Source of the DNA: Saccostrea echinata
Taxonomy: Eukaryota
Direction of reading: 5' to 3'
Assembly (NCBI RefSeq): GCF_033153115.1
Contig: NW_026889778.1
Location: 39,804,001-39,868,000, forward strand
Length of the DNA stretch: 64,000 nucleotides
The notes under the pieces: model-generated
The model's input: the letters and a program-made list of their open reading frames with translations, nothing else
What the model was told of the DNA's origin: nothing
The model's database searches: none
Shown: piece after piece, positions 1 to 64,000 of the stretch
Numbering within the stretch: the stretch's first letter is position 1
Layout of the letters: each line of letters opens with the position of its first letter
Translations under genes and position numbers: made by a program

Positions 1-620
1 CGTGGTCCTCCTGTACTGCTTGTGAGGGGTCAACCGTTGTTGACCCCTCCTCGGGAACAACCGCTTTCCCCTATCTGACTGGCGGAGTCTGAGGGTTCCT
101 CCTGGGGCTTGCTAACAGCCCCTTCATCTTGGGGACATTGTTGTTCTCCTTCAACAGGTTTACCGACAACCTGCAATTCCCCCACGATCTTCTGGGCCTT
201 GCCAACAGGCCAAGGCTGTCTGGGCTTCCCAACAGCCCCCTTTGTCTGCTCAGGTTTGCTAACAACCTGAGACTGGACCGTCGTAGCATAGCTTCGCATG
301 ACCACAATTAAAGCGCTCGTGAGATCGACCCTGAACAACCTACAAGCATTTATGCCCATACATTGATGTAAGATATGGGAGGTGTTCCTGGTCTCCCTCC
401 TGCATGGTGAAGATGACACTTCGCATTCCTGTAAGGAGGTTGCCGTCCTTCAGAAATTCTAGCTTACACTGTACCAACTTCTTCGTACTTCTCCAAAACT
501 TTTGTGACATCTTCGTTCGACACCCGGAGAGCCCTTATCCTGCCACACGCCTCCAGCCGTACCTTCAGCTAACGTAACATCCTTCTTCGAGACTCGCTGC
601 ATCAGCTTCTAATATAACGC
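1..620 (-). mobile_element. Degenerate L1/Tx1-type non-LTR retrotransposon ORF1 fragment (continues off the window start)
   Basis: Manual minus-strand translation of 301-540, across one frameshift and one stop, gives VSNEDVTKVLEKY..FLKDGNLLTGMRSVIFTMQEGDQEHLPYLTSMYGHKCL*VVQGRSHERFNCG. This is the RRM-like TGxR...LP...G.K.LV.V.GR pattern leading into a decayed zinc knuckle. It is followed by a low-complexity VGKP-repeat linker (ORF 30..419). GC content is higher than the flanks. Confidence 0.6.
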
Positions 621-2298
621 TAAAGGAAAAATCTTGAAAAGACGTGGAGACTTTTGAATAACCAACAGAAGGCGGAAACATGAACTTCTGTAACCTTATA
701 CCTATATTTTTCATAGTTTTTTTTAAATCGTTATTATATTTGACCTTAACATTTGCATTCACTTTTTTAAAACTCTAACAAATTGAAAAGGTTCTACAGT
801 AACTAGTGTCTTGTTTCGAACAATTTTAAAACTACAGTAATGCATCATGTACCAAATGAAGAATTTTTATTATTATTACATTTTTTCTCCTAGTAAAAAA
901 TATTTAAAAGAAAGATAACTCTTGTTGATGGCTTCATCTTTTTACAGGCACAAGTAATTTTCAATATGATATTCTGACTCTAAAAAGCAGCGCAGTTCGG
1001 TGTTAGTCAAAGTCATGAAAATCTACCAGAATCTCTGATAAATTGTTCTACTTTTGGAAAAATATTTTGGTTTAAATCAGCATTTTGTGATTCGTCTCTC
1101 CTCATCAGAAGGTCAGATACTCAATTATATTTTAACTGGGTAAAATTTAAAAAAAGGTTTATGAAAGATTTCTCCCTGATATGATGATATTTGAACAATT
1201 TTGAACATGAACAAATAATATTTCCTCTAAAGAGGTCAAAATTCAAAATTGTTGTGTATTAGTTTAGTGTGTTTGATATCTAGTCTGTACTCATGAAAAA
1301 ATAAGGAGGATAAGGAGGGGAGGGGTTAAGTTTGTTTTCTGTATAACGTTTTTAAAACTACTAAATGATGTACATTGTACTGTATGAGGAATAAAAGATT
1401 TCTTAAATAATTCGAGCCTACATTCAGGAATAGTGTAGTCCTCCCGATTGCAAGTATAATACTTTGAATCTAAACTCCCTGTTGAAGTGAAAAAATGTTG
1501 TTTTTCTTTTCTTTATTTTTTAGATAGTCGGATACTAAATTGTGATGTACTTTACATAAAGTATTTAGTTGTCTGTATGGGGTTTCACTTGGTTTTTGGG
1601 GCATCCAGATGTGATTTTATCAGATATTAATTTGGCAAATGAAAGTGAAATTTGATTCAGGTGGCTTAATGAGCTTCTTGTATTTTAAATGAGCTATTAT
1701 AAATCTGAACTGTGTAACTTTTACTGACAGATCTATCAACCCCCTCTTTTTCCGAATTCTTCTTAGATATCAAGAAGGAAAAAATCCTACATTTTGTTCA
1801 CCTGTTTCATAAACTTTTTCCCCCTTTTCTTTGATGAAAAAAAGTTTTACCAGGAAGCGGGAAATTTTTATGTAGATTGGTTTTCTGTACCCTACATATT
1901 TACTAGGTATATATGATATAGTTTTATACAATTTTTTAGGGTACATGTATGTTGATATCTATCCTTATAGACATTTAAAAGGTTAATGTTCAACCGGATT
2001 TATTTTATTATTTTTCAGAGAAGGGATCGGTCAAGCAATAACACTTAGTTCTTTGTTTGCTGACACAGCTGATTAAAAATTTTCTGTGTCGGTATAGACC
2101 ACTAACAACAAAGTACATTGACAGGAATACATTTCTATACAAACAAAGAAAAAACTTCCCTGACTAAGACTGAAATTTTGTTTGAAAACTTTCATTCTAT
2201 CAGCATGTTGAGCCTCATTTCAAAAGTACATGTAATCAACGAATAAACTAATTTTTTTGCCATTTTATTTCTACTTGTATTTATACATCTGTATATAT

Positions 2299-2922
2299 TG
2301 AGGGTAATCGTGTTCAAAAACCTAGACTTGTAATTTAAGTTTGTAAATCCAAACTTTCATAGTCAACATGTGTAAGTAGGTAATTCCAACATCCTACCAT
2401 GTAGTTCCTAACATACAACTGTGTTGCCTTTGAGTTTATACTATGAATGTGTGTATTTTGCTTGTTGTAAATTTTGTTTTTCGGTAAATATATTGCCGCT
2501 CTCTGAATAAAACATAAAGACAATTCACAAGTTTACAAATGTAAAGTCTACAACTTTGTCGAATTTTGATAATGAGAAACTATGGAGGGGCATCAGTGTC
2601 AAAATTCTTTTTAAATGTTTTTATTTTTTATTTTTATTTTAACTTCTTGTTTTCCAAATTGAATATTTTTATTTCTTATTTTTTATTTTAATTCTAACTT
2701 TTTTTGTTTATATTTTTCAATTTAAATTCTAGTTCTTAATTTTATTTTGACAATTCATAGTATAAACTCAAAGGCAACACAATTATATGTATGTTCAAAA
2801 CTACATGCTAGGATGTCGGAATTACCTACTTACACTGATACGATTGGATAGTCTGGATTTTTGAACACGATTATCGGATTTACAAACTTACAAGGCTGGA
2901 TTTTTGAACACGATTACCCTCC
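2299..2922. mobile_element. Non-autonomous DNA element (MITE) with ~150-bp imperfect terminal inverted repeats
   Basis: GAGGGTAATCGTGTTCAAAAA (2300-2320) is the reverse complement of TTTTTGAACACGATTACCCTC (2901-2921). Inverted similarity continues through TGTGTTGCCTTTGAGTTTATACTATGAAT. Possible ATAT target duplication. Confidence 0.7.
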
Positions 2923-3177
2923 ATATCTGTAGAGTGCATACATTTATTAACACTTACAGAATAAATGTTATGGACTAAACTGTGATAACTCTATCACCAT
3001 GGAACGTGATGTCTGAATTCAAAAAAAATTTTATGGCTTGGCCTAAATCTTTTTACGAAGAATCACGTGTTTCTGTGTTAAGTGTTTAAATCAAATAAAT
3101 ACCATCCTAATATGATAAACCGAGACAGTACCAGAGAGAAGGACGTTATATTTGGTACGTGTACGTACAATCACAAC

Positions 3178-6100
3178 ATGCAGCTATCGATTTTCTTTCC
3201 TGTCCTTGGTATACAGTTTGTGGTTTGTCTTTCTCGTCGTTTGAAGGTGGATCCTGTAAAATTTAAAGGTAAAAATCTTAATGCAGGCTCCTTTTTACAA
3301 AATATGCATTAAAGCCGCTGTAAGGCTCAGATGAAATATTTGTTTGCTACTACGGCCCGAACAAAGTATTTTATTGCAAAGCCCGAGGAGAACACTTTTT
3401 TTTCTTATATTGTGTTGTGTAGTTTAAAATGATACTTATCGAATATACTTTATGGATTTTAAAATCACACAGGTATTGCCTTTTAGATATACCCAAAGAT
3501 CTAGCTAGTACGAAGTGAGTCGCAAACAGGAAGCCACATTTTTAAGCCCAATACTCAATAATAAATAACATACATCTTACTCGTAGGCCTGTGAGTTATT
3601 ATTTTTTTTTTTACAGTGTTAAGATATCGACGGACAAAAAATGACTTCATTTTTAGGCCCTATAATGTGACATAAATTTATACAGGATATTTTTTATTGA
3701 AATATTTGAGGAATGTTTTTGCTGGTATTTAAACTTCAACAGGAAACTTGCAAGATTTTGTGCTTAAGAAGAATATTAAGCTTGTATATATTATATATAC
3801 ACCTATTTACTGGCTATGAGGACAATAGTAAGTTTATCGTTCCCCAAGTCAGCAACTATTTCCCGAGGCGCAGCCGAGGGAAATAGTTGCTGTCGAGGGG
3901 GACGATAAACTTGCTATAGTCCGAATAATCAGTAAATAGGTGTATTATTATACCGAAGCAGTCTTTACTCGTGTTACGTCACAATCTGGATAAAACCAGA
4001 AGAGTTCCGAGATGAAAAGTGAGGGAAACAGAATGCTGCCGGTGAATAGTTTAATGACTATTTCACCATGGGCAAATAGCACAAAAACTATTCCACGGTA
4101 GGGGCTGTTAGGAAAAAATAGCATGTTTATTCGTCATATTTTTATATAGAAAAAATTCACAGAGGTATAATAAACATGTATATGTGCTCTTGTTGTATAT
4201 GTAAATAAATTAAACCTAAACATAAAATACTTTCATCTCTCAATGCCATGTTGTGAAGACTTGAGAGTTGAAATAGAGCATGTTGTGGTATTAAAACAAA
4301 TTACTGTATTCAAGTGTTGCTTTCTTTGATATTTGTACTTTTATCATATATATAGCGGTCACTTTTATCTGTCTGCATTATTGAGGAATAAGGGCGAGAC
4401 CCCTTTACTCTAGCTGCAGAACTGTAGCTGAAAAAAGACAAACGGAGGCAGTTCAAGTTTTTCAGACCAGTCATGAGCTACAGATCTGAAGCTACATCTA
4501 CCTCTCCCCGAAAAGTTTACAAAATCAAATAAAATTTATCTATTTAATTGATAAGACAATGTATGTTTTATTTACTTGATTATTGTGTAATATTAGATTT
4601 ACCCAGAAAAAGCACACTCGGTTTCGCCCCCTGGACCCGCATTAAGAGCAAGTTACGTCCTTTGAGTTTACAATAAAAAGGAATACAACCTTAGAATTTT
4701 TGTTCTCAATAAGAAAAAAAGACACTTTTTAGCTCGAAGAAAAGAGGGGGTCATCAGAACTCGCCCTCAGGACTAAGACACCTCCCCGACCATCTTACTC
4801 AGGCTTCTAGATGTAAGCAAGGGGAGATCTGATAAAGTGATACTGTGTCTTTCTTTAGACTGTAGCCATGTACGAGCTCTGGGTCATCTGAAGAACAGCA
4901 CATACACATTATGGATGAATGACACAACACCCTTCAAGGTATCAATATTAAGCAATTTAAAATCAATAAACTAAAAACTTTGTGCCTATGTTTCAATTTA
5001 AAGACTCATCATACCTCTGTTTACTGATCTAAAAAAAAAGAAGCTTATAACGCTTGTAATTTTTTTCAAAAGAAATTTAGATTAAATTGTGCACAATATA
5101 AGCATAGCCTTCGGGACAAAATTTGACAGAAATTACCTTTTTAAAATTTAATAATTCTATAAAGGATTTTGTCATTTATCCAAGCTAGAGTTATCTTTCT
5201 TATCAGAGGGTAAATAACCTTAAAATGAACACAAAAGTATACATGTACATGAAATACTATTCTCCTACCGTTATATATGTAGGTACGCTGTGAACATGGA
5301 ACCTCTAACTCCTTCACCGTGATTCTTCGGAGGATGTATGGAACAGAAAATTTCTACCGTGGTTTCCATGACTATCAGTACGGGTTTGGTCATCCCCAGG
5401 GAGATTACTGGGCGGGGCTAAACCAAATCTACTACTTGACCAGTGCAGCTGGTAAGCCGAAGTCAATGTACTCTTAGATATATTACTGCAAAAGGAATGC
5501 GTTTTCAGATACTCTGTTACATGTATATATGCCTCATCACAACAATAAGTCAAAATTAGACAATAACATGAACCGTACATTTTGTTGGTTTTCCTAATTT
5601 ATTTCTGTAAACGTTTATTTGCACATGTTCGCGCATAAACATGTAGCATCGACAAACTGCATTTTAGTTTTTAACGCTTTATATTTCGATTCTTGTAAAA
5701 TATATATGAAGGGTTATTTTGTAACTATCAGAATTAACTACCAATAATTAATTAAGTGCAAACAAATGCTACAAGGTTTATGTTATGTTATAATGTGTTA
5801 TCAACATAAAAGGAACATTCCACAAAAATATTAAAGTGTATAGTTGTCTTTTGTTGAAAATCCTTTATGACTGCTTTTAGCTCACACGAACCGAAGGTTC
5901 AAGATTACACGTCGTGGTCGTCAGATTGCCTGTCCGTCAGTTAATTTTTCACATTTTCGACCAAACTTTGGAAAAGGGGATTCAAGGGTCACACCCTTAA
6001 AGCTGACGTAAATATAGAAATGGCAGAAATAGGGTGGGTTTCTTTAAGTGAGAGCCTCGTGACAAGTTTTTGTTTTTGTTTTTGTTTTTTTTTCCAAAGA

Positions 6101-8398
6101 ATGGCCTCGGGTAGAGTAGGGGTACAATGGTGGATCAAAGTTTTACATTAAAAAATATAAAAAAAAAAAATCTTTAAAAATCTTCTCAACAAGCATCAAG
6201 CACCATCAGTGGTGCATATTCAAATTATTCAAATCTTTGACATGGGGGTAGAATGGGGCCATAATAGGGGATCATAATTTTACATGATTCTATATAGGGA
6301 AAATTCTTTAAATACCTCTAAGATTCTCCTGTCCAGAATAGCATGCTAATGATTTGTCTTATATTAATATGCAAGTACGAGGGGTTATCAAAAAGTTCGT
6401 GGACTGATGCGTTAAAATTAATACTATGTAGTCTGTGCTTACAAAATCTATAAGAAACAAAGAACAACTTAAGTTTAAGAAATGTTGAAAATTTTAGCTT
6501 GATACGTTGATAATTTTCCAAATTATTCTAAAATAAAAAAAGACATTATATGATCACCCGGCGCTGTCGCCGTTTAGTTTCATGACGTCAGACAACGTCA
6601 TTGTCTCTCAATGTCGGCTCTCTCTACTTCATACTCTTATCTTGATGAGATTACCTGGAGTTAAGTAAGGACTTAAGCCCGTCTTGTTTATATGATTTAA
6701 TAATGTCATGAACAGCTGCTTTCAATGCATATAATATTGTAAATGGATCTATACAAAGGGAAAGATCCTCACTTGATTATGCCAGAATACTTAGCTTGTT
6801 GGAGTTCAATTTCTGTCACACATGATCAACGTCACTTTTCGAGGTGACTGACTTTTGACGCCCTGACTACAAATCGACATTAACTGTGCATCTTTCATCT
6901 CTCTGAATCTTTTTGGGCATTTAAAGACAAGTACTCTGGATGCATTTTATTTCTCTGTAGCCCGTTGTAATATTCTTTAGGTCTATACCAGTTTTTCCAG
7001 GTGCGAAACTTTATAGAATGCTGGAAAAAGAAACCCCTCCCCCTTTTTGACGTACGTCATTTTCAAGCCTTTATTTTTTGGACACTTCATATAAAATTTA
7101 CAATAGAATTTCATAGAACGTACAGAATGGGATAAAAATTGCAAATTTTACAGAACAATTTTGTCCTACCACATGTCTGAAATAACGGTATATTTTGATG
7201 ACAAGTGCTCATATCAAAAGAGTTTTTCTCAGTTACACTCAGTTAGAAAACGTCATATTTGAGGTTGCGCCGCCTTTGCTTACAAAAGCATTAAAAATTT
7301 ATTTAAAAAATAAAACTTATGATTTATGATTTATTCTATAGATTATGCTAACATGTTTTAAAATCCATTGATGTACCTAAAGCGGTTTTAATTTTATGGC
7401 GCTAGTCTACGAACTTTTAGATAACCCCTCGCATTCCAAGGTAGTTCATATTCAAATCGTGGTCCCCGGGGATAGCTATAGAGTAGGACCACAATAATGG
7501 ATCAGGGTTTCACATAGGAATATATAGGAAATAACTTTTAAAAGCAAGACCACACTAAATTATATAGATATACAAACATTCCTAAGTTGTGTGGATTTAT
7601 TTTTTTTTCAATTATGGACCGTATTGGCCCCTGGGTTTAGGAAGGGCTACCGTTGGGGGTCAAAATTTACATAATACATGTATAAAGGAAACTAATTATT
7701 GAAAAATCTTCTATATATATAGAACAGCAAGGTCCTGTTAGTCATACATGTATTAAGAGTAAAGCACGTTGTGTGGATTCAAGATCGATTTCATCATAAC
7801 CACTTTGAAATTAATTGGGGTTACAACAAGAAACAAAAGTAAAGAATGGAAAATACTAGTATCTTTTAAAAATCTTTTGAAGAGGAACAACAGGACCAAC
7901 GTGATTCAGGTGAGCGTTGTGGCCCATGGGCCTCTTGTTATAAAAGGGACTCTTTTTATTGACAGTTTAGCAATCCAATAACTCGTAAGTAAAGTTTTGT
8001 TTTATTTTTTTTTTCAAGGTAACAACATCCTAACTATCAACATGCAGGACTGGTACGGTAACAATAGGAATGTTCGCTACAATCACTTCCGGGTCAATGC
8101 TGCGCCATATTTCCAGCTTTCCATCGGGTCTTTTCAAGGTCAAGTTCCAGATGACCTTTCATTTAACAATGGCATGTATTTTGCCACCTACGACAAACCC
8201 GATGCACATAGTTGCGCTGTCCATCAGAAAGGGGGATGGTGGTACAATTACTGTACCTTCGCCCTACCAACGGGGGTATACTACCACGGGGGACCCTACA
8301 CGCCTTCTGGTGGATATTACGACGGTATTTACTGGAAAGATTGGCAAGGATACGGATATTCTCTGAAATATTTAGCCATGACTGTTTCAAATTCATAA
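3178..8398 (+). CDS. Secreted fibrinogen-related domain protein (FReD) copy 1, intact, 239 aa
   Basis: Exons 3178-3268 (signal-peptide-like MQLSIFFPVLGIQFVVCLS..VKFK), 4859-4938 (DCSHVR..MNDTTPFK), 5283-5451 (VRCEHG..VILRR..ENFYR..DYQYGFGHPQGDYWAGLNQIYYLT) and 8019-8398 (..FATYDKPD..C..GGWWYNYC..GIYWKDWQGYGYSLK). All introns GT-AG; total 720 nt, in frame. Confidence 0.9.
3797..4173. mobile_element. Hairpin-headed non-autonomous element in FReD1 intron 1
   Basis: ~150-bp imperfect palindrome 3797-3945 centred on CCGAGGCGCAGCCGAGG, then a segment bounded by TATTATACC...GGTATAATA. Same architecture as the element at 40892-41420. Crypton-like assignment is inference only. Confidence 0.55.
5875..7940 (+). 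mobile_element. HINE/Helentron-type non-autonomous element with internal degenerate satellite units, interrupted by a mariner-like MITE
   Basis: 5' end TTTTAGCTCAC..CCGAAGGTTCAAG followed by a GTCCGTC tract. 3' end CAGGTGAGCGTTGTGGCCCATGGGCCTCTTGTT. Repeated GGGGCCAyAAT..GGATCA..TTTTACAT units lie between. Confidence 0.75.
6378..7431. mobile_element. Tc1/mariner-type non-autonomous element (1054 bp) nested in the HINE
   Basis: TA|CGAGGGGTTATCAAAAAGTTCGTGGACT at the left end; AGTCTACGAACTTTTAGATAACCCCTCG|CA at the right (~28-bp TIR, right TA mutated). No transposase ORF. Confidence 0.75.
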
Positions 8399-9310
8399 GG
8401 TGAACGTAAAGGCGATGTATAATACTGCAGATTTTGCGTGCATAAAAGTACAATAACTGATGTAGATATTGTAAAGATGTCAACGAAATGCTAACAGAAG
8501 AAAACTTATGAAAACTTTTTGTTTGTTTGTTTTTTAGATTGTAGGAATTGTGAAGAATTTATCAAACTACGAATGTAAATTACGAACTTCTGAACCTCGA
8601 GTGGGAAATAAAAGTCACCATTTGGATAATTTTATGAAGTTATTGAACAATTTTATAGTGTTTGTAAACGTACTAACAAAAATTATTTTCAGTAAATTGG
8701 GTGTGAAGAGGAGGGAACATAGATTCTTATTGTCATTCGTTTATTGTAGTGTACATGTATACCAATAACAAACTCTAGAAAATGTCATATTTGAGGTTGC
8801 GGAAAGTTAATTAAGAATATAACTAGTAACACTAATCTAAAAATAATTATTAAGTACATGTACTAGCGATGTTGATTAACCCTCTCATTATGGTGGTCAT
8901 CAAATACTAGTAATTACATCTACATGTAACTACATGTACTTGCCATTTGCATTTATTAGCATAATAATGAGAGTGTTATTGAATTTATATCAGTGTATTT
9001 TTGCACGAATATAAGATTTTCAATTACATAATTATGTTAATGCATTTTGAAACCGAATGAGTATCGTTATCCATGAATATAAATTCAAAAATTTGGGTTT
9101 TTAAAATTTTTTTTAGACAGGTCTGTTGTATCTCTATGTTTAGTTTATCAGTTGAGGCATATTTTTATGCTATAGTATGCGTGCATTAGCATAGATCATA
9201 AGGGCTTTGCAACTAGAAGTTGGTGTATGGGTACACTATAGTAATAAATTTGTCCGTCTGTCTGTCTTTCCGATCAACACTTTTTGTGACGCGACAACTG
9301 ATTAGTAATC

Positions 9311-9850
9311 CCTAGTCCTGATTAAATTAGAATATCACTAAATGACTGCACCTATAGTCCTGATTAGAATATCACTAAATGGCTGCACCTAGTCCTGATT
9401 AAAATATCACTAAATGGCGTCACAAAGTCTTAATCAGAATATCACTAAATGGGTTGCACCTACATGTAGTCCCGATTTGAATATCAATAAATTGCTGCCC
9501 TTAGTCCTAATTAGAGTACCACTAAATTTGTTGTACACCTAATCCTGATTAGAATATCACTAAACGGCTGCACCTAGTCCTGATTAGAATATCACTAAAA
9601 TGGTTACACCTAATCCTGATTAGAATATCACTAAACGGCTGCACCTAGTCCTAATTAGGACATTACTTAATAGCTGTATCTAGTCCTGATTAGATTATCA
9701 CTAAATGGGATGCACCTTTTCTTGATCAGAATTTCACTAAATAGCTGTATCTAGTCCTGATTTGAATATCGCGAAATAAATTACATACTCTGATGAGAAT
9801 ATCATAAATGGGTTGTACCCTGCCCTGATTAAATACCGGTATCTCTAAAT
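9311..9850 (+). repeat. ~35-bp minisatellite (CTAGTCCTGATTAGAATATCACTAAATGGCTGCAC)n, about 14-15 units
   Basis: Directly visible tandem units. Preceded at ~9160-9300 by a TTTTTATG start and a GTCCGTCTGTCTGTC tract typical of a HINE 5' end. Confidence 0.85.
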
Positions 9851-10119
9851 GGATTTTTCATGAATACGTAATTAAAAAGAAACATATCTTTTTAAAGTTA
9901 TAAATGAAATGCCTAGCAAAATTTTTTTTTTCAAAAGGTCTGACAATATAGCTCCCATATTACAGATAATAACACATGTATTTATCTTTTGTACCCAGTG
10001 GTATAATGAATTAATGTTTAATTTTCTCCCTGAAATTTAATATTGATCACCTATTTTGTGAAAAAATTGTTTTTCCTTTCGTAATCATGAATAGGAGTAT
10101 GCATAATTATATGCAATAA

Positions 10120-10595
10120 GACTTGGAAGGAAATTATTCGAGTTTGAGGCGGCAAAGCTCTGGAACTCTCTACTAAAAGAAGTTAGATTCTTCTCTTACA
10201 GTCACTTCCAAATTTTAATTTCAACATACATGTAGTGTTAAATTAAATTACTGCAGTATGAGCTCCTGCAATCTCCAGACTTTCCTGCCTCAATCTTAAC
10301 TACTCTCCCCCCCCCCTCTCTCTCTCTTGTTGATGTTCAGTTGATCTTCACTAAATAATTGATTTCTCACCCTTAGTTTATTTCTCTGTCAGATCTATTC
10401 TTGATGACATGTTGTAAATTGATACAATATATTTGTATGTATTTTATTTTTTCTCTTTTATGTACATTATGTATGTTTTATGTGTTTTTATAATAAATTT
10501 AATGCTTAATATCATATTTGCTAGTCGGTTTAATAGCTTTTAAGCTAATGTTTCTGTTATGTGTATTGTAGCCAATCTCAAAATAAAAAATAATT
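10120..10595 (+). mobile_element. 5'-truncated CR1/L2-type LINE 3' end
   Basis: 10124 onward reads GRKLFEFEAAKLWNSLLKEVR, matching the conserved C-terminal LWNSLP motif of CR1/L2 ORF2. A pyrimidine-rich 3' UTR follows and ends in an AAATAAA tail. Confidence 0.55.
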
Positions 10596-11878
10596 TAATA
10601 TTACTGTATGCAGTTCAAACATGCAGAGTACCTACATTTACCCGGTAAGTATGCCACTGTAACCAAATGCCCCAATCGACTTTTCATTCCAAGTATAGAC
10701 CCCCTAAAATGACAGTTGTTTCTTCATTTACTTATCTTTGCTTGATATATTTTATTAAGAACAACGCACGAATACTTTCTGTATTTCCGATAAAAATCCC
10801 ATCTACTTCATTCATTATATAATTAATCGTGCAAGCAAAGCATTCAAACTATGTATCGCCCCGCTGTGAGTCAAAAGTCAGGTCAACCGCATTCATAATT
10901 TGTATTGCATACTACGGGTGTTTTTTCTTTCTGTTGGTTGGTAATTTCGAAACAGTTATAACCAGGAAACAGAGTGATAAAGACCATATTGTAAAGATGT
11001 TAACTTCCTTTATTTTTTTATTAACAGTAGTAATAGACGATTATCAATTTTTTTTTTTTTTTACTAGGATAAAACATTTGCTTTTTCCTAAACAAATTGC
11101 TTTAAAAATGCGCCATGGAACAGTCAGGATGAAAATATTTTACGTGAAATATTTCCTGTGTTAAAGAAATCCAAACGTGACACAAAAATGACATAATTTT
11201 GTCGAAGGTCCCTCTGATGATTGGTTGATTGGTTTTTATGTTAATTAAGGGATTGAAACAAAATGCCACCCTCACATAAACTTTCTCAACACAAATCAGT
11301 TGAGATCTATATTTCGGCTAACAAGGTTTGTACCTTTTACTCTCTACATTAATATGATCAATTATTATGGTGACGAATGGGCTATTATTTTTTTCTGTTA
11401 TTTCAGTAACTTTTCAGCATGCAGAGAAGAGTTTTGCTATGTATCTTTCTTGTCCAATTTGGAATGTGCCTCTCTCTTGGCAATGCTGCAGCCGTGAAGT
11501 TCAAAGGTATTATATTTAAAGTTAGAATATGACAGATTTTTTTTTTTAAATATAATTTTTATCAGTTAAATTTTGTTTAAACAAATTGTTAAACTGTTGT
11601 TAAATTGTTGAACTGTAACTGTGTGCTTGCTAGAGGTACGAACTTTCATAAACTTTCTAAATAGTAGAAAGAGATTGGTGCGGTCATGATAATTATTCAA
11701 AAAATAATTCGTATAATTATATATGTGTACATATAAATCAATGAACAGTTGAGTATCTGAAATCCGGACGCCAATAATCTGGACACTCCACCTTCAATTT
11801 GTATGGAACAAAATTAACAATTCTATATTTACCAATCATAAAATTTATACTTCTCAATAATGCCCAACGCCCCACAAT

Positions 11879-11986
11879 TGTCGTTTACTAATTATTGAAT
11901 TATTAGAAATTCAAAAAATGAGTACACGACAAGTGTCGTGTACTCATTATTTGAATTTCTAATAATTCAGTAATTAGTGAACGACA
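11879..11986. repeat. ~108-bp near-perfect palindrome in FReD2 intron 1
   Basis: TGTCGTTTACTAATTATTGAATTATTAGAAATTCAAA..ATGAGTACACGACA is mirrored by TGTCGTGTACTCAT..TTTGAATTTCTAATAATTCAGTAATTAGTGAACGACA. Absent from the homologous intron of copy 3. Confidence 0.8.
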
Positions 11987-12291
11987 CAATAAATGAAGGC
12001 GACAAGATAACCGAACTCAAATGTATATCCAAAACCTTGGAATTCATTTGTCCACAGTTTTCCTATTGATGATACATAGTTGACAGAACGGATATCCCCG
12101 ATCTCTTAGCGGCTGTTTTATTTTACTCATATCATTGCAATTAAACATGTATATAATATTTAATTATTTTATTTCTTTTTCGAATATTTTGTTTTGTACC
12201 AGATTGTAACCATGTACGTGCAGCGGGGTTTGTTAAAAACCAGACATACACCGTGTGGATGAATGATACAACTTCTTTCAGGGTACTAATT

Positions 12292-13101
12292 CACTGTAGG
12301 AAAGCCGATGACCGTAATATAGTTTACGGTCATCAAAACATGTCGGCCGAGCTGATCGGTAAGAATTTTTCATTCAAGATATCAAATATTTGTTAGCATA
12401 TCTTTGTAAATTCCGCTGAAAATTGAATGTACGCTAATGAAAACTTGCTATTGGTTATTGTAGCTTACTTGAACTTAAGAAAATAAAGCTGTAGTACGAC
12501 CTCAAAGTTTTTGAGAATGATGACCGTAACAAAATATTAAGATGACCGTAATCGAGGTTTATTCCGTGAAGTGGGATGACCGTAAATTTATGATGACCGT
12601 AATATCAAACAGATTTGCGTCCAAATAAAGATTTGAAGTGTACACGTGCCAAACGTTTTTACGATCGGCAACGATTCTGTGTGCGATCATACAACTAAGA
12701 AAATATGATAAACATGCGATCGTGCAATTTGAAATTCATTAAATACCCTTAACAGTTTAATGAAATATAGTAAGAGATTACCGATTTACATGGGCTGAAA
12801 GTCTGTAGAAACAGAACAGGACACCGAACATTTTATTTTTAAGAAGGGGGGGGGGGATTTGACAGATTTTCTAATCTTCTGCTTGGATAATGTCCACATT
12901 TTAAGACAGCAAAATCAAAAATCCAGAACTCTTGCTTTTAATTGTCTATTGGCACTCGATTAAAATAAATCAGATACTAACAAAAAGTATTGTAAGGACC
13001 GAATTTTAGGATTATAGACAAACAGGTTTTATTGTCTATGGAATGGCTGTTCAATCACAGGAGTTGGCATACCTATAAATTTTACCGAAATTTTCAGTAA
13101 A

Positions 13102-13143
<42 letters not shown>

Positions 13144-14932
13144 ACTTTACTACAAAAATAACAATTACAGGAGTTGGGATACCTATCAATTAAACTAAAA
13201 TTACAAGTGTTATCATTATAGTATTTTTTATTTACCGAAAATTGTTATTATTATAGTATTTATATTTTTTTATTTATGGGATACGGAAAATTTTGGGGAA
13301 ATGATAGGTACCTGTCCTTTATGACATATTTTATTGCTTTCTTACAAAAGTCGTCATGTTACAAATTTTACTTCAGAAATAAAATATGTCAGATAGGACA
13401 TATGCCAACTCCTGTGGTTCAATAAATGATAGCTTACTCTATTAAACTCAATTCAATTCAAATCTGTTTTGCCTCTGAGTTGTACAACTCATCGGAATAT
13501 CACAAAATGTGACCGGGGGGGGGGGGGTGTAGTGAGGCTGCTTCCTTCCACTTTTTTTTTTAAACATAACCTTTAACTGTAACAATTGAAATGTTCATTG
13601 AAAGGTTGGTTCCCCCCCCCCCTTTTTTTTTTGCAGTATAGTCAAATCGTGATACTCGGGTTCTTTGTGAATAAAATTTGATTGTGAAAGAAGTTGAAAC
13701 CACCCCTCCCTTCCAACACACACACATTCAATATAGGATTTTTCGAGTTTGGACAATTTTCCTTTTTAAATTTGCTTGTCAAATTTTCTAAGGTAATTTG
13801 ACATTCCCCCCCCCCCCCCTTAAAAAACGATACTACGTGCCTGAAAATGAATTCTATTCTGTTGAAATATATTATATGACATATTATAACTGCTATAACT
13901 TTGAGGTAAAATTTTGCGAGCCCCCCAGTTCATTTCCGTAGTATCTCCTTGATTAACATAGTTAAGTTTAATGTCTGATATTTATGTAGGTCAGTTTTAA
14001 TGGTTAAAAACGATATATCACAATGACTGACTGCCTTATTTGAATGTAATAATATATTATACATCGAAATAACACTTCCTAAACAGAATTTACTCTGATT
14101 TGTGTGTGTGTGTGGGGGGGGGGGGGGGGTCATGCGTTTAATTTACGATCGATATTTCCCAGTTATACCATTGCTTAATAAACGATACATGTTGACGATC
14201 GCCTCGCAGTTGTAAAAATTTCCAATTAAAAGTTGTTTTGATGCTAATGTATACAGTTTTAATTTTAAATGTTTAGTTTATACCTCTAAGAATTACCTTC
14301 AATGTTGATAGATGATAACAATCTAAACTATCTCAAAGCATGGAAATTTGATGTTTGGAGCATTGTCGATTTGATCCGTAACATTTGCACAGAAATTATT
14401 TTACAAATTTACTCTAGATGAATCCTAAACTGTAGATATTTGCCCAAATCAAATCTTTTCTAGTATTATTCACGGCTGGTTACAAAACTGCTTTAACTTA
14501 TTCCCTACAATACTTTCTTTCTCAATAATTTTATCAGTGTTGCCGATCGCATCAGAGTTGTTAACAGGGGTGTTATAGAACATGTAGAATTAATGTTAAA
14601 TAAGATATTAAACATCTAACATGATTTTGTACAAAGATTACGGTCATCTATATAACTGTTTTACGGTCATCATCTTCTCGCTGGAATGTGTTTGTTACGG
14701 TCATCATACTGCAAAATTTCGGAGGCCTTTTATCATTTCATTTTCTTTTGTTTGGGTAAACAACAACTACTGATGTGGAGATAATACCGATGTTCGTTTA
14801 ACCATTATCTTAAATTATTCAGTTTTATTGAATAATGTTTATAATCGTCGTCGAAAATTTTCAACCGATCGTCTCAACCGACATGTTTTGATGACCGTAA
14901 ACTATATTACGGTCATCGGCTTTCCTACAGTG
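12292..14932. mobile_element. Non-autonomous DNA transposon, CAC...GTG termini, 55-bp perfect TIR, 5-bp TSD (Transib/CMC-like)
   Basis: The TIR CACTGTAGGAAAGCCGATGACCGTAATATAGTTTACGGTCATCAAAACATGTCGG is present at both ends and flanked by TAATT on both sides. The empty site GTACTAATTAGTAC is seen in copy 3 (20011-20024). Subterminal GATGACCGTAA repeats occur near both ends. Confidence 0.9.
13056..13416. mobile_element. Nested MITE, 16-bp TIR, 7-bp TSD (P-superfamily-like)
   Basis: GTTCAAT|CACAGGAGTTGGCATA ... TATGCCAACTCCTGTG|GTTCAAT. Contains a ~59-nt poly(A) and a second partial copy of the left end at ~13168. Confidence 0.8.
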
Positions 14933-16992
14933 TAATTAGTACAATTATTTTAGGGAAGACTTTTTATATAATTTAAAATAGTGATATGGCATAATGTTTC
15001 TGTTATTTCCCTTTGGTAATGATTATCAAATAAGAATGCGTTTCCTGTCCATATTATCTCAGAAATATAATCTCTTCCGGTTGGAAAAAAGAGGGGAAAC
15101 AACTCTGCTTAATCTCGATTTTTTAAGATTCATTAATTTTATTTATTTCCGCATGAAAAAAAAAAATCGACAAAATGATGAAATGCATCGGTCTGAAAAT
15201 TTACGGGGATTGAAATCGGAGGAACACCCACCCCGGAGCTTGCTGGATATTTCTTCACAAAATATATCTACATTACTTACATGTATTTAGCATGTATGTC
15301 AAATGAAAAAGCGGGAAAAACCTGGGGAAGGGGTGTTCCTGTCTACAAGTACCTGTGATTGAAAATAATGTAATGATAACATAGAGCTATTTTAAGATTT
15401 CAATTATAACTATTTTAATTTTCTACTATAATATTATTGCAGTATAAAATTTGATAAATAAATAGGATCTTAATTTGTTCTAAAATAGATTCGTTGCGAA
15501 CATGGAGTATCAAATCTCACGCAGTGATTCTCGTGAGATTTAACGGGACAGAAAATTTCAATCGTACCTGGCAGGACTACCAGAGAGGATTCGGTAATCC
15601 TGATTTTAACCACTGGCTGGGACTCGATAAGATTCACTACTTGACCAGGACAGGTAATAAAAGGGAGCCATGATTCAAAATCAACAAAGTCTTTATTATT
15701 AGTATTAAAGAAATAGCTTGATAAGGTTGTTAATTTCATTATTTGCATTTTTTTGGTAACACAGAACTGTTGACTTGTTTACTTCAAAGATGCATTATAG
15801 AAGGAATTAGAGATATGTATAATTATGTTTATGTGACGAATTTTAGGTTGTACATATTATCAACTACTTAATAGTTATTAATTAATGTTATTTATGATTA
15901 ATTCGATCAAGACAAGATGAAGTAACAATTGCTTAATTGAAACAGCTACTGTATACAGGGTTATTTTTCGCTTGTGTTTTTTCCCCTTTTACACGATTAT
16001 GCAACGTTCTAAATTCGCCCAGACAAAGTTTAATGAGAAAATACAGTCTCCTTAGTGTTTGTCCCGTCTTAAATTCGACCACTTGCAACGAGAGCGAAAG
16101 GAACGAAAATTAAAGTGAGCGAAAATTTCCCATAAAATACTTCCTCCCATATAATGCACAATTTAACCCACCTTTTAGGGGAAAACCTCTAATACTTGAC
16201 TTTCAAACTGTTAAAATACTTTTTTCAGGTTATAACATATTTCCTGTCTATTTATTTGATTGGTATGCCGTTTCCAAAGTCGTCCGTTATTTTCATTTCA
16301 ACGTATCCAGTTCACCAAACTTTCAACTCTCCATCAGGGACTATTTGGGCCAAGTTCCAGATGACCTCTTGTACAACAATGGAATGAACTTTGCTACGTA
16401 TGACAAGAACGACTACAATGATTGTGCAAAGAAGCTGAGAGCAGGATGGTGGTACAATGACTGCACGTACGCCCTACCGACAGGTGTTTACTATCCGGGA
16501 GGAGACTACAGTCCTAAAGGAGGGTTCCATGGTGGAATGTTTTGGAAGGACTGGAGGGGATATGGATATTCCCTCAAAGCCATTAGCATGTTTCTATCAA
16601 CTTCTGTGTAATTGACATTATGATAATGATATAAAATTGAAGATCTCACATTTACCCCAGTAAATTATGAGTCGGCTATGAATTTTACGATACTATAATT
16701 GGTGCCTCGACCAGGATATCTACATGACAATAATTTCCCTCATATCTTCAAGAAGACTGTTTTTGTTAATTTTTATGTTATTTTTTAAAAGAATTCATAC
16801 ATTTAAATAATAAAAAGCCTACGCGGGGAATGTATACATGTGTATTTTTTTTCCTGCAACAGTTGCATTGTTAATTCCCATACTAAAAAAACAAAGAAAG
16901 TTTTTTATTGTATTAATATATACGTGAATTCAAAATAAATCAATATTAATCTGAATAAAAACAACAAAATCATAGTATTACAGGAACGCATG

Positions 16993-17307
16993 CCAATCGC
17001 AACTTCTCGGGCCTTTCCGTCTAGCGGAAAAACAACCTCGAATGTATTACGTAGACGCCATTACAACCCCCTTTTCACAAACTTCGAAATAAATATGGGA
17101 AGACCTCTTATCTGTGGATTATAGAGTTTAACTTTATTGAATGTAAAGATGTTACCTGAAATATACTATAGAACATGTACATGTAGAAGGGGCTTTTAAC
17201 TCCGTCTATCCTATACTTAAATAAATAGGAAGTTGTATAAAATTTTAACATCCGGTGGTGTTTGTTTTTCCGACCTCTTACGGAAAGACCCGAGATGATG
17301 CGATTGG
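16993..17307. mobile_element. 315-bp MITE with ~45-bp imperfect TIRs and 8(-10)-bp TSD
   Basis: AACGCATG|CCAATCGCAACTTCTCGGGCCTTTCCGT ... ACGGAAAGACCCGAGATGATGCGATTGG|AACGCATG. The empty site GGAACACATGCTTC lies downstream of copy 3 (~21847-21860). Confidence 0.85.
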
Positions 17308-17997
17308 AACGCATGCTTCACATGCAGTACTGATAGGTATTGTTTCAATAAAATTAAATATAAGGTCAAAGTTAGTTTGAAACTTGGTTTTATCCTATTA
17401 TCCTAGAAATTGAAAGAATGTCATAGTCCAAGGTCACATGATGGCCTGAAGGTCTTGCACAATTTTAAATGCTTTAAAGTTTAAATATAATCCCTATCTG
17501 TAGGTCTAGAATTCAAAATATATGGCCAACAAGATTTTTAAACATTAAAAAAAACGTATGTCGAATTAACTATGTGTTTGGTGGCAAAATGGCTGTAATG
17601 TTTTCAAAAAATCTGAGGAGACATAAAACAGTCATATTAAGTCAAAGTTCAGATCAATGTCACAAAGTCAGTAAGCCTACTACGAAAAACTAAAGCCCGT
17701 CCATTAAAATTTACTTGGTTACTGTATGCAGTTCAAACTTGCAGTAGTACGTACATAAGTATGCCACTGAAACCAAGTGCCCCGATTGACTTTTCATATT
17801 CCCATCATAGACCCCTATTTTTTTTATTTTTTTTATTTTATTTTATTTTTTTTTTGCTTGATATATTTTATCAAAAACAACGCAAGCGAGTACTTTCCAT
17901 ATATTACATAAAAATCCCATCCATTTCATTTCATTAAATAATTAGTCATGCGAGCAAAGCATTTAAATCACGGATGAACTGTCCCGTTGTCAGTCAC

Positions 17998-18648
17998 AAA
18001 ACAAGATGTGTTTGTGAAAGACTGATGCCCCCGTATGGCAACTTATAGCGAAGGTTAAACTTTCTCAAATGCAAATCAATTATGTTGGTACCCAAAGTAA
18101 GGTCTTATCTCGAGGAATATACACGTATCTTTGAAATATGAAGCCCTAGCAGCATCCTTTAAATAGATATGGAAAAGGTTAAAGTTTTTCAAAAGTGTGT
18201 CAAACATCAAGGTCATGGTCAAAATTAATAGTACCCAAGGAAAGGCCTTCTCACAAGAAATACACATGTGAAATATGAAAGGCCTAGCATCAACCATTCA
18301 AAAGTTACGGCCAAGGCTAAACCTTTTCAAATTCCAAGGTCAAGGTCAAAAGGTAAAGGTTATTGGTATCTAAAGTAAGGTCTTGTCACAAGGATTATAT
18401 ATGTGAAGTTTACTATATGTGAAGGTTAATGTTGGGTGAAATTTTGCAAAACTTGGTCAAACTCCAAGATCAAAAGGTCAAATATGATGGTACATGTACC
18501 CAAAGACAGATCTTGTCACAAGGTATATACATGTGAAATATGAAAGCCATAGATCCAACCAATAAAAAATTGTGGACAAACAGACAGACAGACGAACAGG
18601 GCAAAATTTACACTATATGCCCCCGAATCTTCGATTACGGGGGCATAA
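17998..18648 (-). mobile_element. HINE/Helentron-type element upstream of FReD3
   Basis: AAACAAGATGTGTTTGTGAAA at one end; GACAGACAGACG tract and TATGCCCCCG..CGGGGGCATAA hairpin at the other; internal CAAGGTCA satellite units. Absent from the homologous site upstream of copy 2 (~10875). Confidence 0.8.
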
Positions 18649-19232
18649 TTACATTCATAATTTGTATTGTATACTACGGTTGTGTTTTGTTCAAGGAACT
18701 GTTCTTTCGTTAGATCTTTCAAAGTCATAATAGCAATACCCGCACTACTACCGGGAACCAGGGTGATAAAGACCAATAGATGTAAAGATGTTGATTTCTT
18801 TTTTTTTTTAGAAGCATTAAGAAGACTGTTACATATAACCTTTTACTTTTTTAAAGAATAAAATGTTAGCTTTTTTTCTAACCATATTGCTTGAAGTGCA
18901 CAATGGAACAGTCAGGATGAAAATATTTTACATGAAATATTTCCTGTTTAAAAGAAATCCAAACGCAACACAAAATTAACATGGTTTTGTCGAAGGTCCT
19001 TCTTCTGATTGGTTGATAAGTTTTTATATTAATTGACGGATTGCAAAAAATACCACCCCCAAACTAGTAGGAAAACTATATCTTCTAAAGATTCTCAACA
19101 CAGATCAATTGAGAAGATCTAATTTTCTGCTTGCAAGGTTTGTATCATTATGAAGTACATTAATATGATCAGTGATGCTGGTTAATGCACAATTATTTTT
19201 TTTAAATTTTATTATTTCAGTAACCTTGCAGC

Positions 19233-21340
19233 ATGCAGAGAAAGGTTTTGCTGTGTATCGTTCTTGTTCAATTTGGAACGTGGCTTTCTCTTGGCAATGC
19301 TGCAGCCGTGAAGTTCAAAGGTATAATATATACAAACACAGTTGAAATATGAAAGAAGTAATTTTTTAAAATAATTTTTTAAAAATTTAATTTTGTCTAA
19401 ATAAAATGTTAAAATTATTATCTGCTTTTTGGCTGTACGGATTTTGATAACTGAATTGTAGAAAGAGATACGAGGAATCATGATAATTATTTTTAAAAAT
19501 CCATATATCTATACAGGTACATGTATATACATGTAGTAGTAACTGTACAGTCAAGTCTCGGAAATAAGGACACCAATAATCCAAATTCTTCATCTTGCAT
19601 TCGTTTAATTGGAATACAATTTACCTTTCTATCTACCAATCATTAAAAGTGCTTTAAAATAACCCAGACGCCTCACTGATTTACCTGGACGATTTGCTCG
19701 GAAGCACCAGCGTCTGGATAAACGATCTCGACTGTATACTATAAGCCTTCGAATTCATTCGGAACTTTGCTATTGATGACAGTCAGTTGACAAAACGGAT
19801 ATCCCTGCATGATCTCAAAGCAGCTGTTCTTTTTTTTTTTTTTACGGATGTATTCGCAATCCAACATTTACATATGTATACAATGTTTAATTATTTTATT
19901 TCTTTTTTCGAATATTTTGTTTCGTACCAGATTGTGACCATGTACGTGCAGCGGGGTTTGTCAAAAACCAGACATACACCGTGTGGATGAATGATACAAC
20001 TTCCTTCAAGGTACTAATTAGTACAGTTTTTTTAGGGAAGACTTTTCTGTTAAAATATAGTAATAAGGCATAATGTTCTTCTGTTTCCCTTTGGTAATAG
20101 TTATTTAATTACGTTTCCTGTCCAAATTATCTAAAAAAAATATATAATATAGTATTTCCGGTAGAAAGAGAGAGAGAGAAGAAAACTTTCCCTACTCTTG
20201 ATTTCTTAAAAATTTATTTCCACATGAAAAAAAGGGAAAAATGAGGAAATGAAATCAGGATTGAAATTAGTGTAATGATAACACAGAGCTACATGTAATT
20301 TTAAGATTTCAACTTCAATTTTTTTGTACATGTGTTTTTATTATCATAATATAATTGTATTTAAAAATTGATAATTAGATCATTGTGAAAAATTACTCCT
20401 CAGATTCGTTGCGAACATGGAATATCAACCTCGAATGCAGTGATTATGATGAGATTAAACGGGACAGAAAATTTCAATCGTTCCTGGCGGGATTATCAGA
20501 GGGGGTTTGGCAATCCTAAATTTAACCACTGGCTGGGGCTCGATAAGATTCACTACTTAACCAGTAGAGGTAAAACGGAAGAATTATAAAAAAAAAATTA
20601 TAATTCATATTCAGCCTATATGTATTTTAATATCACTGATAAAAAGAAATATGTTAAAATGATTTTCAGTAAATATGCAATACACTGTAAGATAGAATTT
20701 TTACTGGTTTACTTTAAATATACAGTAGAAAGGGAATTAGACGAACCTAGATATGCCATGATCGGTTTTAAGTCATGCATGCCATTGACTTATTAAAGAA
20801 TGATACTACATATATACGTGATTTAAAACTCGTGATTGAACATTCAATCATGCCAGAGAAGCAGATATCTTATAATTTGTCCCAATACAATGTATAAGTA
20901 GGGTAAAAAACCCATCTCTTGGTTTTCAAACTTTAAAATACATTTTTTCAGGTTATAACATACTAACTGTAAACATGCTTGATTGGTATGCCGTTTTAAA
21001 GTCCGTCCGCTATTTTCATTTCAACGTATCCAGTGCACCAAACTTTCAACTCTCCATCAGGGACTATCTGGGTCAAGTTCCAGATGACCTTTTGTACAAC
21101 CATGGAATGAACTTCGCTACGTATGACAAGGGAGAATTCGACTACAATGATTGTGCACAGAAGCTGAGAGCGGGGTGGTGGTACAATGACTGCACGTACG
21201 CCCTACCAACAGGTGTTTACTATCCGGGAGGGGACTACTCGCCTAAAGGGGGGTTCTATGATGGAATGTTCTGGAAGGACTGGAGGGGATACGGATACTC
21301 ACTAAAAGTCATGAGGATGGTTCTTTCTACTTCCGTGTAA
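19233..21340 (+). CDS. Secreted FReD copy 3, intact, 240 aa
   Basis: Exons 19233-19320 (MQRKVLLCIVLVQFGTWLSLGNAAAVKFK), 19931-20010, 20404-20569, 20952-21340. GT-AG introns; 723 nt in frame. FReD motifs NFNRSWRDYQRGFG, HWLGLDKIHYLT, FATYD, AGWWYNDC, WKDWRGYGYSLK. Confidence 0.9.
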
Positions 21341-21989
21341 TTGAGATAATGATATAAAAATGAAGATCTCACATTTACCCACGCAGTAAATTATGAGTTG
21401 GTTATGAATTTAGCGTTACTATAATTGGTGCCTCGACCAGGATATCTACATGAACATTTTTCCATTATATCTTTAAGAAGACTGTTTTAGTTAGAATCTT
21501 TATATCTTTTAAAGAATTTGTACACTTAAAATAAATCAATGCATAAAAAAGTAAAAAGTTTAAAAAAAAAAAAACACTTTGTACATCAAGGTACCATTTA
21601 AAGATTCTCTTTGTATGGAATACTAAAACGTCCTGTACCTATACAGTATGAATAAAGTTTGCACTTTCCACTTGATCCATTTAGAATTTTGTCTATTGCT
21701 TTTTAATGCAGTACAAATGACTGTGGAAATGGTTGAATACTCCGAATTGATCGAAATATCTCACTTATAAAATTCTTCAAACAAACACGTGTATTCAAAA
21801 CAAATCAATAATCTGAATAAATACAACAAGAAACATTGTATTTCATGGAACACATGCTTCACATACAGTATTGATATGTATGGTAGAGTGCGAAGTATAT
21901 GGTCAGCATTTTACGTTTTGAACATTAAAAAATATATAAGTCAAAGTTACAAGGAGTGTTTGTTGGCTGTTATGTTTTTAAAAAATCTG

Positions 21990-23675
21990 AGAAGAAACAA
22001 AACACATATTAAAACTGAAAGAGAAAGCTAGAAAGTAGGTCAAAGTTCAGATCAATGTCACAAGGTCAGTAAGCCTATTACAAAAAACTAAAGCATGCCA
22101 CAAAGCCAAATGTTATTGAAATTATAGAACAAACTCGTTTTTTGAACACAGGTCAATGACCAAGCTCAAAACATCAAGGTCTATAAGACCAGGCCCCACT
22201 ATCATTAAGCAGTCTTGAACTTATTTAAGTCGCAATTGTTCAGTCATTCATAAAATGAATATTTGTTATAACCGACAAATGAAAATTACAGTAAATTTCA
22301 ATGTGAAAGGAAACAATTTTTTCATAATTCTATAGCTAAAGTCTGAAACAACTGCTTCATGCTCCCAGGGCCAGTGCTTTTACGACATGGTACATGTAAA
22401 AGCCCGACCTTGTGCAAATCTAAGACTTTAGAATTTTTTTTCTTTTTTTTTTCGGGAATAATTCAATGACAAGTTCAAGGCTTGTATATATAAGCCCAAT
22501 AATTCATGTAAGGTCTATAAACATGCTTAAATTACATGTACCCTAAAGTCCAGCCTTTAGTGGTTCAGGCCACAAGACCATTTGAGAATAGACTGAGGTC
22601 AAAGTTTAGATTTTGAATTCAAGAAACATGATTGAAAAGTTGAAGTCTGTAAACAGAAACAGTGAAAATTTGGCCTTATTTTCTTGATTATTTCAGAAGT
22701 TATGCAGATTCACTTAATTCTGTTATATGGTCTTGGGGCCAGAGGCCCATGGACAAAAATACTCTTTTTTGAAAGTATGTCAAAAGTTAATGTCGAAGAT
22801 AATATTTTAAAAGTTTATCATTCACTAACAATATACCTGCTAAATATCAAAGCCACGATACATTTTCTCATTTTATTCATATCATGGTGTCTGGGGGTAG
22901 AATATGGCCACAATGGGGGCATCAAAAGCTTAAATGTGAATATATGGTAAAAATAAAATTTTCTCAGGAACGCGGGATCATTTGTTCATACAGTCATGTA
23001 CATGTATCGTGGTTCCCAAGGCACTGGTGAGGCTACAATAGGGATAGAAATTTTACGTGATGAAAAAGGGAAAATATCCCCAAGAATCCTCTCAAGAACA
23101 AAGAAAAAATAAACATATATCAATTGATTTATTATAAAAAAAGCAAGCGCAGAAATAATGGCTTGAGACCAGTAAGGCTATACATTTGCAAGCATCTCAA
23201 GTAATCATTTAATGGAGATTCATATTTGTTCAAAGCATGACCAACGTGAAGCTAGAATTAGGATTTTAAAGATTGTATTAGAAAAGTTCAGGAGACACAT
23301 CAGGTATGCAAACATTCTCAATATGTATGTCTATTCAAGTGTGTTCAAATCATGAACTGGATGCTGGGGTTAGAAACTACATTATAAATCTAGAAGTATA
23401 AAGGAAACATTCTGACTTCTTCTACAGAACAATTAGGCCACAATAGTTAAATTGATATTCAGCATTACCATATAGACCCCCAGAACATTGACCCCTTCGG
23501 AGCAGGGTTAGGCCACGGCATGGGCTCAAATTTTGCATTACCACGATGCAAGTAATCAAGTTTCAAAAATGCAGGCTGTACCAGTCGGACATGCCAACAG
23601 AAAGACAGAGTCTGCAGCACAGACACCGAGGAAGTGATCCATAAGTGTCGCTCTGCTTTGGGAGTGACACAAAAA
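21990..23675 (-). mobile_element. Decayed HINE/Helentron-type remnants
   Basis: CAAGGTCA-type and GGGCCACAAT-type satellite units. The terminal AAGTGATCCATAAGTGTCGCTCTGCTTTGGGAGTGACACAAAAA hairpin is preceded by a GACA tract. Boundaries approximate. Confidence 0.5.
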
Positions 23676-24700
23676 TTAGAATTAAATCATATCCACATGT
23701 ATGGTTCTCTCTCTATCTTAAATCGAATTGGTTTTGCTTAGAACTGGATTTCACGAGTTTAACATACTTGTACTTTTCACGTTCACTTTTCGCGTTAACC
23801 ATATGGTTTGCTTAGAACTGGCTTTCACCAGCTGAACATCTAGTACTTTTCACTTTGAAATTCCATTTTGCAATTATATTTCCCGTTTTTAATTAAAAGA
23901 AGGATCATTTTCTTTTAGTGTCTGTATGCTTTGTATTACATTGTTGAACATGGAAACAGACTTTTGTTGCACAATAATAGGAAAGGGAAAAATGTTTCCT
24001 TCTTCGAGTTAGAATAATTTCATACCTTTTCAACACGATTTTATTTAGTTTAATTAGTCAATTGAAGAGAAATGTCACCTTACCTGAGTTCAACTCTTTT
24101 AGGAAGAAAAAAGCTTTTAAAATCTTGTTCTAAATAGGTTAAGGTTACATAGGCAGTTTTAATTGCTTTTAGCATTTCAATGGTGGCGGGAATTGAAAGG
24201 GGGGAGGGGGCTTCTGTCCTTTGATTAAAGCAGTGTATACATTACACTGAGTATAGAAAGGTTAAAAAAAATAAATGTCAGGTCTACATTGTTGAAAATG
24301 TAACATTTGTCCATCATGAGACTTTTGTGAATGGCTATCGGTATGTTAAGCCTTTTTTGTGAATACCGGTATTTTTGGCGTTTTTGGTACATTCATTTTT
24401 AACCTCATTCTCTCTCAAAAAGAGAAGAAAAACAAGGAAAAATAGCAACAAAAGTCATATGGCTTGACCTGAAGTCTTTTCTGTGATTGGTTAATTGGTC
24501 TCGATATCAATTTAATACCATGAACACCATCCTTGTATTCAAAGTGGAACAGGACATTACACTTAGCTGCTAACACAAAAAAAAAACAAAGGTTTTCTAA
24601 AAAGGTTTGAATTCCGTATATATTGTATTTAGCTCCCATTACAAGAAATTAGCAATTTAATGTGTTTTTCTTTATTTTAGCTGAAGCGGAAGTGGACATC

Positions 24701-26300
24701 ATGAAGTTCTCAGTTTTGCTATGTATCCTCGTCGTCCAGTTTGGAGCCGGTCTTTCTGTGTCAGCTGTGAAATTTAAAAGTATGAAATATCCAGAATATC
24801 ACACTCCATATACATGTACCTGTTCAATACATAGGGCTCACGGCGGGTGTGACCGGTCAATAGGGGATGCTTTCTCCTCCTAGGCACCTGATCCCACCTC
24901 TGGTGTTTCCAGAAGTCCGTGTTTTATACCTTTTGTTTACCGGATTTATGAGACTGATCCCTGTTTGTTATCTTCATTTTTATTATAATTATTTTTTTTT
25001 TGATCTGTTGGTTCATTTTATATTTTCTTTGTCTGTTTTTTTTTTTTTTTTTAAATTTTTTTAAGGTTGTAACCATGTAAGAGAAGCGGGCTTCCTTAAA
25101 AACCAGACATACACTCTTAGGAAGAATGACACAACTTCCTTCAGGGTAATATACGATGTACATGATGATTAATTAATTCAATTAATACCAGGAAGGCTAT
25201 AAATTTTTTTTTTTCAATTTTACATCACTTTAATAAATTTTCCTGCCATTTAATAATACAGAAGTATAAAAATTCGGGTAAAAATTACACAATAGATTCG
25301 TTGCGAGCATGGGTTGTCCTCCTCAAGCCCTGTGATTCTTTTGAGAGGAAACGGAACGGCAAGATTCAATCGTTCCTGGTCGGACTATCAGAGAGGATTT
25401 GGAGATAGTTTGGAATTATTGGGCAGGACTTGACAATATTCATTACTTAACTGCTACAGGTAAGTATAATGAATTGTTCCACTCGAAGGGACTTCGTAGG
25501 ATTGGCAAAACATGAAATAAAAATATAAATATAATAGAAAAAAGCCCCCCCCCCCCCCAAAAAAAAAAACCCTACGTACTGGACATAATTTCCTGATCGT
25601 TTTTATGCCATTGCCAATATTTGAGATTCTTATACTTGTTACATATATATATATAAATATAAAAGCATTAAATAATTGATGTGTATGGTTCCTAAAAGTA
25701 GCATTTTTTCAGAAAAATTTTACAAAATGAAACTTGACAAACTTTAAAACTTTCAAGCAAAGCATTTCGAAAAAAACAACAACTTTATTTTACTTTGTAT
25801 AACACAGTGCGTTCACTTTCATGAGCAAGGATTGACAAATCTGGTTTACATTCCAAAACAATTGTCCCCATATATGTAATGTGTCTATTAGTAATCCACG
25901 TCATAAAAAAGTAGTATATCTTGTTTCAGGATACAACATCTTAAATGTATTAATGTATGACTGGTCTAATGTTGCTAAATACATCGACTATTCCCAATTC
26001 AATGCGCCGAACTATGAGCTCTCCATACGAGGTTCTGTAGGTCAGGTCCCAGATGACCTCTTGTTCAACCATGGGATGAAGTTTGCTACGTATGACAAGA
26101 ACGACTACAATGGTTGCGCAATTAGACTAAGAGTGGGGTGGTGGTACAATGACTGTACATACGCCCTACCCACCGGAGTTTATTATCCGGGAGGAAACTA
26201 TACACCCACAGACGGGTTCTACGATGGAGTGTTTTGGAAGGACTGGAGGGGATACGGATACTCACTCAAATTTATTATAATGAGTTTATCTACTGTGTAA
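24701..26300 (+). pseudogene. FReD copy 4, frameshifted in exon 3 (pseudogene or assembly indel)
   Basis: Exons 24701-24779 (MKFSVLLCILVVQFGAGLSVSAVKFK), 25066-25145, 25296-25459, 25930-26300. Exon 3 is 164 nt. The frame breaks at ~25410: GFGDSL then ELLGRT-stop, while NYWAGLDNIHYLT continues in another frame. Confidence 0.8.
24833..24980 (+). mobile_element. Short dispersed retroelement 3'-end fragment (possibly Penelope-like) in FReD4 intron 1
   Basis: GC-richer block AGGGCTCACGGCGGGTGTGACCGGTC..CTCCTAGGCACCTGATCCCACCTCTGG..GTTATCTTCA, recalled as an abundant oyster repeat. Family assignment unverified. Confidence 0.4.
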
Positions 26301-29300
26301 ATGGGAGAGTTAAAGAACGATATGTTATATTTTTCCCACTGAAATGAATTTCCCATTGTAACTGGTGCCTCGACCAGGATATTTATGAAAATAATTTGTA
26401 ACCATCGATAGAAGAAATGTATTTCAAGAGAATCTCAGATTTTCTTACGTAGAAAATAAAGGAAATTCAATAAAATAGCACCGATCTCCAAGAAAATTCA
26501 GCTTATTTTTCCTTTGTGGCCTTGATTGTGATGTCTTAGTCTGTCTGAAATTTAACAAGATATGAAAGGCATATTTCTCTCCTAAAAGAGCTTAATTTAA
26601 ATACACATAAAGCTGATATACTGATTTGATTTTTTTTTAAAGATATATATGTTGCGTCTCGTATTTTTTTTAATGCACAATCTGATTTACAACGGTATTA
26701 ATAAATAGACGAATTATCAATTTTTTCTGGTTTTCCATGGCTTTAACTAACATTTGAAGCTCAAGTGGGAATCTTGAGACATATACATACATTGCTCAGC
26801 ACTTTCAGTTGAATTCTCACCTTTGTCTGTTTTTTTCCTATAATTTGTCAATATGATATAATACATAAATCGAAAAACTAAGAAAGTAAGTCATTCTTCA
26901 AACATTGGAAAACACAGGATACAGAAAGTGCACACGTCTCCATTGTCAAAGATGACATACAGGTATAAAAGGATCAGGTGAAGTAAGGGGCCAAAGGTCC
27001 CTAATACAAAAACTGGAAACATGCTTGAAATGGTGACAATTTATAAATGAAGAATTGTTTTAAACCATTTTTTATTTTGAGATAGGGTATACACAAACCG
27101 GGACCGCAGAAACCGGGTATACACAAACAGGGACCGCAGAAAGTCATTTCAGTGCGAGGGTGGGTGGGCCAATCTAACAGGAATTCCTTGACAAGCCGAA
27201 AAAAGGTCATCAGGCATTATTAATGAGGAGGCACAATGCTAAACTATAGACTTGTTTTCTATTGTATAGTTTATACTTGCAGAATGTTTTAATGGATGTA
27301 GGGCAGAGCTCCCTGGTTCCTATAGGACTAACAGAAGCTACATTATTGGTCAAAGATTAGAGCAGTTTCCCCAAATTACTCATGAATATTCGTTAAATTT
27401 TGAACGCAATGCTTTGAAAACCACAGATTTCAGTCTAACTCTGATGTTTAGACACAAATGTGTCTAACACTAATTTACTGCATAGTATGCTAAATGGGCA
27501 GATTTGTTAGCTTGTAATTCTTTTCCCTAAGAAATTAAGAGAATTCTGAAATTAAGTTGACATTCCTGTGATGTGTATGGTATCATTAAAATTCAATTAT
27601 GAAAGAAGAAGCAATATATGTTATAAACTACATGTATTTTAGTACAGTGTATGTACATTCTAAAATTATCTTTGGCAATGTAGTAATGTGACCTATTGAC
27701 CTATCTTGGTGCAAAGAACCAGGAAAAAGATTCCAGGTTCCTTTTTTTTTTTTAGAAAAAGAAATCAAGTCAATAAGAAATAGACGTTTAATGTATGTAG
27801 CTGTCCTGCAGCTAAACAGTGAAATACAGTTTATAAATATATTGCACAATACAACATGATTAAAGGCAAGTTCCATCACAATATGTCTGTACAAAAAGAT
27901 TGAGACATGACAGAAATTACATGTATATGGAGATTGTAAAGCAAAAAGTGAAGACAAAAACTAAACAATTCATAAAATTGTAGATTAAAGAAAAGTATGA
28001 GTGATATGTCTGATTCATAATGCAATTCATTGGGCCAAGTTTCAAAAATTCTCCGTTTGCAGTTGCCTACCCAAAATGTTTAGAGTGGGTAGATATATAT
28101 ATTTTTTTCCTTCTTATATCAATTTTAGTTTCCAAGTTTTTCAAAGGAATTTTCATAGGGTAACTTAAATTTTTATTCACTTGCTGAGCAATTACTTAAT
28201 AAGCTCCACTTAACTGAAGCCACTAATTGATTTTTAATATCCTGAAAACTTGAAATCTACCCCCCCCCCCCCCCCCCGAAAAAAATCTAAAAAATGACTG
28301 GAAAAAAGTTTATGCTGGTTGGATTTTTTAGTAAGTCGGTTAGCAACTGCAAGCAAACGATATTCTATTGTAGGCTTCAAAAGCAAAGCTGTTTCATTAT
28401 AGTCCTAATTACAAGTAGAATTGCAAAGCATTCATATCAAAAATATTCAGTATTGCAAACAGAATGGGGTTACAAAATTGTGAAGTCAGAAATCTGAATG
28501 ATACATTAAAGGATCAAATTGCAAAAAACAAAAAAAAAAAAAAGAACCATAAAGGAAAAAAAAGATAATTCTTATTTGTAAAGAAGTTGAACTGAGAAAA
28601 TATATATCATTTTTGAATAAATTATACATGAATATATAAAAAGCTTAACTACCTTTCTCCCTGGGAAAATTATTTAATTCAAATTATTCACTGCAAGTAC
28701 ACCTGATAAAGAATAGGAATGTTATACATGTATTTCCAATTTTCCATATGATATGTACATTGTTTGTCACTTGACGATAATCAATATTATGCCTTTTAAT
28801 TACACTGACCGACACTTACACATGTAAAATGTGAATATAAATAATCTCATATTTGGTAAACAGAGCATGTACACGTATTTAAACATGTAACATATTAGAA
28901 TGAAACAACTGACAAAATTTAAGACAATTGATGATTATATTATAAACATAAATACAGGTACATTGTAGGAATAAAAGTTTTGCCATTCTTCTAAAATATA
29001 ATGTGCAAATGAATTAATGGCAAAATGTATATAAACTTTAAGGCATATATATGAAAGCGAACACTTTGACCTGCAAAGTTGTGGTGTTTTTTGTTTGTTT
29101 GTTTGTTTTTAGAAAATATAAACCTTGGACTTTGTTTTTTTTTTTAAATCTTGAACTATCTACAATGAATCTGCACAAATGGTATCATTTGTGTTTAAAT
29201 CAATGGTTACTATATATATCTAAAATATCATTCACAAGCCCTATTGTAGTTAACCTTCATAATCAAATAATATCTTGGCAGCTAACAAAGAATCAATCTC

Positions 29301-29519
29301 ATTAAAAAAGACTGAAAATATAAAAATTTGTACACCATTTACATATAACTGTATTCGTAATACAGTATGACTTCTAATCGAATGACTAAAGAATGAACAC
29401 TTTTTTTTTTTGAAAGATGTTATAAATTCTAATACAGCAACCTGAGCAGAAAAAAATTCTGATGAACCAGAAATGAACATTTAAAATGTAATGCCATTTG
29501 CAATCCCCTGTCTCTTAAT

Positions 29520-32500
29520 TTACACTTTGTTTTGAACAGATCTCTCTGCTTTCCTAGCACCGCTCTTCAATTTCTGAAATCTGTCAGGATTTCGTCTAAA
29601 ATACACAATAGTAGCTACCACAACCAAAGCCAAAACAATTCCAGCAACTGCGATACCAATGATGGGACCCAGGTTCTGGTGGGACCTGGCCACGTAGACA
29701 CCACCTTGGTCCACCTGGAAGCTGGCGGTTCCTCCGTTAACTGAGGATGGGATCTTTGTCCAGCTGGCCATATCCTGGAATTTGGAGCGGTAAATTTCCA
29801 CATTACTGGCATCAGGATCTACCTGCATCTGAATGGTAAAGGTGGCGCCATTCTGTGTCACCACAGTCTCTGGTCGGATGACAACAAAGTTACTGGCGTA
29901 GTCATCTCCAACCTGCAAATAAACATATTAACACTGAATTTGGTATTGTTCACGAAAAAGCAAAATTACTACAAATAAAAGCAAAATTAAAGCAACATTT
30001 TTTTTTTAATAAAAACTACATGTATATAAAAATTTCATTAAACATTCAATAAAATCTCATATGATTAGTACACTAGCAACACCATATGCTTTTATCATTA
30101 CAGAGTATTTTATTTTGAATTGTTGTGTAAGAAGTTTACAGTGTAGTTTATCTCAATAAAACCAACTTAATGTGTGATATGAATTTTTTTTAATATGAAC
30201 GGAGGGTATGGCTGGGTTACTCACTGGTTCACTCCTCAGTGACCCACTCCCTACTGCCTGTTCGGGGGACCACTCCTCCATTTGTAGGGTCTGTAGAGTG
30301 GCGAAAACACCTTGCCCGACCATCACCTTGGCTCTACTGTAAAAGTAAAGCCATAACATATAAATTTCACTCTTTATCATTCAAATAAAAACTCTACAAA
30401 CTAAAAATTTAAAATGAAGATCCATTCCCTTATTACTTATATGTATTTTCAAAATAATGGAGCGGATGATATTTGTTGTACAGTCCAAATGCTTAAGAAA
30501 CAAAAAAATATGAACCGATTTTCAACAAAATTTGAATCTTACTTATCAGCTAAAGCCAATGTTCCACCTCCCCAGCCAATGGCCTGGTTTCCTGTGAGGT
30601 AGGGTAAAACCGTGATCCTCCCCTTTTGATCTCGATTGGAGAAGTCATTGTTACGAGTACACATGTAGTGGTACGTCCCTTCCTGGGAAATCATACGGAG
30701 ACCAAGATCAAAATAAGTACCCGCATCATCCAGTTGGGAGAGTTCACCTCCAAAATGTCCTATAAAACAGATATGTCAGTCTATGGTGCAATAATTCTCG
30801 TGCATTTTTTAAAAAAAAATCTACATACAAGTAATTTCAAGTTTTATAACAAATTCTGAAAAGTTTTCCTACATGACAAACTTGAAGAGAAAGTTTTATT
30901 GTTGTGCACAAAGCACACTGTGGTCATTTCTTAAGATTATATGCTTCAAAAACACATTTTCTGCATAGTGCAATTTATCCCTAAATACCTGGAGAATTAA
31001 ATGCCAGGTGCAGCAGATCTTCTTGACTAAGACCAAGGAAAGATGAGTTGACAGCATGTGCTGGATAATTCACTCCATATTTTCCGTACACTGCCCCGGG
31101 GCCAAATCTGGTCAGACTGCCCTCATCATAGGTCGGATCTCCAAGCTGGACAATATTGTTCCTATCTGACCTGGCCTGTCCATTGCCGTCATTGTTTGGG
31201 TTGTTAGTATTGGAGCCTGTCCATCTGTACAAGTGAACAATGTCAATATCAAATACTGTAGAATTACTTTTTTCCCTGTGGGATTTATTTATGCTATGTA
31301 TACGGTCACAAATATTCCATGGAAATTTGTTTCAATGTACTTCATGTGCATCTTAGACCTTCAAGAAATCATCATAATATTCTACCTGTGGATTGAACAG
31401 AAATTGTGGTTCCCATGGAAAAAGGTACATGTATGTTTACAGTATGTGCAAAGACACAAAATATACAAAATTCAATGCGGTTAAAGCTCCCAAACAATTT
31501 CTTGTCTATTCACTTAAATAGTGAAATAACAAACGACTATAGGTACTACAAAGATCATGTCATTTTATCCATATTTTGTAATACATGTATCTTGTTGAAA
31601 TACCTCAGTGACAAGTTTGACTTTCTTTGTAGTAGAGTATGAGTTTGTTTTAATGTAAATACAAGTATGTACAAACGTGTTGTTTCAACTATCCATCTCC
31701 GTGTTTATTTATAGTATCCATATTTATTTACCCTAGAAGTGGAGGTACTTCATTTCCATGTTAATTCACTTTATATGTACAATACGTGTACTCTGAGGTT
31801 CCAATATGATTATGGTTAATGTAATATACATGTACATGTATGTTCAAATTTTCTGTCTTTGGGGGTTAACTCAGTGAATATGTATCTTAATTAAAGTTTT
31901 ATAGATTTTCAGCTCTATGTAAACTCACTGTATATGTATGTAATTTGAGGTTCCCATCTCCAGGTTGTTGGGTACAAAGTCGTATTCTACAGATGGGTAC
32001 ACCTGTACAATGTTTCCTCTCTTCCCTCGTACATTGAGATTGGAGATTGTTCTTCCCACGGTACTGGCCGGGCGGGGGCGAATGGCAAAAGCAAAAGACC
32101 TGTAAAGTTTATATTCAATTATATGTATCTTTTCAAAATACTTGAAACCCAGGGTCAGATACTATAATTGCAAAACTTTGGGTTGGGTTTCAACATTTCA
32201 GAGATATATATCCTCTCAAAAACAAAACCAAGTTTCAGGAAAAAAACAAAAACTAATTTAAGAATAAAGTGATATATTTGGTTGAAGCTCTCCATCTTTT
32301 ATCAAAATTATTGGTAGAACTATGTTTCAACATTCTCAAAAAATAAATTAATAAACTCTTAATCACCTGTCCTCAAATGTACGACCAAATTGTGCTGTGT
32401 TTACAGCAAGCTGGAGTTCAAAGTTCGCATCGTTGAAGACTTTAACTTCAGGGTTGTTTTCAAACAGGAAGCCCCTTTGGTTAGCCTCATTTTCAGACAA

Positions 32501-35500
32501 TCCGACTTTGTCAGCCAACTGAGCATCCACATCTGTATCATACGTAGTGTTCCAGCCATTGTAGTCACCAGTGGAAATATTGTACCTGTATATGAAGAAA
32601 TGACTCAGTAATGGAATCCTATGTACCATATACATGTATACTCGCATACAAGTTAATTTACTTATAAGTCGATTGCATTCCTTCAGCTTATTTGGAAGAA
32701 TATTAAATCGACCTGCTTGTAAGTCAGCAGGATTATTTTTTTTTTGCCAAATCAGTTGTTGATTTCAGATAAATATTTTATGGTATTTAACTGACGTGTT
32801 TCAAAGTATTTTTCAGGATACAACATCAATATTTAAAATTTTATTGACAAAATTATTAACAACAATACATTTAAAACAAGAATAAAATCATCACAATGAA
32901 ATAAAAAGATAACGAACAGTTACACACTTGCACTGCAATCTGTACACACTTGACAAGTACTAAAGGCATATAGAAACCTTAAAATTTCCTTTCCTGCTTT
33001 TTAAAATATTAAGAATTTATCTCGACTCTGTCAATTTTCATTGACATTATTTATGAAAATACTACATTAAGGACTAACTTATCAGTTGGACAGATTGTTT
33101 AAGACCAAAATTTATTTCCCAAAAATCTGACTTAAATGTGAGTATATATACATGGAAACAAGTAACAGTTACTATAAAGTCAGAACCAGACAATAAAGCT
33201 CCCCAATAAGGAAAGCAGATAATATAAAGCCTCTGTTATAGGGAAGTTGTATATTTTCCCCATCCCTCATATCAGATCAAAAAAGAAATTTGATTATAAA
33301 GAACTAAATTGAATAATTCTTAATCAAATGCATAATTCCTGTTCATCCCTACATAGCAATGTGTTAAAATTATGGTATTTATTCTTCAATTAATTTCATA
33401 AGCACCTTATTCTCATGGCACAATTCTCGTGAACAGTATTGGGCACAGTCCAGTTGAAGACCAGGGCGTGACCTCCGATCCCGTTACCTAGGTGATTGTC
33501 TCTAGAGAACTGGGTCTCACGGCAGTCTGGGGCCTCGATACCAAAGGCAGGGACCTCCTTCCACTCTGCCAATACACCATTGGGGTCGTTACTGGGGTAT
33601 CTGTACACCTATTCATTATCAACTTCAGTTTAGTAATATCAGACATCAAAATTGAAGAATACCAACACTTCAAACATAGTTTGTTTATTTACCGGTATAT
33701 AATCAGCTATTCAAGGAGATCACAAATTTTACAAAACAAATAAGAAGCAAACAATTCTGATTGTTAACTTTCTTCAATTTAAAGTTTCTTCTCTTTTTTT
33801 TTCAAGTTTGATAAAAATTTACTTTATTAATATTTGTATGAAATCATACACTAAATTTTTAAATGCCAAATTCAATGTCTTTTTACTAAATACTTATATT
33901 TAGGTATTTTTTTTAAAACTGTTAACTGACAAATACGAAAGTTCACTCAAGTTTTTACCCCTTCCCTCCCCTCCCCCTTCTTGCTAACTCTTTACTGTTC
34001 CCTAAAAAAAAAAAAATAATAAAAAATTTCTTCCATAAAAATTGCTAGAGTTATAACTGACCTCACAAGCCTCTTTAGTGTTGGGGAGGGTGATTCTGCC
34101 AAGGTTTTCTTGGAGAACCTCTGCTGGCATCACACAGCCGTACCGGGGTTTGACGTTGGCACTCTCAGCTTTGTAATAAGGACATCTGGTGGCATCATTA
34201 GTCAGAACAGCAATATCCTACAAGCACCACATATCAACATAAATATAACATTTTTTTTTTCAAACCAATTCCTCAATGGTAAGCAAGCTTAACCTCATAC
34301 ATGTATGTCTGCATGTATGCATAGTACTTAAAGTATTTTATAAATAATTTATATTAATTAAAATAAAAATATCTGAACAGTTTAATGTTTTACAAAGATT
34401 AATAATAGAAGTTTTTGTTCAATATTTTAAAAAGTCCTGTTCATCTTGCTTTATAACCTAACATTAATTTTGTAAAGAAAAACAGCTGACCATCCAAGGT
34501 GTGGGGCCCCAGTAAGGGTAATAATCCCGCTCCTCTGGGCACTCGTAACCATAGCGCTGACCATTGGGATTCTGTCGAGTGTTGACTGCCCTGTTTCTGT
34601 TATTCAGATTCTAAAATTTGAATTCAATAACCTTATTATATTACACTATAATCAACCTAATTATAAAACTTCACCTTTCATATTACATTGTAGTATGATA
34701 TCAATTTCTGCAAATCTGGGTGATATATTTTTGTAATTTGTAATTTTAGAAAAAAAACCCCAAATTTTATCAAGAAATAAGTATCTGATTTTGTATGCTG
34801 CAATCACAAAAGCTGTTTGCAAATTTCTATCGAAATCATATTTGTATCTGAAATATATTTCATTTCTAAAGCTCAGCTGTTCAAGTTTGCGTGGGAGGCA
34901 TTAATTACTACAATGTGTAACACCCACCTATTCAGATACATTTCTAATAGGCATTTTTTACAAACATTTAATTCACATGCAAGGTATGAAATTCTTTCCA
35001 CTGACCACCATTTATAAGGAAATAAATTTCCTGCTTAATCACGACACGTTACAATAAAGATATCAGGAAATAATAAACCCTTTCAATATTGTAAAACAAC
35101 CTAAGCTTTCCCTATGAAGTCTTATAAGGTTACAGGTAATTAATACCCCTCTCACCTGGTCTGCTATAAATAGCCCTTTGTTGCGTTGTCGTGACCGACA
35201 ATTAAGGTAATATTCATAGTTCTCGTTCATGCCATATTCTTTATCTGTATTGCAGTTTCCCAGTCGACAATCATCTGGATTGGTGGGTATAGTACTGAAA
35301 AGTAGAAATTTCATATTAAGCACAGTGGTGTCCATCAAACAATCTTCATTACAATTTACATTTCAAAACATTTATTCAGTTATTTTTAGAATTTTTTATT
35401 CATGTGCTGGATTCTGAAAAGAAATCTGTCAGAATTTGTTTATTTATCAGAATTAATAATTAATTAAATTCTCTTAATTTTATATCAGGGAATGTTCTTT

Positions 35501-38500
35501 GACAGCATCAATGATTCATTTTGATAATTTTGCACAGAAATATTGTCAGTAAATCTTTGAATATTTTCAATACTATATATATTGTGACAAGATGATAACA
35601 TTGTATGTACATTCATTAGATGAAAAAAAATTCATAAATTACTAAAACATGCAGACATATCTCTCCATGGAGTCAATCTCCCAAAGTAACATCTATATAC
35701 AAATAGTTCTTGTAAATTTCTAATGTCTACGTGGAAAGAGCCACATTTTTTTTCATAGTACAGATAACATAATATCTAGTGCTTTATAGTCTTTGTCGTG
35801 GTTTACTTTTTTTTAATTACACAGATGTTAATTTAATTACTTTGTGGAGGCACCATCCCTGAGCTGGTCGTCACACATATACTGTAGAATTATCTCACAA
35901 TGGCTGTTAGGGTTACTGCATGAATGCTGGTTTGTCCTGAAATAAATAAATATGTGCTATACATCAGATTATAAATATAAAGCAAAAAAAGGTTTAAAAA
36001 AAAAAAAACGAGAGAGAGAGATACAAAGTTTCCAATTCAATTGATTTTCAAATAATGTACGCAGGTGGGTTAAGAATCGCAATTTTCATCAATTGCTCAC
36101 AAATTATGTTCAATATATAAGGATTTTTCTATCTGCAAAGTTGATCCCTCATAGTTAATACATAAAATTGATCCTACCCCCACTGTCATCCCTTTAACTC
36201 TCCTATATACAAGTACATACCACTCTTTTGGTCAATCCTGTATATCCTCACACTGATTTTAACCCTATTAAACCTTCTCAGCCATCCCTGTACCTGTACT
36301 CACCATTCTATCTGTAGGGTTGACCCCACGTAGTAGTAGAGTGACCCAACATTGTATCCCCCTCTATTGTTGTTCTGAGAGTCAAACATCCTGAAAAATC
36401 GACAGATTGTGTTATACATAAATTAAAATATATCTTTCATACAACTACAATGTTTCTTTATCATAAAATGATAAAAAGTTTTTAAAAAATCGGAAGTTTT
36501 ATTTAAAAATAAAAGTTAAATATGCTTCTTTTGCTATTGAATAATTTTATTCACCACAATTTATACAGAAGTACTAAACTATTTCCTGTGATGTAAAATT
36601 CCTACAAATTAAGGATGTGCGGCATATTGCAAATCACCTGAGAATTACATTCATTGCCAGTACAAAACAATTGGAGTAATTAAGACACAGGTAATGATGG
36701 CCAGACAAAACCACAAAACTAGTAAACAAAACAGGTTTTACAGGAAAGGAAAATATTTCTGTTGTGTTTTTGTTTAATTTAATATGTCAAAAAGTAGACC
36801 ATCTTGATCCTTAACCACTTATAAGTGACGTATGTGTTTCACTAGCTAGGATACAGACTTTCAATATCCCAACCAACAGTAGTAAATATTCTTGATTCAC
36901 ATGGCAACCTTAATACTTAAGATTAGCAAAATATAAAAAAAAACATTTCAATTCTTTAATTTGTGTGATGCATTTATAACGAGCCCTGCAATTTAGCTTT
37001 TCAATTATTATGATAAATTATGCAAGCATTAAAAATAACAACAATAGTGTGTATGCATGCAAATGAATTTCATTTTTTGCCAATATCTTTCTTTATGGAG
37101 GAGAATTAGGACCATTTTTTTTTGGTGGGATTTGCATATATATATATGTGTTAAGATAGACCAACTGGCACCGCATGGGGACTTTAATTTAAAATACTTT
37201 TCTGTTGTTTTTAAATTCTAAAATAAGCCTTAATTTTGTTTCCTTACCTTTTATTATTCTGGACATTTCTGTTTTCTTCATCCAACCTGTTGTTACCTCC
37301 CCTGCAAAAATAATTGTCAAACATAATTAATCTATTGAAGATTTACTTATTGTACATAATTGCCTAAAAAGGTGAAAGGCCATTCTTTAGGTACTAGATG
37401 ATACAGTATGATACGTACTGTAAAAGCACGAATTTTAATTTACAGTATCATTGTTTGGTTATGTATGTATTTCATTTTGTGCAGTGACATAATTATACAG
37501 TGAAACCTGTCTAATCAGACAGGCAATGGAAGACAAATTTTGTGTCAGAATAGACAGACTGTCAGATTACACTGTGTAAAGAACATAGAAAACAGTAAAG
37601 TGGGAATGACAATATACAGGTCAGAATTCACAATGAAACGGATTGCACAGGTGTCAGATTAGACAGTTTTCACTGTATACACATGTATATGCGAATGATC
37701 AAGAGATTTTTTTTTTAAAAAAAGAAGAACTTCAAAAAAAAAAATATTTATTTATTTTGAAAAGGACTGACTCTTATTTCAAACAAAAAGACCCTCTACT
37801 TTGAGAGAGAATTTTTTTGCATTTTTAGAGTTTTTCAAATTTTTTTTTTTTAAATTTCTGATTAAAAAAAATTCACTTTGGATAGAAAAGTGAACTATCT
37901 ATACTATCCTGGGTATTCCCTGAAAACAAATAGAACTTAATATTAAATACATGCTTCTTTTCATCATATAGCTATATGTTATATATGTTGTACATTCTGA
38001 CATTCTTTCTTGCTCAGTGCTTTATCCTTTCAATTGCCAAACAGACAATGGATTCATAATAGATGGTTTTCCTATAACATATTTTTCCTTGGAGTTATTT
38101 CCCTTGGCTGCCATCTTGTAGGTCAAAGTAGTGAATTTCCCTCTTTGAGCAACCAATTTTAAAAATGCATGCCAAAAATATATAGGGCAAAAAATATTTA
38201 CAATATTGAAATTATGAATTAAAAGAAGCTTTAACAAATGTATATTCATAAGGAAAACAGTGTTATCTTCACCTCAGTGCCCAGTATAACAAATTGAACT
38301 TGGCTGAATAATGAACTTGGGATCTGGGGATGTTGACCTACAATATGGCAGCCATGGGAAATAACTCTTGCTTAAATCACCTTGATGGAATACCATCTAT
38401 ATGTTACATTAATACATAAACTAAATTTTTTGCAAGAAAGTTAACCTATGCAACTTCTGGGTGTATATGCATTTACTGACTAACACTAGATACGCAGAGG

Positions 38501-39795
38501 AATGTAGAAAACGTTCTGCACTTTAATGGTTTAGAACAATAAACTGATAACATGATAACATACTTAAACTGTGTACAAACAAAAGGTTCAATATTTGTCA
38601 ATAAAGATAAACTTTGGAGTGTATTTGAACAACAAGCTTCTACCATTGGTGAGCAGCGATCTCATTTTACCTACATCATATGATCAGTTTACAAGTCCAT
38701 GATAAATGTTTATGAGAAACTGTAGTGTTGTTGTAGAATTCCAAAATGAATGAGTCAGTGTTTTTGTCATCATATTTAGTTCAAGATACTGCAGAATATT
38801 GAAAGATTTAGTGAAACAATAAATAATACATTTGTCCCTTGAATTCAAACATATTATTAAGTATATAGTCAAGTGGGTTCAATAGTTATCACCTTGTACT
38901 GAAGAGTACAAATATTTAATTTTGGTGTTGCAGATGCAAATAAGTATAAATTGTTAGAGGTAAAATACTGGAGTAACTATATCCTGACAATGTGCATACA
39001 TGTTATCAATTATTTAATTTGATGGAGTGGTTGGAAGCACATCAGACTTTAATGCCTTAAATTAATTCTAGACTAAGGACATTTTTACAAGCTGGTACAT
39101 TATTACACTTGTGGTAGATTGCCGGTGGCCAGTTAGCTCAGATGGTAGGGCATCTGACTAGTGATTCAGGGAACCCTGGTTGAAATCCTGGTCTGGTTAT
39201 CACATTTTCTCCCCTCCTGTTACATACTTAATAGCAGTGTTTTCCCTTTATTTCTAAGTAAAAGGTTAGAGACCATTGTAACAGGCTTTGGGTTGAAGTT
39301 TATGACAAAACTCTGTGGACCTTACAACAACTTAATTTTGATTTTTCAAAATTTACATGTATTTTTATTATTCTGAAGCGGGATTTTTATCAATGGAAGC
39401 GGTCGATTTGGCCGGTAGTCTGTTCTTAGGGAAAACACTGTAATAGTCATCACATGACCAAGGATCAAGATGACATCTTATCAAACTATATGAAATTTTA
39501 ATACCTTATTGCAGTATTCATTAAAACATTCACCAATTAATACAAAACAATTGTTAATGACTGTTGACATTTGATATATGTGACATGATGATGCATTGTC
39601 TCTATACATTGTTCATGTTGTTACAAAACAAATATTAATGTTGACAGTTGTAGGAATAATAAATTAAAAATCATAACATTTTATACTAAAACTGTAATGA
39701 AATAATTACCTTGGATTATGTAAATAAACATCAGCTCTCACAGACTTCCATAAAACAAGACAAACAGTCAACAAGACAAAGTGAAAGTTACTCAT
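29520..39795 (-). CDS. DD3-3-family protein, membrane-anchored form (signal peptide + DD3-3 core + extra beta domain + TM + short tail), 762 aa, 14 exons
   Basis: Exons (5'->3'): 39795-39710, 37301-37248, 36390-36304, 35936-35841, 35294-35156, 34610-34491, 34217-34062, 33608-33406, 32585-32367, 32099-31929, 31224-30989, 30759-30543, 30336-30225, 29912-29520. All GT-AG and phase-consistent; 2289 nt. Motifs [100 protein letters not shown] segment [22 protein letters not shown] followed by RR. Confidence 0.88.
37498..37675. mobile_element. Tc1/mariner(pogo)-type MITE
   Basis: TA|CAGTGAAACCTGTCTAATCAGACA ... TGTCAGATTAGACAGTTTTCACTG|TA. Confidence 0.8.
38058..38402. mobile_element. Inverted-repeat element (MITE-like) in intron 1 of the membrane DD3-3 gene
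   Basis: GAGTTATTTCCCTTGGCTGCCATCTTGTAGGTCAA (~38091-38125) mirrors TTGACCTACAATATGGCAGCCATGGGAAATAACTC (~38333-38367). Outer ATAGATGGT/ACCATCTAT match. Confidence 0.6.
39110..39224 (+). mobile_element. 115-bp solo LTR containing a tRNA-like sequence (Helenus-type non-autonomous LTR element)
   Basis: TGT...ACA termini; flanks CACT/TACT (4-bp TSD, one mismatch). Internal box A TAGCTCAGATGG, anticodon-like arm CTGA-CTAGTGA-TTCAG, box-B-like GGTTGAAATCC. Confidence 0.6.
39235..39440. mobile_element. hAT-like MITE, 13-bp TIR, 6-bp TSD
   Basis: TAATAG|CAGTGTTTTCCCT ... AGGGAAAACACTG|TAATAG. Confidence 0.75.
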
Positions 39796-40320
39796 TTTGT
39801 CTTTGACTTCACACACAGTCTACTTAAAAATTTGCTTCAGTCTCTGTATTCGAGGTGTGTCAATATTTAAATCAAGCAGTAATTTCATCCAACCCCAAAT
39901 TAGGGAAACTGGACACCCTGTGACGTAGATAAGTATCGCAAGCACAGTAAATTATCGTATACACCGTTTACACATTATCTGACTCATGGTCACTCAACAT
40001 CCTGATTCCCTTTCTGCGTAAATATTCCGCGCGCAGGTATAGTTCGTAAATGATTTAAGTTCACGTTTTGAAAGAGTTTATTTATAAATAAGTTACTATA
40101 CTTTAAACTTAATTCTTAATTTTGATATTGGTAGGCACAAGAACTTCTAAGTGAAAATAGATTGTTGGTGTATATAAAGTTGCATTTACAAAATATCTAC
40201 TTTCATTTTCACGCGAATGAATATTATTTACAATGTGTATTTTGATCGCAGGTGAGGACTGAGGTGTGTAACTGTGTTACAGTATAACTGGCAGAGAGGA
40301 TAACAATAATAAAGGTAAGA
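39796..40320. promoter_or_regulatory. Putative bidirectional promoter of the two DD3-3 genes
   Basis: Lies between divergent ATGs at 39795(-) and 40720(+). CRE-like TGACGTA 39921-39927; AP-1 TGACTCA 39980-39986; CpG-containing patch. Likely + strand 5'UTR exon 40252-40314 (CAG acceptor, AAG|GTAAGA donor). Confidence 0.55.
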
Positions 40321-40719
40321 AAACACATAACAAACATACACGTAAATTTATTTAGGAAAAATCTTCCCTATTTATTGCCAAATGTGTAACGTTAGTGGGA
40401 AGATAATGAGGAAAAAAAAAATTCACGATAGTGTCAGCTGATAGAACCATGTATACTCTCCCATTTGTGAATTTTCAAAAAAAAAAAAAAAAAAATGAAG
40501 TTTTAAATTGAAAACACTAGCCTGTTATATTGGACGGACTATTAAGGGATATCGTAATGAAGAACTGAGTGTACTCCCTATAAAGGACAGTAACTCTGGC
40601 TTATAAAATGTATACATTATAGCAGATAAAAATAAAATGATTTAATTTTGTTGAAGTTTGATATTATAGACTTTTTCACATATTTTATGTAATTTCTTTT
40701 TTTTTGTTTTGATTTTAGA

Positions 40720-43700
40720 ATGAGGAGGCTGGTTCAGTTCTGTGCCTGTATGTTGCTGCTCCACCAAGTTGGAGCAGATTTGTACTTGCATATGCCAAGA
40801 GGCAGCAACAATAGACTTAACGAGGCCACAGCAACAAGGGCTAATGCTAACAGGGTGTTTGATTCACAGGTATGCCCAGTAACATTATACAATTATGGAC
40901 CTGTTTAGAAGGGAGACATCACAAATTATCTAGTCTAGGGTATCACCTGAGCCCGATGGTGACAACCCTACTCAGACCTAATAATTTGTGATGTCTCCCT
41001 TCTAAACAGGTCCATAATAGTTTTATTATCCTGATTGAAGAATCTGAATTTTATAAAATAGAATAGGATATGTCAATCAAACCTCTTGTGTTATCCTTAA
41101 CCCACTGTTCTGATTCCATACCGAGGGTACTTTCGAAATATATCAACAGACAATTTTGAGGTCACCATTAGAATTTATTGTTTACCAATACTGCATATAT
41201 ATCAATTATATATGAGAGGAACCTTGCTTATGACATTTTATTGTCATCTAAAGGGAGATAACACAGTTGCAAGTCTGCTCCCTTGCGCTATTTTATTGTC
41301 ATTTGAAGGGAGACAACACAGTTGTTACCCCATGTGTGAGGGGACATCACAGATTGTCTCCCTGCATGTGATGTTCTCTAGACCAATCAGATTAACTGTA
41401 TTATTCTGAAGGATAATAATGCTATAATTGCTTACCTTCTTGTATTTAACCCTAAAAATAGGTAATAACCTGTAGACTTTATAAAGCCTAAAATGACCCT
41501 CTGTTCAAGTATGATAGTTACATGTAAACTATGATAAAGTTAAAAGGAGTTGAACCCTTTTGCATACTTAGAAGATACAATTATATTAATTAGAATTTGT
41601 GCACCATAGTATTTTTTGTGTGTGTATGTGTGTGAAAACATCAGCTACCATACATGTAGCACAGTTTTTTTTTGTACAAAGACTGTTTTAAAAAACAATG
41701 TTGCAGAATTTTTTATGACCTTTATAGTCCATGCCATTTATATCTGTTTAAAAGGTGTGAGTGAAATAATCAAATATTTTTATATTGACATCATTTACAG
41801 AACAACAACAGAGGGGGTTACAACGTGGGAGATGTGGATAAAGACAAATCAGGAAACAATGAAGGAAACCAGTATAGAATGGTAAGTACCATGAGAGAAT
41901 GGTATTAAATGGTAGGTACCACAAGAGAATGCTTAAATGGTATAGAAGTACCCTGACAGAATGCTAAAATGGTATACAATGGTAGGTACCATGAGAGAAT
42001 GCTAAAAACCTGGTAATATAGAACTGCAAGTATTACTGGGAGAGAATAAATCAGCTACAACATGGTGAATACCAGTAATAATATTTAAAACGGTATAGAG
42101 TAGTATAAAACTATACAACAAATCAATGGAAGCAGTATAGAAAGTACTGTAGATTACTAAAGCAGTATAGAAAGTACTGTAGATTACTAAAGCAGTATAG
42201 AAAGTACTGCAGATTGCTACAGCAGTATAGAAAGTACTGCAGATTACTAAAGCAGTAAAGAAAGTACTGCAGATTACTAAAGAAGTATACAAAGTATTCA
42301 GAATTCCAGATTTACTTAAGCAGTATAGAAAGTACTTCAGATTACTAAAGCAGTATGCAAAGTACTGCAGACTACTAAAGCAGTATAGAAAGTACTCCAG
42401 ATTACTAAAGCAGTATACAAAGTATTCGGAATTCCAGATTACTTGAGCAGTATAGAAAGTACTTCAGAGTACTAAAGCAGTTCAGATTATAACAGTGTAG
42501 AAAGGACTCTAGATTTTTAAAGCAGTATAGAAAGTACTGCAGATTAATAAATGGCAGTATAGAGAGTACTCCAGATAACTAAAGAGGTATGAAAAATACT
42601 TCAGATCACTAAAGCATTGTAGAAAGTACTTCAGATTAAAAATGTATAGGAATTACTAAAGCAGTATAAAAAGTACTGCAGATTACTAATTTGAAAGCAT
42701 TATAAAATGTATTCTGGAATACTAAAGCAGTCTAGAATGGCTAGTAACATATATTAATTAAACATGGGGGACTCATAAATACCATACATTGAGGAGACCT
42801 TGTACAGATAAATGACATAAGGTGCCATAAAGATTTAAAGAAGCAGACATTTTATTCATTGATCATCATCATAGGTTTCAGCACTTTCTGCATAAATTCA
42901 TAACAAAATATGCCAGATAACAAATATGTAAGTGGCATGGAAATTAAAAAAAATATTTGGAATGAAATGTGAATTTTGATTTTAGTATTCAATTAGCTAT
43001 GTAGGTGGAGGTGGTTTTGACCCACACCTGATATAGATTTCATTTCTAGTGTGTATAATGAATAAAATGTCAGTATCATGTTTTGAAGAAATAGAAAAGT
43101 TAACATAAATCGCAAAATCAGAAATGTGGGTGTGATACCGTTGAACCTTTTTGTGACAAGCTGCTATAATGGTGGCTTGTCATGAAAACATGCAACTGTT
43201 CAACAATTTGCAAGTTTTTTTCCGTAATTTTATCCCCAAATTGTTATAGAATTACTGTCTCAAGGAAAAAAGCATCAATAACCCTTAAAGCTGACCTAAA
43301 TTTACAATCACAAGACTTATAAAAGTATTTACTGGTAATTGGTCATGACACAAACTATTCTGGATGCTCAAGTGGTGCATGAAGATTGTCACAGACTGAA
43401 CACTGCAATATATGATGCAAGCTTTAAAGCATTTTGAATTTAAATGAATTTGAAGTATATGATATTGAAATTTAATGTTTACATGGTAGTTCTAAACAAG
43501 CAATAATTGTACAATCTTAAAATATTTCACTTTGTATCATAGTACATATGCACTATGTAAATTATGTAAAGCGATCAGTATAAAATGACTCAAGAATATT
43601 CTTCTGTCTCTCAAGGAAGCAGATTTAACATAGTATTAAATAATGACACTGGTTTTCAACCTCAGAAGTCCGTATAGAGGAAGCTGTGTTAGTTTCAGTT

Positions 43701-46700
43701 ACAAGATCCAGGAAGTCAGCAATCCTGGATGACTAAATGACAATTACCTTGTGTGTACGATATTGTCAATTACGGCAAACTACTTAACAACGTACGTCTT
43801 CATATTGACGCACCTTAAAATATTACTTAAGTTATAATTTGCATAAATATTTACTTTCTCACTTGAATTTAATCTCATGATTTTGAACTAGATCTATATG
43901 TTACACATCATATCAGATTTTGAATTTTTTTTGCAGATCTTTAGGGGCATTATAACAATATGCAGACCTATATAAATTAAAGACTCATAAACTAGTAATT
44001 TTACACTGTCCACTGGTGTCATGATTACAAAATTTCTGAAAATTTTCAGTTAGGAACAATTTAAAAGGATGAGATTGACTTTGCTTATCACTATACTATA
44101 GATCACCAAATGTTTGTGACACCTTATTTTCTAGAGATAGTTGGTTGATTTATTAAGGAGTGATATGATAAATACAAAAAATGGATACATGAGTGGTATA
44201 TATTTTTGAACCTATTTTGGTTATAAATGATGCAAATAATATTAAAGAAATTGTGAAACTTTTTTTGATGTCCAAAATTCTACCTTTTTGCCATCACCCT
44301 AATAATTCAATCTATACAACTTTTTATTACTTTATAGGACATTTAATATATAGTGAAACTTTGAATGAAATAATTAATATTATTAAAATCTATGCAGCTA
44401 AACTTCATGATACTTAAACAAACACAATCTTCATTCTGATTTTCATAATTTTTGAAAAGTTTGTTTCATCTGTCCTTAAGTGAGGAAAAATTCATGAAAT
44501 TTGGTTGTTGCTGTATGCAAGAATGGAATTTTCACCAGCAGTCTTGTGTAACACCAAAATAAAGGTCTCGTGAATAAAAAGTGATTTACAGTATTCCATA
44601 CATTGCCCACGTGGCGCAGTGGTAAGAGCATCTGCTCTAGAGTCGCAGAGTAAGGAGTTGAACCCACTGTGGGACATGGAGACCAGTCCCTCAGATGAGA
44701 CCATATAAACCAAGGTCCCGTGTCGCAGTAGGTGCTGGCATGATAAAGATCCCTCACTGCTCAATGGCCCTGAGGGCTGAGCATAGGTCAAAATTTGCAG
44801 CTCTCCATCGGCAAGTGGTGGTGTCTCCATATATGTGAAAAATTCTCGAGAGGGATGTTAAACAACAAACAAACAACAGTATTCCATACATATAAAATTC
44901 CTGTGGAAAAAAATTGAAAATATATTCATTTTGTATTGCATTAAAATTTTTTATAGCAATATTTCCAAAGTGGGTCAGCTACCCCAAATGTGAAAGACAA
45001 AACTTACCTGACCGTAGAATGGACCAATCAGCATGGATGTGGGGGGAGTGAGAATACAAACCCCCAGAAACACAACTGTCACATGGTGCTCCAGTACATG
45101 TGTCAGGATGATGTGTCATCACCTGTAGGTAAGTTTCCATAGCAACCTCAGGTAGATATTTTAATCATACACCTAACTCATCCATTTGTAATGGTGCATG
45201 GATGAGTTAGGTGTATGCAGAGAAGCTTTTGTGATACAAACACAGTCAAACCTCATTATCTTGATTCTGAAGGGGCTTTGAGTACTTTGACATATCCGAG
45301 TATTTATAGAGACACATAAAGGTTAAAATACGTAAAGAAAATGAGGGTAGGACTTTGGTCTCACTTAAAACATATCCATGTATTCAGGATATCAGTGTTC
45401 AAGCTAATTTTCAACTGTATACATGTAAATAAAATGAACTAAATCTTAGGCAAGTGAAAAGTTTGCTAATTAGTTCAGCAGGGTAATTATAACCTTTTAC
45501 ACATAGGTACTGCCACTGGACTTTATCTATTTTCTTATCACAAAAAATGTATTCTATGTATTCTCCTATCTGATTTATTAAGTAGGGGGTTATATTTTTT
45601 CTGATAAGAAAGATAGGTAACATCAAGTGTCTGTTGTTTAAGGTGCTTGTAAGAATACTTGTTCACTTATGAGTCCAGATAACATGGTTTAATAATAATT
45701 ATTTTAAATTTGCTTTCAGGTACAGCAGACACTTTAAGAAATGGTGTCTCAACTCAAACTCCGAATCACAACAGGGCTGGTAGTTTAAATGAGAACAAAA
45801 ACACGGCCCAGAACAGAAAGAATAACAATATTAATACGGAGAGGGTGCTGCAGGAATCCTGGGATTGGTACGACAAGTGTTACATGAGAGAGAGAAACAA
45901 AGGTAAGGGGTGGGGGTCTTTATGATCTCCTAGCCAGGAAAGGGTTAAATTATCAGATTAAGAGATAGGTAAAGGGAGGTAACTCATACTTTGTAAAGAT
46001 ATGGAAACATGGGATTGGTACGACAAGTGTTACATGAGGGAGAGAAACAAAGGTAAGGGCACAATTCTCTGATTCCCAGGCAAGAGGTACATATGTAGTT
46101 ATCAAATTCCTAGGTATAAAAAAGGAAGTAGCTGATAATTTGTAATGGGATTGCATCAAGATATCAGTATATAATAGCATCATTGAATCAATTAAAGGTC
46201 AAATTACTTATTCAATTTAGATTTCTGATACTTGAGAATATAAGAAAATGCAAATATTAGTCAAAGAGAGATAACTGCATATGATACAATGCATTAATAT
46301 GGCTTTTATCATTGTTGAAGTTTCATGGGAGCGATCAAATAAGGAGAAACAATTATTACAAAGTTACAAATTCAAACATATTGAACATTTTTAAAAATTA
46401 ATTTATAATCATTAATGAAATTAACTTTACTCAAATCCGGATTCAGACATTTTATCTTAAATGTTCAAATTTCTCATGGTAGGACTGTTTAATGCTGACC
46501 AGAAGCTAAAGTCAAACAATGGGCTGGGATTTAGTAGTGCCATCTACACTCGTCAGAATCCCAATGGGAATCGCTATGGTTACGAGTGCCCAGAGGAACG
46601 TGATCACTTCCCCTATTGGCATCCCACCCCCAGGACTGATGTTGCCATCCTAACAGATAATACATCTCTTTGTAGGTAGGTGTCAACATTTTTTGTAAAC

Positions 46701-49700
46701 ATGCAGTGACAAGAAATGTAGTTATAAAGGTAGAAAAAAAAGTCTCAAAAGTATTAATATTTAAGGGGGACATTTTTTTTTTAAAAACTTGAAACAAAAA
46801 ATTAGCTATTTATTTAGCATGGATTTTTTTAGTCTTTCCTTATATGATACATGTACATGTATATGAATATTTGTTTTTCATTTAAAAAAAAAACAACAAA
46901 AATGTGACTCTTTATTGCATTTATGAAATAGTTTAAGATGCATCTCTGAAGTTATGTACAAAAGCTACCTATAATTTTTAAAAAATATAAAATCTTTTAT
47001 TTCTTTATTGCAGTTTCTTTGAGGAGGGAAGTTTTAACAGGAAGGCTTACGGAGAGTGTATAGAAGAGTACGGTGATGGTAGTCGTAAACACTGGTCTCG
47101 CTGGAACAACAGACAAGAATGTACAGAAAATGGTGGACAGTGGGTGGAGCTTAGCAGCTATATTGAAAAAGCTACACGTATGTATATAAACTGTTTTCAT
47201 TAACTTATTTCTTTATTCATATTTTATATTTTTTTTATATCCAGTAATCTGTAAGGGAATAATTGTCATTTATATGACCCCCCCCTTCTCTCAGTTACCA
47301 GAAGCATTTGTATTATTAACTTAAATCCTGTACAAAATTTCAGCACTAAACATGTAGCTTTAACAAAATTAAAACATCTTTGAGACACAATACAGTGCAC
47401 ATAACAGGTAATTTTAAGACATGCAAAAATTAAGTCATTGAAAAAAAAATCATCTTTAAACCATCAAAGTATTTGATCAATTATAACATATATAGACAGA
47501 TGGCATTAAGATGATTTTTACAGTTTTCTTGTTGTTTAAAAGTTTATGTGTTTGACATGTTGATGTAAATTTCCCAGAATTCACCTCTGAAGGTCAGTGC
47601 ACATCTCAGGCGGCGCAGGGAAACAGGTACGTCTGGGCAGTGCCATACGATGCCACTGACGTCACCAAGAAAGAGTGTCTAGTTCAGGCGCCACCAATAG
47701 ACTGTCAACAGGCAGACTGGTCAAGGTAGGGGAATTAAGCATTTAAAAAACTGCCTATAAAACACAAATTTCTGTCAAGATGAATTATTTAGTGTGCCCA
47801 ATGTGATAACAAATAACAGAAAATAACTAAATCATTTTACTTGTATCAGTAAGCAGAGAATAATTAATTGTTTTTTTTCAGCACTTGAATCTTACATATA
47901 TGTCAGTAAAATGATTACTTTAAACTCTTTACAGATCAAATCATCTTGGAAATGGTATAAATGGAGAGGCCAATCGCTATCAATGGGCTCTGCCATATTT
48001 CCCATCCAACAAAGACAAGAGATGTGTGTTTAGGATGAGGTAATGTCTTTCATAATACAAGTATGTTAATATATAGGATCAGTAATTATTCCAACAGCAT
48101 ATTATAACCTATTGAGTCCATATCAATATTATTTCTTCAGCCAGTCTATATATATTGTACTGCCTTTAAACATCTGATAAATGTCTTCTTTTTAAAGCCA
48201 AATCAAGCTGTACATGTAATTTTATTTATGCCCCTCAACTGTACATCAAAACAGTTATTATATGATTAAATTACAAATAAAATTTTATTTTTGTTTTCAG
48301 GTACAACATTTCCACAGATGACTATGCCCCTTATTCCACTGATAGCTCTAGGAATTTGTAAGTAATTGCTGATTTTAATTAATTTTTAAAAATTTTTCCT
48401 ACTCTCTATGTAAACATTTAAATCCTATCCTACATCAGCACTCAAGCATTCTCAATGGGAGATTTAAAAAAAAAAGAGTTAATTTAAGTAAGAACACACA
48501 CTGTATAAGTAGAATTTTTAGCAAAGATTCAATTTTGGCATTAAATTATTACTAAGAGTGTTAGATCGCTAAATTTGAATATTGCTAACAGTTCATTCCA
48601 TATAGGAGATAGCAGCTATCTTTCTTGGCACCATAAAATCACTAAAATTAATTCTCACTGAAAATGTATACCAATTTTTTTAGGGCAAATCGCTAAATTT
48701 GTGTCTAGCTAAAAATTCCACTATATGGTAATGCCAACATTGTATGTCTATGAATGTAAAATGTTGTGAAATTGTTTGAGAATACAGATAAAATGATAAA
48801 GAGGAAATCTTCCAATGTTATAGGATATTGTAGCCCTAATTTTTTAGTTCATAAAAGAAATCGATAATTGTTCAAAAATGTAAAGAATTTTCTTTTATTC
48901 ACAGAAATAATGGAATAGAGGGTATTACCTCCCCTATCGAGGACAACCCATATGTTGATGTTGGAGGTAGATCTGCCCTTCGGTTGAACATCAACACCGA
49001 CCAGACAGGGCGTATATTCCAGGACCGCAGTCACCTCTTTAAGCTCCTCACCAGACCATCCTCCATCCAATCAGATAACATCTTCAACATAAATGTCCGA
49101 GGAAAGCGCGGAAACATAGTGCAGACATACCCAGCTGTGGAGTACGATTTTATCCCTAATAATCTACAGTTGTCAGAATCAGACTCCGTACATATACAGT
49201 GGACAGGATCAAATTCACATAACAATGGTGGGGGTGGAGGTGATGGACAGGCTGGGGATGAGGGTCAAGGCACTGGAGGTGAGTGAGCAGGTGGACATAA
49301 AAACTCTTGTTGAGATTGTCCCTGTAGATATAGAAATGAATGGGAGAATTTTAGATAATATCATAAACTTTTTATCATACAGGTATATAGCAAATGAATT
49401 TAATTTGGTTTAAAATTTCTTCAAAAAATGTCTTTTATTTGAATCTGAATGCCACTGTGAAGCATATCATACATATATTAGTTAAACATTTTCTTGCTAC
49501 AGTATTTTTAAAACCTGGTCGAAGAGCGTTCAAACTTAGGGAGACAACCAGTTCATAGAATATGTTTATAGATTTTCTGATCTGCTAAGGGATGACTTTT
49601 GGCTCTTTTCCAGGCACTGACAGAAGCAATATTGTACAGATTGCTGATCTGAATGATAATTTTCCGATGCCTTTTGAAAAGACCAATATGTGGACAAATG

Positions 49701-50292
49701 CTAACATTCGCTGGATTTACCATGGTAAAACTGATGTCTCCCCAGAAAATTTAGCTGTTTCCATGGCATCTGCTGGCTATTACAGGTAATTTTATTTAGT
49801 TTACTTTCTCTTGATCTTAATTATCAGAATATCAATGATCTTGTATGATTGTAATCCAAATTTTTTTGCAATGTAGTATTAGTCAGCAGAATTTTCATGC
49901 ATTTAAGAAAAACTTATTTGAATCATTAATTCTGCTCCATTTTTTTTTCAACTTCAGTCTTTGAAGGGAAAAAAATTAGTCATAAAGCCATTACCCTTTA
50001 ATCCTCAGGTCTTTTCATCTTTCAATATCATATTTAATGAAGAACTGTGTGCAGAATAAATCTCAACCATTCTTTTATTTACAGATGCATAAAGAAACAA
50101 GACTGCCCTGAGGCAGCACACAATGACTACATCGTGGAAACCAAAACCAAAATGAACGATTTACTCAACAATGCCCCCGCCTCGTTCACAGGTGCAGTCC
50201 TGAGGTTTAAAAAGGGAACCTATCATTATATGTCAACGAGAAATAACAACTTCTCCAACAGAAGTCAGAAATCAACACTGACTGTTGTATAA
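40720..50292 (+). CDS. DD3-3-family protein, secreted form, 668 aa, 12 exons
   Basis: Exons 40720-40869, 41801-41881, 44957-45128, 45720-45902, 46483-46675, 47014-47177, 47578-47725, 47935-48039, 48301-48357, 48905-49278, 49614-49785, 50085-50292. All GT-AG and phase-consistent; 2007 nt. Signal peptide then [14 protein letters not shown] and the same core motifs as the - strand paralog. Ends [18 protein letters not shown]-stop with no TM segment. Confidence 0.9.
40892..41420. mobile_element. Hairpin-headed non-autonomous element in intron 1 of the secreted DD3-3 gene
   Basis: Perfect 38-bp inverted arms at 40892-40929 and 40981-41018, then a segment bounded by TTATTATCC...GGATAATAA. Architecture shared with 3797-4173. 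Confidence 0.7.
42130..42745 (+). repeat. ~30-bp minisatellite (AAGCAGTATAGAAAGTACTGCAGATTACTA)n, about 19-20 units
   Basis: Directly visible tandem units. Explains the spurious repetitive ORF 42002..42292. Confidence 0.9.
44604..44875 (+). mobile_element. Full-length tRNA-derived SINE (Meta-domain type) with 16-bp TSD
   Basis: ACAGTATTCCATACAT is duplicated at 44588-44603 and 44876-44891. Box A TGGCGCAGTGG; central GATGAGACC..TAAACCAAGGTCCCGTGTC block; (CAAA)n tail. Confidence 0.9.
45243..45417. mobile_element. Degenerate pogo/Tc1-type MITE
   Basis: CAGTCAAACCTCATTATCTTGA ... TCAAGCTAATTTTCAACTG|TA imperfect TIRs. Confidence 0.5.
48500..48730. mobile_element. Degenerate MITE
   Basis: ACTGTATAAGTAGAATTTTTAGC ... 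GCTAAAAATTCCACTATATGGTA imperfect TIRs; internal ATCGCTAAATTTG repeats. Confidence 0.5.
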
Positions 50293-52254
50293 GCTTTAAT
50301 AATTGTTAATTATTAATTAATTACCAAATGAGATTATTTATTACAATGAATTGCCAATATAGCCATATCAAATGTGTGCTCAAGCAGCTCATGATATTTT
50401 TACCTTTTCTGTTTTTTACATTTCCTTATAGCTCAGGACATTTGTCTTGCATTCCAATTTTTATCTTCAAAAATCAAAATCAAATTTTCGTAACTGAGAA
50501 ATATTGTCTCATATTGTTTTGAGTTTATATATGAGGGCACTATGTCTTGTTTTATATCTGTATATTAGATAGAAAACTATTGGAGATTATATTCATTCTG
50601 CTCACTCGATAAATATAGGCAAAAGATATTAACCCCCCTCCTCCCCCCAAAAATGATATTAAAAAAGAAATTATACAGATTTCATCAATTTTTATTTATT
50701 TGATTCTGATATGTGTTCATTTGTATGTTTGTACTATACATGATTTAGAGTAAAGTGATTACGTATCCATCAGTACCCATTTTTCACATCTGTTTGAAAT
50801 TTTCAAGATCATCGAAGATCAAATTCATCCTCAAAGTACGAGTCCATTGACCAAAGACATTTTTACAATTGAACTTACTAGTTACTGTAATTAAATCATT
50901 AATGCATCTGACATTTGTAAATCAGTGACTTCACTTTGTTCATAATAATTATTTGTTCTTTGTTTAATTACTTTATCAATTGTATATAACCCCATATGGC
51001 TCTACAAAGACTAAGTGCTGTGTTACATGTATAACCTGCAGGATCAGGAATATGTTATTGTAAATTATTGCAATATTTGATACAGAAAATCTTTTAAAAA
51101 GAAAAAAAAACATTAAAAAATTTATATCATACTAAAAGTTGTTATGTGTTATTTTTCATGGTTTTCGGGTATAAAACGTAAATACACTCCAGTTACAAGT
51201 ATTTATTTCACTTCATTTCAATAAATTATCCTTGACCCGAAACGATATAATGAAATGTTTTTTCTAGTTCCAAGGATCCGAGTTTAAATAGGTCAAATCA
51301 GGACAACGGAGACGCATTTCGTTGAAGTCCTTTAAAATATTACGAGACGCATTTCGGTGAAGTATCAAATTCGTTTAAACTTTAAAAATATTACGATCAA
51401 TATTGTGAAACTCTTTGAGAAGATTTGTATGAAGAACTAATTAATGAAATGATACAGCCAATCCATACCCTCTGTACTGCAAAGAAATAAAAGGGGTATT
51501 CATAAACAAGATATCGGGTAACTCAAAGAATGAATACAACTTTTTTATGGCTGTTTTTTTAAGGCTAGCATAAGGAAGGTGAAAAACACACCAGGAAAAA
51601 ATACGAAGATTTATGTCATATTGTCAAAACAATTCAACTCAGAGGGGCGCTTTTCACCTCCTTCTCTGTTGGCAATATGATACAAGTTGATTTGCTAAAA
51701 GCTCCACTGCGTACTCATACAAAAACCGTGTTTATTAAACTGTTTTTGCTCATGGTCGCTTCTACGATCCAAAATCGATCGCATTCTTTAAATTGAATTA
51801 CAGGCCTCCATTTTGATCTGACAGATCAGATGATATTCAATTAGTGAGTCTCCTTGTGTTCTAGTGAATTAATATGTCAGCAGATTTATTTTTGAGAGTG
51901 CGCCAGTGCATAGATCAAATCGTGCAATGGAGTGGTAACTGTGCATATTTTAAATGTGTATTCAAGGATCTATAAATAAACATTAACAGCTGGTAAGTGA
52001 TTGCAACTCAAGGTTTTTTACGTTTATATTGATTGATTATTTTTGTTGTTGTCTTGTGTTTCGGTGCTTGAATGGTTTCTTTTTTCTTAATTTCACATTT
52101 TTGTATACAGTTCAATAGAAAAATATGAGCATAAATTGGAGCAAGATCCCAATGGCGCCAAAACTAGTTCAACCACCCAGGGGCGCTGAACCCATCTAAG
52201 TATTCGTTACATGAAGCACATAAATAGTTTGTTATATATACAAGGCTGGGTATT

Positions 52255-53135
52255 TACAGTCTGTATCTGTTACTGCTGGTGCTGTACTGACCTGCACCGA
52301 GTTGGCACTGCACTCAGTACTGACCTGTACTAACTCCGTACTGTACTGGCCTGATTCGTTGTTGAACAATCCATACTGATCAGTGGCGGATCTGGGATTC
52401 TTGAAAAGGGAGGGGGGCTAAAAGATTAAGGGTCTGGGGAACACATAAATAATTGCAATATCTACAACAACAAAAAAATTGATTTCTTAATCTTAATATG
52501 TAATTTTTGGTCACAAAAAGGAGGACCTCTAAATCCGCCATAACTGACCTTAACTGACTCGGTACTGATCTGACCTGACTTGGTGCTTACTGACCCATAC
52601 TGCATTGGCACTGTACTAAGTACTGACCTGACTCGGTACATGTACGTATACTCACTACTGATCTGAACTCACTCGGTACTGATCTCAGTACTAACCTGTA
52701 TGACTGTACTTTTGTATCGACTCGGTATCTGTAGTCACTACTGTCCTGAACTTATTCGATACTACTTTCAGTACAGTACTGACATATATTGACTCGGTAC
52801 TTTACTCAGAATTTACTTGTATTGACACGGTGCCTGTGCTCACTACTGATCTGAGCTCACTTGGTACTGCTCTCAGTACTGACCTATACCGCCTCGGTAC
52901 TTTACTCAGAATTGACTTGTATTGACTCGGTGCCTGTGCTCACTACTGACCTGAGCTTACTCGGTACTGCTCTCGGCACTGACCTTTACTGATCGGTACT
53001 TTACTCAGAACTGACTTATATGGACCAGTATTTGTACTCGAGCACTACTGACTTGAAATCACTTGGTACTGTACTTACTTGTAAGTACTGACCTGCAGTG
53101 ACTCGATCTGAACTGACTCGGCACTGTATCAGTGA
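52255..53135 (+). repeat. Degenerate tandem repeat array (TACTGACCTG/GACTCGGTACT units with ~95-bp higher-order repeat), interrupted by a CAGTGGCGGAT-type MITE at ~52381-52541
   Basis: Visible reiterated units. Likely inside the 5'UTR intron of the first TRIM-like gene (donor ~51993, acceptor ~53807). Confidence 0.75.
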
Positions 53136-53843
53136 AATGAATATCTGTAGCGTTTACCAATGATATTCCCCCGTTTCAGAAATCGAATAAATTCTATTTT
53201 TGTCAATGTTTGTCCGTCGAAATTCTACATGGATTTACATGTATATTATTGAAATATTATCGAAATGTAGCGTACAATTTTACTTAGTTTCATTGAAATC
53301 AGATTAAAGCTGTTTGAGTAGCATTTTGAAATTAAAAGATTATTTTATTTTTAAAAGCAATGATAAAACTTTTTTGTTATCGAAATCAATACAAAAACAT
53401 AGGTCATATATCGTCATATCGTAACGTAGTCAACAGTTGAACCAAATTAAGTTAAATCGAAATCAGACCAAAACTTCAGGATGAAACACTTCGAAAAAAT
53501 TGTTTATGAAATAGATATCGACGTAATTTTTACCATAAAAATAGACTCTTCTGCGCAGTAGATCTGAAATAAAACACTATCCATCACATATTAATTTAAT
53601 TTTTCAAAAAGGCGAAATATATTTCTCACGCGCTTTGAGGAAATTAAATGCTACTTAGAAATAGGACAAGAATTTCCATCAACTGACTATATGTCAAAAT
53701 TTCTGTCTAAACATAAACCATCTTAAATCTATCTGAGATCAGAAACCAAGTCATTTGCTTGCATTTGCTTAAATTTTTGAAAATAATAATTATAATTATT
53801 TTTGTAGCGACGTTTGGAACGCTGATGAAACATACAGAAAGAA

Positions 53844-55538
53844 ATGGCGCATTCTGGATCATCTCAGTCCTACAAAGCTTGTGAACTGTGCGAAGCGGAC
53901 TCGGTTCTGATGCACTGTAGTTCCTGTCACATCAAGCTCTGCAGTGACTGTGTCGGCAAACACTTGTCATCTCAAAACTGCAAGCAACATGACGTAGAGG
54001 GTTTTAAATACCGGAAGAATGACGTAAAACTTCCGGTATGCCGGCAGCATCCTAGTCACAGTTGTTCTATGTATTGCGATGACTGCGATGAAGCGGTTTG
54101 TAGCAAGTGCGTAGCAGCTTCAGATCACAAGCAACATCGGCTTGATGACATAACGAGAATGTACGTAGCAAGACGATTACTTTTGTTGCAGGAAGCCAGC
54201 TTTCTAGAGAACACAGTGATTCCGCAATACGACAAAATGGAATCCATTCTTGATACGAAGATGTCTAAGCTATCTAATGATTATTCCTCTGTGTTGAACA
54301 AGTTGGTTTCGGAAGAAGAAACCCTGCATGAAATGATAAGGTCAATTTTCCGCCAGAAAAAAGAAGAGACCCTCGCAATGAGAGAAAAGGATTTGAAAAC
54401 TCTACATGAACAGAAAAATGGGATTTCTTGTTCAAAATTAACTGTGGAGTCACTGGTGTCTAAGTATAAACAAGTGTGTGGTTCAAACGATGTTGACAAA
54501 ATATTGAGGTGTCCTTTTGAAAAAGATCAGTACAGAAGAATTCCTCCTGTTGCAGAAATCACGCCTCCCAACTTCTCCTCCATTGAAGTTGACGAGGAAT
54601 TCTTCAAAAAATTTGTAAAATTAACACCTTCTATTCAAATTCTGAAGTCTCGTGGCCAACGACTCGAAAGTACCCAAAGCTTTGGAGAAAAGAAGGAAAT
54701 TGCAGCAGAAGTAGAGCTTGTAGCATCGTTTAAAGGCGTGTACGAAGAATTACAACGAGTGAAATGTATCGAAGACTACCAAGCATGGCTGAGCGGAAGC
54801 GCCCATGGCACTCTCACGCGGATGGATATCAATGGTAAGGTCCTTGAAACGGTTCATGTCACTCATGGTTATGCACCTAAGGACATGGCTGTAACAACAG
54901 ATGGTCATTTAATCTATTGTGACGTGGGAAACTTAAGTATCATGGCCATCAAAGATGGAACCTCAAAAGTCATTGCCAAATCTAACAAATGGATGCCGAC
55001 TGCCGTGTGTGTGACGTCAGTGGCGGGGCATTTACTTGTGTGCATGATTTCCAAAGATCAGAGATTTGGCCGCGTTGTCCGTTACGTGGGATCCAAAGCC
55101 AAACACAAGATTCAGTTTGATGACAAAGAACAAGATCTTTTCAAAAAGCCCACATCTGTGGCCGATAACATCAACGAAAACATATGTGTGATTGATTCAA
55201 ATACACAGTCTCTTGTTGTACTCAGCAAAGCAGGTTTATTTCGATTTAAATACAACGGAAGCCAGAAGACACATTTGCACACGTTCTACCCAAGTGGTCT
55301 GGCCACAGACAACCTAGGTCAAATCATCGTGGGGGATCGAATGAATACCTGTCTAGATGTTATTGACAAGGATGGTCAGTTCATTAGATCTATTGCAGGG
55401 TCCATTTTGAACATTCCTTCAGCCATAAGCATCGACGATGACGAGAATTTGTGGGTTGGAGAATTTCACACCGGAATAGTCAAAATTATCAGATATCTAC
55501 AGCCGAGTGAAAACAACGGCAGCTGTCAGGACAAATAA
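53844..55538 (+). CDS. RING-less TRIM-like protein (B-box1, B-box2, coiled coil, NHL beta-propeller), 564 aa, single coding exon
   Basis: CELCE..CSSCHIKLCSDCVGKH and CRQH..CDDCDEAVCSKC..HKQH zinc-binding motifs; helical linker; NHL-like repeats (PKDMAVTTDGHLIYCD, PSGLATDNLGQIIVGD, PSAISIDDDENLWVGE). Confidence 0.9.
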   Translation: MAHSGSSQSYKACELCEADSVLMHCSSCHIKLCSDCVGKHLSSQNCKQHDVEGFKYRKNDVKLPVCRQHPSHSCSMYCDDCDEAVCSKCVAASDHKQHRLDDITRMYVARRLLLLQEASFLENTVIPQYDKMESILDTKMSKLSNDYSSVLNKLVSEEETLHEMIRSIFRQKKEETLAMREKDLKTLHEQKNGISCSKLTVESLVSKYKQVCGSNDVDKILRCPFEKDQYRRIPPVAEITPPNFSSIEVDEEFFKKFVKLTPSIQILKSRGQRLESTQSFGEKKEIAAEVELVASFKGVYEELQRVKCIEDYQAWLSGSAHGTLTRMDINGKVLETVHVTHGYAPKDMAVTTDGHLIYCDVGNLSIMAIKDGTSKVIAKSNKWMPTAVCVTSVAGHLLVCMISKDQRFGRVVRYVGSKAKHKIQFDDKEQDLFKKPTSVADNINENICVIDSNTQSLVVLSKAGLFRFKYNGSQKTHLHTFYPSGLATDNLGQIIVGDRMNTCLDVIDKDGQFIRSIAGSILNIPSAISIDDDENLWVGEFHTGIVKIIRYLQPSENNGSCQDK

Positions 55539-57034
55539 ACCTACTTGTTGTGAAGGTCACATGTTTAACAATATTGAAATACATGTATATCAAAAAGCAA
55601 CTGAAATACATGTACAAGAAAAAACAACATCATTGAAGAAATATTATGTTAGATAAATGTTTTTATGTCAATTATTTCAAACATATTTTGATGTACCTTT
55701 GCTTTTTTGGTGTAATTCATATAATATTACATAATAGATAAATGAAGGTGCCGTAGTACATGTATATCTTTATGTAAAAATAGTATCAGTATATTTTTTT
55801 TTCTTATTCACGCAAACTTGGGCTTTTTAACATTGTTTCTTAGACGCACAGCAATTCAATAATGAATTACAAAAAATAAGCACAGAATGAATAAAGATTA
55901 ATTCTTTTAAAATATAGTCATATTAAGGAGTGAAAAGCTTTCATGAGACGATAAGTTTCATATGGACCTATCGTAATTTGGAACAAAAATCTGCAGTAAA
56001 TGTGCCTTCATAAATGTGTCCCCCCTGCTCGCTGAGCAACATGACGTAACGATCCGAGATTGTAAGTGCCAAGTATATCGTAGATGTGACAGTTACTGCA
56101 ATAACAATATCGTTGTTTTGACGGAATAGCTTTTGCTGCAGCTTTACAATTTGTGTCCGATTCGTATCCCTTCATCTCCCCCTAGGGTTCTTTCTTTTAA
56201 ACATAAACTTCTGTGATTTATACGGGATTTGTAATGGAGATTTTCACAAAAATGTGGTTTTCTGCTCACTGAAGGAAAATTACACAAATACTCAGGAAAA
56301 CTCGAAACACTAATTAACCTATTTAAAAAAAAATAAAAATGAATAAATAAATAAATAAAAAGATAACGGTAAAAATATGGCATATAAAATCCGCTAGGCA
56401 TCTTTAATCTTTAGAAGCTTTCAATATTGTAAACAAATATGATATTGTTGGTCTTAAAATACTTACGATTTCCTGTGTTTTCTGTATACATGTATATGCA
56501 CCGCTGATCCGCTCATTTAATTCTTGAGTACATTTTATGGCAAGAGGTTGACCTTGATTTGTGGGGGAAAAAAGTTTTGATTTGTTTATCAATCCATGTC
56601 AGAGTAAAGGAATGCTTAATGTACGTGTAGCAACCCAACAAGTTCACTCAACCGAGACCAAGAAAGATAATGATGTCTATACTACGATCTAAACAGGCAA
56701 TGGAGAGGTCAAAAGTAACGACACGCAGGTAAGTCCGTTCATTCATACCATAGCTTTGTTTATAATGCCTGTTTTTACATATGTAGCAAATGTTTAGTCA
56801 GTCGACATAATTGTAACGCAGTTCTGATCATTCTTCTTTCAGATTATGTGCGAATCTGCCTGCTGCACTTTGTATGTGACTAGGGAATGAAAATTCAAAG
56901 CTGATGTTTATCTGGGATTACGAAGAAAATTTACAGAAATTGCGTTATGGTCGTGTAGCCTAAAAATAGTGTACGTAACTCCTTGCAAACTGTAAAGCCT
57001 TATCCTTTTCCGGTTTGGGTTGAATCTTATCAAC

Positions 57035-58717
57035 ATGGCTCAGGCGGTTATAACGTGTGAATTATGTGAGGACGAACCTGTTTTAATGCATTGTAATTCC
57101 TGCCATATCAAACTTTGCAGTGAATGTGTCGGCAAGCACGTATCCTCTCTAATCTCAAAGAAACATGACGTAGTGGGCTTCAAATACAGGCAAAGTGACG
57201 TCACACTCCCAGAATGCAATCGTCACCAGCATCAAAAATGTGATATTTACTGCAAGAACTGTAATACTCCTATTTGTAGCAGATGTGTCGTATCTCCAGA
57301 ACACAAACAACATGAAATTTTCGATATTATGGACGAATATTTGACAAGAAGAGAGCTTCTTTCACAAGAAACGACTGTGCTGGAAAGGTTTGTTATTCCA
57401 GAGTTCAATAAGATGGAAAATTTGTTAAATTCCAAAATGGCAAAATTGTCACAAGATTACGAAAGTGCCACTTCCTCATTGATAAGCGAAGTTGAAAAGA
57501 TTCACCTTGAAATAAATAGGAAATTTGAAGAAAAGAAAACGATACTTAGGAATTCAAAAGACAGTGATCTTGGAGAGCTGCGATCACAGATGGAAAGATT
57601 TTCAAAAAGGCACCAAGAGGCTCAACAAACCGCTTCCGATTACAGGACAGTTTTGTCTGGTAAAAACGTTGCAGATGTTTTTTCTTGTACAGTTACTGAA
57701 AACCAATTTCGAGAAATCCCTTCCATGGTTGAAATATTCCCTCCTAAATATTCACCGAGTCAAGATCCAAACAGTATCGAGGCTCTCCTTGGTAAATTTG
57801 ATTTCGGAAATCGAATGTCGACTCTTCATGGTTATACGATCTCCACCATACAAAACAATGACGGCATGGTCGGGAAAAGGTTTTTAAGCCAACTGGAATT
57901 GTTGAGTTCATTTGACTCTGGATACGAGGAAATTCAGACAATCGCCTGTGCTGGTAATGATGAAATTTGGGTGGTAGGAAAGGTTCATGGAACAATGACG
58001 AAATTCAACATTAAAGGTACGAAATTGGAAACTTTACAAGTAATTGAAGGGTACTCACCTAACGATGTCAGTGTGGATGGTCAAGGCAACATACTCTTTT
58101 GTGACATGGGAGAAAATAGTGTGGTAATGTGGAACAAGGGAAAGAGAGATGTGGTGACTGTTTGGAAAAACTGGAAACCCACCTCACTATTTGTCAACAA
58201 GCTTGGGCACATTCTAGTTAGTATGGTTACGGCAGATAAAAAGAATGCACGGGTTGTCCGTCTTGTGAGAACGAGGCCGAAACAGAAGATACAGTTTGAT
58301 GACAGAGGAGAGCAGTTGTTTTTCAGACCCCAGGCCATAGTAGAGAACAGAAACGAAGATATCTGTGTAGTCAATAGTGGTTCCAAAGGTTTGGTGGTTG
58401 TGAATAAGTCTGGGATTCTTAGGTTTATCTATAACGGGAATCAGATCTCCCAAACGTTTTTCTTTAGGCCAACATCCGTAGTCACTGACAGTTTTGGACA
58501 GATTCTAGTTACAGACGCCATGAACAATTGTGTTCATATTTTGGACGAAGATGGGGCGCTTCTCCTTTGTGTTGGACGGTCCATGATGAATATACCATCT
58601 GATCTTGACATTGATGAAAACGAAAATCTTTGGATTGGGGAATATCATTCTGGAAACGTGAAAGTTTTCAGATACTTGGCAGCCTGTCGGAATGCTGAAA
58701 GTATTCCTCCGACATAA
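57035..58717 (+). CDS. RING-less TRIM-like protein (B-box x2, coiled coil, NHL), 560 aa, single coding exon; tandem paralog of 53844-55538
   Basis: The ORF track starts at a TTG; the first ATG (CAACATGG, good context) is at 57035. Same domain order, with shared motifs CHIKLCS.CVGKH, KIQFDD, DIDENENLWIGE. Candidate 5'UTR intron ~56729-56842. Confidence 0.9.
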   Translation: MAQAVITCELCEDEPVLMHCNSCHIKLCSECVGKHVSSLISKKHDVVGFKYRQSDVTLPECNRHQHQKCDIYCKNCNTPICSRCVVSPEHKQHEIFDIMDEYLTRRELLSQETTVLERFVIPEFNKMENLLNSKMAKLSQDYESATSSLISEVEKIHLEINRKFEEKKTILRNSKDSDLGELRSQMERFSKRHQEAQQTASDYRTVLSGKNVADVFSCTVTENQFREIPSMVEIFPPKYSPSQDPNSIEALLGKFDFGNRMSTLHGYTISTIQNNDGMVGKRFLSQLELLSSFDSGYEEIQTIACAGNDEIWVVGKVHGTMTKFNIKGTKLETLQVIEGYSPNDVSVDGQGNILFCDMGENSVVMWNKGKRDVVTVWKNWKPTSLFVNKLGHILVSMVTADKKNARVVRLVRTRPKQKIQFDDRGEQLFFRPQAIVENRNEDICVVNSGSKGLVVVNKSGILRFIYNGNQISQTFFFRPTSVVTDSFGQILVTDAMNNCVHILDEDGALLLCVGRSMMNIPSDLDIDENENLWIGEYHSGNVKVFRYLAACRNAESIPPT

Positions 58718-59649
58718 TGCATGTAATAATAAGCAGAGAAGGAAGGTTTATCACAAAAATACATTCGGTCTGATTCTAAGAACAAAATGGTCCTAGGCTG
58801 GAATATGTCAAGTTGGAAAAGAAATTACATGTATTTCATTTCTTATTTTGTCTCTGTAATTTATTTTTGTACAAAATATAAACATGAATTTGGAAAAGCC
58901 TCTTTTACTAAAGGTCTGCTGCAGAAGAGTTTTACCAAATTTTTTTGAGAACGCAAGGGATTTACTTCATGTACATGTATCGGGAATAAGAAAGCAATCT
59001 GAGCATGTTGATGAGTTGAAATCTAGATTGGCCATTCAATAAATGCAATTCTTGCCCTTTTAAACAAAAGCACTTTATTCTGCCATTGGCTTCTTACATT
59101 TGTTCTGCATATCTTCTACTTCGGATTAGCCTCGGTTTTTATTATTGGCCGCAGCAGCGGCCGATCTATTTGTAGTTGTGTTAGAAAGTGCATATGGGGA
59201 TATGAGACGTTATTTCTTTATTAGTTCAGTAAAATAATTCTTAAATGATAACATGTATAAAATCATGAGTAAAATATTTTAAAAACTTGCTTTAAACTAA
59301 ATCTTAATTGTTGTTATTATGTTTCAATTTCATTATCATTTCTCATGAGATAATTGATAATTTATGATTATATAAAAAGAGTTTACAATAGGTACCTGGG
59401 CGTGTGTAAGATATGAAAGCAAATCATGATTTTCCGGATAATAATGAAGTGGTAAAAGTGCATTGTGAATAAAAATTGAAAAGTTGTTAAACTAGTAAAT
59501 TTTTTTTTGAATATGCTACAGCTGCGAATGACGCAACGATAATTTTTCCTACATTTTGCACCGCGCCGTGCAGCATAGCCTACTCTGCAGAAATCATGGG
59601 CATTATCACGTGACAAAGATTCAGGGTATCAGCACGTGGTTCATGAGAT

Positions 59650-59875
59650 CTGGGGCCCTTTTTACAAAAGAACTTACGACTAAGACCAAAATTTAATTCT
59701 GCTAATAACTTTCTAATTTACATTAAATAGAAAATGGGTTTAATCATTTTAAAAAGAATGTAGAAAGATACTTTTACGCTAAAAATTTTAAACAGAATCA
59801 TCAATTTTGCAATATTTTCCAATCAACTGAAGTTTTTGGTTTTGGTCATAAGTTCTTATGTAAAACGGGCCCCTG
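59650..59875. mobile_element. PIF/Harbinger-like MITE
   Basis: GGGGCCCTTTTTACAAAAGAACTTACGACTAAGACC ... GGTTTTGGTCATAAGTTCTTATGTAAAACGGGCCCC, flanked by CTG-type triplets. Related copy at 62995-63230. Confidence 0.7.
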
Positions 59876-60879
59876 AACATAAATAGGCCTACATCTTAAT
59901 CTTGATGACAATAAATTCTTATCATTTATCATTGACTTTATTACATCGATGAATCAATTTGATGAGCAAATGCACTAAAATTTCTATTTAATATTTTATT
60001 TTATTAAATAATTTATTTATTCATTTTTCTTTGAAGACAGTCTGAAATAAAAATGATCACGCTTTAAGCTTTGAATATCCTGTGCTATCCTTGCTAAAAT
60101 TTTGTTTGTGGCCGATCTGATGCTTTGCATCAATTTTACTTGTTGGTAGTCCTTTAATTCTCATTCTACAGTAAAACTCGGTTATGGCGAATTTCTGGGG
60201 ACCTGCAAATTTACTTCGCTATATCCATAATTCCGTATAACGAAGCGTATAAAGCCAATTTGCAATATGTTTTTTTTTCTTCCAGCCAAATGTACAATCT
60301 TTTACCTTTAAACAATTGAAACATGATTAACTCTTAAAGTAAATTTTATATTTAAGCTACACATACTTTTATGGTAGTTGTTTTTAAAGGACAATTTTCA
60401 ATAAGTGTAATTTTTATTCAATCCATGAATACATTTTGAGAGTCTAATAGGAACAATTATTTTTGCTTATATGTACATGTATCTGTCTGACGTAATGTCT
60501 TAACGAGGTTCGTTCCTGAGCTTTTGAGCAGATTTTTGTGTAGACCTCTATCTAAAAAAATTCTGCATAATGTTTTAGTTCTTACAATAAATTTGGATTC
60601 TGCAATGCTAATTTAACTATATTCAATTAAAACCCCATGATTAGATTCCATACTGAAAGCATTAAGTTAGGAACTATATTTTGTGGCAGAAGGTTTTATA
60701 GAAGAAAATGATAAATTTTTCTCATTCGAAATATTTACAGTATTGTTAAGTTTGGATTCCTATTTTTACATGCAGCCTGCACACAAAGTTACACGTATTT
60801 TGAGCAGTGAAATGTTTTATGCTGGTCCAAAATAATATATTAAATTAACCGTCATGAATTCTGTCATCATATTGGACAA

Positions 60880-61433
60880 ATATATTGTGAAAGTCCTGGG
60901 GGGAAAAACCCATTTTAGACTAAAAATTAGCACTATTTTAGTTATATCTAAAAATTAACATCACAGACCCCCACTTTTAATTTTATTTTCTGAATAAACA
61001 AGATAATTAACCATTCTGCTTAAACTCAGAAAAATGTCATTACTTTCAATTGATTTTATTGCTTGTTATATTTTTGATGCCAGAAAAATGACATTATTTG
61101 AGTGCAAAAAGGTCAAATAATTGACTATGCGCAGTAATTTTTTTTTTGTTGTCACAAATTTTAAAGAGGCTATTCAAGACGAAAAAAGACTGTTTTTGTT
61201 CCCATGATTTATTTAGATAAAAAATATTACAGGAAAAACTTTGAAAAATTGATTTATGTGTTAGACGTAATTACAGTGCAAAAAGGTCATATTAAATGCT
61301 CCGTAGCGCTGAAAGAAGCGCATTGACCCCCATTTTTGGTTTTGATTTTTAAATAAGCTATGTGTCTAGATTCCAAAAATATACTTGATAAAAAATTCTC
61401 AATACTTTTGATAACAGGATCCAACCTCCTTAA
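60880..61433. mobile_element. Probable DNA-transposon fragment (Kolobok-like end ...CCTCCTTAA)
   Basis: Ends in GGATCCAACCTCC|TTAA; repeated GTGCAAAAAGGTCA. The other terminus was not identified. Confidence 0.35.
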
Positions 61434-62200
61434 TATGAGTTTTCAAAGTAAAAAAAGAGTTCAATACAGTCAATAGTGCAAGACTTGAAATTGTCCATGA
61501 TTCTGAAAAAATTAAGGTCTGTTAAATGAGGTCAAAGAGACATGGATTGGTGATGTTTTTCTCTGTATTTTTTTTTTCATATAGAAGTGGAGAAATGCAT
61601 AAAAAAGTATATAAAGAAAAGGGTTTTTAATGCAATTATATTAATTAAATTTTTGACAATAAAGAAACTGGGGGGATAAGCCGAGCCATATGCCTACATA
61701 ACGATCGATAAAAAATCAATAAATTCATTTCACAAAAATTTCACTTTTTGTTGAATTAATGTAATGCTTATTACCATTTGCATATAAATTTGACAAAACC
61801 TGAATACTGTAACAGCGAAAATGATTCTGATTAACACAACAAAATGGCATCACGCTCAATTTTCACAGAAACTGACATAAATTGGATTATATAACTACAT
61901 TTTTTAAATAGAGTGGGTCATCGTACCATTTTTTGAGAACGATTAATGAAAGGCAATGGAAAGATGTTGCTTTTTACACTTGCAAAAATTTGGTATGAAG
62001 ACCCACTCTACATAAAAAATTAAGTTAACTTACTTAAATTTTCACCGTGGTCTTAAGAAATTCTAAGTCCAAAAACGCTTGCTAAATATAGAGAACTGTA
62101 TGCTATTTAAATGGAAATGTTAGTGTGACTCCGTGGTCTAGTGGTTAGCGATGAGCTCTTTAAAGGGACATTTACCGAGAAAAGTGTTCGAGTCATGCTC

Positions 62201-62234
<34 letters not shown>

Positions 62235-62994
62235 GTTTTAATTTTGTTTTTCTTTATAAAAAATGTCTATAGGAATAACATATTTTTCACTGGAAATAAA
62301 ATGTATACATGTAGTAATGAACTTATTTACAGTAAATTATTTAAAATGCCGGATAAAAATTATAATAGATATTTGAATACTTTTATTCCCGTTTTATTTA
62401 TTTTAAATAAAAGCGCTTCTAGATCACCATTATCATTATATACGATGTTAACATTTTTATAATATCTCCACAATAAGTGTAAACACTCAATATGCAGATT
62501 AATTAATAGGAAGTCCTTACCCATGTTAGACATTTGAGACAGTAAATGAAAGTCAACTGTTTAGCTTGTTTAGAATATAAATATCATTTTGAAAACTACG
62601 GTAAACATTAAAATGCTTAAGTAAATTCGAACAATTGAGAGATTTTTTCCAATAAATGTTCTTGCATAGCCGAAAAATGGGCATGGGCACATGGCTCGTC
62701 TCATCCCCCCAGATTCTTTGAATTGATCATATTTGAATGTGGAAACATCATTTAACAACAAAAGAAATCTTAACAAAAGGAGAATGGAAATTTCTGGATC
62801 TTCTTTAAAACATAAAAATTAATTTTATAATCAGTTCTGTATGTTCAACCACAAAAACACCTGAGACCATCGACACTTAGGTGCGTCGTGCTGTTTCCAG
62901 TGTTCCGTCAATTTCCTCAAACGTAAACTATTTACATTACGGGATCTGTAGCGTTATGATCAAAGACTAAAATTTAAAACCATAACGCTAAGTT

Positions 62995-63230
62995 CAGTGG
63001 CCCTTTTCACAAAAAAACCTTACGACTAAGACAAAAATTTTCCTTTTCTCCAACAAGCGTCTACATGTAAGCTGTAGTAGATCACAAAGAATCTTTTATT
63101 CTAATACATAGGATTACATTGTAAATTATATCTGGGAAAATAATAAATATCTTTATTGAACAAAAAATTACATAGTGGTCAATTTTTTTTTATCTTAGTC
63201 GTAAAATTTTTTGTGAAAAAGAGACCACTG
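62995..63230. mobile_element. PIF/Harbinger-like MITE, same family as 59650-59875
   Basis: CAGTGGCCCTTTTCACAAAAAAACCTTACGACTAAGA ... TCTTAGTCGTAAAATTTTTTGTGAAAAAGAGACCACTG. Confidence 0.7.
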
Positions 63231-63356
63231 CAGCTTCGCATAAAATGTATTTCAATTTTCAAGTAAAAAACGATCGGGTTCGGGATTACTAAAATACAAA
63301 AAAAAAAAAAAAAAAATCCACATGTGTTGTGATAGATTGATCATTGGATCGAGAAT

Positions 63357-63722
63357 ATGGAAAGTAACGAATCAAACAAGAAACGTTTAGAAGTTGTGGA
63401 TTCATCTGGATCATTAGACGAAACATGTAAGACATTTGTTTTCCATAATGAGGACCACACATTGGGGAATTCATTGCGATACATGATAATGAAAAACCCC
63501 GAAGTTCAGTTCTGTGGCTACAGTGTGCCCCATCCTTCAGAAAACAAAATCAACTTTAGAATACAAACACACGGCGAGGAGGCGACAGAAGTATTGAAGA
63601 AAGGGCTCAAAGATCTTAACAGTGTCTGTGAACATGTACTGGAGACTTTTCAGAGTAGTGTTCGGGATTATAAGCGGCGGAATTTCTCATCGGATGTTGA
63701 AATGGCAGATGTACAAAGTTAA
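63357..63722 (+). CDS. POLR1D: DNA-directed RNA polymerases I and III subunit RPAC2 (AC19/RPA16), 121 aa, uninterrupted ORF
   Basis: RPB11/AC19-family signature [46 protein letters not shown]. The CGY and IMKNPEV residues fit AC19 rather than RPB11. Confidence 0.93.
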
Positions 63723-64000
63723 CTGGGAAATATTTTGAATTTCTGTTTGTTTTTCCGTGTTTAACATTTAAAAACATTGTAATCATTAATTCCATGAAGC
63801 TGTATTTATATTCACCCATAATCATTATTGCATCATATGAATTTTTGTAATAACACTCTATCAATGGTTATAATATCATTCAGGGATATATTAAACAAAG
63901 CTTTTTTAATTTTCTTTTATTGAAATTGTAGTTCAGAAAGAGCACTTAATCCAGTGAAAAACATGAGATCCCAAATGAATGTTTACACATACATACATGG

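Follow-up and report, generated by a model that had tools for sequence, protein, structure and literature searches.

An ancient head-to-head pair of DD3-3 paralogs, one membrane-anchored and one secreted, in the oyster Saccostrea echinata

Two genes of the DD3-3 family, one encoding a membrane-anchored and one a secreted protein, diverge from a short spacer in the genome of Saccostrea echinata. The locus raises the question of why two such genes lie side by side, and what their products do outside the cell; few animal protein families without known chemistry are as well conserved as DD3-3. On balance we consider it probable that A, a type-I membrane protein, and B, a secreted one, form an ancient pair on a bidirectional promoter, that both serve redox or metal handling at the cell surface, and that shared control has kept them adjacent.

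Gene models and layout of the locus

The window is the whole stretch of DNA that was analysed (64,000 nucleotides), and all positions given here refer to it. Gene models were rebuilt from this 64-kb window by exon-wise tblastn with homologues combined with scoring of GT-AG junctions. Single exons were used as search queries first, followed by the database proteins P0286 and P0454, which are identical to the models. The models of gene A and gene B equal RefSeq XP_061187895.1 (P0286) and XP_061187896.1 (P0454), respectively, letter for letter, and their introns are GT-AG throughout. The features are:

29520-39795, minus strand: gene A, membrane-anchored DD3-3 paralog (A-type), 14 exons, 13 introns, 762 aa; equals XP_061187895.1
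39710-39795, minus strand: A exon 1, with ATG, signal peptide and mature N-terminus from Asp22
37248-37301, minus strand: A exon 2 (54 nt), bearing the GGNNRLDE motif
36304-36390, minus strand: A exon 3
35841-35936, minus strand: A exon 4
35156-35294, minus strand: A exon 5
34491-34610, minus strand: A exon 6
34062-34217, minus strand: A exon 7
33406-33608, minus strand: A exon 8, ending at the intron position common to B (phase 2, before YNIST)
32367-32585, minus strand: A exon 9
31929-32099, minus strand: A exon 10, with an 11-residue motif; the cupredoxin-like domain begins
30989-31224, minus strand: A exon 11
30543-30759, minus strand: A exon 12; the core ends and the ZU5/GAIN-like domain begins
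30225-30336, minus strand: A exon 13, ZU5/GAIN-like domain
29520-29912, minus strand: A exon 14, with the remaining ZU5/GAIN-like domain, TM helix (about 29672-29592), basic tail and stop
39796-40719, no strand: divergent spacer, 924 bp from ATG to ATG; its CpG-rich patch at 39796-40400 is a candidate shared promoter
40200-40314, plus strand: candidate non-coding first exon of gene B, proposed from the sequence, its start guessed at about 30 nt after a TATA-like word
40720-50292, plus strand: gene B, secreted DD3-3 paralog (B-type), 12 coding exons, 11 introns, 668 aa; equals XP_061187896.1
40720-40869, plus strand: B exon 1, with ATG, signal peptide and mature N-terminus from Asp20
41801-41881, plus strand: B exon 2
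44957-45128, plus strand: B exon 3
45720-45902, plus strand: B exon 4
46483-46675, plus strand: B exon 5
47014-47177, plus strand: B exon 6, insert specific to B
47578-47725, plus strand: B exon 7
47935-48039, plus strand: B exon 8, ending at the common phase-2 intron position
48301-48357, plus strand: B exon 9
48905-49278, plus strand: B exon 10, with an 11-residue motif and WTGSNSH with the B-side His
49614-49785, plus strand: B exon 11
50085-50292, plus strand: B exon 12; the cupredoxin-like domain ends, stop

An earlier, sequence-only reading of this DNA had described two complete divergent DD3-3 genes around a spacer of about 0.9 kb, and the rebuilt models bear this out. They also reproduce the 13 and 11 introns with one common position (phase 2, between R and YNIST), which lies at residue 313 of A and residue 398 of B. 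Gene B encodes a signal peptide and the core and stops 9 residues past the last core motif, and the 668-residue model has no hydrophobic segment beyond the signal peptide, in agreement with the secreted protein ending at the core that had been proposed. In A the signal peptide and core are followed by about 140 extra residues, a TM helix (residues 711/713-739) and a basic tail; these additions and the length of 762 residues stand, but the tail after the AF2-modelled helix has 23 residues and not the 25 given earlier. The proteins are 46.6% identical over 539 aligned columns. A recent inverted duplication, which had already been argued against, is ruled out by this identity, by the single common intron and by the separate clades of A and B, each with a support of 99 and each reaching from sponges to chordates. 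A third DD3-3 locus was not found in the genome of S. echinata.

The CpG observed/expected ratio of the spacer is 0.87 overall and 1.13 in 39796-40100, compared with 0.16-0.26 in the flanking introns, and for this reason the spacer looks like a single promoter region common to A and B. Its TATA-like words at 40171 (plus) and 40086 (minus) and its CRE-like word at 39921 may be promoter elements. An acceptor AG at 40717-40718 precedes the ATG-bearing exon of gene B by one base, and a strong donor (AG/GTAAGA) follows position 40314. Both genes are expressed, since spliced transcript-length contigs in the Logan assemblies encode full-length oyster A and B (P0284 cluster, n=155; P0178 cluster, n=89). 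Co-regulation of the pair and the placement of its transcription start sites are presumed from the DNA letters.

Age of the paralogs and their neighbourhood in animals

Both proteins have full-length matches to DD3-3 proteins, hundreds of them at E=0, and carry the RefSeq name 'protein DD3-3-like'. A signal peptide, an N-terminal block of 16 residues and two C-terminal core blocks of 11 and 13 residues are common to A, B and the family. An alignment of 100 sequences has 28 invariant and about 130 near-invariant columns, which are found in both A and B, and just 5 columns tell the A clade from the B clade. Judging by this alignment, both paralogs are under strong constraint. Orthologues from different phyla are 55-60% identical; vertebrates have no members of the family. 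Pfam searches with single exons and with both full proteins gave nothing real, only a sub-threshold TM-like match for P0286. Among PDB sequences a profile search had no match, i.e. no solved relative, and a search of the ESM Atlas with residues 22-400 of A returned the family's own cluster alone, at 0.83.

In the FastTree phylogeny the A clade has a support of 100 and the B clade 98; with IQ-TREE (LG+C20) both have 99. Sponges, placozoans, cnidarians, spiralians and deuterostomes are present in each clade. Because each paralog's own clade spans sponges, placozoans, cnidarians and bilaterians, the split of A and B is, by these trees, older than animals, which gives a date to the paralogs that the sequence-only reading had called ancient.

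That reading had also stated that DD3-3, which takes its name from a Dictyostelium protein, has no established biochemical function, and this still holds; one family member, HrSMLP1, is described as a haemocyte membrane allorecognition antigen of an ascidian (PMC6916515). HrSMLP1 was purified from ascidian haemocytes, out of the insoluble fraction of their plasma membrane; its calculated mass is 73.8 kDa and no TM segment was reported (PMC6916515). From its size we infer that it is of the B type, as this mass fits the length of B and not that of an A-type protein of about 770 residues.

Adjacency in other genomes was judged by consecutive accessions or locus tags and by contig identity, the head-to-head orientation being read directly in this oyster. 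The Saccostrea accessions XP_061187895/96 were the positive control for the accession method, as the window shows their adjacency directly. At least 12 species, from 7 phyla, have A and B with consecutive accessions or locus tags, and the linkage is thereby found well outside this lineage; its restriction to this lineage had been named in the earlier reading among the points that would count against its proposal. The groups with neighbouring A and B are molluscs, annelids, a nemertean, a hemichordate, amphioxus and a starfish, while in Trichoplax the two are close to adjacent:

Molluscs, consecutive numbers: Patella 14827/14828; Mactra 14982/83; Solemya 8819/20; Elysia 19800/01; Potamilus 8882-84
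Annelid, consecutive accessions: Owenia CAH1783889/90
Tubulanus, consecutive: two haplotype copies
Ptychodera, consecutive accessions: XP_070559546/47
Branchiostoma, consecutive: four annotations
Asterias amurensis: A and B in a cluster
Trichoplax H2, near-neighbours: RDD42900/42903, with two accession steps between

Paired DD3-3 accessions have also been given for C. gigas, Capitella and Saccoglossus (PMC6916515). In Hydra and Hydractinia, A and B share a chromosome but are separated by about 700-800 accessions; in the bryozoan Watersipora they are far apart on the same chromosome, and in Nematostella and the tunicate Clavelina they are on different chromosomes. As adjacency was lost in these animals without loss of either gene, the coupling is not indispensable. 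Rhopilema was rejected as a further unlinked case, its A-type P0553 being on the same 8.6-Mb contig as B. A metagenome scan yielded mostly transcript-length contigs, and gene order could be read from contig L008 alone; this scyphozoan-like contig carries DD3-3 paralogs that likewise lie head to head, as a second and independent pair.

The pair is real and ancient. Its long-standing neighbourhood in many phyla points to shared control, and selection has presumably kept the two genes adjacent.

Predicted folds and fusions to reductase modules

Structures were predicted for A (pLDDT 83.9, pTM 0.83) and B (pLDDT 86.8, pTM 0.89). In both, the core is modelled as an LPMO-like N-domain packed on a cupredoxin domain without type-1 ligands. 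From the mature Asp onwards and along its full length (A 22-396, B 20-468), the N-domain matches about ten LPMO/X325 chains with Z between 5.5 and 6.9, which makes the predicted likeness only middling, as a Z below 8 can reflect a common arrangement. This match rests on whole-model searches because there is no natural fragment consisting of the N-domain only. The histidine brace of LPMOs is absent, since the mature N-terminus is Asp (Asp22 in A, Asp20 in B) in place of the N-terminal His, and the same holds for 316 of the 324 DD3-3 family members checked.

The cupredoxin fold is matched by residues 403-575 of A (Z 7.8 with 5fc9, about 7 with plastocyanins) and by residues 474-668 of B (Z 8.6 with 7zqe_M, 8.4 with 7z3b), with 93-121 residues aligned, nearly the whole target chain. 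In the alignment, the type-1 copper ligand set of His, Cys, His and Met (or Gln) is not kept in this domain of A or B. The position of the Cys varies, being occupied by Cys556 in A, by Ser in B and by Gly in P0021, the B protein of the starfish, and A has Asn559 and Asn564 at the presumed His and Met positions, an equivalence set by eye from the motif and not by residue-level structural alignment. Invariant Arg, Lys and Asn occupy the loops in place of the type-1 ligands. A classical blue-copper site was rejected, the ligands not being conserved.

The extra domain of A (residues 574-710) matches the ankyrin ZU5 domain 3f59_C with Z 14.8 and an rmsd of 2.3 A over 125 aligned residues. Further fold matches are UNC5b (Z 9.8) and the GAIN domain of BAI3 (Z 9.4), and residues 574-712 also match GAIN domains of adhesion GPCRs and the FIIND of NLRP1/CARD8. 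Pfam gave no ZU5 or GPS match in A, and no H-[FL]-[ST] motif (the HFS/HLT type of autoproteolysis) occurs in residues 574-712. Autoproteolysis of the GAIN/FIIND type was rejected, having no supporting motif.

Proteins P0124 and P0077 carry Pfam PF01794, PF08022 and PF08030 downstream of the DD3-3 core. Among the best 120 matches to the P0124 core, at least 75 bear NOX/ferric-reductase domains, and these come from several eukaryotic supergroups. Fusions of the core with a complete NOX/ferric-reductase module are present in chytrids, an aphelid, Amoebozoa, dinoflagellates and haptophytes. The domain composition suggests extracellular redox or metal handling as the function of DD3-3. Such handling at the cell surface appears the most likely activity because the same ectodomain is fused to a module that delivers electrons to the outside. 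A function of this kind could account for reports, scattered so far, that place DD3-3 in allorecognition, immune challenge and settlement.

Shared control, partnership or relic, and comparison with known systems

With the spacer as a bidirectional promoter, tethered and soluble versions of one extracellular activity would be made together, and the need to keep the common control region would preserve the adjacency. The activity would most likely be redox or metal handling at the cell surface, with A acting at the membrane, near a reductase, and B in the extracellular fluid or matrix. Direct binding of A and B would be possible under shared control, though not required.

Such binding is central to another explanation, in which secreted B docks on A, either as a heteromer derived from an ancestral homomer or through the juxtamembrane domain of A, and adjacency provides stoichiometric co-expression, much like that of the collagen IV pair COL4A1/COL4A2. 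Conserved adjacency across phyla agrees with this, and so does HrSMLP1, for which tethering by a partner would fit an insoluble-membrane protein with no TM segment reported (PMC6916515). The physical partnership put forward in the sequence-only reading was examined by complex prediction, and the result weakly favours it: A 403-712 with B 20-668 scored 0.55 (runs 0.54, 0.55 and 0.58) against 0.32 for the best control, with a contact agreement of at least 36% and a partner pLDDT of at least 66, but by calibration most passes at 0.55 are wrong, unless the guess is likely beforehand. The calibration set had 78 solved complexes, of which 51 reached the pass mark, and 108 mismatched pairs, of which 2 did; scores up to 0.60 comprised 5 of the 78 solved complexes and all 4 mismatches that passed. 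Furthermore, cutting A at 403 bares the face that packs on its own N-domain, and the homologous N-domain of B could fill it artefactually. Several lineages retain both genes unlinked, and soluble-only A-types exist (Actinia, 569/570 aa; Lottia, 617 aa; scyphozoan forms without TM), so that A is not always an anchor. As the reason for the arrangement, a physical partnership of A and B is in our estimate rather unlikely.

The layout could also be a passive relic, i.e. a local duplication not yet separated in slowly rearranging genomes, with the genes independent and their order without functional meaning. The broken linkage in hydrozoans, Nematostella, the bryozoan and the tunicate, all of which kept both genes, is what this would predict, as are the two accession steps between A and B in Trichoplax. 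Against it, A and B split before animals and yet are still immediate neighbours in the groups named above, from molluscs to a starfish; in metazoan microsynteny, neutral decay of gene order usually leaves far less immediate adjacency over more than 550 million years. The sole CpG-rich and apparently unmethylated patch moreover lies in the shared spacer, and contig L008 has an independent second head-to-head pair. A relic of this kind has, in our estimate, a rather low probability, and the shared promoter serving a tethered A and a soluble B is preferred.

What is new is the division of the family into a membrane-bound and a secreted orthogroup, both of which predate animals. The neighbourhood of A and B in many phyla leads to a regulatory hypothesis, the shared bidirectional promoter, and to a partner hypothesis, and the predicted folds and the widespread NOX/ferric-reductase fusions suggest cell-surface redox or metal handling as the function. 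A much bolder proposal, and quite improbable as a whole, is that DD3-3 proteins are an unrecognised pan-eukaryotic class of extracellular redox or metal-handling enzymes, whose core of an LPMO-like domain with N-terminal Asp and a cupredoxin domain lacking type-1 ligands receives electrons from NOX/ferric-reductase modules, and that in animals the system was divided before Metazoa arose into a tethered A and a soluble B acting together at the cell surface, with the bidirectional promoter kept for more than half a billion years.

The literature on DD3-3-like proteins treats a single family and does not describe two ancient orthogroups, conserved adjacency, the fold or the NOX fusions. In its layout the pair resembles COL4A1/COL4A2, likewise ancient divergent paralogs with a short common spacer (below 1 kb in the oyster pair, at 924 bp), whose head-to-head arrangement on a bidirectional promoter is conserved across animals (PMC12141075). 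For collagen IV, assembly of the chains into a common protomer is proven, whereas for A and B the in-silico support for assembly is weak and the head-to-head order is read in the oyster alone.

The C-terminal core domain has the same fold as the cupredoxins (plastocyanin, AcoP, FtrB and nitrite reductase domains). The extra domain of A is predicted to lie outside the membrane directly ahead of the TM helix, like a GAIN domain, but unlike the GAIN domain of adhesion GPCRs it precedes a single-pass helix and not a 7TM bundle. The LPMO and LPMO-like copper proteins (AA10, AA15, AA13 and AA11; X325/Bim1) are extracellular, like DD3-3. X325 members are tethered to the membrane by GPI, which parallels the tethered form A, and LPMOs need external electron donors, which parallels the NOX fusions; the N-domain of DD3-3 differs in being about twice the size, with many disulfide-bearing inserts and with Asp for His. 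Oyster A and B are unlike DUOX in having no reductase module, and any reductase partner of theirs is hypothetical. In the protist and chytrid fusions, as in DUOX, the ectodomain precedes the three parts of the reductase, namely the ferric-reductase TM, the FAD and the NAD(P)H domains, and the DD3-3 core occupies the place of the N-terminal, extracellular peroxidase-like ectodomain of DUOX.

The two gene models and their shared spacer

The window is low in GC (about 33%) and free of N runs. When one half of the region was compared with the other by tblastx, a collinear series of paralogous exons was found on opposite strands. One conserved exon (48984-49286, +), used as query against a library of 1.84 billion proteins, matched 1081 cluster representatives (E <= 0.001). 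With the library matches as guides, gene models were built by exon-wise tblastn and scoring of GT-AG junctions; one last small exon and those at the 3' end of gene A were taken straight from the sequence.

Features of the window
7997-8398, +, last exon of a fibrinogen-C-domain (FReD) gene (Pfam PF00147; E 1e-17 to 5e-23 over the three)
20975-21340, +, last exon of a second FReD gene
25881-26300, +, last exon of a third FReD gene
29520-39795, -, gene A, membrane-anchored DD3-3 paralog, 14 exons, 762 aa
39796-40719, spacer between the ATGs of A and B
40720-50292, +, gene B, secreted DD3-3 paralog, 12 exons, 668 aa
53844-55538, +, intronless ORF, 564 aa, B-box and NHL repeats (TRIM-NHL-like)
57020-58717, +, intronless ORF, 565 aa, B-box and NHL repeats (TRIM-NHL-like)
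63357-63722, +, 121-aa ORF, RNA polymerase Rpb3/Rpb11 dimerisation domain (PF13656, E 1e-31)

All introns of A and B are GT-AG, the ATGs are 924 bp apart, and the proteins share 46.6% identity across 539 aligned columns. The two genes have a single intron position in common (phase 2, before YNIST). The models agree letter for letter with the Saccostrea echinata database proteins P0286 (XP_061187895.1) and P0454 (XP_061187896.1); the genes themselves are annotated already. The head-to-head DD3-3 pair noted in the sequence-only reading is thus fully borne out by the rebuilt models and the identical RefSeq proteins. No further DD3-3 locus was found in the S. echinata genome.

Around the pair, the three FReD exons upstream of the 3' end of gene A form a tandem cluster of lectin-like genes, the TRIM-NHL-like ORFs are tandem paralogs within a GC-richer stretch downstream of gene B, and the last ORF is probably an intronless gene for a small RNA polymerase subunit.

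Gene bodies in this genome are CpG-depleted. The CpG observed/expected ratio is 0.87 over the 924-bp spacer and 1.13 at 39796-40100, against 0.16-0.26 in the flanking introns, a pattern typical of one unmethylated promoter patch between A and B. Each strand has a TATA-like word, the two being about 85 bp apart (40086, -; 40171, +), an acceptor AG lies one base ahead of the ATG exon of B, and a strong donor follows 40314. We infer a short non-coding first exon of B, and the start sites of the two genes may be just 100-400 bp apart. Many transcript-length contigs encoding full-length oyster A and B proteins are present in the Logan assemblies, which is indirect evidence for expression of both genes.

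The spacer also holds a 19-nt A-run (40477-40495), with matching T-runs just ahead of the ATG exon of B. At 40877-41033 and 41235-41324, B intron 1 contains a 60-nt inverted repeat (arms 85% complementary, 37 nt between them) and, 300-400 bp downstream, related direct copies; these repeats look like small MITE-like insertions.

Age and linkage of the paralogs

A-like and B-like representatives used as queries returned relatives in the thousands. Two trees were calculated, one with FastTree on 169 full-length proteins and one with IQ-TREE (LG+C20 PMSF) on 70 phylum-balanced rows. Both contain the same two clades, with support of 100 for A and 98 for B in the former and 99 for each in the latter. 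The A clade takes in Sycon, Trichoplax, anthozoans, hydrozoans, scyphozoans, spiralians, echinoderms, a hemichordate, amphioxus and tunicates, together with two unicellular lineages that carry the labels Opistho-2 and Colp12. To the B clade belong Oscarella, Oopsacas, Ephydatia, Trichoplax, cnidarians, rotifers, a centipede, spiralians and deuterostomes, and protist sequences join both sides of the tree. With sponges to deuterostomes on both sides, the duplication is older than the last common ancestor of animals, and the description of A and B as ancient paralogs stands.

Only five columns discriminate the clades. One column, in the WTGSN-x-H block, splits the tree sides cleanly: it is His in 100% of the B clade and in 76% of the outgroup sequences taken together, and Asn in 100% of the A clade and in 67 of the 77 proteins fused to NOX-type modules.

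The order of accessions or locus tags was used as a proxy for gene order, with the window as positive control (XP_061187895 is physically beside XP_061187896).

Species with consecutive or near-consecutive identifiers for A and B
Patella caerulea, SNE40_014827/014828
Mactra, ACF0H5_014982/83
Solemya, ScPMuIL_008819/20
Elysia chlorotica, EGW08_019800/01
Potamilus, CHS0354_008882-84
Owenia, CAH1783889/90
Ptychodera, XP_070559546/47
Branchiostoma, four annotations, e.g. Hypp3392/3393 and Bbelb_202260/202270
Tubulanus, two haplotype copies, XP_074661734/35 and XP_074646799-801
Asterias amurensis, cluster, XP_071805948 to 956
Trichoplax sp. H2, RDD42900/42903, 487-kb contig

For Crassostrea gigas, Capitella and Saccoglossus the A and B accessions are given in pairs (PMC6916515), and in many more species both genes are on one contig or chromosome, judged by the equal length of their contigs. 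They are about 700-800 accessions apart on one chromosome in Hydra and Hydractinia, far apart on one chromosome in Watersipora, and on different chromosomes in Nematostella and Clavelina. Linkage is therefore not confined to the oyster lineage, as such identifiers extend from molluscs to Branchiostoma, Asterias and Trichoplax. The A/B pair is real, ancient and kept as neighbours far outside the oysters; that the two genes are linked purely passively we consider improbable.

A JGI metagenome contig (Ga0187750_108397, 5163 nt) carries at 940-4855 a head-to-head pair of intronless A-clade paralogs with about 520 bp between them and 66% DNA identity. In the tree they are sister to A-type proteins of the scyphozoan Rhopilema; one retains a remnant of a ZU5-like domain, and both lack a TM helix. 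This is therefore an independent hint that divergent pairing in the DD3-3 family arose, or was kept, more than once.

Tethered and soluble products

Neither protein matched any Pfam family or any PDB sequence. AlphaFold models made from family alignments were confident, with pLDDT 83.9 and pTM 0.83 for A, and 86.8 and 0.89 for B. By structure comparison of the model, the extra domain of A (aa 574-712) has a ZU5/GAIN-B/FIIND-type fold, matching the ankyrin ZU5 chain 3f59 (Z 14.8, rmsd 2.3 A, 125 residues aligned) as well as UNC5b, adhesion-GPCR GAIN domains and NLRP1/CARD8. Inspection of this domain showed no autoproteolysis motif, and the TM helix follows it directly.

A physical partnership of the two proteins had also been proposed. 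Complex prediction, within 1000 residues, paired mature B with A 403-712 (its cupredoxin and ZU5-like domains). The score was 0.55 (runs of 0.54, 0.55 and 0.58) against 0.32 for the best control, with at least 36% of contacts agreeing between runs and partner pLDDT of at least 66. In calibration 51 of 78 solved complexes passed, as did 2 of 108 mismatched pairs, and the range up to 0.60, in which our score falls, held 5 of the 78 solved complexes and all 4 mismatches that passed. The prediction lends the partnership weak support. Moreover, cutting A bares a face normally packed on its own N-domain, which the homologous N-domain of B could occupy as an artefact. HrSMLP1, an ascidian allorecognition antigen of the family with the size of a B-type (secreted) protein, has a calculated mass of 73.8 kDa and no reported TM segment, and was isolated from insoluble haemocyte plasma membranes (PMC6916515), which indirectly fits tethering. 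An obligate complex is at odds with the invariant core, which is the same in both paralogs apart from so few discriminating columns, with the unlinked genes of several lineages, and with lineages in which A-type forms are solely soluble. Taken together, direct binding of A and B seems unlikely.

Shorter RefSeq isoforms of A-type proteins (P0391, P0392, P0394, P0429, P0323) are present in Branchiostoma lanceolatum (633 and 685 aa, compared with 775), Tubulanus (722 aa, compared with 762) and Nematostella (703 aa, compared with 771), and alternative splicing may be a further source of soluble A forms.

The best-supported reading is that the pair would supply, under common control, tethered (A) and soluble (B) versions of a single extracellular activity, which is probably redox or metal handling.

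NOX fusions and relation to known folds

NOX/FRE modules take electrons from NAD(P)H in the cytosol and deliver them on the outer side of the membrane. In P0124 (Ceratiomyxa) and the P0077/P0435 cluster (Emiliania huxleyi) the DD3-3 core is followed by ferric-reductase TM, FAD-binding and NAD-binding domains, and with the core of P0124 as query at least 75 of the 120 best matches bear these three Pfam domains, so the fused form is widespread. The matches come from the chytrids Spizellomyces, Gonapodya, Gorgonomyces, Boothiomyces, Phlyctochytrium, Rhizophlyctis and Globomyces, an aphelid, the dinoflagellates Symbiodinium, Durusdinium and Effrenium, and many protists. Such fusions fall on the A side of the tree, beside the membrane-bound forms. 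The fused N-terminal ectodomain is most simply read as acceptor or user of the electrons, which points to a probable redox or metal-handling reaction of the core at the cell surface.

The fusion proteins collected (P0124, P0077/P0435, P0466-P0562) come from chytrids, an aphelid, Amoebozoa, dinoflagellates and haptophytes. One JGI record is titled 'predicted ferric reductase/plastocyanin', and two matches carry an extra SH3 or AMP-binding domain.

The division into two orthogroups, their conserved adjacency, the assigned folds and the wide spread of NOX fusions appear to be new; neither the retrieved papers that mention DD3-3 nor the FRD-superfamily survey consulted describes them.

The C-terminal core domain is a cupredoxin (Z 7.8 in A, with plastocyanins at about 7; 8.6 and 8.4 in B) that has not retained the type-1 ligands in A and B. 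The Cys position is Cys in A, Ser in B and Gly in the starfish orthologue, and Asn stands at the positions we judged to match the ligand His and Met. The exon of this domain matched P0140 (3670 aa, on a 6.19-Mb contig) in 11 separate stretches, as expected of a putative multi-repeat relative. Some ten LPMO or LPMO-like chains (AA10, AA15, AA13, AA11 and X325 members) aligned with the N-terminal domain of both models from end to end of that domain, with Z values of 5.5-6.9 that are middling and no proof of homology; recurrence in two independent models gives the match some weight. These alignments always begin at the mature N-terminal residue, which is Asp in 316 of 324 DD3-3 family members, whereas LPMOs are defined by His.

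Follow-up and report, generated by a model that had tools for sequence, protein, structure and literature searches.

The question raised by this locus is what kind of cell-surface protein DD3-3 is. The family counts 2,520 representatives at E ≤ 0.001, in giant viruses as well as in amoebae, algae and invertebrates; it is highly conserved and has been tied to aggregation, microbe sensing and allorecognition. In the literature found, DD3-3 has no Pfam family and no biochemical function, and the accessible portions of the sources on DD3-3 and HrSMLP1 note a likeness to the FNIII domain of Ihog and assign no other fold. A sequence-only reading of the window (the whole stretch of Saccostrea echinata DNA that was analysed, 64,000 nucleotides) had proposed that the N-terminal half of DD3-3 has the fold of a lytic polysaccharide monooxygenase (LPMO), with Asp in place of the first histidine. 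A literature search, made on main texts and with few subscription journals among them, turned up no connection of DD3-3 with LPMOs, cupredoxins or NADPH oxidases (NOX); DD3-3-NOX fusions may be listed in File S1 of PMC3591440.

Two DD3-3 genes lie head to head in the window:

29520..39795, (-) strand: DD3-3 gene A, membrane-anchored type, 14 exons, 762 aa (spliced contigs)
39733..39795, (-) strand: gene A signal peptide, aa 1-21 (sequence; Edman start of an ascidian homolog at the equivalent Asp)
32069..39732, (-) strand: gene A predicted LPMO-type beta-sandwich with large insertions, aa 22-397 (mature 1-376), exons 1-10
29673..30601, (-) strand: gene A juxtamembrane domain, ZU5-like, a lead only (ESM Atlas feature match)
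29591..29672, (-) strand: gene A transmembrane helix, about aa 713-739 (hydropathy peak 2.8)
39796..40719, no strand: head-to-head interval between the genes (contig tables)
40720..50292, (+) strand: DD3-3 gene B, secreted type without a transmembrane helix, 12 coding exons, 668 aa

Gene A encodes, in order, a signal peptide, an LPMO-type domain, a cupredoxin-type domain, a ZU5-like domain, a transmembrane helix and a short tail, and is 100% identical to the NCBI entry "protein DD3-3-like [Saccostrea echinata]" (P0121). Gene B is 47% identical to gene A over 539 aligned columns, 86% similar to its closest homolog, P0001, and 60-70% similar to named DD3-3-like proteins; both genes resemble such proteins over their full length, which places them in the family. 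Transcript-type contigs (presumed RNA; 3 runs from 2 studies) join all 11 introns of gene B and, among the joints listed, at least 11 of the 13 in gene A, whose two other introns were seen, among the rows listed, as loose ends matching the adjoining exon. Both are real, intact genes. The gene A transcript extends to at least 39951 and a non-coding 5' exon of gene B ends near 40314, and the interval between the genes is possibly a shared promoter. The ZU5 cluster match of the juxtamembrane domain scored 0.87, under the 0.9 mark, and a Pfam search with P0121 gave no match there. Two exon queries against the oyster's own genome returned one match each; the second missed the known paralog, and this search for further copies was therefore insensitive.

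In structure comparisons, the predicted model of the N-terminal domain resembles an LPMO beta-sandwich, as had been supposed. Ranks 1-8 among 48,161 chains are LPMOs or X325, LPMO-family chains account for 19 of the top 50 rows, and these align over 118-161 residues, compared with 82-118 for other Ig/FN3/CBM-type rows; in a second comparison, against 715 chains, ranks 1-6 were again LPMOs. An insertion between strands 1 and 2 recalls the LPMO "bud", about 230 inserted residues surround the core, and the DCA pairs V2-I292 (z 11.8), C76-C288, L72-M290, T298-G360 and V47-I372 are consistent with an LPMO-type topology. The domain had been taken to end at 33406; it continues as far as residue 397, near 32069, and the last strand, with the axial position, fell outside the region first proposed. 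Because the structural scores are middling (rows for CBM, FN3 and macroglobulin domains come within about 1-1.5 Z) and Foldseek found nothing for this domain at E ≤ 0.001 in PDB or BFVD (AA9 rows only at E about 1), we consider LPMO homology probable, not proven.

Sequence support for that homology is marginal. Pfam PF03067 was not matched among 12 exons, 5 homologs and 22 homologs including P0121, no Pfam family covered the DD3-3 core in exons or homologs, PDB searches by sequence and by profile gave nothing meaningful, and the sole ESM Atlas match of the N-domain was a hypothetical cluster at 0.77. For 8 oyster AA15 exons, hhalign gave a probability of 5.7%. When DD3-3 was compared with AA15 by profile (98 of 120 domains; 22 were dropped for a missing start or end motif or for length), one of eight segments, the W-x-V-P strand, beat 40/40 column shuffles, and the other seven, including 1-20, 36-80 and 351-376, did not rise above all shuffles. 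The score of a long-gap alignment with AA15 was reached by 1/100 and 2/150 shuffles at one gap cost and by 6/100 and 13/150 at the other, with His59 out of register; a cupredoxin control was at chance level. A homodimer prediction of the N-domain with zinc scored 0.00, with no contacts given, and counts neither for nor against. Of 71 candidate prokaryotic stretches, two passed the screen, and both are taken to be misbinned, L011 falling inside the giant-virus clade (SH-aLRT 100) and L012 being a gene with introns; no His1-bearing intermediate turned up.

The positions on which the putative site turns are:

39730..39732, (-) strand: gene A Asp22, mature Asp1, at the His1 position (conservation 208/208; structure alignment)
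40777..40779, (+) strand: gene B mature Asp1
39718..39720, (-) strand: gene A His26, mature His5 (170/220; DCA)
35924..35926, (-) strand: gene A His80, mature His59 of TNQH, putative equivalent of the second brace His (236/241; strand order; weak hhalign)
45032..45034, (+) strand: gene B second-brace His (TNQH)
33408..33452, (-) strand: gene A W-x-V-P...C-A-M-R-I strand, equivalent to the AA15 LP..C..C.LQW motif (from the segment above all shuffles)
32582..32584, (-) strand: gene A Tyr315, mature Tyr294 (invariant, 287/287)
32372..32374, (-) strand: gene A Glu385, mature Glu364, at the LPMO axial Tyr/Phe position (count-back)
49020..49022, (+) strand: gene B Gln of FQDRSH, in the axial place

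Signal cleavage before Asp is supported because an ascidian homolog begins, by Edman sequencing, Asp-Met-Tyr-Met-Gln (PMC6916515, section 7), and because position 1 is Asp in 208/208 aligned homologs that have a residue there. The 16-residue segments that carry the Asp-first motif described for both paralogs were found in their translations, and residue 1 of the model pairs with the first residue in 17 of the 19 LPMO-family rows, bearing out the proposal that Asp stands in place of His1. The companion proposal, that a new His at position 5 replaces the lost ligand, was not supported: among 220 homologs this residue is His in 170, Gln in 34, Asn in 6, Thr in 4 and Ser in 4, the 48 last-named cases include NOX fusions, it is Gln in the Edman-sequenced protein, and it lies four residues along the first strand. 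The residue to which it is most strongly coupled is V403, in the cupredoxin domain (z 9.6); the pair N6-N388 reaches z 9.0. Since His5 is variable and covaries with the cupredoxin domain, it probably faces that domain and is not a ligand of the Asp1 site.

The second His, read as retained in the LPMO position, is kept in 236/241 homologs and follows strand 50-57; by strand order this is the place, after the third strand, of the T-x-x-H of AA10 and AA15, and hhalign pairs it, weakly, with AA15 H92 (E 0.13). A middle motif reported for both paralogs is present as given in gene A, spread over exons 3-4; gene B has a different 12-residue segment there, followed by CHMVLQYMC. In the last motif, the spacing from Pro to Cys is 6 residues in gene A and 9 in gene B, not 5. 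Ile313 of gene A (mature 292) stands where LPMOs have a conserved core Trp: AA15 has Trp in 98/98 (W158; W178 in SmAA10A) and DD3-3 homologs have Ile, Leu, Met or Val, so that the invariant Gly2/Trp158 of AA15 is matched in DD3-3 by the covarying pair V2/I292.

Ungapped count-back from the last aligned residue puts the axial residue of 9/10 LPMOs (AA9, 10, 11, 13, 15) at position 364, which replaces Phe363, a first guess by eye. Here 284 of 285 homologs have not Tyr or Phe, but Gln (244) or, as in gene A, the less common Glu (40). Arg366 is conserved in 285/285 and is one of many invariant Arg near the pole (R8, R13, R361, R366); V21 is coupled to E364 (z 6.3). From the topology, Tyr294 would lie at the same pole as Asp1. 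We regard DD3-3 as probably an offshoot of the LPMO superfamily, but not an LPMO.

The following domain is predicted to be a Greek-key cupredoxin fold:

30605..32047, (-) strand: gene A domain of predicted cupredoxin fold (aa 405-574), lacking a type-1 copper site
49086..50289, (+) strand: gene B cupredoxin-type domain, with Ser where a type-1 site has Cys (alignment to gene A)

The type-1 set of His, Cys, His and Met/Gln is not in place: the positions, assigned by motif and by eye, hold Ser in 141, Asn in 55 and His in 49 of 265 homologs; Cys in 147 and Ser in 90 of 252; Asn in 250 of 252; and Gln in 233 of 252. The domain has an invariant His442, on an outer strand. Neither this domain nor the axial change figured in the sequence-only reading.

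In protists, DD3-3 is found on the same chain as a NOX module: 10/150 representatives, and 10/18 matches of at least 1000 aa, from a diplonemid, dinoflagellates and an amoebozoan. Scored by the NOX core signature of PMC3591440, the fused modules keep His101, His115 and His119 in 10/10 and Thr-Gly in 9/10, 2/10 being shortened at the C-terminus, which makes them DUOX-like fusions. No EF-hand pattern was found in the ten, and no NOX-core Pfam domain in P0121 (gene A) or P0001. Other extracellular domains fused to NOX cores (DOMON, peroxidase-like) have been described as electron-transfer agents, and the fusions of DD3-3 point to a role in redox or reactive-oxygen (ROS) chemistry, not in glycan binding.

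Given two predicted copper-protein folds, an invariant Asp at the His1 position and NOX-type fusions, we infer that a metal in a remodelled site and extracellular reactive-oxygen handling are likely. DD3-3 would be secreted or anchored in the membrane and built of two domains, an LPMO-superfamily beta-sandwich docked on a cupredoxin fold without ligands; an "aspartate brace" would hold one metal ion through the amine and carboxylate of Asp1 and through His59, while Gln/Glu364 would take the axial place and Tyr294 would lie nearby. On chemical grounds Asp could form a six-membered chelate ring as His1 does, and in YcnI a set of amine, His and carboxylate binds Cu(II) at about 2 nM (PMC8424229). 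Superoxide or H2O2 from cell-surface NADPH oxidases is likely the target or the driver of its action, and DD3-3 would not be an LPMO that cleaves chitin or cellulose. We hold this combination of brace and NOX-derived ROS as the best explanation, though tentatively, since it falls a little short of probable. Doubtful, in our view, is the larger scheme of a pan-eukaryotic LPMO-superfamily branch with a new metal site that acts as catalytic partner to NADPH oxidases, fused in protists and in trans in invertebrates, and consumes superoxide or H2O2 like the peroxidase domain of DUOX.

The main rival to the brace, though itself unlikely, is that both folds are homologous and metal-free, Asp1, His59, Gln364 and the invariant Arg forming a buried salt-bridge network in an ectodomain for recognition or scaffolding (an accessory of NOX, or a marker of self and non-self). 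Ligands have been lost from both canonical copper sites, the invariant Arg near the pole are many, the V21-E364 coupling suggests an insertion covering the site, and SUEL lectin, PAN and SH3 domains are also found as fusion partners; moreover, PMC6916515 ties the ascidian homolog to allorecognition, and in the abstract of PMC9550227 the fungal AA11 protein CWR-1 works in allorecognition without its brace. However, a strict Asp1, exact processing and a kept second His are more than a scaffold obviously needs, the 41-60% identity of giant-virus and protist proteins to those of animals is unusual for a polymorphic recognition protein, and HrSMLP1 sequence variation did not track allorecognition.

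Less likely still is that DD3-3 has no kinship with LPMOs and is a generic FN3/Ig-type sandwich with large insertions, its N-terminus and loops at the usual pole and its motifs alike by convergence. The closeness of the CBM, FN3 and macroglobulin rows and the empty Pfam and PDB sequence searches would fit this, as would the statement in PMC5094447 that the LPMO sandwich itself is unremarkable and lies near macroglobulin MG2; the top ranks and longer alignments of LPMO-family rows, the bud-like insertion, the T-x-x-H after the same strand and the one AA15 segment above all shuffles argue against it. Very improbable, finally, is that His5 is a copper ligand replacing His1, given its variability and its coupling to the cupredoxin domain, or that DD3-3 is a chitin- or glycan-binding pseudo-LPMO with a flat face, which the inserted residues around the core and the NOX fusions speak against.

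The fold assignment that we favour gives three residues for mutation plus a metal assay. If the site holds metal, it would be a natural test of whether the LPMO brace depends on its first histidine and, with the NOX fusion, would add another way, alongside that of DUOX, to couple ROS at the surface to a domain outside the cell.

Like the AA10, AA13, AA15 and AA11 LPMOs (ScLPMO10C, 4oy7; AoAA13, 4opb; TdAA15A, 5msz; AoAA11, 4mai), DD3-3 is secreted, with a predicted beta-sandwich, an insertion after strand 1, a putatively functional first residue in the mature protein, T-x-x-H following the corresponding strand and an LP..C..LQW-type strand; it differs in having Asp1 instead of His1, Gln/Glu instead of the axial Tyr/Phe and Ile/Leu/Met instead of the conserved Trp, as well as in the extra residues, the fused cupredoxin fold and the lack of a PF03067 match. 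X325 (LaX325, 6ibh) and the mono-histidine brace of YcnI likewise put an N-terminal brace to non-LPMO use, and the YcnI donors (amine, His N, carboxylate O) are those proposed here, but both keep His1 with a carboxylate co-ligand, whereas in DD3-3 residue 1 would supply the carboxylate and the second position the His. From cupredoxins such as plastocyanin and purple cupredoxin (5fc9) it is set apart by its type-1 positions, a large insertion and packing on the LPMO-type domain. The protist DD3-3-NOX proteins share with DUOX and DOMON-ferric reductase fusions the order of signal peptide, ectodomain, transmembrane helix and NOX core, but their ectodomain is DD3-3, not peroxidase-like or DOMON, and no EF-hand pattern was found in them; the oyster genes, unlike DUOX, are unfused. 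DD3-3 of Dictyostelium and HrSMLP1 of Halocynthia belong to the same family as the oyster proteins and have the same mature N-terminus.

Exon reconstruction in the window, whose composition is that of an A+T-rich, intron-bearing animal genome, gave two DD3-3 genes arranged head to head, both open: gene A (minus strand) with 14 exons and 762 amino acids, and gene B (plus strand) with 12 exons and 668 amino acids. All 762 residues of gene A are the same as those of P0121, a Saccostrea echinata entry named 'protein DD3-3-like'. In contigs from three runs in two studies, presumed to be RNA, all 11 introns of gene B are joined, as are 11 of the 13 of gene A among the listed contig joints. The two proteins are 47% identical across 539 aligned columns, a C-terminal transmembrane helix is present in A and absent from B, and a tree separates A-type and B-type sequences as old paralog groups.

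Features in the window
7982-26297, four or more clustered genes with a fibrinogen C-terminal domain, lying upstream of the 3' end of gene A
29520-39795, minus strand, gene A
40720-50292, plus strand, gene B
42130-42700, gene B intron 2, degenerate tandem repeat with a unit of about 30 bp
44572-44876, gene B intron 2, short repeat of very high copy, SINE-like by eye, contig depth about 10,000
46010-46056, gene B intron 4, near-exact copy of the exon 4 3' end including the donor site
53829-58714, two tandem B-box/NHL (TRIM-like) genes, a single ORF each
63336-63719, RNA polymerase Rpb3/Rpb11-type subunit gene, single ORF

Passing mentions of DD3-3 concern its induction by microbial patterns in a sponge (PMC6208332) and its role as a marker of the epidermis in sea-star larvae (bioRxiv 10.64898/2026.09.20.752982); the Dictyostelium protein is described as crossing the membrane once and has an AlphaFold model (PMC10022678). 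A literature search largely outside subscription journals listed neither a paper assigning DD3-3 an LPMO fold nor one on an N-terminal Asp brace.

The LPMO-type fold proposed by the sequence-only reading was upheld as a predicted fold, and the register of the site was inferred from alignment ranges, topology and couplings. Positions of the site are given in mature numbering, in which Asp22 of gene A is residue 1. Model residue 1 pairs with the first residue of the chain in 17 of the 19 rows from the LPMO family and also in FN3 rows, which makes this feature non-discriminating by itself. When the documented axial Tyr/Phe of 10 LPMO structures was mapped by ungapped count-back from the last aligned pair, it fell on residue 364 in nine (4oy7, 4opb, 5msz, 3uam, 4mai, 5acf, 5ftz, 4a02, and 2ben) and on 362 in 5fjq. 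Mean-field DCA (251 sequences, Neff 211) regained the expected strand pairs C76-C288, L72-M290, T298-G360, and V47-I372; V2-I292, whose AA15 equivalent is the invariant Gly2/Trp158, was also coupled. This topology would place Asp1, His59, Tyr294, and Gln/Glu364 at one pole. The type-1 positions of the cupredoxin domain are degenerate, and both domains are thus predicted to be copper-protein folds, neither with canonical ligands.

Residues were counted in 297 aligned sequences, each denominator being the sequences with a residue in that column. Position 1 is Asp in 208/208, and the Edman N-terminus of the ascidian homolog HrSMLP1 begins at the same Asp (PMC6916515), bearing out the mature start first proposed; the second His was likewise kept (His59, 236/241), and Gln or Glu occupies position 364 in 284/285. 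The motifs described earlier are present, with small corrections. His5 did not hold up as a replacement ligand: it is found in only 170/220, HrSMLP1 has Gln there, and it probably lies outside the Asp1/His59 pole, because it sits four residues down strand 1 and this stretch couples into the cupredoxin domain (His5 most strongly with V403, z 9.6; N6 with N388, z 9.0). Two further conserved histidines of gene A, His285 (183/197; window 33492-33494) and His442 (272/273; window 31934-31936), may make up another site where the two domains meet.

Intact single-ORF DD3-3 genes are also held by giant-virus MAGs (L013:2956-4821, L014:1918-3702, L015:2386-4188, and L016:2914-4764); that in L017 is broken. 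The viral proteins keep Asp1, His5, and His59, and His264 is Arg in all five intact ORFs, counting L011. Two candidate bacterial copies look misbinned: L011:2953-4644 falls within the giant-virus clade and L012:2699-4083 contains introns.

A domain scan of 22 homologs, mostly the longest matches, found ferric-reductase and FAD domains in 10, nine of which also have the NADPH domain; these NOX fusions make up 10/150 representatives and 10/18 matches of at least 1,000 amino acids. Named sources are a diplonemid, dinoflagellates, and Ceratiomyxa. Of the reported NOX signature residues (PMC3591440), His101 and His119 occur in 10/10 and Thr-Gly in 9/10. The fused proteins form one clade (SH-aLRT 91, by a quick method on 83 of 236 eligible rows), and therefore probably represent one fusion event. 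They keep His59, Tyr294, and Gln/Glu364 in 10/10, Asp1 in all six aligned at position 1, and His5 in 5/9; two that are unaligned at position 1 have Asn or Gly there by eye. The fusion suggests that the DD3-3 ectodomain uses or shapes surface superoxide/H2O2, on which the unfused oyster proteins would act in trans. Because of the cupredoxin domain and the NOX fusion, the likely role moves from glycan binding to redox.

His1, the axial aromatic, and the Trp, three features that mark LPMO membership, are all absent; DD3-3 is not an LPMO by membership and is probably derived from the LPMO superfamily. The oyster's own genome holds at least 25 PF03067 (AA15-type) matches, with canonical His1 wherever the first exon was seen (G000, L001-L010). 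Loss of the axial aromatic and of the core Trp, which is reported to guard AA10s against oxidative damage (PMC11087555), together with heavy insertions, argues against LPMO chemistry on crystalline polysaccharide. We favor a remodeled metal site at Asp1/His59, in which the alpha-amine and beta-carboxylate of Asp1 would form a six-membered chelate, as the amine and N-delta of His1 do, and His59 would be the third donor. The leading alternative is a pseudo-site that holds no metal, with the protein acting in recognition or as an accessory; CWR-1 (PMC9550227) and HrSMLP1 are reported precedents. For the putative metal site, YcnI offers a parallel, with the same 2N+1O donor set and Cu(II) reportedly bound at ~2 nM (PMC8424229). 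Apart from NOX, DD3-3 is found with fused or inserted SUEL lectin, PAN, SH3, and farnesoic-acid methyltransferase-type domains (homologs P0174, P0056, P0109, P0290, and P0194).
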